From the NCBI GenBank assembly GCA_964016885.1, contig OZ024764.1:19840001-19904000 (forward strand): a stretch of DNA of 64,000 nt, given 5' to 3'. Below are positions 1 through 64,000 of the stretch, one piece after another. Every line of letters begins with the position of its first letter. Position 1 is the stretch's first letter. This DNA is from Eledone cirrhosa. Its lineage: Eukaryota. The notes below the pieces were generated by a model, which did not search any database, was not told where the DNA came from, and saw only the letters and a program-made list of their open reading frames with translations. A program made the position numbers and the translations under genes.

Positions 1-549
1 CAACGAGCTCATCGAGGAGCACTCCGAGGAGATGACAACGAAGGAATTAAAGGAGCTACAGACACAGCAAAACACGGAGGTTTTGCAGGAAATAGGTGAC
101 ACAGAGGAGGTTATCTCAACAAGTGAGATGAAACAAACCTTATTAGACAGGTTTTTATTGAAAATCCCTGCAGATAACAGTGATGAAAGCGTGGCGAAAA
201 GGGCAAAAATCAGCCAATAAGATTCAGTTATTCAGTTCATCCTTTCTCCTCCGTCAACATCCTCAAGTCGTCTGATCTCCAAGATAGATGCTGTACATTA
301 TACTTAATAAAACTAGTTTGTTGCAGTACATTCTATTGTATTGTTTTTTATATACAATATTTGTCATTTATAAGTACATTTTTCTTATTTAAAAACACGT
401 AACAAAACAAACTGTGGTTTTGGGGGGTCTGGAACAGATTAATGGCATTTTATTTCATTTCAGTGGGGAAAATTGATTTGACATACGAGTAATTTAAGTT
501 ACGAGGTCCTCCACGGAACAAATTAAACTCATAAGTCAAGGTACCACAG
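1..549 (+). mobile_element. 3' part of a Tigger/pogo-like DNA transposon (decayed transposase C-terminus plus right TIR)
   Basis: Peptide NELIEEHSEEMTTKELKELQ...KQTLLDRF resembles Tigger/CENP-B-like transposase tails. The end 'ggaacaaattaaactcataagtcaaggtaccacag' matches the reverse complement of a pogo-type CAGTGGTACCTCGACTTACGAG TIR and is followed by TG/TA repeats. Confidence 0.7.
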
Positions 550-554
550 TGTGT

Positions 555-557
<3 letters not shown>

Positions 558-620
<63 letters not shown>
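558..620. repeat. (TA)n microsatellite
   Basis: Perfect TA run. Confidence 0.99.
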
Positions 621-623
<3 letters not shown>

Positions 624-699
624 GGAACGATCGACTTTCGTCAAATCGGGCCGAGGAAGCAATGTTTCCATTGGTCTTTCCAATTGCTAGTACTAACGG

Positions 700-793
700 T
701 CGCAATTCCAGGTAGAAGGAACAACGTGAAATAAAGTGTCTTGCTCAAGGTCATAACGCATCGCCTGATCCAGGAAGCGAACTCACAACCTCA
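700..793 (-). mobile_element. tRNA-derived SINE fragment
   Basis: Minus strand reads gaggttgtGAGTTCGCTTCC (B-box-like) followed by ccttgagcaagacactttatttcacgttg, a common SINE body motif. Confidence 0.65.
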
Positions 794-1635
794 AGATATA
801 TATAGTTAAATATTAGACAGGAACAAAAAACAGAGGCAGTGCAAATGGTAGTTTATACCGAGAGAGAGAGACAAACACATATATACCCCTACTACAGTAA
901 AACATAAAACATATGTAAGGGGAGACAACTCTCGTTACATCCCCTCTTCTTTTTGACATACGTTCTTTAGATACTTTGTACAATGGAATCTACTTTATTT
1001 TGTGTCCTAAGTAGATTCCTGTTTAAGTATTTACGAGATTCACAATGATTCACGTAACCAAGTTACTTACATAGAGATATATTTCACATAGAATCACAGC
1101 AAATGAAAATATTAAGTCAACACTCTGTCAATCAGTCTCACATCACATGGGGTGCCGGAGTCTCCGTCTAATACTTTCCGAGGCAGTCTTACCTCGAGTG
1201 ATAGCAAGGCTAAGATGTTGGAACTACCAAACACCCTCATATGTATCACCTGACACCTCGGTAAGGAAAGCTGCCAACGATAACAGGGACCTCGTTGTCA
1301 GGGACCCATCTCCTCCAAACTTCTCCAACACCACAGACTAGAATATTCTACTCTTTATTCCCTATTAATATATTTCAGTCTAGTCATTTATCTTGTATCT
1401 TGTATATGTATTTTCAAAACTAACTGTCACATTTGTGAGACCCCAGTTAGGGATGTTTTTGTCTCCCTCCCACATCCTACATGCTGTAGTAAAAGTGAGG
1501 GTCACTGCTTCCGTAGACGAACGAAATAAAAGCTAAACTACCAGTAATTATCGGCAAAGTATTTATTCCAGTCTGTGATGTTTGAGAAGCTGGGCTGCTG
1601 ACAACGAAGTTGTTGTCACTGTTGGCGGCTGGCTT

Positions 1636-1826
1636 TACCGAAGTACCCGATGACTCTTGTGAGGGTACTTAGTTGTTCTGGCGGTTTAGCCTCCATATGA
1701 CCCGATCTTACCGAGATACCCGGTGATCTCTGTCAGGGTACTTAGCTGTTCTGGTAGCTTAGCCTCCATATGACCCGATCTTACCGAGATACCCGGTGAT
1801 CTCTGTAAGAGTACTTAGCTGTTCTA
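1636..1826. repeat. 73-bp tandem repeat (~2.6 copies)
   Basis: ctccatatgacccgatcttaccgagatacccggtgatctctgt occurs at 1691 and 1764, with a diverged partial copy upstream. Confidence 0.9.
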
Positions 1827-1937
1827 TTTTAATTACATTTACTGTCTTTAACTTCATTTTTTTATTACAAACTTTACATAATTTCATTCGGTAAAAATAT
1901 TTTTACGTCACAAAAAAACTCGACCTTTGATATTGAA

Positions 1938-2048
1938 GCATGCGCAGTGGTGCAGTTGTCGACTTCCTGTCCACGTGTTAGTCTTCCTACAACATCATTT
2001 AGACAACATTTCTGTAAATACTAAACACCTGAAACTATAATGTAAGTA
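1938..2048 (+). promoter_or_regulatory. Putative promoter and non-coding first exon of the ZNF gene, ending in a splice donor
   Basis: Clustered GCATGCGCA (NRF1-like), ACTTCCTG (ETS-like) and CACGTG (E-box) in a GC-richer patch, then T|GTAAGT at 2041/2042. The link to the ZNF exon is inference. Confidence 0.4.
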
Positions 2049-2341
2049 AAAACAAATAACGAAACGAAATTAAATTTCGTTTCATTTGTAACTCACTTTT
2101 GTATGACTGACGCTTAAACAATTAAGTTAAAGATGTACATCCATATATGTATACTGAAATACTAGTATGTATATGAATACACACACGTATACATATGTAG
2201 ATGTACCAAGTTTTTTCACTGGTCACTTTACTGTGAGTGGCCAGCTATTCTGTATGTAAACACACAGACAAACCGGTTTTTAGAGTCATACTGGTTTTTG
2301 AGGAAACACCTTTCCTCTATTCTCCAGAAAGCCAGACAAGG

Positions 2342-2386
2342 AATATTGAACTAGTTTCGTTGTTGTTACAACTCATCAGCAATATT
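2342..2386 (-). ncRNA. Minimal type I hammerhead ribozyme
   Basis: Minus strand: AATATTG-CTGATGA-GTTGT(AACA)ACAAC-GAAA-CTAGTT-CAATATT. 7-bp stem I, 5-bp stem II, palindromic ACTAGT stem III, GUU cleavage triplet. Confidence 0.88.
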
Positions 2387-2808
2387 TACCTATCTTCCGG
2401 CCTCTCTAGAGAATCGTAAAAGCACATATCGTTATATGCTTTTTCTATGAAAACTAGTAGTGGGCAGACCAATTTGCATAGAGTGTGAGTAAGTACCGGT
2501 TCAACGGAGACGATAAAAACAAATAACGAAACGAAATTAAATTTCGTTTCATTTGTAACTCACTTTTGTATGACTGACGCTTAAACAATTAAGTTAAAGA
2601 TGTACATCCATATATGTATACTGAAATACTAGTATGTATATGAATACACACACGTATACATATGTAGATGTACCAAGTTTTTTCACTGGTCACTTTACTG
2701 TGAGTGGCCAGCTATTCTGTATGTAAACACACAGACAAACCGGTTTTTAGAGTCATACTGGTTTTTGAGGAAACACCTTTCCTCTATTCTCCAGAAAGCC
2801 AGACAAGG

Positions 2809-2853
2809 AATATTGAACTAGTTTCGTTGTTGTTACAACTCATCAGCAATATT
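2809..2853 (-). ncRNA. Minimal type I hammerhead ribozyme
   Basis: Identical 45-nt motif 467 bp from the first. Confidence 0.88.
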
Positions 2854-3099
2854 TACCTATCTTCCGGCCTCTCTAGAGAATCGTAAAAGCACATATCGTT
2901 ATATGCTTTTTCTATGAAAACTAGTAGTGGGCAGACCAATTTGCATAGAGTGTGAGTAAGTACCGGTTCATTATCGTCTCCGTTGAACCGGTACTTACTC
3001 ACACTCTATGCAAATTGGTCTGCCCACTACTAGTTTTCATAGAAAAAGCATATAATGATATGTGCTTTTACGATTCTCTAGAGAGGCCGGAAATAGGTA

Positions 3100-3144
3100 A
3101 ATATTGCTGATGAGTTGTAACAACAACGAAACTAGTTCAATATT
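3100..3144 (+). ncRNA. Minimal type I hammerhead ribozyme
   Basis: aatattgCTGATGAgttgtaacaacaacGAAActagttcaatatt; predicted cleavage between 3137 and 3138. Confidence 0.88.
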
Positions 3145-3569
3145 CCTTGTCTGGCTTTCTGGAGAATAGAGGAAAGGTGTTTCCTCAAAAACCAGTATGA
3201 CTCTAAAAACCGGTTTGTCTGTGTGTTTACATACAGAATAGCTGGCCACTCACAGTAAAGTGACCAGTGAAAAAACTTGGTACATCTACATATGTATACG
3301 TGTGTGTATTCATATACATACTAGTATTTCAGTATACATATATGGATGTACATCTTTAACTTAATTGTATAATGTAAGTATTATGTCTATTAATATTGTA
3401 GATTTAAGCTCACTTTTCACATCACAAATATATATTTTCTTCGCTCAACCTTAAGTCTCACGTCAGAAATGAAATTTATTTTCATTTTCGATTCATTAAA
3501 AACTATTGTTTATCTGAATACAAAAACTGGTTGGACGACTACGGGCTGGCACTACGTTAGTTGATGTTT

Positions 3570-4020
3570 TGGATGTAAATGACATCGTTAATGAGAATAT
3601 AACACTTGTTACTCTTATACCTGTCATACACGGTGACAATCTATGTTACAGTGGCTGGTAAGACGGCAGTGACAGTGTCAATTGACCTGTTTGTAATGAA
3701 ACCTGCACATTAAACCATTATTCTGAGACTCACAAGAAATGGAGATGGCGATGTAACCCCGACAATGTCTCCCAAGCAGTGCGACATAATTGTTTTTTTC
3801 AAGGAAGCCATGTGCCTTATTTTTATTTTATACATGTGGTGCTACAATTATACACAAGCTGAGATGATTCGAGAAACGGGAGTCTCCCAACCGACAATTA
3901 TTGACTGGTGCAATTTTATTCGAGAAATTTGCGAGCAATATTTGGAGGAAAATCGCCAACAACTTGGAGGCTTCGATGACAATGGTGAGTCCATCATTGT
4001 CTAGATCGACGAGAGCCAGC
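3570..4020 (+). pseudogene. Merlin (IS1016/IS1595-like) transposase relic
   Basis: Zn-ribbon-like PVCNETC...WRWRC, then MIRETGVSQPTIIDWCNFIREICEQYLEENRQQLGG...IIV*IDES, the Merlin VEIDES catalytic motif with GAG>TAG. Truncated after the first catalytic D. Confidence 0.8.
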
Positions 4021-4236
4021 ATGGTACCAGAGCTGCTTTATTTCAATCTTATATTGCAGTCTTTGGTGACAGAGAGTTGGTGCCAACAAGTTTGGCGAGA
4101 TGATAAACTGCATTGGAGCAATTGATATGGTGTTTCATTACTGGAAATATAAAATGTTATGCTAATTATCTATATTTTACCTCACACCTTAGGTGTTGAG
4201 GCAAGCCAACACACTGGCAGCAATACCACGGGTGAT

Positions 4237-4338
4237 GGTGAGGCTAAGGTGCTTAAATAACCAGGTACCCACACGGGTATCACCTGACAACTCAGTAAGG
4301 TGAGGCTAAGGTGCTGAAATAACCAGGTACCCTCACGG
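4237..4338. repeat. 62-bp tandem repeat (~1.6 copies)
   Basis: ggtgaggctaaggtgct.aaataaccaggtaccc at 4237 and 4299. Confidence 0.8.
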
Positions 4339-4694
4339 AAACGACTAGATTTGTAGAAAAAGCAGGGTGAAAGTATACGAAGAGATGTAGTTTCACAGAT
4401 CTACTCACACCTCACGTTGGGTGGGAAATAATTATTTTTCTTAGAATTCTTTCTAGACCCCTTTTGAATATTTTCTCTGGACCCCTTAGATACTTGCAAT
4501 AGACGTTTTATTCCCCAGTTTTAGGGTTAGGGTTTCCGTTTTCAGGAAGAATAGTCGATTGCAAACATCTAAGAGGTCGAGAAAAATAATTAAGGAAAGA
4601 TAATTATTTCCCAGCCAACTGGAGAAGTGTGTAGCTCTTCTAAACTCCGATAATCCTGTCTCCCACTTCTTTATCTACAAATCTAGTCGTTTCC
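4337..4694. mobile_element. MITE-like element with long imperfect inverted repeats
   Basis: GGAAACGACTAGATTTGTAGA (4337-4357) is the exact reverse complement of 4674-4694. Internal arms also pair (gggaaataattat / ataattatttccc) around a central ttagggttaggg. No clear TSD. Confidence 0.75.
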
Positions 4695-4819
4695 TGCTAC
4701 TTTGAAGGCCCTATTTATTGATAACACCACCTGTAAATCTTTGTCAACTTTTCATACGTAAATTGCGAATCAGTTATTTTTAAACAAACTATCAAAGAAG
4801 TGATCTCACAGTAACTATG

Positions 4820-5092
4820 TTTGATTTAATCAACTTATTCCCCCCAAACATTGTCGACCTTGTGTCTAAATCAGAAACTATTATTAGATCTTAAATCAAC
4901 CCCGTAAGGATGAAGGGGAAAGCTAACCTCGGCTTTTTTCAACCCTTTATGTTTTGAGTTCAAATCCCACCAAAGTTAGCTTTGTCTTTCAATCTAACGG
5001 GGTGGATAAATTAAAGTTCCAGTAATCTACTGGGGTCTGAGATATTAAACGTTTGAGTAGATTCCATCTTTTGTGTGTTTCTATTTATAATC
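4820..5092 (+). mobile_element. Cluster of SINE fragments (Meta-domain-like, mollusc type); one inverted piece at ~4893-4933
   Basis: gagttcaaatccc B-box followed by ctttgtctttcaatctaacggggtggataaattaaagttccagt...tactggggtc. A 3'-end-like piece lies at 4820-4887. Confidence 0.65.
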
Positions 5093-5095
5093 TTA

Positions 5096-5177
5096 CTAGA
5101 ACACCTGTGACCTGTTGGGTCACGTTCCCTTTAAAAATAATTTTTAAATAATTAAAATATACACAGACATGTATATA
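5096..5177 (-). mobile_element. Helitron/Helentron-like terminus
   Basis: Minus strand: GC hairpin gtgacc-caaca-ggtcac, short spacer, then CTAG|T. Homologous to 16021-16119. Confidence 0.55.
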
Positions 5178-5510
5178 ATGTAAAATGAAATTAGTAGGCC
5201 CATATATATATAATTATAAAAACAAATAACGAAACGAAATTAAATTTCGTTTCGTTTGTAACTCACTTTTGTATGACTGACGCTTAAACCATTAAGTTAA
5301 AAATGTACATCCACATATGTATACTGAAATACTAGTATGCATATGAATACACACACGTATACATATGTAGATGTACCAAGTCTTTCACTGGTCACTTTAC
5401 TGTGAGTGGCCAGCTATTCTGTATGTAAACACACAGAAAAACCGGTTTTTAGAGTCATACTGGTTTTTGAGGAAACACCTTTCCTCTATTCTCCAGAAAG
5501 CCAGACAAGG

Positions 5511-5555
5511 AATATTGAACTAGTTTCGTTGTTGTTACAACTCATCAGCAATATT
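5511..5555 (-). ncRNA. Minimal type I hammerhead ribozyme
   Basis: Same 45-nt motif on the reverse strand. Confidence 0.88.
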
Positions 5556-5785
5556 TACCTATCTACCGGCCTTTCTGGAGAATCGTAAAAGCACATATCG
5601 TTATATGCTTTTTCTATGAAAATTAGTAGTGGGCAGACTAATTTGCATAGAGTGTGAGTACGTACCGGTTCAACGGTACGTACTCACACTCTATGCAAAT
5701 TAGTCTGCCCACTACTAATTTTCATAGAAAAAGCATATAACGATATGTGCTTTTACGATTCTCCAGAAAGGCCGGTAGATAGGTA

Positions 5786-5830
5786 AATATTGCTGATGAG
5801 TTGTAACAACAACGAAACTAGTTCAATATT
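5786..5830 (+). ncRNA. Minimal type I hammerhead ribozyme
   Basis: Same 45-nt motif. Confidence 0.88.
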
Positions 5831-6251
5831 CCTTGTCTGGCTTTCTGGAGAATAGAGGAAAGGCGTTTCCTCAAAAACCAGTATGACTCTAAAAACCGGT
5901 TTTTCTGTGTGTTTACATACAGAATAGCTGGCCACTCACAGTAAAGTGACCAGTGAAAGACTTGGTACATCTACATATGTATACGTGTGTGTATTCATAT
6001 GCATACTAGTATTTCAGTATACATATGTGGATGTACATTTTTAACTTAATTGTTTAAGCGTCAGTCATACAAAAGTGAGTTACAAACGAAACGAAATTTA
6101 ATTTCGTTTCGTTATTTGTTTTTATCGCCTCCGTTGAACCGGTACGTACTCACACTCTATGCAAATTAGTCTGCCCACTACTAATTTTCATAGAAAAAGC
6201 ATATAACGATATGTGCTTTTACGATTCTCCAGAAAGCCCGGTAGATAGGTA

Positions 6252-6296
6252 AATATTGCTGATGAGTTGTAACAACAACGAAACTAGTTCAATATT
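6252..6296 (+). ncRNA. Minimal type I hammerhead ribozyme
   Basis: Same 45-nt motif, 466 bp from the previous copy. Confidence 0.88.
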
Positions 6297-6542
6297 CCTT
6301 CTCTGGCTTTCTGGAGAATAGAGGAAAGGTGTTTCCTCAAAAACCAGTATGACTCTAAAAACCGGTTTTTCTGTGTGTTTACATACTGGCCACTCACAGT
6401 AAAGTGACCAGTGAAAGACTTGGTACATCTACATATGTATACGTGTGTGTATTCATATGCATACTAGTATTTCAGTATACATATGTGGATGTACATTTTT
6501 AACTTAATTATATAATTATATATATGCGTGTGTGTGTATATA

Positions 6543-7396
6543 CAGGGTGTGTACGATATTTGTTCGCAATTTTCAACTGCTAATTTTATGCAAATTTTTT
6601 TTACTTCCGTTATCACTCTTGTCTTCATAAAAACAGTGACTATATTTCCATTATTTATTTTCCGAATAATTGATTATGAATAATTTAGAACCTCCAAATT
6701 TGTGGAAGAGACAGAGTTCCTCTTGGAATCCGCGCCTGGAGGACAAATAAGGAACAGAAGATCAACTCCCAGAACAACAGGTGGCTCGCTGTCTCATCCA
6801 AAGACCTGCCCAGAGTCATGCAGACAAAGTTTCCAGCGACAACATTGGTCTTTGGTGTCATCAGCAGTCAAGGTGACGTCAAGCCACCTCACTTCTTCCC
6901 TGAGGACCTCAAGCTGAACACCGATGGCTACATCCACGTTCTGAGCAAGGTAGTAAAGCCCTGGATCGACCAGGTAGCTGCAGGTAGGCTGTACGTGTGG
7001 CAGCAAGACCCAAGCCTGGCTGTCAGAGAACTTCGTCGACCACACTTCACCTGACATCTGGCCTCCCAGCTCGCCTGACTGCAACCACCTCGACTTCTTT
7101 GTGTGGGGCGCAGTGGAACGAGACACCAACAGATGTAGCTGCAATACGAAAGGCGATCTGAAGGCCAGGATCACAAGTGCCTTTAGGGGCCTAAGTCGGG
7201 GGACAGTGACGAAGGCCTGTAGCTGGTTCCGAGGCCGTCATCAAAGCCAATGGCGGGTTTATGGAGTGAGATCGAAAGAACAAGTCATGAAGACAAACTG
7301 ACAGAAGTTTGATAAATATATCTTAAAAAATAAAACTACTGTCTTCTTATTTTTTCCTAGACAGTAATCTTGCGAACAAATATCGTCCGCACCCTG
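6543..7396 (+). mobile_element. Internally deleted Tc1/mariner transposon (DD37D/maT-like)
   Basis: TIRs CAGGGTGTGTACGATATTTGTTCGCAA / TTGCGAACAAATATCGTCCGCACCCTG with TA on both sides. Frameshifted transposase motifs VFGVISSQG, YVWQQD and WPPSSPDCNHLDFFVWG (third catalytic D). Confidence 0.9.
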
Positions 7397-7525
7397 TATA
7401 TATGTGTGTGTGTGTCTGTGGTTTTAATACCCTAGTCACAGACACACTCATACACACGCACACACACACACACAAGTAATAATTTCGTTCAACAACACCA
7501 CCAGCTCTCTCTCTCTATATATATA

Positions 7526-8915
7526 TCATCATCATCATCACCGTTTTACGTCCCTTCTTCCATGCTAGCATGGGTCGGACAGTTTGTCCTGTTTTGGGCA
7601 GTATCCGGTCAGCTGACCTTGTCTTGCTCAGATGGGAACTGATTCTGGCTTGATTTCTACAGCTGGATGCCCTTCCTAACACCAACCTCATTTACAGTGA
7701 GTGCTGGGTACTTTTTTTCCGTGGTGCCTACACGTCCACTTTACAGTGTGGGCTGGGTGCTTTTTTGCCGTGGCACCTCCACGAGGGCGTGGGGGCATAT
7801 TGTCTATATGCTTCAGCTTGTACCCGTGGGGTGGTCGGGTCTTCTGTATTACTGCATGATGCCAGAGGTCACGGTCGTGTGTCATCGCCTTTGAGAGGTG
7901 TAATTGGGTAAGGTCGGCTTTTATCACCTCATCCCAGGTCTTCTTGGGTATCCCCACTCCACGGCTTCCATCGACTTCTAGTGCTCTGCACCTTTTTATG
8001 CAGCTGTCATCCTTCATACGCATCACATGTCCATACCAACACAACCGCCTCTCCTGCACACAGCATTTGATTCCTCTTATGCTCAGTCTCTCTCTCAATT
8101 CGTTTCTGCTTTGCCGTTCACGTATATTACTATTACACATCCAACAGAGCATGCAGGCTTCATTTCTTTCTAATCTACGTAAGTCTTCCACCTTCAGCGC
8201 CCAGGTTTCACTACCATGCAACATTGCTGTTTGTATGCACGCATCATACAGTCATGAACTTCTTCCATCCCGTTCTTACCCTAGTCATTGTACTTTCCGA
8301 ACACCCACCACCGCTCCTAATTCGGTCACCTAGGTAACAGAAGCTGTCTACTGTTTCTACAGAGCCCTCTCAGAGATTGGTGGTACTTATTTCCTGTGGC
8401 TGTTTGCTGCTTGCTGTCCCAGCACAACTGCTACATGTGAAGCATGCTACATTCTTAATTAAGCTTCCTGAGATCCCGCTACATCTCTTGTGTACCCATT
8501 GTTTGTATTTGGGGCAGAGGATGGAGTTCCTACCTACACCTTTCCCACATACTAAGCAAGGCCATTTCCCTGAGGGGATCTGGGTTCTGCTTTCTCGTCT
8601 ACTTACAAGGACCTTAGTCTTTGTCAGGTTGACTTTGAGACCCTTTCTTTCTAGTCCCTGCTTCCAAGTTTGGAATTTCTTCTCTACTTCTACCATAGAG
8701 TCAGCTATAAGTGCGAGGTCATCAGCATACAGGAGTTCCCATGGGCATCCGGTCTTAAACTCCTCCGTTATTGCCTGAAGAACTATGATGAACAGGAGAG
8801 GGCTAAGAACAGAGCCCTGGTGGACACTGACCCGTATGCTAAATTCCTCTCTCTAGTCATTGCTAATGCTAACTCTGCTGACTGCTCCCCTATACATGGC
8901 TGGTACAGCTTTCAC
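7526..8915 (-). mobile_element. 5'-truncated RTE-clade LINE (RT C-terminal half and 3' UTR)
   Basis: GVSVHQGSVLSPLLFIIV, WELLYADD, FCYLG, MLHGSETWA, WYGHV motifs with frameshifts. (CAT)n tail at 7526-7540. Confidence 0.9.
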
Positions 8916-9085
8916 ATTTCGGGGTCAACTTCCCATTCAGGGTCAACTTCCTTTCAAACTATTTTCCCATTATGCCCCGTTTTAGCTGTATTACATTACA
9001 GACAAGACACAATCACAGAGTTTTAGGTTTATAATGTTATAGTATCATGATAGGGTAATACAGTTATTTATAGACCTGTGGTAAA

Positions 9086-9183
9086 TGTTGGTTCAATTCA
9101 CCCTGGGGGTGTTAGTGTTGGTTCAGTCCACCCTGGGGGGTGTAAGTGTTGGTTCAGTCCACCCTGGGGGTGTAAGTGTTGGT
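9086..9183. repeat. ~30-bp minisatellite (3 copies)
   Basis: gtgttggttcagtccaccctggggg(g)tgtaa repeated. Confidence 0.85.
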
Positions 9184-9204
9184 CAACTAGAGGCTTGTTG
9201 GTGA

Positions 9205-9598
9205 GGACAAGCTGGATGTAGTGACATCTTTCTGCTACCTGTGTGACATGTCAGCTGGAAGTGGAGCCAAGTTCACTGCCATCGTGCTGTGCCACTCCAC
9301 AGGTAACAAATTTAGGCAGCTTCTCCTAATCCTCAAGACATGCTGGCTACCATTAGACACCATGGGGCAGATTTATAACACCTGTGGGAGAAGTGTGTTG
9401 TTTCATGCCAGCAAGACCTGGGCCATGTTATCTGACTGTCTGAATTGACTCTGAAGAAATGACAGAGCTATGATCCACTGGATGTGTAGTGTGACCATTG
9501 AGGATGATGTCAGCTCAACTGAGCTCTTAAAAAAACTGCTGATCGACAACCTCAAGGATGTGTTTCAGAGGAGACACATGCACTGGTATGGCCATGTT
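9205..9598 (+). mobile_element. RTE LINE fragment (RT C-terminal region)
   Basis: VVTSFCYL...RSVLFHASKTWAM...RNDRAMIHWMC...HWYGHV with in-frame stops. Confidence 0.8.
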
Positions 9599-9602
9599 GT
9601 GC

Positions 9603-11895
9603 ATTCTCTCTCAACTCATCTATGCTTGGTCGTTGATGCACATTGACATTGCACATCCAACGGAGCATACTTGCTTCATTTCTCTCCAGCCATCGCATAT
9701 CCTCCACAGTTGCTGACCATGTCTCACTACCATGCAGCATAACACATCTCACGCAGGCATCACCAGCCATTCGTTCTTAGGGAGAAACCCTTCTTTGTCA
9801 ACAGAGCAAGCAGCTCCCTAAACGTCTTCCAACCTGTCCTTATTCTAGATACTATGGCCTCTGAGCACCCTCCTCCCATGCTAATCTGATCACCTAGGTA
9901 TCGGAAGCTATCAACCACCTCTGTAGATCCTTCCTGCATTTGAAAAATGTGTCTATCAATGCGACTTCTACTGTCAAATTTCCCTGTACATCTACTGCAT
10001 ATGTAGTTTTCCCTACCTGTTAGTTTGCCTGCTATCCCACTACATTTCTTGTGTACCCAAAATCTGCATTGTGTACATTATAGAATTTATGCCAGTTCCT
10101 TTTCTACATATTGAAAAAGGCCATTTCCCTGATGGAATGAGAGTTTTGCCCTCTTTTCTACTCATCAACACTTTTGACTTAGCTAGGTTCACTCTCAGTC
10201 CTCTTGCTTCCAACTGCTGTTTCCATAGCCAGAATTTATGCTCTAGCTCCTCTACTGATTCTGCTATAAGAACCACATCGTCAGCCTAGAGAAGTTCCCA
10301 TGGGCAGCCAGTCTTAAACTCCTCTTTTATGGCTTGGAGGCCTATAATGAACAATAGCTGGCCGAGGACCGACCCTGATGTACTCCTACTTGTATCTGGA
10401 ATTCCTTATTAAACTCCATTCCTACCCTCACCTTACTGACACCAGCTCTGTACATAGCTTGCATTGTCCTCACAAACTATTCCTCTACACCTAGTTTCCT
10501 TAGGGACCACCAGATGACAGATTGGGGTACTCTATCAAAGGCCTTTTCTAGGTGAACAAAAGCTAAGTATAGTGGTTTATTCTTCTCTCAGAACCTCTCT
10601 TGTAGTTGTCTCACTAAGAAGAGGGCATCTGTTTGACCCTTTCTCTAAGTTGCGCTAGTATTCTTTCTGTCACTTTCATGACCTGATCCATCAGTTTTAT
10701 ACCCCTATAATTACTCCCCTCCAGAACATCCCCTTTACCTTTACCTCAATTTGAGAATACTGCTGCACCAATCTTTGGGTATGACACCACCATATATAGC
10801 CTGATTAATGATGCATGCAACCAGTTTAATTCCTACTTCTCCTGATGCCTTTTGCATCTCAGCAACTATCCCCAACAGTCCAGCAGACCTCCATTTATCC
10901 TTTCCTTAATTACCTCTTGGACCCTATAGTCGTCAATCTCAATAGCTGGTCCTTCTGTCGGGTCTACTGAAGGTAGTTTCTCTCCTATTCATTCTCCACA
11001 TTCATCAGTCTCTCATAATGACATTTCCAGACCTTCTTTTTCTGATCATTCGTGACACTAAGTACACCGGCATCATCCCGGACACATTTATCTCCAACAA
11101 CATCCTGATTTGCACTGACACACTGCCTTGCAATGTGGAACACTGCACGCCTCTGATCTTCCCGTCGCAGAACATTGGCAAACCTCCTACTCTCAGCCTC
11201 CCTGCGTGCTAAGTAGACCTGACATCTAGCTTCTCTCTTAGTGGCTGTGTATCGGTCTCTACCCCTACAATTTTTCCAAACATTCCATGCTAGTCTTTTA
11301 TCTCTAATGGCTCTATCTACCGTGCTGTTCCATCACCAGGTCACCCTCTGTCTGGTTGGAGCTCTGCTCCAGCCACAAGTTTTATGAGTAACCTGCAGTA
11401 AGTTGTCATGTAAGAAATTCCAGTTATCATCTATGTCATACGACGCTAAAACGTCTTCTTTTTCATCATACACATCTTGAAGGGCTTGCCTAAATTTATA
11501 TTTTAGTGAAAGGTCTTTTAGTTTCTAGACCTTCCTTTTTCAAACCTTCTTGTATGTCTCATTTTGTCTCTTGCTTACTGAGATATCACTAAAGACTAAC
11601 CTATGTTGGGGGGTTACATTGTTCCCTGGGATATGCCTTAGTATTTGACACATCTGTCTGACTTGCTGCTTAACTAGCAAGAAGTCAATTTGTCTCAGGT
11701 GTTCACCTGATTTGTAGGTTATTAGATGGTTGGTAGGTTTCTTGAAGTGTTGCAAATGGTTAGTTCACTTGCATCACAAAATACATCGTTTCTTGAGCCA
11801 TAACCATGACCACCATGTACCCCAGTGTATCCATCCTGGAACTGTCCAACATGACCATTGAAAGTCCCCTGCTATTATAACTAGGTCTCTGTCAT
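9603..11895 (-). mobile_element. Decayed RTE LINE ORF (APE endonuclease through RT)
   Basis: GDF/NGHVG, GVHGGHGYGSRN, FKKPTNHLITYKSG, QIDFLL (APE); NYRGIKL, LEKAFDRVP, HQGSVL, LL*ADD, FRYLG, MLHGSETW (RT). Many frameshifts and stops. Confidence 0.9.
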
Positions 11896-11899
11896 TGTG

Positions 11900-12235
11900 G
11901 TTACCTCTACTTATTCCTTTTCTACATATGGAGCAGGGCCACTTTCCTGAAGGTGTCAGGGTCTTCTCTCCTATCCATTACTACTTTAGTTTTGGCTAAG
12001 TATATTCTCAGAACTTACCATTTCAAATTCTATATCTATAGTTGGTCATCTACATAGAGAAGTTTCCATAGACAGCCAGTCTTAAACCTCTCTGTTATGG
12101 CTTGGAGAACTATGATGAACAACAGTGGGCTAAGAACTAAACCATGATGAACTCCTACCTGTACCTTCAATTCCTCACTAAACACACTTTACTGACAGCT
12201 TCTCACAAGCCATTCTTCTACACCTAATTTCTTTA
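11900..12235 (-). mobile_element. RTE LINE RT fragment
   Basis: LGVEEWLVRAV, QVGVHHGLVLSPLLFIIVLQAITERFKTGCLWKLLYVDD. Confidence 0.8.
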
Positions 12236-12436
12236 ACCTTTTAGTATATAAACTGGCCATATCTGGCCAGAATTCTCCCACATCTTTCTGTTCAAACTGG
12301 TCATTTATACTTATGTTAAGGTATTGTTCTCAAAATAAGTAACATCAAAATCTCATAGATTTGTTATTATGAGAGATAAAGCATTTACTGTGAAAATATA
12401 ATAGTAAATATAGAGTAATGTGAATACTAAAGGGTT

Positions 12437-12653
12437 AATCTGATGTCACTAGTAACTACTTTTATCTGTCAGTATAATCTAATGTCACTAATAACTACTT
12501 TTATCAGTCAGTATAATCTAATGTCACTAATAACTACTTTTATCAGTCACTTTAATCTAATATCACTAATAACTACTTTTATCAGTCAGTATAATCTAAA
12601 GTCACTAATAACTACTTTTATCAGTCAGGTTAATCTAATGTCAGTAATAACTA
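12437..12653. repeat. 39-bp minisatellite (~5.5 copies)
   Basis: aatctaatgtcactaataactacttttatcagtcagtat in tandem. Confidence 0.95.
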
Positions 12654-12724
12654 ACCTATGTTAGTCAGCACATTCTTCAAAGAAGGCCTTAGTATTTATT
12701 ACAAGTTTCTGAGTATCTTATAAT

Positions 12725-12742
12725 GTTCTTTTATTATTTCAG
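12725..12742 (+). promoter_or_regulatory. Splice acceptor of the ZNF coding exon
   Basis: gttcttttattatttCAG|, 211 bp upstream of the ATG. A paralogous acceptor precedes the ZNF relic at 15228. Confidence 0.6.
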
Positions 12743-12953
12743 AATACCAGAGGACATTGGCATTAAAGAGCACGTTACATCAGACATATCCTCAACATTA
12801 ACCATTTCTAATAAAAGACACTACCCATCATTTTCAAATAATTTTGAAAACACTCAACACTTTGAAGTGATTTAGTAATATAACTAAATTTCTCAGTATT
12901 AAGCTGTGAATTATGTGAGAAACTGAGGTGATTGATATCTATTAGTAGGAGAT

Positions 12954-14405
12954 ATGTCGAAAAATATAGTAAAATCACCATTCCACTGTGATATCTGTGG
13001 TAAATCATTCTCTCGTAGTAATCACCTAACTACTCACAAACGTATTCATACAGGAGAGAAGCCATATCACTGTGATATCTGTGGTAAATCATTCAGTCGC
13101 AGTAATACCTTAACTAATCACAAACATATTCATACAGGAGAGAAACCATATCACTCTGATATCTGTGGTAAAACGTTCTCTAAAAATAATAACCTAACTA
13201 CTCACAAACGTATTCATACAGGAGAGAACCCATATCATTGTGATATCTGTGGTAAATCATTCACTTGTAGTCATCACCTAACTACTCACAAACGTATTCA
13301 TACAGGAGAGAAGCCTTATAAGTGTGATATCTGTGGTAAATCATTCAGTTACAATACTAGCGTCAGAGTTCACAAACAAATTCATACAGGAGAGAAGCCA
13401 TATCACTGTGATATCTGTAGTAAATCATTCTCTGGCAGAAGTAGCTTCCTTAAACACCAACGTATTCATACAAAAGAGAAACCATATCAGTGTGATATCT
13501 GTGACAAATCATTCAGTCACAGTAGTAGCGTCAGAGTTCACAAACGTATCCATACAGGAGAGAAGACATATCACTGTGACATCTGTGGTAAATCATTCAG
13601 TCAGAGTAATACCTTAACTACTTACAAACGTATTCATACAGGAGAGAAACCATATCACTGTGATATCTGTGGTAAAACGTTCTCTAAAAATAATAACCTA
13701 ACTACTCACAAACGTATTCATACAGGAGAGAAACCATATCACTGTGATATCTGTGGTAAAACGTTCTCTAAAAACAATAAGCTAACTACTCACAAACGTA
13801 TTCATACAGGAGAGAACCCATATCATTGTGATATCTGTGGTAAATCATTCACTTGTAGTCAGCACCTAACTACTCACAAACGTATTCATACAGGAGAGAA
13901 GCCATATCACTGTGATATCTGTGGTAAAACATTCTCTCTTAGTGATAACCTAACTATTCGCAAACGTATTCATACAGGAGAGAAGCCATATCACTGTGAC
14001 ATCTGTGGTAAATCATTCTCTAAATATAACAACCTAACTACTCACAAACGTATTCATACAGGAGAGAAGCCATATCAATGTGACATCTGTGATAAATCAT
14101 TCTCTCATAGTAATCGCCTAACTACTCACAAACGTATTCATACAGGAGAGAAGAAATATCACTGTGACATCTGTGGTAATTCATTCTCTCATAGTCATAA
14201 CCTAACTACTCACAAACGTACTCATACGGGAGAGAAACCATATCACTGTGACATCTGTGGTAAATCATTCGCTGACAGAAGTTGCTTAGCTACCCACAGA
14301 CGTACTCATACAGGAGAGAAGCCATATCACTGTGACATCTGTGGTAAATCATTCTCTCAAAGTGGTACCTTAACCAAGCATGTGCGTATTCATACAGAAG
14401 TTTAG
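12954..14405 (+). CDS. C2H2 zinc-finger array protein (17 tandem fingers, no effector domain), 483 aa
   Basis: Intact ORF of 28-aa YHCDICGKSF...HKRIHTGEKP repeats. AATAAA at 14674-14679. Confidence 0.95.
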   Translation: MSKNIVKSPFHCDICGKSFSRSNHLTTHKRIHTGEKPYHCDICGKSFSRSNTLTNHKHIHTGEKPYHSDICGKTFSKNNNLTTHKRIHTGENPYHCDICGKSFTCSHHLTTHKRIHTGEKPYKCDICGKSFSYNTSVRVHKQIHTGEKPYHCDICSKSFSGRSSFLKHQRIHTKEKPYQCDICDKSFSHSSSVRVHKRIHTGEKTYHCDICGKSFSQSNTLTTYKRIHTGEKPYHCDICGKTFSKNNNLTTHKRIHTGEKPYHCDICGKTFSKNNKLTTHKRIHTGENPYHCDICGKSFTCSQHLTTHKRIHTGEKPYHCDICGKTFSLSDNLTIRKRIHTGEKPYHCDICGKSFSKYNNLTTHKRIHTGEKPYQCDICDKSFSHSNRLTTHKRIHTGEKKYHCDICGNSFSHSHNLTTHKRTHTGEKPYHCDICGKSFADRSCLATHRRTHTGEKPYHCDICGKSFSQSGTLTKHVRIHTEV

Positions 14406-15189
14406 CTGTGTCAATATCAAACTCATTACATCATACTACAACAACAACAACAATTGTGTAGATCCATCATCCTTGCTAAAACTGGGGTCAACCTTGTAGG
14501 TTTTACCTAGGACAGGGATCATAAAACCAGTTTTCCATCTTTGAAGCAGTGTTTGAAGATTTTGTGTAAATTAAAGTTTTTCTCTTTAAAATTTCATTTA
14601 TTAAACTTTAACAGGTAAGATATATATTTGTATTTTTAGTAATGGTTGGGAACTTCTGTAATTTAAACCTGCCAATAAAATGAAAACTTTTGTTGTTGCT
14701 AGTCAGACATTGGTATTAATTCTATTGTCCTGTACATTGTCTCAAATATCACAGATTAAACAGATTTTAACAATATCAACAGAAATCAATAACTTGTAAG
14801 CCTAATATCTAGCTTCCATTTTAACTATTTGATATTGTTGTTCCCCTCCTGTCTCTTCAGGTCTTTTAGATTTCAACTTCTATCTACTGTACTATTCCAT
14901 CACCAAGGCAACATTCATCTGGCTGGAAGCTTACATAAGCTACAGATCTCATCAGTGGTTCACAACAGGCTGTCTGAAAGAAACTTCCAGATATCTTCTA
15001 TGCCATAGCTATCAATATCCTCCTGATGAGAATGAAGTCAATCTAGTTTATCTCTTCACCTGATTGAAGTAACTAGATCAAGTAACTAGATGGTTTCCTA
15101 TATGTTAGTGTTGCAGTGTTTGTGTCACCATGTAAGGTTTATATCTATTAATATAGAGATGTAGTAAAGTTTTCACTGTTGTATCTCTA

Positions 15190-15596
15190 CTTTCTAAATA
15201 TCTTAATAATGTTTCTCTACTATTTCAGAATATCACATGACCTTGACAGAAAAGAGTCTTTTAAAGACAACAGAAAGATGTTACATACAAGTGATATAAA
15301 CTTGTTTAGTCTGTGATGAATTATGGTGAAATATTTCTTCTGAATTGAGATAAATAACAACATATACCTTTTTCACTGTTTGGAATATTTACAAGATGAT
15401 TTTACATTCTGATTAAACTTTGGATATTTACAAAGGAGTTTTCAAAATATTTGGATATTGACAAAGATCACATTTGATAAAATTATGAACAATAGAAATA
15501 TTTACATCAACATAGGAATATTTTCCAGAAGAGATGGGAAAATCATTATACCACTGTAATATTTGTGGTAAAGTATTCTCTCTTCTTTATATGTAG
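15190..15596 (+). pseudogene. Relic of a paralogous ZNF exon (acceptor, 5' UTR and half a finger)
   Basis: tttctaaatatcttaataatgtttctctactatttcag|aatatc resembles 12706-12748. 15534-15596 encodes MGKSLYHCNICGKVFSLLYM*. Confidence 0.65.
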
Positions 15597-15965
15597 AACA
15601 TCTAACTAAACACTTTAACTAACAAACTATTGTGCTATAGAATTGACAAACTTGAGCAATGTTTAATAAATGTTACAGATTTCTCCAAACTGTCGTTTAC
15701 TAACTTTAATTTGAAGCTATGTTTTCTATATACTACTAAAACTCTGTAATTGTGTCTTGTCTAATTTAATACAGCTAAAACAGTGCATAATGGGGAAATA
15801 CTTTGAAAGGAATAAAACAATTTGTGTATAAATTGGAGCACAGGTTCCCAAGATACGGGGTTTTCTGGGTACCTTGATAAATATAGGGAGAGAAAGAGAT
15901 AGTGGTTGTGAGAGTGAGGAGACAGATGGAAGAGAGAGTGTGAGCTGGTGGTGTTTAATAAAATA

Positions 15966-15975
<10 letters not shown>

Positions 15976-16024
<49 letters not shown>
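15976..16024. repeat. (TA)n microsatellite
   Basis: Perfect TA run. Confidence 0.99.
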
Positions 16025-16032
<8 letters not shown>

Positions 16033-16119
16033 ATATTTTAACTATTTAAAAATCATTTTTAAATGACTTTAAAAAATAGTTTTAAGGGAACGTGACCCAA
16101 TAGGTCCCGGGTGGTCTAG
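16021..16119 (+). mobile_element. Helitron/Helentron-like terminus
   Basis: cgtgacc-caata-ggtcccg hairpin, then ggtggtCTAG|T. Inverted homologue at 5096-5177. Confidence 0.55.
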
Positions 16120-16524
16120 TTTGTTACTAAATACTAGATATTAGAGGGTCATGTTGTTCTAGATGTGCTGGAAGAGCCATTCCATCTTGTGAGGCTCACA
16201 CCAGCAGCTAGCCACCTCAGCACCTATGGTGGTATATTTATTATATTATTTATTCTTTATCATTAACATTAATCTAAAAGATAATTATATATTTTTAGAG
16301 AAGAACCTCTAATTTCATATAGCTTAGGGCTTCAGTAGGTAAAAGTCTGGCCTTGCTTGTCTTGTATTTTTTAGGGGAGAAGTTAGGGAATACTGTTATT
16401 GTGTGAAAGTTTTCTAAATTTTCAACCACTAACATGGAGAAGATATTTCAGTAAGAAGGTTCACATCCTGACATCTATAGCTGTTAACAATGAGATTGGA
16501 ATTCATTATTAAACAAATGTTATA

Positions 16525-17125
16525 TCATCATCACTGTTTAACATCAGTTTTTTCACGCTGGCATGGGTTAGACGAGTTATCCTGTTGTAAGCAAAGCCAG
16601 GTCAGGTGATAATGTGTTGCTCGTACAGAACAAATTTTGGTTTGGTTTCTGCAGCTGAATGCCCTTCCTAGCACCAACCTTATTTACATTGAGTACTGGG
16701 TGCATTTTATCATCTCACCATCAGGACCACTTTACAGTGTAGGCTGGGTGCTTTTTGTTGTGACACATACATGACCACTTTACAGTGTAGGCTGGGTGCT
16801 TTTTGTTGTGACACATACATGACCACTTTATAGTGTGGACTGGGTACTTTTTGTTGTGACACCTACACGACCCCTTTAAAGTTTGGGCTGGGTACTTTTT
16901 GTTGTCACCTACATGACCACTTTACAGTGTGGACTGGTTTCTTTTTGTCATATCACCTACATGACCACCTTATAATGTTGACTGTGTGTTCTTTACAGTG
17001 TGGGCCGGTTTCTTTTTGTCATATCACCTACATGACCACCTTATAATGTTGACTGTGTATTCTCTATAGTGTGGGTTGGGTGCTTTTTGTCATATCTCCT
17101 ACCCAACCACTTTGCAGTGTGGATA
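16525..17125 (-). mobile_element. RTE LINE 3' UTR fragment with an expanded 48-bp minisatellite (16725-17123, ~8 copies)
   Basis: Homologous to 7530-7790 (catcatcac...gcatgggt..gac; gctg.atgcccttccta.caccaacct). Unit gaccactttacagtgtaggctgggtgctttttgttgtgacacatacat. Confidence 0.8.
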
Positions 17126-17164
17126 GTGAAATATCAGTAATGCACCAGCTCCAATATTCAGTAA

Positions 17165-17670
17165 TCAGAAGAAGGGAGGTAGGCATAAAAGCCAAACTTG
17201 CTGTCTTCAATTAGGTTTTTGTGCCAACCCTTACCTATGGTCACATATCTTGGGTAATGACCAAAAGAATATGATTGCGAATACAAATGGCAGATATGGG
17301 ATTCCTCTGAAGGGTCTTTGAAGGAACGTTTCTCAATAAAGTGCATACCTCTAAGATCAGAGAGTCACTCCAGGTGGAGCTGTTACTTCTCCGAATTGAG
17401 AGATCACAGCTGCAATACTATGGCCATGTGGTTAGAATGTCTGAGGAAAGAATCACTGGATAGATTTTACAGGCAAAACTAACCGGCAGGAGACCCAGGG
17501 GTCGACTTGAGCAAGATGGTCACATAACATCCATGAGCTTGGCTGGTCTCTCTGGGAGATCCAGCCAGATCAGTTGGAGTGGGTTGCTTCTGACAGGACC
17601 TGTTGGAGGGAGTGTTTGAGGACTCTGCCCCCAAGTCCCTCTCTGGAATAAGTGGGTTAATAAGAAGAGG
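17165..17670 (+). mobile_element. RTE/Expander-type LINE 3' fragment
   Basis: KAKLAVF..VFVPTLTYGH..WVMT...RIQMADMGFL; LLLLRIERSQLQYYGHVVRM; GRRPRGR. Confidence 0.8.
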
Positions 17671-17869
17671 TTGAGGTTACATAATCAACATCAGATTTCC
17701 CTGCTAGCAAGGGTTTAATGAGTCTACTACAACCAAGTAAGTACTGAAGTGAGGCTACTGATCTCCCAGACAGACCAAGGATCTGAGACTTATTTACATA
17801 AGGTCTCATTTGCTACTGAGTGCACAGGTTCATGATTGCAGGGTTCTCCGACACTATTGTCGGGCAAGC

Positions 17870-18194
<325 letters not shown>

Positions 18195-18244
18195 GGCGTA
18201 GGATAGAAGAAAGGAAAGGCACAGAAACGAAGAAAGAAATCCCC

Positions 18245-18289
18245 AGTCACTGAAGAGGTCACAGAGTGTGTGACGAAAGAACAATGACT
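18245..18289 (+). ncRNA. Degenerate hammerhead-like motif
   Basis: AGTCA-CTGAAGA-g-GTCACA(gagtg)TGTGAC-GAAA-gaacaa-TGACT. Stems I and II and both core boxes are present, but stem III and the NUH site are broken. Confidence 0.4.
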
Positions 18290-18502
18290 ATATATATATA
18301 AACAACTATCTGGTTGTGGAACCAACCAACCAACCAGAAATTTATAAATTTGTAAATTTATAAATATTTAATAAATTAAATTGAAGTGAAAGCAACTGGT
18401 GCGTGTGTTTCTTATTGGCAACATGACCCTCCCAAAGTATAACAATATCGGTTTCAACACACGATTTCAGATAAAGAATCTTGCTAAACAAATTCAGAAA
18501 CG

Positions 18503-19040
<538 letters not shown>

Positions 19041-19170
19041 GGAAAGTTATATTTAAATTGTTGGGTTAACAACGAGTAAATATTTATAACTGATATAAAA
19101 GCACTCAACAAGTATTTGGAGTATATTTATGATATTAAATAAATGGAAACTATATTTATAAAACCATATT

Positions 19171-19236
19171 TATTTCGTTATATATATTTCAGGGATATCA
19201 TATTAACAATATGTTATGCCGTCTTCAGACAAAATA
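19171..19236 (-). ncRNA. Type I hammerhead ribozyme in the inverted pLTR
   Basis: Reverse complement of 22133-22198. Confidence 0.78.
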
Positions 19237-19897
19237 CAATATAAACAGTCTTATAAATAAATAGATACGACATAACTTTCAATCACCTTGCATTTGGGAG
19301 GTTGATTTGGTAGTTTAAGAATATTGTGGACAGTTGTAAAAAGAAAGAGATAAAGAGAGAAAGAAAGAGAAACGAAGAAAAAGAAGAAATGCATGTGACT
19401 AAATAGAGGGATATAGAAAGATAGATAAAGAGAAGAACTTCATGTAAAGAAACAGAGAGAAATATATATAGAGAGAGAGGAAAGAAGAAAAAAGAAAGAG
19501 ATAGATAGAGATAGATAGAGAAATTAGGAAGTTGAGTATCGGTTGATACATTTATTTATTTATTTATTTATTTATTTAGCTCTAGTATAAATGTAAGAGA
19601 GATGTATGTAGTTAAGAGAGAAAATAGCCGTTATATAGAGAGAAAAAAGAGAAAATGAAAAAGAGAAAATGAAACACAACCAGACATACACGATGCAGAC
19701 TTTAAAACCGCTATGTTTTATCCGTAGAAAATATTAGTTCGTATAAAACAGGCATTATAATGTAAGTACCAGTATTCATGAATGAGACATGTATCTATAA
19801 TGTGTGAAAAGTAATGATCTTATGTCTAGTTTTTAAAAATTCATATGTTTATATCATAATTATAAACAAACTCCCAATTCACACGAAAACATTCTCA

Positions 19898-20835
19898 TAC
19901 TCTAACCACCCCAAATCTGTTAAAAATACTATAGTAAACTCTGTTCAATCACGTATCTCTAGAATTTCATCTAATAAAAAGATTTTCGACGAAAAAGCCC
20001 ATTATTACAATGAAGCGTTAGCTAGAGCAGGATATAGTGATAAAATTATGTACATAGATAATGATAAACAAATTAAACAAAATAACAACTATTTTAATTA
20101 CGGCCACAACCTTAACAACTATAATAGAAAGCATTACAATAATTCCAAAAGCCATAAAAGAAATAGAACTAGGAATATAATATGGTTTGCCCCCCCTTTC
20201 TCACTAAACATTAAAACCCACATTGCTAAACTATTTTTTAAAGCTCTCGATAATCGCTTCCCTAGAACACATAGGTATCACTCAATTTTCAATAGACATA
20301 CTATAAAACTAACCTACTCATCCACCAAAATTTAGCGCAAACTATTAATAGAATAAATAACAGGAACTTAAAACCTAGCGATAATAGCATAAATAATATC
20401 CAAGTTAACAAATGTAACTGTAGAGATAGATCTAAATGTCCGTTAAATAACAACTGCTTAGTTAAAAATATAATATACAACTGTAATGTTAAAACGGACG
20501 TTAATTCTTTTAACTACGTTGGTTCTACATCGACGGAATTTAAACTTCGCTATAACAACCACAAGAATTCTTTCACAGATCCATCCAAAAAATCTTCAAC
20601 AGCACTATCAGGCGTACTCTGGCAACTTAGGCATGATAACGTTAGATATTCGACGACTTGGAATATAGTTTCAAGGGGGATTCCTTTTAATTCATCCTCT
20701 GAGACATGTGACCTCTGTGCGGAGGAGATATTCTTTATACTAAAATCTAAAAATTCCCTTAATCTACGGACAAATTTATTCAGCTGCTGCAGACATAGAT
20801 TGAACTCAACGTTTAAATATAAATTTAAATTTTAA
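19898..20835 (+). pseudogene. Penelope-like ORF C-terminus: RT thumb, linker and GIY-YIG endonuclease
   Basis: YSNHPKSVK...RISRISS, RNIIWFAPPFS...IFNRHTIKLTYS. After a 1-nt frameshift near 20330: CNCRDRSKCPLNNNCLVKNIIY...YVGSTSTEFKLRYNNHK...CDLCAEE...LNLRTNLFSCCRH, stop at 20833-20835. Confidence 0.9.
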
Positions 20836-22132
20836 AATGTAATTATGTTTGTTTTGATTTGATTTGTAATTATTTATGAAACTAGCCGATAAATCTTTCG
20901 ATTTCTTCTTTTTATTAAAACATTCTTCATGAATAATTAAACTACCCTAAAAGCTGATGCTCCAAATATATCGAATTAAATTTTAAACTAGATAAACTTC
21001 TATATTATATATAAGAACATATGTAGACCAAAAGGGTATCCTAAACTTTGGGAATGATTTCTGCTAGACAGGATTTGGTAAACAATTTTTGTTTTATCTG
21101 TTTCGACTCTGATGCTTATGATGATCTTGGCAATATATTGTCAATTAACTTTGAAAGGCTGATCTCTGTGTTTTATTTGTATTATTTTTTAATATTTTTT
21201 AATATTTTGTAATATTTTTTATTTTTAATATTAAATGTTTTAGTTTTCTGTTTATTTATTTATTTATTTTCTTGTCTCTGATATTTTATTTTTATTTTTA
21301 TTTTTATTTTTATTTTTATTTTTATTAATATATTGAAATCTGTTCTCTATTTCTGCTTGATCGACAATCAGGTAGAATAAAGACAAGAGTAGTATTGTTA
21401 AAATTAATATAGACTCTATATATATGTGTGTATATATACACACATATATGTATACTTGAATTTTTATAGCACAATGAGAATGTTTTCGTGTGAATTGGGA
21501 GTTTGTTTATAATTATGATATAAACATATGAATTTTTAAAAACTAGACATAAGATCATTACTTTTCACACATTATAGATACATGTCTCATTCATGAATAC
21601 TGGTACTTACATTATAATGTCTGTTTTATACGAACTAATATTTTCTACGGATAAAACATAGCGGTTTTAAAGTCTGCATCGTGTATGTCTGGTTGTGTTT
21701 CATTTTCTCTTTTTCATTTTCTCTTTTTCTCTCTATATAACGGCTATTTTCTCTCTTAACTACATACATCTCTCTTTACATTTATACTAGAGCTAAATAA
21801 ATAAATAAATAAATAAATAAATGTATCAACCGATACTCAACTTCCTAATTTCTCTATCTATCTCTATCTATCTCTTTCTTTTTTCTTCTTTCCTCTCTCT
21901 ATATATATTTCTCTCTGTTTCTTTACATGAAGTTCTTCTCTTTATCTATCTTTCTATATCCCTCTATTTAGTCACATGCATTTCTTCTTTTTCTTCGTTT
22001 CTCTTTCTTTCTCTCTTTATCTCTTTCTTTTTACAACTGTCCACAATATTCTTTACTACCAAATCAACCTCCCAAATGCAAGGTGATTGAAAGTTATGTC
22101 GTATCTATTTATTTATAAGACTGTTTATATTG

Positions 22133-22198
22133 TATTTTGTCTGAAGACGGCATAACATATTGTTAATATGATATCCCTGAAATATATATAACGAAATA
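22133..22198 (+). ncRNA. Type I hammerhead ribozyme in the PLE 3' pLTR
   Basis: TATTTTGT-CTGAAGA-[cggcataacatatt gtt aatatgatatccct]-GAAA-TATATAT-A|ACGAAATA. 8-bp stem I (one G-U), long imperfect stem II, palindromic ATATATAT stem III, AUA triplet, predicted cut at 22190/22191. Confidence 0.78.
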
Positions 22199-22235
22199 AA
22201 TATGGTTTTATAAATATAGTTTCCATTTATTTAAT

Positions 22236-24325
<2,090 letters not shown>

Positions 24326-24358
24326 GATATTAAATAAATGGAAACTATATTTATAAAA

Positions 24359-24558
24359 NNNNNNNNNNNNNNNNNNNNNNNNNNNNNNNNNNNNNNNNNN
24401 NNNNNNNNNNNNNNNNNNNNNNNNNNNNNNNNNNNNNNNNNNNNNNNNNNNNNNNNNNNNNNNNNNNNNNNNNNNNNNNNNNNNNNNNNNNNNNNNNNNN
24501 NNNNNNNNNNNNNNNNNNNNNNNNNNNNNNNNNNNNNNNNNNNNNNNNNNNNNNNNNN
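24359..24558. other. Assembly gap (200 N)
   Basis: Run of N. The round length suggests a scaffolding join of unknown true size. Confidence 0.99.
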
Positions 24559-25337
24559 TTAATCTGCAAAATTTGAAACCAGAAAGTAAATATTTCTAAA
24601 GATTTGTAAAAGCATTAATTTTTTACGTTTTTGTTAGATTTCGAAACATGCAAAAAATCAGAAAAACGTAAAAAGATTAATGCGGAAGTATATATTTCGA
24701 CTATGAACTCTTTTTCGAAAAAACTAAAAAAAATTGATTATATAAGGTTTTCGAAAAACCTAAAAAAATCAATATTTGAAATCAGATATAAAAGTATAAA
24801 AAAATCAGATATAAAAGTAAAAAAGTATTAACTTCTGATTTCGAAAACTGATTTTTTAGGTTTTTCGAAAAAAGTTTAATCTGCAAAATTTGAAACCAGG
24901 AAGTAGATATTTCGAAAGATTTGTAAAAGCATTAATTTGTTACGTTTTTTTTAGATTTCGAAACATGCAAAAAATCAGAAAGACGTAAAAAGATTAATGC
25001 GGAAGTATATATTTCGACTATGAACTCTTTTTAGAAAAAACTAAAAAAAATTGATTATATAAGGTTTTCGAAAAACCTAAAAAAATCAATATTTGAAATC
25101 AGATATAAAAGTATAAAAAAATCAGATATAAAAGTATAAAAAAATCAGATATAAAAGTATAAAAAAAATTAATATGCGTTTTTCAAATTGCGTTTTTCGA
25201 AATATTAACTTCTTATTTCGAAAACTGATTTTTTTAGGTTTTTCGAAAAAAGTTTAATCTGCAAAATTTGAAGCCAGGAAGTAGATATTTCGAAAGATTT
25301 GTAAAAGCATTAATTTGTTACGTTTTTTTTTAGATTT
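24559..25337. repeat. Satellite A (AT-rich, TTCGAA-rich, variable ~225-440 bp monomers)
   Basis: Anchor taatctgcaaaatttgaa(a/g)cca recurs at 24560, 24877 and 25255. Confidence 0.97.
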
Positions 25338-28300
25338 AAACCCCAACCCCAAGACTTAGACTTAGACATAAACCCCAAACCGAAGCTTTAAGACTTAAAC
25401 TTAAACCCTAACCCCAAGCCTTAGACTTAGACTTAAACCCCAACCACTAGCATTAGACTTAGACTTAAACTCCAAGCTATAGACATAGATTTAAACCTCA
25501 ACTTCAAGACTTAGACTTAGACTTAAACCCCAACCTCAAGCCTTAGACTTAAAACCTAACCCCAAGCCTTAGCCCAGCTTGTAAACTTAAACCCCAACCG
25601 AAAGTCTTAGATTTAGACTTAAACCCCAACCACAAGCATTAGACTTAGACTTACCCCAACCATAAGTCTTAGATTTAGACTTAAACCCCAAGCCATAGAC
25701 ATAGATTTAAACACCAACCTCAAACCTTAGACGTAGACTTAAACCCCAACCTCAAGCCTTAGACTTAGACTTGAACCTCAACCCCAAGCCTTAGACTTAG
25801 ACTTAAAACCTAACCACTAGTATTAGACTTAGACTTAAACTCCAAGCCATAGACATAGATTTAAACACCAACCTCAAGACTTAGCAATAGACTTAAACCC
25901 CAGCTCCAAGCCTTAGACTTGGTCTTAAACCCCAACCACATTAGACTTAGACTTAGACTTAAACCCAAAATCCAAGCCTTAGACTTAAACTTAAACCCCA
26001 ACCCGAAGCTTTAGACATCGACATAAACCCCAACCAATAGCATTAGACTTAGACTTAAACCCCAACATTAAGCCTTAGACTTCGAGTTAAACCCCAAGCC
26101 ATACACATAGATTCAAACCCCAACACCAAGCCTTAGACTTAGAGTTGAATCCCAACCCCAAGTCTTAGATTTGGACTTAAATCCCAACAACTAGACTTAG
26201 ACTTAGACTTAAACCCAATCCTTAGACTTAGACTTAAACCCCCAACACCAAGCCTTAGACATAAACCCTAACCCCAAGCCTTAGACTTAAACCCCAACCT
26301 TTTGACTTAGACTTAACCCCAACCTTAAGCCTTAGACTTAGACTTGAACCCCAAGCCTAAGACTTAGACTTAAAACCCAACCACTAGCATTAGACTTAGA
26401 CTTAAACTCCACGCCATAGACATAGATTTAAACCCCAAACTCAAGACTTAGACTTAGAGTTAAACCCCAGCTCCAAGCCTTAAACTTAGACTTAAACCCC
26501 AACCCCAAGTCTTAGACTTAGACTTAACCCCAACCTTAAGCCTTAGACTTAGACTTGAACCCCAACCCCAAGCCTAAGACTTAGACTTTAAACCCAACCA
26601 CTAGCATTAGACTTAGACTTAAACTCCACGCCATAGACATAGATTTAAACCCCAACCTCAAGACTTAGACTTAGAGTTAAACCCCAGCTCCAAGCCTTAA
26701 ACTTAGACTTAAACCCCAACCCCAAGACTTAGACTTAGACATAAAGCCCAAACCCAAGCATTTGACTTAGACTTAAATCCAACACCAACCCTTAGACATA
26801 CACTTAAACACCAACCAAAAGGCTTAGACTTAGACTTAAACCCCAACCCAAAGCCTTAGACTTAGACATAAACCCCAACCCAAAGCCTTAGACTTAGACT
26901 TACACCCCAACCCCTTACCTTAGACGTAAACTTAAACCCCAACTCCAAGACTTAGACTTAGATTTAAATCCCAACCTCAAGCCTTAGACTTAGACACTAA
27001 CCCCAAACCAAAGCCTTAGACTTAGAATTAAACCCCAACCCCAAGTCTTATACATAGACTTAAACCACAACCCCAAGCCTTAGAATTAAACCCTTATAAC
27101 AAGCTTTAGACTTACAACTTAACCCCAAACCCCAACACGTAAACTTAAAAACCAACACAAATCCTTAGACTTAGACTTAAACCCCAATCCCAAGCCTTAG
27201 ACATAGACTTAAACCCCAACCCCATGTTTAGACTTCTACATAAAACCCAACCACAAGCCTTAGACGTAGACTTAAACCCCAACCTTAAGTCTTAGACTTA
27301 GACTTAATCCCCAACATTAAGCTTTAGACTTAGACTTAAACCCTAAGCCTTAGACATGGATTTAGACCCCAACCACAAGCCTTAGACTTAGACTTACACC
27401 CCAAATCCAAGCCTTAGATTTAAAGACTAATACCAACTCTTAGACTTAGACTTAAACCACAAACCCAAGCCTTAGACGTAAAATTAAACCCCAACTCCAA
27501 GACTTAGACTTAAACCCCAACCTCAAGCCTTACACGTAGTCTTAAACCCCAAACCAAAGCCTTAGAGTTAGACTTAAACTCCAAGCCTTCGACATGACTT
27601 AAACCCCTACCCCAAGCTTTAGACTTAGACGTAAACCCCAACGCCAAGCCTTAGAATTAAATCCTAACCACAACACTTAGTCTTAAACCCGAACCCCAAC
27701 CTTATCCTTATAATTAGATTTATACCCCAAACCCAAGCCTTAGACTTAGACTTAAACCCTAACGCCAAGCATTAGATTTATACTCACATCCTAACCCCAA
27801 GCCTTAGCCTTAGACTTAAACCCTTACCCCATGCCTTAGTCTTAGACATAAACCCCAACCACACGCCTTATACTTAGACTCAAACCCCAACACCAAGCCT
27901 TAGACTTAGATTTAAACCCGAACCCCAAGCCTTAGACTTAGATTTACACCACAACCCCAAACCATAGAGTTAGACTTGAAGATCAAGCACAAGCGTTAGA
28001 CTTAGATTTATACACCAAGCCCAAGCCTTAGACTTCGACTTAAACCCCAACCACAAGCATAAGACTTAGACTTAAACCTTACACTTAAAAACCAACACCA
28101 AGCCTTAGTCGTAGACTTAAACCTCTACCGAAAGCCTTCGAATTAAACTGAAACCCCAAACCGAAGCTTTAGACTTAAACTTAAACCCTAACCCCAAGCC
28201 TTAGACTTAGACTTAAACCCCAACCACTAGCATTAGACTTAGACTTAAACTCCAAGCCATAGACATAGATTTAAACCTCAACTTCAAGACTTAGACTTAG

Positions 28301-31300
28301 ACTTAAACCCCAACCTCAAGCCTTAGACTTAAAACCTAACCCCAAGCCTTAGCCCAGCTTGTAAACTTAAACCCCAACCGAAAGTCTTAGATTTAGACTT
28401 AAACCCCAACCACAAGCATTAGACTTAGACTTACCCCAACCATAAGTCTTAGATTTAGACTTAAACCCCAAGCCATAGACATAGATTTAAACACCAACCT
28501 CAAACCTTAGACGTAGACTTAAACCCCAACCTCAAGCCTTAGACTTAGACTTGAACCTCAACCCCAAGCCTTAGACTTAGACTTAAAACCTAACCACTAG
28601 TATTAGACTTAGACTTAAACTCCAAGCCATAGACATAGATTTAAACACCAACCTCAAGACTTAGCAATAGACTTAAACCCCAGCTCCAAGCCTTAGACTT
28701 GGTCTTAAACCCCAACCACATTAGACTTAGACTTAGACTTAAACCCAAAATCCAAGCCTTAGACTTAAACTTAAACCCCAACCCGAAGCTTTAGACATCG
28801 ACATAAACCCCAACCAATAGCATTAGACTTAGACTTAAACCCCAACATTAAGCCTTAGACTTCGAGTTAAACCCCAAGCCATACACATAGATTCAAACCC
28901 CAACACCAAGCCTTAGACTTAGAGTTGAATCCCAACCCCAAGTCTTAGATTTGGACTTAAATCCCAACAACTAGACTTAGACTTAGACTTAAACCCAATC
29001 CTTAGACTTAGACTTAAACCCCCAACACCAAGCCTTAGACATAAACCCTAACCCCAAGCCTTAGACTTAAACCCCAACCTTTTGACTTAGACTTAACCCC
29101 AACCTTAAGCCTTAGACTTAGACTTGAACCCCAAGCCTAAGACTTAGACTTAAAACCCAACCACTAGCATTAGACTTAGACTTAAACTCCACGCCATAGA
29201 CATAGATTTAAACCCCAACCTCAAGACTTAGACTTAGAGTTAAACCCCAGCTCCAAGCCTTAAACTTAGACTTAAACCCCAACCCCAAGTCTTAGACTTA
29301 GACTTAACCCCAACCTTAAGCCTTAGACTTAGACTTGAACCCCAACCCCAAGCCTAAGACTTAGACTTAAAACCCAACCACTAGCATTAGACTTAGACTT
29401 AAACTCCACGCCATAGACATAGATTTAAACCCCAACCTCAAGACTTAGACTTAGAGTTAAACCCCAGCTGCAAGCCTCAGAATTAAACTATAACCACAAG
29501 CCTTAGACAGAAACCCCATCCCCAAGCCTTAGACTTTGACTTAAATACCAACTCCTAGCCTTTGACTTAACATTAAACCCCAACCCCCAGCCTTAAATTT
29601 AGTCTTAAACCTCGACCCCCAATCCTTAGACTTAGATTTAAATACCAGCCCCAGGCCTTAGACATAGACTTAAAACACAACCAAAGCCTTAGTCATAGAT
29701 ATAATCCCCAACACCAATCCTTAGACTTAGACTTACTCGCCAATATTAAGCTGTAGACTTAGACTTTAACCCCAAGCCTTAGTGATAGATTTAAACCCCA
29801 ACCACAAGCCTTTGACTTAGACTTACACCCCAATCCCAAGCCTTAGAGTTAGACTTGAAGATCAAGCGCAAATGTTGGACTTAGATTTGAAACCCAACCA
29901 CAAGCATAAGACTTAGACTTAAACCCCAACCCCAAGCCTTAGACTTAGAGACCAACCCCAAGCCTTAGTCGCAGACTTAAACCTCTACCAAAAGCCTTAG
30001 AATTAAACTTAAACCCCATACCGAAGCTATAGACTTAAACTTAAACCCTAACCCCAAGCCTTAGACTTAAACTTAAATCCCAATCCCAAGCCTTAGACTT
30101 AAAACTTACCCCAAACATAAGCCTTAGATTTAGACTTAAACCCCAAGCCATAGACATAGATTTAAGCCCCAACCTCAAGCCTTAGACGTAGACTTAAACG
30201 CCAACCTCAAGCCTTAGACTTAGATTTTAACGTCAACCCCAAGGCTTAGACTTAGACTTGAGACCCAACTACTAGCCTTAGACTTTACATTAAACACCAA
30301 CCCCAAGCCTTAGACTTAGATTTAAACCTCAACCCCAGGCCTTAGACTTAGACTTAAATCACAACCCAAAGCCTTAGACATAGATTTAATCCCCAACACC
30401 AAGCCTTAGAGATAGACTTAAACCCAAACCCCAAGCCTTAGCCTTAGACTTAAATCACAAGCCCAAGCCTTAGACTTAAAACCCAACCACTAGCATTAGA
30501 CTTAGATTTAAACCCTAACACCAAGTCTTGCACTTAGACCTTAACCCGAAGCCTTAGGCTTAAACCCCAACCCCAAGCTTTAGACTTAGGCTTAAACCCC
30601 AACTCCAAGCTTTTGAATTAAACCATAACCACAAGGCTTAGACATAAACCCCAACCCTAAGCCTTAGTGTTAGACTTAAACACCAACTCCTAGCCTTAGA
30701 CTTAAACTTAAACCCCAACCCCAAACCTTTGACTTAAACCACAACCCAAAGTCTTAGACTTAGACATAAACAACAAGCCATAGACATATATTTAAACCCC
30801 AACCACATGACTTAGACTTAGACTTCAACCGCAGCTCCAAGCTTAGATTTAAACTCAAACCCCAAGACTTAGACTTAGACTTAAACCCCAACCCCAAGTC
30901 TTAGACTTAGACTTAAACCTCAACCCAAAGCATTAGACTTAGACTTAAACCTCAAACCCAAGACTTAGACTTAGACTGAAAGTCCAACTAAAAGCCTTAG
31001 ACTTAAACCCCAACTCCAAGGCTTAGACTTAGAATTAAACGTCAACCCTCAGCCTTAGACTCAGAATTACACCCCAACCCCAAGCCTTAGACTTAGACTT
31101 AAAGCCCAACTCCAGGATTTAGATTTAAACCCAACCCTTAAACTTAGACTTAAACCCCAACTCTAAAACTTAGGCTTAGACTTAAACCCCAACCTCAAGC
31201 CTTAGACGTAGACATTAACCCCAAACCAAAGCCTTAGAATTAGAATTAAACCCTAACCCAAAGCTTTATACATAGACTTAAACCACAACAGCAAGCCTTA

Positions 31301-31983
31301 CAATTAAACCCTAACAACATGTCTTAATCGTAAATAAACTTAAACCCAAACCAAGCCTTAGACATAGACTTAAACCCCAACCCCAAGCTTTAGCCTCAGA
31401 GTTGAACCCCAACCCCAAGTTAGACTTAAACCCCAACCACTAGCATTAGACTTACACTTAAACACCAACTCATTAGCCTTAGATTTACACTTAAACCCCA
31501 AACCCAAGAATTAAACCATAAACACAAGCCTTAGACTTAAACCCAAAAGCCAAGTCTTCGACTTAGGCTTAAACCCCAACCCAAAGCCTTAGACTTAGAC
31601 TTAAACCCCAACCTCAAGCCTCAGACTTAGACTTATAGCGCAACGCTTAGACTTAGACTTAACCCCAACCCCTAGCCTTAGACGTAAACTTAAACACCAA
31701 CCCCTAAACTTAGACTTAAACCCTAACCACAAGCCTTAGACTTAGACGTTAACCCCAACCCAAAGCTTACATTTAAACCCCAAACCCAAGCCTCAGACTT
31801 AGATTTAAACCCCAACCCCTAGCCTTAGACGTAACCTTAAACTTAGACTTACACATAAACCCCAAACTCAAGCCTTAGACTTAGACTTGAACCACAAATA
31901 CAAGCTTTAGACTTAGACTTAAACCCCAACCCCAACCCTTAGACATAGACTTAAACCCCAACATCAAGCCTTAGACTTAAACC
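25338..31983. repeat. Satellite B block 1 (32-bp consensus AAACCCCAACCCCAAGCCTTAGACTTAGACTT)
   Basis: Degenerate tandem array built from CCCCAA and TTAGAC hexamers; period 32 (e.g. 26841/26873). Confidence 0.97.
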
Positions 31984-34900
31984 TAAAAAAAATCAATATT
32001 TGAAATCAGTTATAAATATTTCTAAAAGTATAAACAAATTGATTTGCGTTTTTCGAAATATTAACTTCTGAATTCAAAAACTGATTTTTATAAAAAAATC
32101 AATATTTGAAATCAGATATAAATATTTCTAAAAGTATAAAAAAATCGATTATATAAGGTTTTCGAAAAAAAATTAATATGCGTTTTCCAAATTGCATTTT
32201 CCAAAATATTAACTTCTAATTTCGAAAACTGATTTTTTTAGGTTTTTCGAAAAAAATTTAATCTGCAAAATTTGAAACCAGAAAGTAAATATTTCGAAAG
32301 ATTTGTAAAAGCATTAAATTTTTACGTTTTTTTTAGATTTCGAAATATGCAAAAAATCAGAATAACGTAAAAAGATTAATGCAGAAGTATATATTTCGAA
32401 AAACCTAAAAAAATCAATATTTGAAATCAGATATAAATATTTTTAAAAGTATAAAAAAATTGATATAAAGTTTTCGAAAAAAAATTAATGTGTTTTTCAA
32501 ATTGCGTTTTTCAAATTGCGTTTTTCGAAGTATTAACTTCTGATTTCGAAAACTGATTTTTTTAGGTTTTTCGAAAAAAGTTTAATCTGCAAAATTTGAA
32601 ACCAGGAAGTAGATATTTCGAAAGATTTGTAAAAGCACTAATTTGTTACGTTTTTTTTAGATTTACATGCAAAAAAACCAAAAAACGTAAAAAGATTAAT
32701 GTTTCGAAAAACCTAAAAAAAATTACTTATATAAGGTTTTCGAAAAACCTAAAAAAAATCAATATTTCGAAATATTAACTTCTGATTTCGAAAACTAATT
32801 TTTTAGGTTTTTCGAAAAAAATTTAATCTGCAAAATTTGAAACCAGAAAGTAAATATTTCTAAAGATTTGTAAAAGCATTAATTTTTAAAGTTTTTTTTT
32901 AGATTTCGAAACATGCAAAAAATCAGAAAAACGTAAAAAGATTAATGCCGAAGTATATATTTCGACTATGACTCACAGTCATTCTTTTTTCGAAAAACCT
33001 AAAAAAAATTGATTATTTATATAATCAATTTTTTCGAAAAACCTAAAAAATCAATATTTGAAATAAGATATAAATATTTCTAAAAGTATAAAAAAATTGA
33101 TTATTTGTAAAAGCATTAATTTTTTACGTTTTTTTTAAATTTCGAAACATGCAAAAGATCAGAAAAACGTAAAAAGATTAATGCGGAAGTATATATTTCG
33201 ACTATGAACTCTTTTTCAAAAAAACTAAAAAAAATTGATTATATAAGGTTTTCGAAAAACCTAAAAAAATCAATATTTGAAATCAGATATAAATATTTCT
33301 AAAAGTATAAAAAAATCGATTATTTAAGGTTTTCGAAAAAAAATTAATATGCGTTTTTCAAATTGCATTTTTCGAAATATTAACTTCTGATTTCGAAAAC
33401 TGATTTTTTTAGGTTTTTCGAAAAAAGTTTAATCTGCAAAATTTGAAACCAGGAAGTAGATATTTCGAAAGATTTGTAAAAGTATTAATTTGTTACGTTT
33501 TTTTTAGATTTACATGCAAAAAAACCGAAAAACGTAAAAAGATTAATGCAGAAGTATATATGAACTCTTTTTCGAAAAACCTAAAAAAAATCAATATTTC
33601 GAAATATTAACTTCTGATTTCGAAACTGATTTTTTTGGTTTTTCGAAAAAAATTTAATCTGCAAAATTTGAAACCAGAAAGTAAATATTTCTAAAGATTT
33701 GTAAAAGCATTAATTTTTTACGTTTTTGTTAGATTTCGAAACATGCAAAAAATCAGAAAAACGTAAAAAGATTAATGCGGAAGTATATATTTCGACTATG
33801 AACTCTTTTTAGAAAAAACTAAAAAAAATTGATTATATAAGGTTTTCGAAAAACCTAAAAAAATCAATATTTGAAATCAGATATAAAAGTATAAAAAAAT
33901 TGATTATATAAGGTTTTCGAAAAACCTAAAAAAATCAATATTTGAAATCGGATATAAATATTTCTAAAAGTATAAAAAAATCGATTATATAAGGTTTTCG
34001 AAAAAAAATTAATATGCGTTTTCCAAATTGCTTTTTTCTAAATATTAACTTCTGATTTCGAAAACTGATTTTTTTAGGTTTTTCGAAAAAAATTTAATCT
34101 ACAAAATTTGAAACCAGAAAGTAAATATTTCGAAAGATTTGTAAAAGCATTAAATTTTTACGTTTTTTTTAGATTTCGAAATATGCAAAAAATCAGAAAA
34201 ACGTAAAAAGATTAATGCAGAAGTATATATGAACTCTTTTTCGAAAAACCTAAAAAAAATTAATTATATAAGGTTTTCGAAAAACCTAAAAAAAAATCAA
34301 TATTTCGAAATATTAACTTCTGATTTCGAAAACTGATTTTTTAGGTTTTTCGAAAAAAGTTTAATCTGCAAAATTTGAAACCAGGAAGTAGATATTTCGA
34401 AAGATTTGTAAAAGCATTAATTTGTTAGGTTTTTTTTAGATTTACATGCAAAAAAACCGAAAAACGTAAAAAGATTAATGCAGAAGTATATATGAACTCT
34501 TTTTCGAAAAACCTAAAAAAAATTAATTATATAAGGTTTTCGAAAAACCTAAAAAAAATCAATATTTCGAAATATTAACTTCTGATTTCGAAAACTGATT
34601 TTTTAGGTTTTTCGAAAAAAATTTAATCTGCAAAATTTGAAACCAGAAAGTAAATATTTCTAAAGATTTGTAAAAGCATTAATTTTTTACGGTCTTTTTA
34701 GATTTCGAAACATGCAAAAAATCAGAAAAACGTAAAAAGATTAATGCGGAAGTATATATTTCGACTATGAACTCTTTTTCGAAAAAACTAAAAAAATTTG
34801 ATTATATAAGGTTTTCGAAAGACCTAAAAAAATCAATATTTGAAATCGGATATAAATATTTCTAAAAGTATAAAAAAATCGATTATATAAGGTTTTCGAA

Positions 34901-37900
34901 AAAAAATTAATATGCGTTTTCCAAATTGCTTTTTTCGAAATATTAACTTCTGATTTCGAAAACTGATTTTTTTAGGTTTTTCGAAAAAAATTTAATCTAC
35001 AAAATTTGAAACCAGAAAGTAAATATTTCGAAAGATTTGTAAAAGCATTAAATTTTTACGTTTTTTTTAGATTTCGAAATATGCAAAAAATCAGAATAAC
35101 GTAAAAAGATTAATGCAGAAGTATATATTTCGAAAAACCTAAAAAAAATTGATTATATAAGGTTCCGAAAAACCTAAAAAAATCAATATTTGAAATCAGA
35201 TATAAATATTTTTAAAAGTATAAAAAAATTGATTATATAAAGTTTTCGAAAAAAAATTAATATGTGTTTTTCAAATTGCGTTTTTCAAATTGCGTTTTTC
35301 GAAGTATTAACTTCTGATTTCGAAAACTGATTTTTTTAGGTTTTTCGAAAAAAGTTTAATCTGCAAAATTTGAAACCAGGAAGTAGATATTTCGAAAGAT
35401 TTGTAAAAGCATTAATTTGTTACGTTTTTTTTAGATTTACATGCAAAAAAACCGAAAAACGTAAAAAGATTAATGCAGAAGTATATATGAACTCTTTTTC
35501 GAAAAACATAAAAAAAATTAATTATATAAGGTTTTCGAAAAACCTAAAAAAAATCAATATTTCGAAATATTAACTTCTGATTTCGAAAACTGATTTTTTA
35601 GGTTTTTCGAAAAAAATTTAATCTGCAAAATTTGAAACCAGAAAGTAAATATTTCTAAAGATTTGTAAAAGCATTAATTTTTTACGTTTTTGTTAGATTT
35701 CGAAACATGCAAAAAATCAGAAAAACGTAAAAAGATTAATGCGGAAGTATATATTTCGACTATGAACTCTTTTTCGAAAAAACTAAAAAAAATTGATTAT
35801 ATAAGGTTTTCGAAAAACCTAAAAAAATCAATATTTGAAATCAGATATAAAAGTATAAAAAAATTGATTATATAAGGTTTTCGAAAAACCTAAAAAAATC
35901 AATATTTGAAATCGGATATAAATATTTCTAAAAGTATAAAAAAATCGATTATATAAGGTTTTCGAAAAAAAATTAATATGCGTTTTCCAAATTGCATTTT
36001 CCGAAATATTAACTTCTGATTTCGAAAACTGATTTTTTTAGGTTTTTCGAAAAAAATTTAATCTGCAAAATTTGAAACCAGAAAGTAAATATTTCTAAAG
36101 ATTTGTAAAAGCATTAATTTTTTACGTTTTTTTTAGATTTCGAAACATGCAAAAAATCTGAAAAACGTAAAAAGATTAATACAGAAGTATATATTTCGAC
36201 TATGACTCACAGTCATTCTTTTTTCGAAAAACCTAAAAAAAATTGATTATTTATATAATCAATTTTTTCGAAAAACCTAAAAAATCAATATTTGAAATAA
36301 GATATAAATATTTCTAAAAGTATAAAAAAATTGATTATTTGTAAAATCAATTTTTTACGTTTTTTTTAGATTTCGAAATATGCAAATCAGAATAACGTAA
36401 AAAGATTAATGCAGAAGTATATATTTCGAAAAACCTAAAAAAATTGATTATATAAGGTTCCGAAAAACCTAAAAAAATCAATATTTGAAATCAGATATAA
36501 ATATTTTTAAAAGTATAAAAAAATTGATTATATAAAGTTTTCGAAAAAAAATTAATATGTGTTTTTCAAATTGCGTTTTTCAAATTGCGTTTTTCGAAAT
36601 ATTAACTTCTGATTTCCAAAACTGATTTTTTTAGGTTTTTCGAAAAAAGTTTAATCTGCAAAATTTGAAACCAGGAAGTAGATATTTCGAAAGATTTGTA
36701 AAAGCATTAATTTGTTACGTTTTTTTTAGATTTACATGCAAAAAAACCGAAAAACGTAAAAAGATTAATGCAGAAGTATATATGAACTCTTTTTCGAAAA
36801 ACCTAAAAAAAATTAATTATATAAGGTTTTCGAAAAACCTAAAAAAAATCAATATTTCGAAATATTAACTTCTGATTTCGAAAACTGATTTTTTAGGTTT
36901 TTCGAAAAAAATTTAATCTGCAAAATTTGAAACCAGAAAGTAAATATTTCTAAAGATTTGTAAAAGCATTAATTTTTTACGGTTTTTTTAGATTTCGAAA
37001 CATGCAAAAAATCAGAAAAACGTAAAAAGATTAATGCGGAAGTATATATTTCGACTATGAACTCTTTTTCGAAAAAACTAAAAAAATTTGATTATATAAG
37101 GTTTTCGAAAGACCTAAAAAAATCAATATTTGAAATCAGATATAAAAGTATAAAAAAATCAGATATAAAAGTATTAAAAAATTGATTATATAAGGTTTTC
37201 GAAAAAAAATTATGCGTTTTCCGAATTGCATTTTCCGAAATATTAACTTCTCATTTCAAAAAATGATTTTTTTAGGTTTTTCGAAAAAAATTTAATCTGC
37301 AAAATTTGAAACCAGAAAGTAAATATTTCTAAAGATTTGTAAAAGCATTAAATTTTTACATTTTTTTTAGATTTCGAAATATGCAAAACATCAGAATAAC
37401 GTAAAAAGATTAATGCAGAAGTATATATTTCGAAAAAACTAAAAAAAATTGATTATATAAGGTTTCGAAAAACCTAAAAAAATCAATATTTGAAATCAGA
37501 TATATATATTTTTAAAAGTATAAAAAAATTGATTATATAAAGTTTTCGAAAAAAAATTAATATGTGTTTTTCAAATTGCGTTTTTCAAATTGTGTTTTTC
37601 GAAGTATTAACTTCTGATTTCGAAAACTGATTTTTTTAGGTTTTTCGAAAAGAGTTTAATCTGCAAAATTTGAAACCAGGAAGTAGATATTTCGAAAGAT
37701 TTGTAAAAGCATTAATTTGTTACGTTTTTTTTAGATTTCGAAACATGCAAAAAATCAGAAAGACGTAAAAAGATTAATGCGGAAGTATATATTTCGACTA
37801 TGAACTCTTTTTAGAAAAAACTAAAAAAAATTGATTATATAAAGTTTTCGAAAAACCTAAAAAAATCAATATTTGAAATCAGATATAAAAGTATAAAAAA

Positions 37901-40900
37901 ATCAGATATAAAAGTATAAAAAAATCTGATATAAAAGTATAAAAAAATCTGATATAAAAGTATAAAAAAATCAGATATAAAAGTATAAAAAAAATTAATA
38001 TGCGTTTTTCAAATTGCGTTTTTCGAAATATTAACTTCTGATTTCGAAAACTGATTTTTTTAGGTTTTTGGAAAGAAATTTAATCTGCAAAATTTGAAAC
38101 CAGAAAGTAAATATTTCTAAAGATTTGTAAAAGCATTAATTTTTAAAGTTTTTTTTAGATTTCGAAACATGCAAAAAATCAGAAAAACGTAAAAAGATTA
38201 ATGCAGAAGTATATATGAACTCTTTTTCGAAAAACCTAAAAAAAATTAATTATATAAGGTTTTCGAAAAACCTAAAAAAAAATCAATATTTCGAAATATT
38301 AACTTCTGATTTCGAAAACTGATTTTTTAGGTTTTTCGAAAAAAATTTAATCTGCAAAATTTGAAACCAGAAAGTAAATATTTCTAAAGATTTGTAAAAG
38401 CATTAATTTTTTACGGTCTTTTTATATTTCGAAACATGCAAAAAATCAGAAAAACGTAAAAAGATTAATGCGGAAGTATATATTTCGACTATGAACTCTT
38501 TTTCGAAAAAACTAAAAAAATTTGATTATATAAGGTTTTCGAAAGACCTAAAAAAATCAATATTTGAAATTGGATATAAATATTTCTAAAAGTATAAAAA
38601 AATCGATTATATAAGGTTTTCGAAAAAAAATTAATATGCGTTTTCCAAATTGCTTTTTTCGAAATATTAACTTCTGATTTCGAAAACTGATTTTTTTAGG
38701 TTTTTCGAAAAAAATTTAATCTACAAAATTTGAAACCAGAAAGTAAATATTTCGAAAGATTTGTAAAAGCATTAAATTTTTACGTTTTTTTTAGATTTCG
38801 AAATATGCAAAAAATCAGAATAACGTAAAAAGATTAATGCAGAAGTATATATTTCGAAAAACCTAAAAAAAATTGATTATATAAGGTTCCGAAAAACCTA
38901 AAAAAATCAATATTTGAAATCAGATATAAATATTTTTAAAAGTATAAAAAAATTGATTATATAAAGTTTTCGAAAAAAAATTAATATGTGTTTTTCAAAT
39001 TGCGTTTTTCGAAGTATTAACTTCTGATTTCGAAAACTGATTTTTTTAGGTTTTTCGAAAAAAGTTTAATCTGCAAAATTTGAAACCAGGAAGTAGATAT
39101 TTCGAAAGATTTGTAAAAGCATTAATTTGTTACGTTTTTTTTAGATTTACATGCAAAAAAACCGAAAAACGCAAAAAGATTAATGCAGAAGTATATATGA
39201 ACTCTTTTTCGAAAAACATAAAAAAAATTAATTATATAAGGTTTTCGAAAAACCTAAAAAAAATCAATATTTCGAAATATTAACTTCTGATTTCGAAAAC
39301 TGATTTTTTAGGTTTTTCGAAAAAAATTTAATCTGCAAAATTTGAAACCAGAAAGTAAATATTTCTAAAGATTTGTAAAAGCATTAATTTTTTACGTTTT
39401 TTTTAGATTTCGAAACATGCAAAAAATCAGAAAAACGTAAAAAGATTAATGCGGAAGTATATATTTCGACTATGAACTCTTTTTAGAAAAAACTAAAAAA
39501 AATTGATTATATAAGGTTTTCGAAAAACCTAAAAAAATCAATATTTGAAATCAGATATAAAAGTATAAAAAAATTGATTATATAAGGTTTTCGAAAAACC
39601 TAAAAAAATCAATATTTGAAATCGGATATAAATATTTCTAAAAGTATAAAAAAATCGATTATATAAGGTTTTCGAAAAAAAATTAATATGCGTTTTCCAA
39701 ATTGCATATTAACTTCTGATTTCGAAAACTGATTTTTTTAGGTTTTTCGAAAAAAATTTAATCTGCAAAATTTGAAACCAGAAAGTAAATATTTCTAAAG
39801 ATTTGTAAAAGCATTAAATTTTTACGTTTTTTTTAGATTTCGATATATGCAAAAAATCAGAATAACGTAAAAAGATTAATGCAGAAGTATATATTTCGAA
39901 ACACCTAAAAAAAATTGATTATATAAGGTTCCGAAAAACCTAAAAAAATCAATATTTGAAATCAGATATAAATATTTTTAAAAGTATAAAAAAATTGATT
40001 ATATAAAGTTTTCGAAAAAAAATTAATATGTGTTTTTCAAATTGCGTTTTTCAAATTGCGTTTTTCGAAGTATTAACTTCTGATTTCGAAAACTGATTTT
40101 TTTAGGTTTTTCGAAAAAAGTTTAATCTGCAAAATTTGAAACCAGGAAGTAGATATTTCGAAAGATTTGTAAAAGCATTAATTTGTTACGTTTTTTTTAG
40201 ATTTACATGCAAAAAAACCGAAAAACGTAAAAAGATTAATGCAGAAGTATATATGAACTCTTTTTCGAAAAACATAAAAAAAATTAATTATATAAGGTTT
40301 TCGAAAAACCTAAAAAAAATCAATATTTCGAAATATTAACTTCTGATTTCGAAAACTGATTTTTTAGGTTTTTCGAAAAAAATTTAATCTGCAAAATTTG
40401 AAACCAGAAAGTAAATATTTCTAAAGATTTGTAAAAGCATTAATTTTTTACGGTTTTTGTTAGATTTCGAAACATGCAAAAAATCAGAAAAACGTAAAAA
40501 GATTAATGCGTAAGTATATATTTCGACTATGAACTCTTTTTCGAAAAAACTAAAAAAAATTGATTATATAAGGTTTTCGAAAAACCTAAAAAAATCAATA
40601 TTTGAAATCAGATATAAAAGTATAAAAAAATTGATTATATAAGGTTTTCGAAAAACCTAAAAAAATCAATATTTGAAATCGGATATAAATATTTCTAAAA
40701 GTATAAAAAAATCGATTATATAAGGTTTTCGAAAAAAAATTAATATGCGTTTTCCAAATTGCATTTTCCGAAATATTAACTTCTGATTTCGAAAACTGAT
40801 TTTTTTAGGTTTTTCGAAAAAAATTTAATCTGCAAAATTTGAAACCAGAAAGTAAATATTTCTAAAGATTTGTAAAAGCATTAATTTTTTACGTTTTTTT

Positions 40901-43900
40901 TAGATTTCGAAACATGCAAAAAATCTGAAAAACGTAAAAAGATTAATACAGAAGTATATATTTCGACTATGACTCACAGTCATTCTTTTTTCGAAAAACC
41001 TAAAAAAAATTGATTATTTATATAATCAATTTTTTCGAAAAACCTAAAAAATCATTATTTGAAATAAGATATAAATATTTCTAAAAGTATGAAAAAATTG
41101 ATTATTTGTAAAATCAATTTTTTACGTTTTTTTTAGATTTCGAAATATGCAAATCAGAATAACGTAAAAAGATTAATGCAGAAGTATATATATCGAAAAA
41201 CCTAAAAAAATTGATTATATAAGGTTCCGAAAAACCTAAAAAAATCAATATTTGAAATCAGATATAAATATTTTTAAAAGTATAAAAAAATTGATTATAT
41301 AAAGTTTTCGAAAAAAAATTAATGTGTTTTTCAAATTGCGTTTTTCAAATTGCGTTTTTCGAAATATTAACTTCTGATTTCCAAAACTGATTTTTTTAGG
41401 TTTTTCGAAAAAAGTTTAATCTGCAAAATTTGAAACCAGGAAGTAGATATTTCGAAAGATTTGTAAAAGCATTAATTTGTTACGTTTTTTTTAGATTTAC
41501 ATGCAAAAAAACCGAAAAACGTAAAAAGATTAATGCAGAAGTATATATGAACTCTTTTTCGAAAAACCTAAAAAAAATTAATTATATAAGGTTTTCGAAA
41601 AACCTAAAAAAAATCAATATTTCGAAATATTAACTTCTGATTTCGAAAACTGATTTTTTAGGTTTTTCGAAAAAAATTTAATCTGCAAAATTTGAAACCA
41701 GAAAGTAAATATTTCTAAAGATTTGTAAAAGCATTAATTTTTTACGGTTTTTTTAGATTTCGAAACATGCAAAAAATCAGAAAAACGTAAAAAGATTAAT
41801 GCGGAAGTATATATTTCGACTATGAACTCTTTTTCGAAAAAACTAAAAAAATTTGATTATATAAGGTTTTCGAAAGACCTAAAAAAATCAATATTTGAAA
41901 TCAGATATAAAAGTATAAAAAAATCAGATATAAAAGTATTAAAAAATTGATTATATAAGGTTTTCGAAAAACCTAAAAAAATCAATATTTGAAATCGGAT
42001 ATAAATATTTCTAAAAGTATAAAAAAATCGATTATATAAGGTTTTCGAAAAAAAATTAATATGCGTTTTCCAAATTGCATTTTCCGAAATATTAACTTCT
42101 CATTTCAAAAAATGATTTTTTTAGGTTTTTCGAAAAAAATTTAATCTGCAAAATTTGAAACCAGAAAGTAAATATTTCTAAAGATTTGTAAAAGCATTAA
42201 ATTTTTACATTTTTTTTAGATTTCGAAATATGCAAAATATCAGAATAACGTAAAAAGATTAATGCAGAAGTATATATTTCGAAAAAACTAAAAAAAATTG
42301 ATTATATAAGGTTTCGAAAAACCTAAAAAAATCAATATTTGAAATCAGATATAAATATTTTTAAAAGTATAAAAAAATTGATTATATAAAGTTTTCGAAA
42401 AAAAATTAATATGTGTTTTTCAAATTGCGTTTTTCAAATTGTGTTTTTCGAAGTATTAACTTCTGATTTCGAAAACTGATTTTTTTAGGTTTTTCGAAAA
42501 AAGTTTAATCTGCAAAATTTGAAACCAGGAAGTAGATATTTCGAAAGATTTGTAAAAGCATTAATTTGTTACGTTTTTTTTAGATTTCGAAACATGCAAA
42601 AAATCAGAAAGACGTAAAAAGATTAATGCGGAAGTATATATTTCGACTATGAACTCTTTTTAGAAAAAACTAAAAAAAATTGATTATATAAGGTTTTCGA
42701 AAAACCTAAAAAAATCAATATTTGAAATCAGATATAAAAGTATAAAAAAATCAGATATAAAAGTATAAAAAAATCTGATATAAAAGTATAAAAAAATCTG
42801 ATATAAAAGTATAAAAAAATCAGATATAAAAGTATAAAAAAATCTGATATAAAAGTATAAAAAAATCTGATATAAAAGTATAAAAAAATCAGATATAAAA
42901 GTATAAAAAAAATTAATATGCGTTTTTCAAATTGCGTTTTTCGAAATATTAACTTCTGATTTCGAAAACTGATTTTTTTAGGTTTTTGGAAAGAAATTTA
43001 ATCTGCAAAATTTGAAACCAGAAAGTAAATATTTCTAAAGATTTGTAAAAGCATTAATTTTTTAAGTTTTTTTTAGATTTCGAAACATGCAAAAAATCAG
43101 AAAAACGTAAAAAGATTAATGCAGAAGTATATATGAACTCTTTTTCGAAAGACCTAAAAAAAATTAATTATATAAGGTTTTCGAAAAACCTAAAAAAAAA
43201 TCAATATTTCGAAATATTAACTTCTGATTTCGAAAACTGATTTTTTAGGTTTTTCGAAAAAAGTTTAATCTGCAAAATTTGAAACCAGGAAGTAGATATT
43301 TCGAAAGATTTGTAAAAGCATTAATTTGTTAGGTTTTTTTTAGATTTACATGCAAAAAAACCGAAAAACGTAAAAAGATTAATGCAGAAGTATATATGAA
43401 CTCTTTTTCGAAAAACCTAAAAAAAATTAATTATATAAGGTTTTCGAAAAACCTAAAAAAAATCAATATTTCGAAATATTAACTTCTGATTTCGAAAACT
43501 GATTTTTTAGGTTTTTCGAAAAAAATTTAATCTGCAAAATTTGAAACCAGAAAGTAAATATTTTTAAAGATTTGTAAAAGCATTAATTTTTTACGGTCTT
43601 TTTAGATTTCGAAACATGCAAAAAATCAGAAAAACGTAAAAAGATTAATGCGGAAGTATATATTTCGACTATGAACTCTTTTTCGAAAAAACTAAAAAAA
43701 TTTGATTATATAAGGTTTTCGAAAGACCTAAAAAAATCAATATTTGAAATCAGATATAAAAGTATAAAAAAATCAGATATAAAAGTATTAAAAAATTGAT
43801 TATATAAGGTTTTCGAAAAACCTAAAAAAATCAATATTTGAAATCGGATATAAATATTTCTAAAAGTATAAAAAAATCGATTATATAAGGTTTTCGAAAA

Positions 43901-46900
43901 AAAATTAATATGCGTTTTCCAAATTGCATTTTCCGAAATATTAACTTCTCATTTCAAAAAATGATTTTTTTAGGTTTTTCGAAAAAAATTTAATCTGCAA
44001 AATTTGAAACCAGAAAGTAAATATTTCTAAAGATTTGTAAAAGCATTAAATTTTTACATTTTTTTTAGATTTCGAAATATGCAAAACATCAGAATAACGT
44101 AAAAAGATTAATGCAGAAGTATATATTTCGAAAAAACTAAAAAAAATTGATTATATAAGGTCCCGAAAAACCTAAAAAAATCAATATTTGAAATCAGATA
44201 TAAATATTTTTAAAAGTATAAAAAAATTGATTATATAAAGTTTTCGAAAAAAAATTAATATGTGTTTTTCAAATTGCGTTTTTCAAATTGTGTTTTTCGA
44301 AGTATTAACTTCTGATTTCGAAAACTGATTTTTTAGGTTTTTCGAAAAAAGTTTAATTTGCAAAATTTGAAACCAGGAAGTAGATATTTCGAAAGATTTG
44401 TAAAAGCATTAATTTGTTACGTTTTTTTTAGATTTACATGCAAAAAAACCGAAAAACGTAAAAAGATTAATGCAGAAGTATATATGAACTCTTTTTCGAA
44501 AAACATAAAAAAAATCAATATTTCGAAATATTAACTTCTGATTTCGAAAACTGATTTTTTAGGTTTTTCGAAAAAAATTTAATCTGCAAAATTTGAAACC
44601 AGAAAGTAAATATTTCTAAAGATTTGTAAAAGCATTAATTTTTTACGTTTTTTTTAGATTTCGAAACATGCAAAAAATCAGAAAAACGTAAAAAGATTAA
44701 TGCGGAAGTATATATTTCGACTATGAACTCTTTTTAGAAAAAACTAAAAAAAATTGATTATATAAGGTTTTCGAAAAACCTAAAAAAATCAATATTTGAA
44801 ATCAGATATAAAAGTATAAAAAAATTGATTATATAAGGTTTTCGAAAAACCTAAAAAAATCAATATTTGAAATCGGATATAAATATTTCTAAAAGTATAA
44901 AAAAATCGATTATATAAGGTTTTCGAAAAAAAATTAATATGCGTTTTCCAAATTGCATTTTCCGAAATATTAACTTCTGATTTCGAAAACTGATTTTTTT
45001 AGGTTTTTCGAAAAAAATTTAATCTGCAAAATTTGAAACCAGAAAGTAAATATTTCGAAAGATTTGTAAAAGCATTAAATTTTTACGTTTTTTTTAGATT
45101 TCGATATATGCAAAAAATCAGAATAACGTAAAAAGATTAATGCAGAAGTATAAACACCTAAAAAAAATTGATTATATAAGGTTCCGAAAAACCTAAAAAA
45201 ATCAATATTTGAAATCAGATATAAATATTTTTAAAAGTATAAAAAAATTGATTATATAAAGTTTTCGAAAAAAAATTAATATGTGTTTTTCAAATTGCGT
45301 TTTTCAAATTGCGTTTTTCGAAGTATGAACTTCTGATTTCGAAAACTGATTTTTTTAGGTTTTTCGAAAAAAGTTTAATCTGCAAAATTTGAAACCAGGA
45401 AGTAGATATTTCGAAAGATTTGTAAAAGCATTAATTTGTTACGTTTTTTTTAGATTTACATGCAAAAAAACCGAAAAACGTAAAAAGATTAATGCAGAAG
45501 TATATATGAACTCTTTTTCGAAAAACATAAAAAAAATTAATTATATAAGGTTTTCGAAAAACCTAAAAAAAATCAATATTTCGAAATATTAACTTCTGAT
45601 TTCGAAAACTGATTTTTTAGGTTTTTCGAAAAAAATTTAATCTGCAAAATTTGAAACCAGAAAGTAAATATTTCTAAAGATTTGTAAAAGCATTAATTTT
45701 TTACGTTTTTGTTAGATTTCGAAACATGCAAAAAATCAGAAAAACGTAAAAAGATTAATGCGGAAGTATATATTTCGACTATGAACTCTTTTTCGAAAAA
45801 ACTAAAAAAAATTGATTATATAAGGTTTTCGAAAAACCTAAAAAAATCAATATTTGAAATCAGATATAAAAGTATAAAAAAATCAGATATAAAAGTAAAA
45901 AAGTATTAACTTCTGATTTCGAAAACTGATTTTTTAGGTTTTTCGAAAAAAGTTTAATCTGCAAAATTTGAAACCAGGAAGTAGATATTTCGAAAGATTT
46001 GTAAAAGCATTAATTTGTTACGTTTTTTTTAGATTTCGAAACATGCAAAAAATCAGAAAGACGTAAAAAGATTAATGCGGAAGTATATATTTCGACTATG
46101 AACTCTTTTTAGAAAAAACTAAAAAAAATTGATTATATAAGGTTTTCGAAAAACCTAAAAAAATCAATATTTGAAATCAGATATAAAAGTATAAAAAAAT
46201 CAGATATAAAAGTATAAAAAAATCTGATATAAAAGTATAAAAAAATCTGATATAAAAGTATAAAAAAATCAGATATAAAAGTATAAAAAAAATTAATATG
46301 CGTTTTTCAAATTGCGTTTTTCGAAATATTAACTTCTGATTTCGAAAACTGATTTTTTTAGGTTTTTGGAAAGAAATTTAATCTGCAAAATTTGAAACCA
46401 GAAAGTAAATATTTCTAAAGATTTGTAAAAGCATTAATTTTTTAAGTTTTTTTTAGATTTCGAAACATGCAAAAAATCAGAAAAACGTAAAAAGATTAAT
46501 GCAGAAGTATATATGAACTCTTTTTCGAAAAACCTAAAAAAAATTAATTATATAAGGTTTTCGAAAAACCTAAAAAAAAATCAATATTTCGAAATATTAA
46601 CTTCTGATTTCGAAAACTGATTTTTTAGGTTTTTCGAAAAAAGTTTAATCTGCAAAATTTGAAACCAGGAAGTAGATATTTCGAAAGATTTGTAAAAGCA
46701 TTAATTTGTTAGGTTTTTTTTAGATTTACATGCAAAAAAACCGAAAAACGTAAAAAGATTAATGCAGAAGTATATATGAACTCTTTTTCGAAAAACCTAA
46801 AAAAAATTAATTATATAAGGTTTTCGAAAAACCTAAAAAAAATCAATATTTCGAAATATTAACTTCTGATTTCGAAAACTGATTTTTTAGGTTTTTCGAA

Positions 46901-49900
46901 AAAAATTTAATCTGCAAAGTTTGAAACCAGAAAGTAAATATTTCTAAAGATTTGTAAAAGCATTAATTTTTTACGGTCTTTTTAGATTTCGAAACATGCA
47001 AAAAATCAGAAAAACGTAAAAAGATTAATGCGGAAGTATATATTTCGACTATGAACTCTTTTTCGAAAAAACTAAAAAAATTTGATTATATAAGGTTTTC
47101 GAAAGACCTAAAAAAATCAATATTTGAAATCAGATATAAAAGTATAAAAAAATCAGATATAAAAGTATTAAAAAATTGATTATATAAGGTTTTCGAAAAA
47201 CCTAAAAAAATCAATATTTGAAATCGGATATAAATATTTCTAAAAGTATAAAAAAATCGATTATATAAGGTTTTCGAAAAAAAATTAATATGCGTTTTCC
47301 AAATTGCATTTTCCGAAATATTAACTTCTCATTTCAAAAAATGATTTTTTTAGGTTTTTCGAAAAAAATTTAATCTGCAAAATTTGAAACCAGAAAGTAA
47401 ATATTTCGAAAGATTTGTAAAAGCATTAAATTTTTACATTTTTTTTAGATTTCGAAATATGCAAAACATCAGAATAACGTAAAAAGATTAATACAGAAGT
47501 ATATATTTCGAAAAAACTAAAAAAAATTGATTATATAAGGTTCCGAAAAACCTAAAAAAATCAATATTTGAAATCAGATATAAATATTTTTAAAAGTATA
47601 AAAAAATTGATTATATAAAGTTTTCGAAAAAAAATTAATATGTGTTTTTCAAATTGCGTTTTTCAAATTGTGTTTTTCGAAGTATTAACTTCTGATTTCG
47701 AAAACTGATTTTTTTAGGTTTTTCGAAAAAAGTTTAATCTGCAAAATTTGAAACCAGGAAGTAGATATTTCGAAAGATTTGTAAAAGCATTAATTTGTTA
47801 CGTTTTTTTTAGATTTTGAAACATGCAAAAAATCAGAAAGACGTAAAAAGATTAATGCGGAAGTATATATTTCGACTATGAACTCTTTTTAGAAAAAACT
47901 AAAAAAAATTGATTATATAAGGTTTTCGAAAAACCTAAAAAAATCAATATTTGAAATCAGATATAAAAGTATAAAAAAATCAGATATAAAAGTATAAAAA
48001 AATCTGATATAAAAGTATAAAAAAATCAGATATAAAAGTATAAAAAAAATTAATATGCGTTTTTCAAATTGCGTTTTTCGAAATATTAACTTCTGATTTC
48101 GAAAACTGATTTTTTTAGGTTTTTGGAAAGAAATTTAATCTGCAAAATTTGAAACCAGAAAGTAAATATTTCTAAAGATTTGTAAAAGCATTAATTTTTT
48201 AAGTTTTTTTTAGATTTCGAAACATGCAAAAAATCAGAAAAACGTAAAAAGATTAATGCAGAAGTATATATGAACTCTTTTTCGAAAAACCTAAAAAAAA
48301 TTAATTATATAAGGTTTTCGAAAAACCTAAAAAAAAATCAATATTTCGAAATATTAACTTCTGATTTCGAAAACTGATTTTTTAGGTTTTTCGAAAAAAG
48401 TTTAATCTGCAAAATTTGAAACCAGGAAGTAGATATTTCGAAAGATTTGTAAAAGCATTAATTTGTTAGGTTTTTTTAGATTTACATGCAAAAAAAGATT
48501 AATGCGGAAGTATATATTTCGACTATGAACTCTTTTTCGAAAAAACTAAAAAAATTTGATTATATAAGGTTTTCGAAAGACCTAAAAAAATCAATATTTG
48601 AAATCAGATATAAAAGTATAAAAAAATCAGATATAAAAGTATTAAAAAATTGATTATATAAGGTTTTCGAAAAACCTAAAAAAATCAATATTTGAAATCG
48701 GATATAAATATTTCTAAAAGTATAAAAAAATCGATTATATAAGGTTTTCGAAAAAAAATTAATATGCGTTTTCCAAATTGCATTTTCCGAAATATTAACT
48801 TCTCATTTCAAAAAATGATTTTTTTAGGTTTTTCGAAAAAAATTTAATCTGCAAAATTTGAAACCAGAAAGTAAATATTTCTAAAGATTTGTAAAAGCAT
48901 TAAATTTTTACATTTTTTTTAGATTTCGAAATATGCAAAACATCAGAATAACGTAAAAAGATTAATGCAGAAGTATATATTTCGAAAAAACTAAAAAAAA
49001 TTGATTATATAAGGTTCCGAAAAACCTAAAAAAATCAATATTTGAAATCAGATATAAATATTTTTAAAAGTATAAAAAAATTGATTATATAAAGTTTTCG
49101 AAAAAAAATTAATATGTGTTTTTCAAATTGCGTTTTTCAAATTGTGTTTTTCGAAGTATTAACTTCTGATTTCGAAAACTGATTTTTTAGGTTTTTCGAA
49201 AAAAGTTTAATTTGCAAAATTTGAAACCAGGAAGTAGATATTTCGAAAGATTTGTAAAAGCATTAATTTGTTACGTTTTTTTTAGATTTACATGCAAAAA
49301 AACCGAAAAACGTAAAAAGATTAATGCAGAAGTATATATGAACTCTTTTTCGAAAAACATAAAAAAAATCAATATTTCGAAATATTAACTTCTGATTTCG
49401 AAAACTGATTTTTTAGGTTTTTCGAAAAAAATTTAATCTGCAAAATTTGAAACCAGAAAGTAAATATTTCTAAAGATTTGTAAAAGCATTAATTTTTTAC
49501 GTTTTTTTTAGATTTCGAAACATGCAAAAAATCAGAAAAACGTAAAAAGATTAATGCGGAAGTATATATTTCGACTATGAACTCTTTTTAGAAAAAACTA
49601 AAAAAAATTGATTATATAAGGTTTTCGAAAAACCTAAAAAAATCAATATTTGAAATCAGATATAAAAGTATAAAAAAATTGATTATATAAGGTTTTCGAA
49701 AAACCTAAAAAAATCAATATTTGAAATCGGATATAAATATTTCTAAAAGTATAAAAAAATCGATTATATAAGGTTTTCGAAAAAAAATTAATATGCGTTT
49801 TCCAAATTGCATTTTCCGAAATATTAACTTCTGATTTCGAAAACTGATTTTTTTAGGTTTTTCGAAAAAAATTTAATCTGCAAAATTTGAAACCAGAAAG

Positions 49901-52900
49901 TAAATATTTCGAAAGATTTGTAAAAGCATTAAATTTTTACGTTTTTTTTAGATTTCGATATATGCAAAAAATCAGAATAACGTAAAAAGATTAATGCAGA
50001 AGTATAAACACCTAAAAAAAATTGATTATATAAGGTTCCGAAAAACCTAAAAAAATCAATATTTGAAATCAGATATAAATATTTTTAAAAGTATAAAAAA
50101 ATTGATTATATAAAGTTTTCGAAAAAAAATTAATATGTGTTTTTCAAATTGCGTTTTTCAAATTGCGTTTTTCGAAGTATGAACTTCTGATTTCGAAAAC
50201 TGATTTTTTTAGGTTTTTCGAAAAAAGTTTAATCTGCAAAATTTGAAACCAGGAAGTAGATATTTCGAAAGATTTGTAAAAGCATTAATTTGTTACGTTT
50301 TTTTTAGATTTACATGCAAAAAAACCGAAAAACGTAAAAAGATTAATGCAGAAGTATATATGAACTCTTTTTCGAAAAACATAAAAAAAATTAATTATAT
50401 AAGGTTTTCGAAAAACCTAAAAAAAATCAATATTTCGAAATATTAACTTCTGATTTCGAAAACTGATTTTTTAGGTTTTTCGAAAAAAATTTAATCTGCA
50501 AAATTTGAAACCAGAAAGTAAATATTTCTAAAGATTTGTAAAAGCATTAATTTTTTACGTTTTTGTTAGATTTCGAAACATGCAAAAAATCAGAAAAACG
50601 TAAAAAGATTAATGCGGAAGTATATATTTCGACTATGAACTCTTTTTCGAAAAAACTAAAAAAAATTGATTATATAAGGTTTTCGAAAAACCTAAAAAAA
50701 TCAATATTTGAAATCAGATATAAAAGTATAAAAAAATCAGATATAAAAGTAAAAAAGTATTAACTTCTGATTTCGAAAACTGATTTTTTAGGTTTTTCGA
50801 AAAAAGTTTAATCTGCAAAATTTGAAACCAGGAAGTAGATATTTCGAAAGATTTGTAAAAGCATTAATTTGTTACGTTTTTTTTAGATTTCGAAACATGC
50901 AAAAAATCAGAAAGACGTAAAAAGATTAATGCGGAAGTATATATTTCGACTATGAACTCTTTTTAGAAAAAACTAAAAAAAATTGATTATATAAGGTTTT
51001 CGAAAAACCTAAAAAAATCAATATTTGAAATCAGATATAAAAGTATAAAAAAATCAGATATAAAAGTATAAAAAAATCTGATATAAAAGTATAAAAAAAT
51101 CTGATATAAAAGTATAAAAAAATCAGATATAAAAGTATAAAAAAAATTAATATGCGTTTTTCAAATTGCGTTTTTCGAAATATTAACTTCTGATTTCGAA
51201 AACTGATTTTTTTAGGTTTTTGGAAAGAAATTTAATCTGCAAAATTTGAAACCAGAAAGTAAATATTTCTAAAGATTTGTAAAAGCATTAATTTTTTAAG
51301 TTTTTTTTAGATTTCGAAACATGCAAAAAATCAGAAAAACGTAAAAAGATTAATGCAGAAGTATATATGAACTCTTTTTCGAAAAACCTAAAAAAAATTA
51401 ATTATATAAGGTTTTCGAAAAACCTAAAAAAAAATCAATATTTCGAAATATTAACTTCTGATTTCGAAAACTGATTTTTTAGGTTTTTCGAAAAAAGTTT
51501 AATCTGCAAAATTTGAAACCAGGAAGTAGATATTTCGAAAGATTTGTAAAAGCATTAATTTGTTAGGTTTTTTTTAGATTTACATGCAAAAAAACCGAAA
51601 AACGTAAAAAGATTAATGCAGAAGTATATATGAACTCTTTTTCGAAAAACCTAAAAAAAATTAATTATATAAGGTTTTCGAAAAACCTAAAAAAAATCAA
51701 TATTTCGAAATATTAACTTCTGATTTCGAAAACTGATTTTTTAGGTTTTTCGAAAAAAATTTAATCTGCAAAGTTTGAAACCAGAAAGTAAATATTTCTA
51801 AAGATTTGTAAAAGCATTAATTTTTTACGGTCTTTTTAGATTTCGAAACATGCAAAAAATCAGAAAAACGTAAAAAGATTAATGCGGAAGTATATATTTC
51901 GACTATGAACTCTTTTTCGAAAAAACTAAAAAAATTTGATTATATAAGGTTTTCGAAAGACCTAAAAAAATCAATATTTGAAATCAGATATAAAAGTATA
52001 AAAAAATCAGATATAAAAGTATTAAAAAATTGATTATATAAGGTTTTCGAAAAACCTAAAAAAATCAATATTTGAAATCGGATATAAATATTTCTAAAAG
52101 TATAAAAAAATCGATTATATAAGGTTTTCGAAAAAAAATTAATATGCGTTTTCCAAATTGCATTTTCCGAAATATTAACTTCTCATTTCAAAAAATGATT
52201 TTTTTAGGTTTTTCGAAAAAAATTTAATCTGCAAAATTTGAAACCAGAAAGTAAATATTTCGAAAGATTTGTAAAAGCATTAAATTTTTACATTTTTTTT
52301 AGATTTCGAAATATGCAAAACATCAGAATAACGTAAAAAGATTAATACAGAAGTATATATTTCGAAAAAACTAAAAAAAATTGATTATATAAGGTTCCGA
52401 AAAACCTAAAAAAATCAATATTTGAAATCAGATATAAATATTTTTAAAAGTATAAAAAAATTGATTATATAAAGTTTTCGAAAAAAAATTAATATGTGTT
52501 TTTCAAATTGCGTTTTTCAAATTGTGTTTTTCGAAGTATTAACTTCTGATTTCGAAAACTGATTTTTTTAGGTTTTTCGAAAAAAGTTTAATCTGCAAAA
52601 TTTGAAACCAGGAAGTAGATATTTCGAAAGATTTGTAAAAGCATTAATTTGTTACGTTTTTTTTAGATTTTGAAACATGCAAAAAATCAGAAAGACGTAA
52701 AAAGATTAATGCGGAAGTATATATTTCGACTATGAACTCTTTTTAGAAAAAACTAAAAAAAATTGATTATATAAGGTTTTCGAAAAACCTAAAAAAATCA
52801 ATATTTGAAATCAGATATAAAAGTATAAAAAAATCAGATATAAAAGTATAAAAAAATCTGATATAAAAGTATAAAAAAATCAGATATAAAAGTATAAAAA

Positions 52901-54804
52901 AAATTAATATGCGTTTTTCAAATTGCGTTTTTCGAAATATTAACTTCTGATTTCGAAAACTGATTTTTTTAGGTTTTTGGAAAGAAATTTAATCTGCAAA
53001 ATTTGAAACCAGAAAGTAAATATTTCTAAAGATTTGTAAAAGCATTAATTTTTTAAGTTTTTTTTAGATTTCGAAACATGCAAAAAATCAGAAAAACGTA
53101 AAAAGATTAATGCAGAAGTATATATGAACTCTTTTTCGAAAAACCTAAAAAAAATTAATTATATAAGGTTTTCGAAAAACCTAAAAAAAAATCAATATTT
53201 CGAAATATTAACTTCTGATTTCGAAAACTGATTTTTTAGGTTTTTCGAAAAAAGTTTAATCTGCAAAATTTGAAACCAGGAAGTAGATATTTCGAAAGAT
53301 TTGTAAAAGCATTAATTTGTTAGGTTTTTTTAGATTTACATGCAAAAAAACCGAAAAACGTAAAAAGATTAATGCAGAAGTATATATGAACTCTTTTTCG
53401 AAAAACCTAAAAAAAATTACTTATATAAGGTTTTCGAAAAACCTAAAAAAAAATCAATATTTCGAAATATTAACTTCTGATTTCGAAAACTGATTTTTTA
53501 GGTTTTTCGAAAAAAATTTAATCTGCAAAATTTGAAACCAGAAAGTAAATATTTCTAAAGATTTGTAAAAGCATTAATTTTTTACGTTTTTTTTAGATTT
53601 CGAAACATGCAAAAAATCAGAAAAACGTAAAAAGATTAATGCGGAAGTATATATTTCGACTATGAACTCTTTTTCGAAAAAACTAAAAAAAATTGATTAT
53701 ATAAGGTTTTCGAAAGACCTAAAAAAATCAATATTTGAAATCAGATATAAAAGTATAAAAAAATCAGATATAAAAGTATAAAAAAATTGAAAACCTTATG
53801 GTTTTCGAAAAACCTAAAAAAATCAATATTTGAAATCAGATATAAATATTTCTAAAAGTATAAAAAAATCGATAAGGTTTTCGAAAAAAAATTAATATGC
53901 GTTTTCCAAATTGCATTTTCCGAAATATTAACTTCTGATTTCGAAAACTGATTTTTTTAGGTTTTTCGAAAAAAATTTAATCTGCAAAATTTGAAACCAG
54001 AAAGTAAATATTTCGAAAGATTTGTAAAAGCATTAAATTTTTACGTTTTTTTTAGATTTCGAAATATGCAAAAAATCAGAATAACGTAAAAAGATTAATG
54101 CAGAAGTATATATTTCGAAAAACCTAAAAAAAATTGATTATATAATTAAGGTTCCGAAAAACCTAAAAAAATCCATATTTGAAATCAGATATAAATATTT
54201 TTAAAAGTATAAAAAAATTGATTATATAAAGTTTTCGAAAAAAAATTAATGTGTTTTTCAAATTGCGTTTTTCAAATTGCGTTTTTCGAAGTATTAACTT
54301 CTGATTTCGAAAACTGATTTTTTTAGGTTTTTCGAAAAAAGTTTAATCTGCAAAATTTGAAACCAGGAAGTAGATATTTCGAAAGATTTGTAAAAGCATT
54401 AATTTGTTACGTTTTTTTTAGATTTCGAAACATGCAAAAAATCAGAAAAACGTAAAAAGATTAATGCGGAAGTATATATTTCGACTATGAACTCTTTTTA
54501 GAAAAAACTAAAAAAAATTGATTATATAAGGTTTTCGAAAAACCTAAAAAAATCAATATTTGAAATCAGATATAAAAGTATAAAAAAATCAGATATAAAA
54601 GTATAAAAAAATCAGATATAAAAGTATAAAAAAAATTAATATGCGTTTTTCAAATTGCGTTTTTCGAAATATTAACTTCTTATTTCGAAAACTGATTTTT
54701 TTAGGTTTTTCGAAAAAAGTTTAATCTGCAAAATTTGAAGCCAGGAAGTAGATATTTCGAAAGATTTGTAAAAGCATTAATTTGTTACGTTTTTTTTTAG
54801 ATTT
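31984..54804. repeat. Satellite A main array (~22.8 kb) with ~4.8-kb higher-order repeats
   Basis: Continuous monomers; identical variant strings at offsets 4765-4766 (35370/40136, 36665/41430) and 4854 (45389/50243). Confidence 0.97.
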
Positions 54805-57800
54805 AAACCCCAACCCCAAGACTTAGACTTAGACATAAACCCCAAACCGAAGCTTTAAGACTTAAACTTAAACCCTAACCCCAAGCCTTAGACTTAGACT
54901 TAAACCCCAACCACTAGCATTAGACTTAGACTTAAACTCCAAGCTATAGACATAGATTTAAACCTCAACTTCAAGACTTAGACTTAGACTTAAACCCCAA
55001 CCTCAAGCCTTAGACTTAAAACCTAACCCCAAGCCTTAGCCCAGCTTGTAAACTTAAACCCCAACCGAAAGTCTTAGATTTAGACTTAAACCCCAACCAC
55101 AAGCATTAGACTTAGACTTACCCCAACCATAAGTCTTAGATTTAGACTTAAACCCCAAGCCATAGACATAGATTTAAACACCAACCTCAAACCTTAGACG
55201 TAGACTTAAACCCCAACCTCAAGCCTTAGACTTAGACTTGAACCTCAACCCCAAGCCTTAGACTTAGACTTAAAACCTAACCACTAGTATTAGACTTAGA
55301 CTTAAACTCCAAGCCATAGACATAGATTTAAACACCAACCTCAAGACTTAGCAATAGACTTAAACCCCAGCTCCAAGCCTTAGACTTGGTCTTAAACCCC
55401 AACCACATTAGACTTAGACTTAGACTTAAACCCAAAATCCAAGCCTTAGACTTAAACTTAAACCCCAACCCGAAGCTTTAGACATCGACATAAACCCCAA
55501 CCAATAGCATTAGACTTAGACTTAAACCCCAACATTAAGCCTTAGACTTCGAGTTAAACCCCAAGCCATACACATAGATTCAAACCCCAACACCAAGCCT
55601 TAGACTTAGAGTTGAATCCCAACCCCAAGTCTTAGATTTGGACTTAAATCCCAACAACTAGACTTAGACTTAGACTTAAACCCAATCCTTAGACTTAGAC
55701 TTAAACCCCCAACACCAAGCCTTAGACATAAACCCTAACCCCAAGCCTTAGACTTAAACCCCAACCTTTTGACTTAGACTTAACCCCAACCTTAAGCCTT
55801 AGACTTAGACTTGAACCCCAAGCCTAAGACTTAGACTTAAAACCCAACCACTAGCATTAGACTTAGACTTAAACTCCACGCCATAGACATAGATTTAAAC
55901 CCCAACCTCAAGACTTAGACTTAGAGTTAAACCCCAGCTCCAAGCCTTAAACTTAGACTTAAACCCCAACCCCAAGTCTTAGACTTAGACTTAACCCCAA
56001 CCTTAAGCCTTAGACTTAGACTTGAACCCCAACCCCAAGCCTAAGACTTAGACTTTAAACCCAACCACTAGCATTAGACTTAGACTTAAACTCCACGCCA
56101 TAGACATAGATTTAAACCCCAACCTCAAGACTTAGACTTAGAGTTAAACCCCAGCTCCAAGCCTTAAACTTAGACTTAAACCCCAACCCCAAGACTTAGA
56201 CTTAGACATAAAGCCCAAACCCAAGCATTTGACTTAGACTTAAATCCAACACCAACCCTTAGACATACACTTAAACACCAACCAAAAGGCTTAGACTTAG
56301 ACTTAAACCCCAACCCAAAGCCTTAGACTTAGACATAAACCCCAACCCAAAGCCTTAGACTTAGACTTACACCCCAACCCCTTACCTTAGACGTAAACTT
56401 AAACCCCAACTCCAAGACTTAGACTTAGATTTAAATCCCAACCTCAAGCCTTAGACTTAGACACTAACCCCAAACCAAAGCCTTAGACTTAGAATTAAAC
56501 CCCAACCCCAAGTCTTATACATAGACTTAAACCACAACCCCAAGCCTTAGAATTAAACCCTTATAACAAGCTTTAGACTTACAACTTAACCCCAAACCCC
56601 AACACGTAAACTTAAAAACCAACACAAATCCTTAGACTTAGACTTAAACCCCAATCCCAAGCCTTAGACATAGACTTAAACCCCAACCCCATGTTTAGAC
56701 TTCTACATAAAACCCAACCACAAGCCTTAGACGTAGACTTAAACCCCAACCTTAAGTCTTAGACTTAGACTTAATCCCCAACATTAAGCTTTAGACTTAG
56801 ACTTAAACCCTAAGCCTTAGACATGGATTTAAACCCCAACCACAAGCCTTAGACTTAGACTTACACCCCAAATCCAAGCCTTAGATTTAAAGACTAATAC
56901 CAACTCTTAGACTTAGACTTAAACCACAAACCCAAGCCTTAGACGTAAAATTAAACCCCAACTCCAAGACTTAGACTTAAACCCCAACCTCAAGCCTTAC
57001 ACGTAGTCTTAAACCCCAAACCAAAGCCTTAGAGTTAGACTTAAACTCCAAGCCTTCGACATGACTTAAACCCCTACCCCAAGCTTTAGACTTAGACGTA
57101 AACCCCAACGCCAAGCCTTAGAATTAAATCCTAACCACAACACTTAGTCTTAAACCCGAACCCCAACCTTATCCTTATAATTAGATTTATACCCCAAACC
57201 CAAGCCTTAGACTTAGACTTAAACCCTAACGCCAAGCATTAGATTTATACTCACATCCTAACCCCAAGCCTTAGCCTTAGACTTAAACCCTTACCCCATG
57301 CCTTAGTCTTAGACATAAACCCCAACCACACGCCTTATACTTAGACTCAAACCCCAACACCAAGCCTTAGACTTAGATTTAAACCCGAACCCCAAGCCTT
57401 AGACTTAGATTTACACCACAACCCCAAACCATAGAGTTAGACTTGAAGATCAAGCACAAGCGTTAGACTTAGATTTATACACCAAGCCCAAGCCTTAGAC
57501 TTCGACTTAAACCCCAACCACAAGCATAAGACTTAGACTTAAACCTTACACTTAAAAACCAACACCAAGCCTTAGTCGTAGACTTAAACCTCTACCGAAA
57601 GCCTTCGAATTAAACTGAAACCCCAAACCGAAGCTTTAGACTTAAACTTAAACCCTAACCCCAAGCCTTAGACTTAGACTTAAACCCCAACCACTAGCAT
57701 TAGACTTAGACTTAAACTCCAAGCCATAGACATAGATTTAAACCTCAACTTCAAGACTTAGACTTAGACTTAAACCCCAACCTCAAGCCTTAGACTTAAA

Positions 57801-60800
57801 ACCTAACCCCAAGCCTTAGCCCAGCTTGTAAACTTAAACCCCAACCGAAAGTCTTAGATTTAGACTTAAACCCCAACCACAAGCATTAGACTTAGACTTA
57901 CCCCAACCATAAGTCTTAGATTTAGACTTAAACCCCAAGCCATAGACATAGATTTAAACACCAACCTCAAACCTTAGACGTAGACTTAAACCCCAACCTC
58001 AAGCCTTAGACTTAGACTTGAACCTCAACCCCAAGCCTTAGACTTAGACTTAAAACCTAACCACTAGTATTAGACTTAGACTTAAACTCCAAGCCATAGA
58101 CATAGATTTAAACACCAACCTCAAGACTTAGCAATAGACTTAAACCCCAGCTCCAAGCCTTAGACTTGGTCTTAAACCCCAACCACATTAGACTTAGACT
58201 TAGACTTAAACCCAAAATCCAAGCCTTAGACTTAAACTTAAACCCCAACCCGAAGCTTTAGACATCGACATAAACCCCAACCAATAGCATTAGACTTAGA
58301 CTTAAACCCCAACATTAAGCCTTAGACTTCGAGTTAAACCCCAAGCCATACACATAGATTCAAACCCCAACACCAAGCCTTAGACTTAGAGTTGAATCCC
58401 AACCCCAAGTCTTAGATTTGGACTTAAATCCCAACAACTAGACTTAGACTTAGACTTAAACCCAATCCTTAGACTTAGACTTAAACCCCCAACACCAAGC
58501 CTTAGACATAAACCCTAACCCCAAGCCTTAGACTTAAACCCCAACCTTTTGACTTAGACTTAACCCCAACCTTAAGCCTTAGACTTAGACTTGAACCCCA
58601 AGCCTAAGACTTAGACTTAAAACCCAACCACTAGCATTAGACTTAGACTTAAACTCCACGCCATAGACATAGATTTAAACCCCAACCTCAAGACTTAGAC
58701 TTAGAGTTAAACCCCAGCTCCAAGCCTTAAACTTAGACTTAAACCCCAACCCCAAGTCTTAGACTTAGACTTAACCCCAACCTTAAGCCTTAGACTTAGA
58801 CTTGAACCCCAACCCCAAGCCTAAGACTTAGACTTAAAACCCAACCACTAGCATTAGACTTAGACTTAAACTCCACGCCATAGACATAGATTTAAACCCC
58901 AACCTCAAGACTTAGACTTAGAGTTAAACCCCAGCTCCAAGCCTCAGAATTAAACTATAACCACAAGCCTTAGACAGAAACCCCATCCCCAAGCCTTAGA
59001 CTTTGACTTAAATACCAACTCCTAGCCTTTGACTTAACATTAAACCCCAACCCCCAGCCTTAAATTTAGTCTTAAACCTCGACCCCCAATCCTTAGACTT
59101 AGATTTAAATACCAGCCCCAGGCCTTAGACATAGACTTAAAACACAACCAAAGCCTTAGTCATAGATATAATCCCCAACACCAATCCTTAGACTTAGACT
59201 TACTCGCCAATATTAAGCTGTAGACTTAGACTTTAACCCCAAGCCTTAGTGATAGATTTAAACCCCAACCACAAGCCTTTGACTTAGACTTACACCCCAA
59301 TCCCAAGCCTTAGAGTTAGACTTGAAGATCAAGCGCAAATGTTGGACTTAGATTTGAAACCCAACCACAAGCATAAGACTTAGACTTAAACCCCAACCCC
59401 AAGCCTTAGACTTAGAGACCAACCCCAAGCCTTAGTCGCAGACTTAAACCTCTACCAAAAGCCTTAGAATTAAACTTAAACCCCATACCGAAGCTATAGA
59501 CTTAAACTTAAACCCTAACCCCAAGCCTTAGACTTAAACTTAAATCCCAATCCCAAGCCTTAGACTTAAAACTTACCCCAAACATAAGCCTTAGATTTAG
59601 ACTTAAACCCCAAGCCATAGACATAGATTTAAGCCCCAACCTCAAGCCTTAGACGTAGACTTAAACGCCAACCTCAAGCCTTAGACTTAGATTTTAACGT
59701 CAACTTAGACTTGAGACCCAACTACTAGCCTTAGACTTTACATTAAACACCAACCCCAAGCCTTAGACTTAGATTTAAACCTCAACCCCAGGCCTTAGAC
59801 TTAGACTTAAATCACAACCCAAAGCCTTAGACATAGATTTAATCCCCAACACCAAGCCTTAGAGATAGACTTAAACCCAAACCCCAAGCCTTAGCCTTAG
59901 ACTTAAATCACAAGCCCAAGCCTTAGACTTAAAACCCAACCACTAGCATTAGACTTAGATTTAAACCCTAACACCAAGTCTTGCACTTAGACCTTAACCC
60001 GAAGCCTTAGGCTTAAACCCCAACCCCAAGCTTTAGACTTAGGCTTAAACCCCAACTCCAAGCTTTTGAATTAAACCATAACCACAAGGCTTAGACATAA
60101 ACCCCAACCCTAAGCCTTAGTGTTAGACTTAAACACCAACTCCTAGCCTTAGACTTAAACTTAAACCCCAACCCCAAACCTTTGACTTAAACCACAACCC
60201 AAAGTCTTAGACTTAGACATAAACAACAAGCCATAGACATATATTTAAACCCCAACCACATGACTTAGACTTAGACTTCAACCGCAGCTCCAAGCTTAGA
60301 TTTAAACTCAAACCCCAAGACTTAGACTTAGACTTAAACCCCAACCCCAAGTCTTAGACTTAGACTTAAACCTCAACCCAAAGCATTAGACTTAGACTTA
60401 AACCTCAAACCCAAGACTTAGACTTAGACTGAAAGTCCAACTAAAAGCCTTAGACTTAAACCCCAACTCCAAGGCTTAGACTTAGAATTAAACGTCAACC
60501 CTCAGCCTTAGACTCAGAATTACACCCCAACCCCAAGCCTTAGACTTAGACTTAAAGCCCAACTCCAGGATTTAGATTTAAACCCAACCCTTAAACTTAG
60601 ACTTAAACCCCAACTCTAAAACTTAGGCTTAGACTTAAACCCCAACCTCAAGCCTTAGACGTAGACATTAACCCCAAACCAAAGCCTTAGAATTAGAATT
60701 AAACCCTAACCCAAAGCTTTATACATAGACTTAAACCACAACAGCAAGCCTTACAATTAAACCCTAACAACATGTCTTAATCGTAAATAAACTTAAACCC

Positions 60801-61436
60801 AAACCAAGCCTTAGACATAGACTTAAACCCCAACCCCAAGCTTTAGCCTCAGAGTTGAACCCCAACCCCAAGTTAGACTTAAACCCCAACCACTAGCATT
60901 AGACTTACACTTAAACACCAACTCATTAGCCTTAGATTTACACTTAAACCCCAAACCCAAGAATTAAACCATAAACACAAGCCTTAGACTTAAACCCAAA
61001 AGCCAAGTCTTCGACTTAGGCTTAAACCCCAACCCAAAGCCTTAGACTTAGACTTAAACCCCAACCTCAAGCCTCAGACTTAGACTTATAGCGCAACGCT
61101 TAGACTTAGACTTAACCCCAACCCCTAGCCTTAGACGTAAACTTAAACACCAACCCCTAAACTTAGACTTAAACCCTAACCACAAGCCTTAGACTTAGAC
61201 GTTAACCCCAACCCAAAGCTTACATTTAAACCCCAAACCCAAGCCTCAGACTTAGATTTAAACCCCAACCCCTAGCCTTAGACGTAACCTTAAACTTAGA
61301 CTTACACATAAACCCCAAACTCAAGCCTTAGACTTAGACTTGAACCACAAATACAAGCTTTAGACTTAGACTTAAACCCCAACCCCAACCCTTAGACATA
61401 GACTTAAACCCCAACATCAAGCCTTAGACTTAAACC
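54805..61436. repeat. Satellite B block 2 (near-identical copy of block 1)
   Basis: Matches 25338-31983 at offset 29467, changing to 29453 after a 14-bp deletion near 59704. Confidence 0.97.
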
Positions 61437-64000
61437 TAAAAAAAATCAATATTTGAAATCAGTTATAAATATTTCTAAAAGTATAAACAAATTGATTTGC
61501 GTTTTTCGAAATATTAACTTCTGAATTCAAAAACTGATTTTTATAAAAAAATCAATATTTGAAATCAGATATAAATATTTCTAAAAGTATAAAAAAATCG
61601 ATTATATAAGGTTTTCGAAAAAAAATTAATATGCGTTTTCCAAATTGCATTTTCCAAAATATTAACTTCTAATTTCGAAAACTGATTTTTTTAGGTTTTT
61701 CGAAAAAAATTTAATCTGCAAAATTTGAAACCAGAAAGTAAATATTTCGAAAGATTTGTAAAAGCATTAAATTTTTACGTTTTTTTTAGATTTCGAAATA
61801 TGCAAAAAATCAGAATAACGTAAAAAGATTAATGCAGAAGTATATATTTCGAAAAACCTAAAAAAAATTGATTATATAAGGTTCCGAAAAACCTAAAAAA
61901 ATCAATATTTGAAATCAGATATAAATATTTCTAAAAGTATAAACAAATTGATTATATAAGGTTTTCGAAAAAAAAATGAATATGCGCTTTTCAAATTGCG
62001 TTTTTCGAAATATTAACTTCTTTTTTTAAAATATTAACTGATTTTTTTAGGTTTTTCGAAAAAAATTTAATCTGCAAAATTTGAAACCAGAAAGTAAATA
62101 TTTCGAAAGATTTGTAAAAGCATTAAATTTTTACGTTTTTTTTAGATTTCGAAACATGCAAAAAATCAGAAAAACGTAAAAAGATTAATGCAGAAGTATA
62201 TATGAACTCTTTTTCGAAAAACCTAAAAAAAATTAATTATATAAGGTTTTCGAAAAACCTAAAAAAAAATCAATATTTCTAAATATTAACTTCTGATTTC
62301 GAAAATTGATTTTTTTAGGTTTTTCGAAAAAAGTTTAATCTGCAAAATTTGAAACCAGAAAGTAAATATTTCGAAAGATTTGTAAAAGCATTAAATTTTT
62401 ACGTTTTTTTTAGATCTCGAAACATGCAAAAAATCAGAAAAACGTAAAAAGATTAATGCAGAAGTATATATGAACTCTTTTTCGAAAAAACTAAAAAAAA
62501 TTAATTATATAAGGTTTTCGAAAAACCTAAAAAAAATCAATATTTCGAAATATTAACTTCTGATTTAGAAAACTGATTTTTTAGGTATTTCGAAAAAAAT
62601 TTAATCTGCAAAATTTGAAACCAGAAAGTAAATATTTCTAAAGATTTGTAAAAGCATTAATTTTTTACGTTTTTTTTAGATTTCGAAACATGCAAAAAAT
62701 CAGAAAAACGTAAAAAGATTAATGCGGAAGTATATATTTCGACTATGAACTCTTTTTAGAAAAAACTAAAAAAAATTGATTATATAAGGTTTTCGAAAAA
62801 CCTAAAAAAATCAATATTTGAAATCAGATATAAAAGTATAAAAAAATCAGATATAAAAGTATAAAAAAATTGATTATATAAGGTTTTCGAAAAACCTAAA
62901 AAAATCAATATTTGAAATAGGATATAAATATTTCAAAAAGTATAAAAAAATCGATTATATAAGGTTTTCGAAAAAAAATTAATATGCGTTTTCCAAATTG
63001 CATTTTCCGAAATATTAACTTCTGATTTCGAAAACTGAGTTTTTAGGTTTTTCGAAAAAAATTTAATCTGCAAGATTTGAAACCAGAAAGTAAATATTTC
63101 TAAAGATTTGTAAAAGCATTAATTTTTTACGTTTTTTTTAGATTTCGAAACATGCAAAAAATCAGAAAAACGTAAAAAGATTAATGCGGAAGTATATATT
63201 TCGACTATGAACTCTTTTTCGAAAGAACTAAAAAAAATTGATTATATAAGGTTTTCGAAAGACCTAAAAAAATCAATATTTGAAATCAGATATAAAAGTA
63301 TAAAAAAATCAGATATAAAAGTATAAAAAAATTGATTATATAAGGTTTTCGAAAAACCTAAAAAAATCAATATTTGAAATCGGATATAAATATTTCTAAA
63401 AGTATAAAAAAATCGATTATATAAGGTTTTCGAAAAAAAATTAATATGCGTTTTCCAAATTGCATTTTCCGAAATATTAACTTCTGATTTCGAAAACTGA
63501 TTTTTTTAGGTTTTTCGAAAAAAATTTAATCTGCAAAATTTGAAACCAGAAAGTAAATATTTCGAAAGATTTGTAAAAGCATTAAATTTTTACGTTTTTT
63601 TTAGATTTCGAAATATGCAAAAAATCAGAATAACGTAAAAAGATTAATGCAGAAGCATATATTTCGAAAAACCTAAAAAAAAATTGATTATATAATTAAG
63701 GTTCCGAAAAACCTAAAAAAATCAATATTTGAAATCAGATATAAATATTTTTAAAAGTATAAAAAAATTGATTATATAAGGTTTTCGAAAAAAAATTAAT
63801 ATGCGTTTTTCAAATTGCGTTTTTCGAAATATTAACTTCTGATTTCGAAAACTCATTTTTTTAGGTTTTTGGAAAGAAATTTAATCTGCAAAATTTGAAA
63901 CCAGAAAGTAAATATTTCTAAAGATTTGTAAAAGCATTAATTTTTTAAGTTTTTTTTAGATTTCGAAACATGCAAAAAATCAGAAAAACGTAAAAAGATT
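61437..64000. repeat. Satellite A array (continues off the window)
   Basis: Same monomers; begins identically to the sequence from 31984 onward. Confidence 0.97.

What the first reader, a model, noticed from the sequence alone, without database searches (positions are those of the whole stretch)
2047..6509. Family of non-coding, hammerhead-ribozyme mobile elements (retrozyme-like, 467-nt unit)
Seen: six copies of a 467-bp non-coding unit, each with an invariant 45-nt type I hammerhead (CUGAUGA and GAAA boxes, 7-bp stem I, 5-bp stem II, palindromic ACUAGU stem III, GUU site). They form two insertions, each with its own TSD. The unit is rich in hairpins (gaaacgaaatt-a-aatttcgtttc, ctggtcact...agtggccag, aaaagca.ata...tatgctttt). 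Established: minimal HHRs with a palindromic stem III occur in Penelope-like elements and metazoan non-LTR retrozymes and are thought to cleave as dimers; retrozymes yield circular RNAs. Inference: this is a non-autonomous self-cleaving RNA element producing ~467-nt monomers or circles, possibly undescribed in this lineage.
Basis: partly seen in the sequence, partly recalled or inferred. Interest (0 to 1): 0.92.

Follow-up and report, generated by a model that had tools for sequence, protein, structure and literature searches.

The report
Penelope-inserted hammerhead retrozyme, edited RNA template
These are two young insertions of a non-coding 467-base repeat that carries a predicted self-cutting RNA motif and occupies roughly two thousand or more sites in this animal genome; their mirror-image arms and repeated A-to-G changes suggest that a Penelope-type jumping-gene enzyme copied one edited RNA, likely a circle, round and round into the chromosome.

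Summary
Observation confirmed: six identical 45-nt type I hammerheads in two insertions (TSDs 13 and 12 nt; empty site seen in run X2). G000 holds 9,261 exact hammerhead cores and 1,980 exact end/(TA)n junctions. This is the inverted-copy-plus-one-sided-tail footprint of Penelope-like elements. Both arms share one monomer haplotype. Rare changes fixed throughout an insertion are A>G on the ribozyme strand (28 vs 2 T>C; single-unit changes 28 vs 26), as RNA editing would leave. Window insertion 1 holds 3 of the genome's 4 copies of one such change. Best reading: a non-LTR retrozyme whose single RNA template, likely circular, is reverse-transcribed repeatedly by a Penelope enzyme. Cleavage, circles and the partner element were not shown; no RNA run was available. 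Some long arrays show 2-7-unit periods, and snap-back fits many junctions. New member of a known class, with genomic evidence for a step only proposed in the papers read. This scan noted the same family and signals before at other places in this genome.

The parts
2036..2048 (.). Left target-site duplication of insertion 1 (13 nt; last 2 nt also match the element end)
   Evidence: empty site in run X2
2047..2970 (-). Insertion 1, B arm: about 2 units, ribozyme sense on the minus strand; outer end at site B (monomer position 302-303 counted from the cleavage site), inner end at 313
2047..2114 (-). 'Tail' between end sites A (229/234) and B (303), with the GAAACGAAAT..ATTTCGTTTC hairpin; among the least variable parts of the unit (221-260 and 281-300)
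2342..2386 (-). Type I hammerhead; predicted cut between 2349 and 2348
2454..2454 (-). Monomer position 362 A>G (sense), also at 2921 and 3033; in a predicted stem; likely a reverse-transcribed A-to-I edit
2809..2853 (-). Type I hammerhead
2971..3367 (+). Insertion 1, A arm: inner end at monomer 300, outer end at site A
3100..3144 (+). Type I hammerhead; predicted cut between 3137 and 3138
3368..3380 (.). Right target-site duplication of insertion 1
5207..5218 (.). Left target-site duplication of insertion 2 (12 nt, TA-rich)
5216..5676 (-). Insertion 2, B arm (about 97% identical to insertion 1; different haplotype)
5511..5555 (-). Type I hammerhead
5674..6508 (+). Insertion 2, A arm: about 1.8 units, outer end at site A
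5786..5830 (+). Type I hammerhead
6252..6296 (+). Type I hammerhead
6509..6520 (.). Right target-site duplication of insertion 2

Best explanation
This is a protein-free 467-nt hammerhead retroelement (non-LTR retrozyme) inserted as two head-to-head arms with two fixed outer ends, and it likely spreads when a Penelope-type reverse transcriptase copies one RNA molecule, likely a circle, several times over from both ends of a cut in TA-rich DNA. Steps: (1) tandem arrays are transcribed on the ribozyme strand (inferred from the strand-specific A>G changes). (2) The hammerhead cuts the multimer, probably as a dimer through palindromic stem III, and monomers are ligated to circles (inferred from the class; untested). 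(3) ADAR edits the self-paired RNA (inferred). (4) A PLE RT/GIY-YIG protein nicks both target strands 12-13 nt apart in or near (TA)n (TSD and target shown; enzyme inferred). (5) One DNA end primes at site A and the other at site B of the same RNA (A/B pairing and shared haplotype shown; twin priming inferred). (6) Each cDNA runs for a variable number of rounds and the two are joined head to head (architecture shown).
For: Two fixed ends, one of each kind: 60 A/B, 1 A/A, 0 B/B, 10 unclassifiable of 71 two-armed elements (L093/L094 are duplicates). In the sample not chosen by end type: 23 A/B, 1 A/A, 2 unclassified of 26. From the genome-wide coordinate lists on C1: 32 A/B, 3 A/A loci, and 1 B/B that is two separate elements. 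Exact end/(TA)n junctions: 1,980 B and 1,367 A, controls 0. Autonomous RT+GIY-YIG elements of this genome show the same layout (L150, L151, L164). Papers describe it as the PLE hallmark (PMC8557442 and PMC3846280, passages) and show two internal RT start sites bounding the tail, with both strands cut and extended (PMC11167929, parts 1-2). One template per insertion: the two arms differ by a median 0.4% against 3.2% to arms of other insertions (55 elements). 19 of 30 arrays with 3 or more full units have no shared polymorphic site. RNA origin: rare changes fixed in all covering segments of an insertion are A>G 28 vs T>C 2 (p 3e-7), while single-unit changes are 28 vs 26 (Fisher p 8e-5). The 362A>G word occurs 4 times in G000, 3 of them the covering units of window insertion 1, on both arms. 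The clustered A>G word of L101 occurs 4 times, all in that one insertion, on both arms. No trace of free 5' ends: 4 of 153 inner ends lie within 5 nt of the cleavage site (3.3 expected), and 332 of 334 passages through the site are seamless. Arms of about 30 units exist (14.6 kb). Hammerhead under selection: compensatory stem II change. A sister family (about 483 nt, 63% identical) keeps the core and ACUAGU stem III with a re-paired stem I, and has A/B ends in 3 of 18 loci inspected.
Against: No RNA-level observation, and no cleavage assay. 8 of 9 Xenopus retrozyme dimers did not cleave in vitro (10.64898/2026.07.22.740005, part 3). In PAc, ribozyme cleavage was not needed for insertion and uncut RNA was the main substrate (PMC11167929). 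The youngest subfamily has GUU, whereas 14 of 48 distinct units have GUC. 11 of 30 arrays have shared polymorphic sites. Three of these are alignment effects or two separate elements, but L047, L108, L119, L069 and L038 show 2-, 6- and 7-unit patterns that a monomer circle cannot give. 'Private' is relative to about 90 sampled elements: the triple A>G word of L080 is not private but marks 69 units at about 7 loci. Edited positions are not enriched in predicted pairs (13 of 22 vs 90 of 150 A). About 10 of 59 junctions are near-mirror (17 counted, about 7 of them hairpin alignment artefacts; 3.9 expected). Both window junctions are among them, which fits snap-back. The driving PLE was not found.
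Confidence: 0.7

Rival explanations
1. PLE-mobilised retrozyme, but the template is linear: a cut monomer held together by stem I and re-used by precise template jumps, or uncut multimers from homogeneous donor arrays, with long arrays grown later by local DNA duplication.
For: Higher-order 6-7-unit periods in older long arrays. Uncut RNA is the main PAc substrate (PMC11167929). An edited haplotype can be inherited as a sub-lineage. A pseudo-circular cut monomer would give the same repeated edits.
Against: Seamless passage in 332 of 334 junctions and no pile-up of inner ends at the cut site. A>G words unique to one insertion yet in all its units on both arms need one unit copied repeatedly at insertion, which uncut multimers do not give.
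Confidence: 0.18
2. Same element and template, but the second arm is made by snap-back on the first cDNA (self-priming at a palindrome) and resolved at the other fixed site, not by a second primer on the RNA. This rival concerns step 5 only.
For: Excess of near-mirror junctions at palindromes, including both window insertions. Proposed for PLEs in PMC3846280 (passages). It explains shared haplotypes trivially. 46-50 of 59 elements are length-compatible with one order or the other.
Against: 9-13 of 59 fit neither order, 5 of them free of hairpin ambiguity (L054, L073, L093, L106, L111). Arm lengths are uncorrelated (A longer 27, B longer 33, rho 0.13). PAc extends both strands in vitro (PMC11167929).
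Confidence: 0.3
3. The unit is only the pLTR of an autonomous Penelope element not yet seen.
For: Identical insertion footprint to PLEs. About 10,600 GIY-YIG candidates exist and only 40 loci were inspected.
Against: In 236 full units and 60 end-anchored loci the unit continues only into itself, the other arm or target flank. The one PLE ORF next to a sister-family unit (L058) is a one-off: of 29 other copies of that ORF end, none continues into the unit.
Confidence: 0.04
4. A satellite spread by DNA-level recombination, with a hammerhead passenger.
For: Tandem arrays up to about 30 units, with higher-order periods in some.
Against: Dispersed insertions with TSDs, an empty site, fixed 3' ends at (TA)n and strand-specific A>G changes.
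Confidence: 0.02

Closest known systems
Metazoan non-LTR retrozymes (Cervera and de la Pena 2020, PMC7229834, parts 2-4 of 6 and word search read; Li, Clavereau and Pollet 2026, 10.64898/2026.07.22.740005, parts 1-3 of 5 read)
   Same: Tandem non-coding units, each with a type I hammerhead; low GC; TSD longer than 4 bp; strongly self-paired predicted circle; PLEs proposed as mobilisers; a mollusc example (mussel, 350-390 nt) is known.
   Different: 467 nt, above the 170-400 nt of the 2020 paper but inside the 51-972 nt of the 2026 preprint. The 2020 main text has no occurrence of 'inverted', 'microsatellite', 'octopus' or 'cephalopod'. The parts of both papers read describe no fixed A/B ends or editing marks. 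No pLTR homology to an autonomous PLE was found here, unlike 24 of 57 Xenopus families. RNA expression and cleavage were shown there, not here.
Endonuclease-bearing Penelope-like elements (PMC8557442, PMC3846280, PMC4209133 passages; PAc, PMC11167929 parts 1-2 of 4)
   Same: Inverted 5'-truncated copy, tail at one end only, AT/(TA)n target, minimal hammerhead with palindromic helix III thought to act as a dimer, two internal RT start sites.
   Different: No ORF. Arms are multimers of one self-contained unit. The tail is 69-74 nt against 30-40 in the papers (about 66 in the PLE family of L145/L150 here).
MRC1 and other non-autonomous Chlamys elements of Chlamydomonas (PMC8557442, passage)
   Same: Non-autonomous PLE passengers with multicopy head-to-tail insertions.
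   Different: Those resemble autonomous partners at their 3' ends, and Chlamys mostly lack canonical hammerheads.

Membership tests
Non-LTR retrozyme | Type I hammerhead in every repeat unit | tested here: met
   6 of 6 in the window; CUGAUGA intact in 234 of 236 full units; compensatory stem II change
Non-LTR retrozyme | Tandem multi-copy units, dispersed in the genome | tested here: met
Non-LTR retrozyme | Non-coding, GC under 50%, no LTR structure | tested here: met
   Longest stop-to-stop frames over the unit 57-70 aa; G+C 165 of 467; no terminal direct repeats other than the unit itself. PBS/PPT not searched separately.
Non-LTR retrozyme | TSD longer than 4 bp | tested here: met
   13 and 12 nt; empty site; elsewhere mostly hidden in (TA)n
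Non-LTR retrozyme | Highly self-paired monomer | tested here: met
   Predicted only: -149 kcal/mol, z -9
Non-LTR retrozyme | Self-cleavage | not testable with these tools
   Needs in vitro transcription
Non-LTR retrozyme | Expressed as linear and circular RNA | tested here: inconclusive
   No RNA run to test; indirect support from strand-specific A>G repeated in all units
Autonomous Penelope-like element | RT + GIY-YIG ORF | tested here: not met
   No ORF in or joined to the unit
Autonomous Penelope-like element | Inverted 5'-truncated copy and one-sided tail; AT-rich target (works-like feature) | tested here: met
Autonomous Penelope-like element | Sequence shared with the pLTR of an autonomous family | tested here: inconclusive
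   None significant against the 3' ends of 7 PLE loci or 20 long-ORF loci (output partly cut); about 10,600 GIY-YIG candidates not covered
Rfam Hammerhead_HH9 (RF02275) | Score at or above gathering 52 bits | tested here: not met
   32.7-38.6 bits; same clan, not this family

The most novel reading that the evidence does not exclude
Each insertion is a DNA record of one ADAR-edited circular RNA copied by two Penelope reverse transcriptases rolling on the same circle from two fixed start sites about 70 nt apart. This would be genomic proof of rolling-circle target-primed reverse transcription. It would also mean that RNA edits become heritable and found new sub-lineages of the element (69 units at about 7 loci share one triple A>G word).
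Probability: 0.45. Interest if true: 0.8.

Novelty: new member of a known kind. Interest (0 to 1): 0.62.

Why it matters
The papers read propose, but do not show, that retrozyme circles are reverse-transcribed by PLEs into tandem cDNA, and they leave the origin of the PLE tail and head-to-head arms open. This family gives thousands of young natural products with both marks. It names a defined 467-nt substrate and two predicted start sites for an in vitro test. It also indicates that RNA edits are written back into the germline and drive the element's evolution. The class itself is known.

Tried and rejected
Rfam at gathering threshold: no hit. The miRNA matches are hairpin artefacts. RNA runs: no RNA holder listed. 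X4-X6 (organisms B-D) hold only 3-11 contigs each, so they were not used for host range. L058, a PLE ORF end abutting a sister-family unit, looked like the parent element but is a one-off. An apparent antisense match between the tail and the tail of the L145 PLE family is not significant (p about 0.10 by alignment, 0.11 by duplex). A pile-up of 5' ends at the cleavage site, as a sign of cut templates, was not found. The excess of pair-keeping changes over the whole unit (27 of 30 on the alifold structure; 23 of 37 sense vs 18 of 35 antisense on a single-sequence structure) was dropped as evidence of structural selection, because A>G edits make G-U pairs by themselves. The 241-270 peak of inner ends is inflated by matches to the tail hairpin. 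Literature searches for this family or these signals: only PMC8557442; 0 papers; nothing relevant by listing. Subscription journals, Repbase/Dfam and bioRxiv supplements were not available; the species tables of the 2026 preprint and the supplements of PMC7229834 were not read and could list a cephalopod family. A look-up of earlier scan notes by sequence returned nothing.
Full report
Observation. The region holds two insertions, 2049-3367 and 5219-6508, of a 467-nt unit. There are six identical 45-nt type I hammerheads, three per strand. The TSDs are 13 and 12 nt, and a contig of run X2 joins 2035 to 3368 over the 13-nt duplication, the empty site. Rfam HH9 hits all six, below its gathering score. 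Positions below count from the predicted cleavage site on the ribozyme strand ('monomer position').

Family size. The window is G000:C25:19840001-19904000 in a 3.0-Gb assembly. Exact patterns give 9,261 hammerhead cores, 1,980 B-end/(TA)n junctions and 1,367 A-end/(TA)n junctions; all reversed-pattern controls were 0. These are lower bounds. I fetched 33 stretches around the best matches (two cover one long array; a 34th stretch was the window's neighbour) and the first 60 of the 100 listed B ends on C1. Units are about 85-100% identical to the window unit. No call named the host. A cephalopod is my inference from genome size, (TA)n load and the C2H2 array, and it is the label in earlier scan notes.

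Architecture. Most insertions are two arms head to head with 3' ends outward. One ends at site A (229 or 234) and the other at site B (303), while inner ends vary. Of 71 two-armed elements, 60 are A/B, 1 is A/A, 0 are B/B and 10 could not be classed (4 cut by the fetch limit, 6 rearranged or truncated). The B-anchored sample cannot show A/A. The unanchored sample gave 23 A/B and 1 A/A of 26, and pairing the C1 coordinate lists gave 32 A/B, 3 A/A loci and one false B/B. Several apparently one-armed copies carry a 15-25-nt A stub. Flanks are (TA)n in most loci. This is the PLE layout: an inverted truncated copy and a tail often at one end only (PMC8557442; PMC3846280; passages). In PAc the tail lies between two internal RT start sites, both target strands are cut and extended, and a dimer is predicted (PMC11167929). 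RT+GIY-YIG elements here show the same two ends.

One template per insertion. Both arms carry the same haplotype: median 0.4% between own arms against 3.2% to others, over 55 elements. 19 of 30 arrays with three or more full units have no shared polymorphic site. Of the other 11, L047, L108, L119, L069 and L038 show 2-, 6- or 7-unit patterns, which point to multimeric templates or later local duplication.

Editing signal. An earlier scan note (e1-8803865) mentioned editing scars, so I tested this. Rare substitutions fixed in all covering segments of an element are A>G 28, T>C 2, G>A 2, C>T 2 of 51; single-unit substitutions are A>G 28, T>C 26 of 205. They cluster (9 in L102, 5 in L101). A G neighbour on the 5' side is rare (2 of 22 sites vs 23 of 150 A), too few to test, and there is no enrichment in predicted pairs. 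Genome-wide, the 362A>G word of window insertion 1 occurs 4 times, 3 in this insertion on both arms. The L101 word occurs 4 times, all in L101. The L080 word occurs 69 times at about 7 loci, so it is a sub-lineage and not private. That a one-strand A>G excess marks ADAR editing is established knowledge, recalled. An edit present in every unit of both arms requires one RNA unit to be copied repeatedly.

Circle or cut monomer. Inner ends do not gather at the cleavage site (4 of 153 within 5 nt, 3.3 expected), and 332 of 334 passages are seamless. This favours a covalent circle, but a cut monomer held by stem I and re-used by precise jumps is not excluded. Twin priming or snap-back: arm lengths are uncorrelated and either arm can be longer, and 5 clear cases fit snap-back in neither order. 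But about 10 of 59 junctions are near-mirror, including both window insertions, so both routes may operate.

Ribozyme. CUGAUGA is invariant in 48 distinct units and GAAA differs in one. Stem II has a compensatory swap in 15, stem I varies mainly by wobble, and N17 is U in 34 and C in 14. A sister family (about 483 nt, 63% over 358 nt, E 1e-23) keeps the core and stem III with a re-paired stem I and a GUA site. Short palindromic helix III hammerheads are described as dimer-acting with low in vitro activity (PMC4209133, passages). Activity is untested here.

Partner. GIY-YIG gave 10,595 candidates. Twenty long-ORF loci hold several RT+GIY-YIG families, some with intact frames. None shares significant sequence with the unit, and the L058 junction is a one-off. 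The driver is unknown.

Comparison. The element meets the sequence criteria of non-LTR retrozymes (PMC7229834); the RNA criteria are untested. That paper hypothesises RT on circles by PLEs, and the 2026 preprint argues PLE origin from co-occurrence and pLTR phylogeny in vertebrates. Searches found no report of A/B two-armed retrozyme arrays or editing marks in them; Repbase, Dfam, subscription journals and supplements were not seen. Earlier notes of this scan report the same family and similar ones in this genome; they are not independent support.

Verdict. Real. A new member of a known class, with unusually direct genomic evidence for PLE mobilisation (strong), an RNA template re-used within one insertion (strong) and a covalent circle (moderate). 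Interest 0.62.

Noticed in passing
window 19228 (-) and 22141 (+): A head-to-head pair of another hammerhead-like motif between long (TA)n tracts (17876-19040, 22234-24324); the same motif family forms such pairs in L045, L049, L099 and L112.
   Followed up: no
L155:8218-9901; L195-L224: Sister retrozyme family, about 470-550-nt units with an internal (TA)n, GUA site, 63% identical to this unit, young arrays, A/B ends in some loci.
   Followed up: partly
window 3442-4130: Stretch skipped in a high-depth joint in all three runs laid, with a 96-aa frame (3714-4004) that looks by recall like a Merlin/ISXO2-type transposase piece; no Pfam hit. Insertion 1 itself lies in a multicopy host repeat.
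   Followed up: partly
window 6537-7402: 33-nt terminal inverted repeats around broken frames that resemble, by recall, a Tc1/mariner transposase; no Pfam hit.
   Followed up: partly
window 12984-14363: Array of about 16 C2H2 zinc fingers, 84-bp period.
   Followed up: no
window 25330-31987, 54797-61440 and 32000-54800: 32-bp satellite blocks flanking a complex AT-rich (21% GC) satellite.
   Followed up: no
L145, L151, L163, L164 (3' repeats): These PLE families lack a canonical hammerhead by my scan but carry a TTTGA..GAAACCGGT-like motif near the 3' end that may be a variant core with a palindromic stem III; read by eye only.
   Followed up: no
L145:4309-7122, L147:2275-5562: Long open RT+GIY-YIG frames (938 and 1096 codons stop to stop) of apparently young PLE families; candidates for the driver.
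   Followed up: partly
L108, L119, L069, L038: Higher-order periods of 6-7 units (about 3 kb) recur in long arrays; unexplained.
   Followed up: partly
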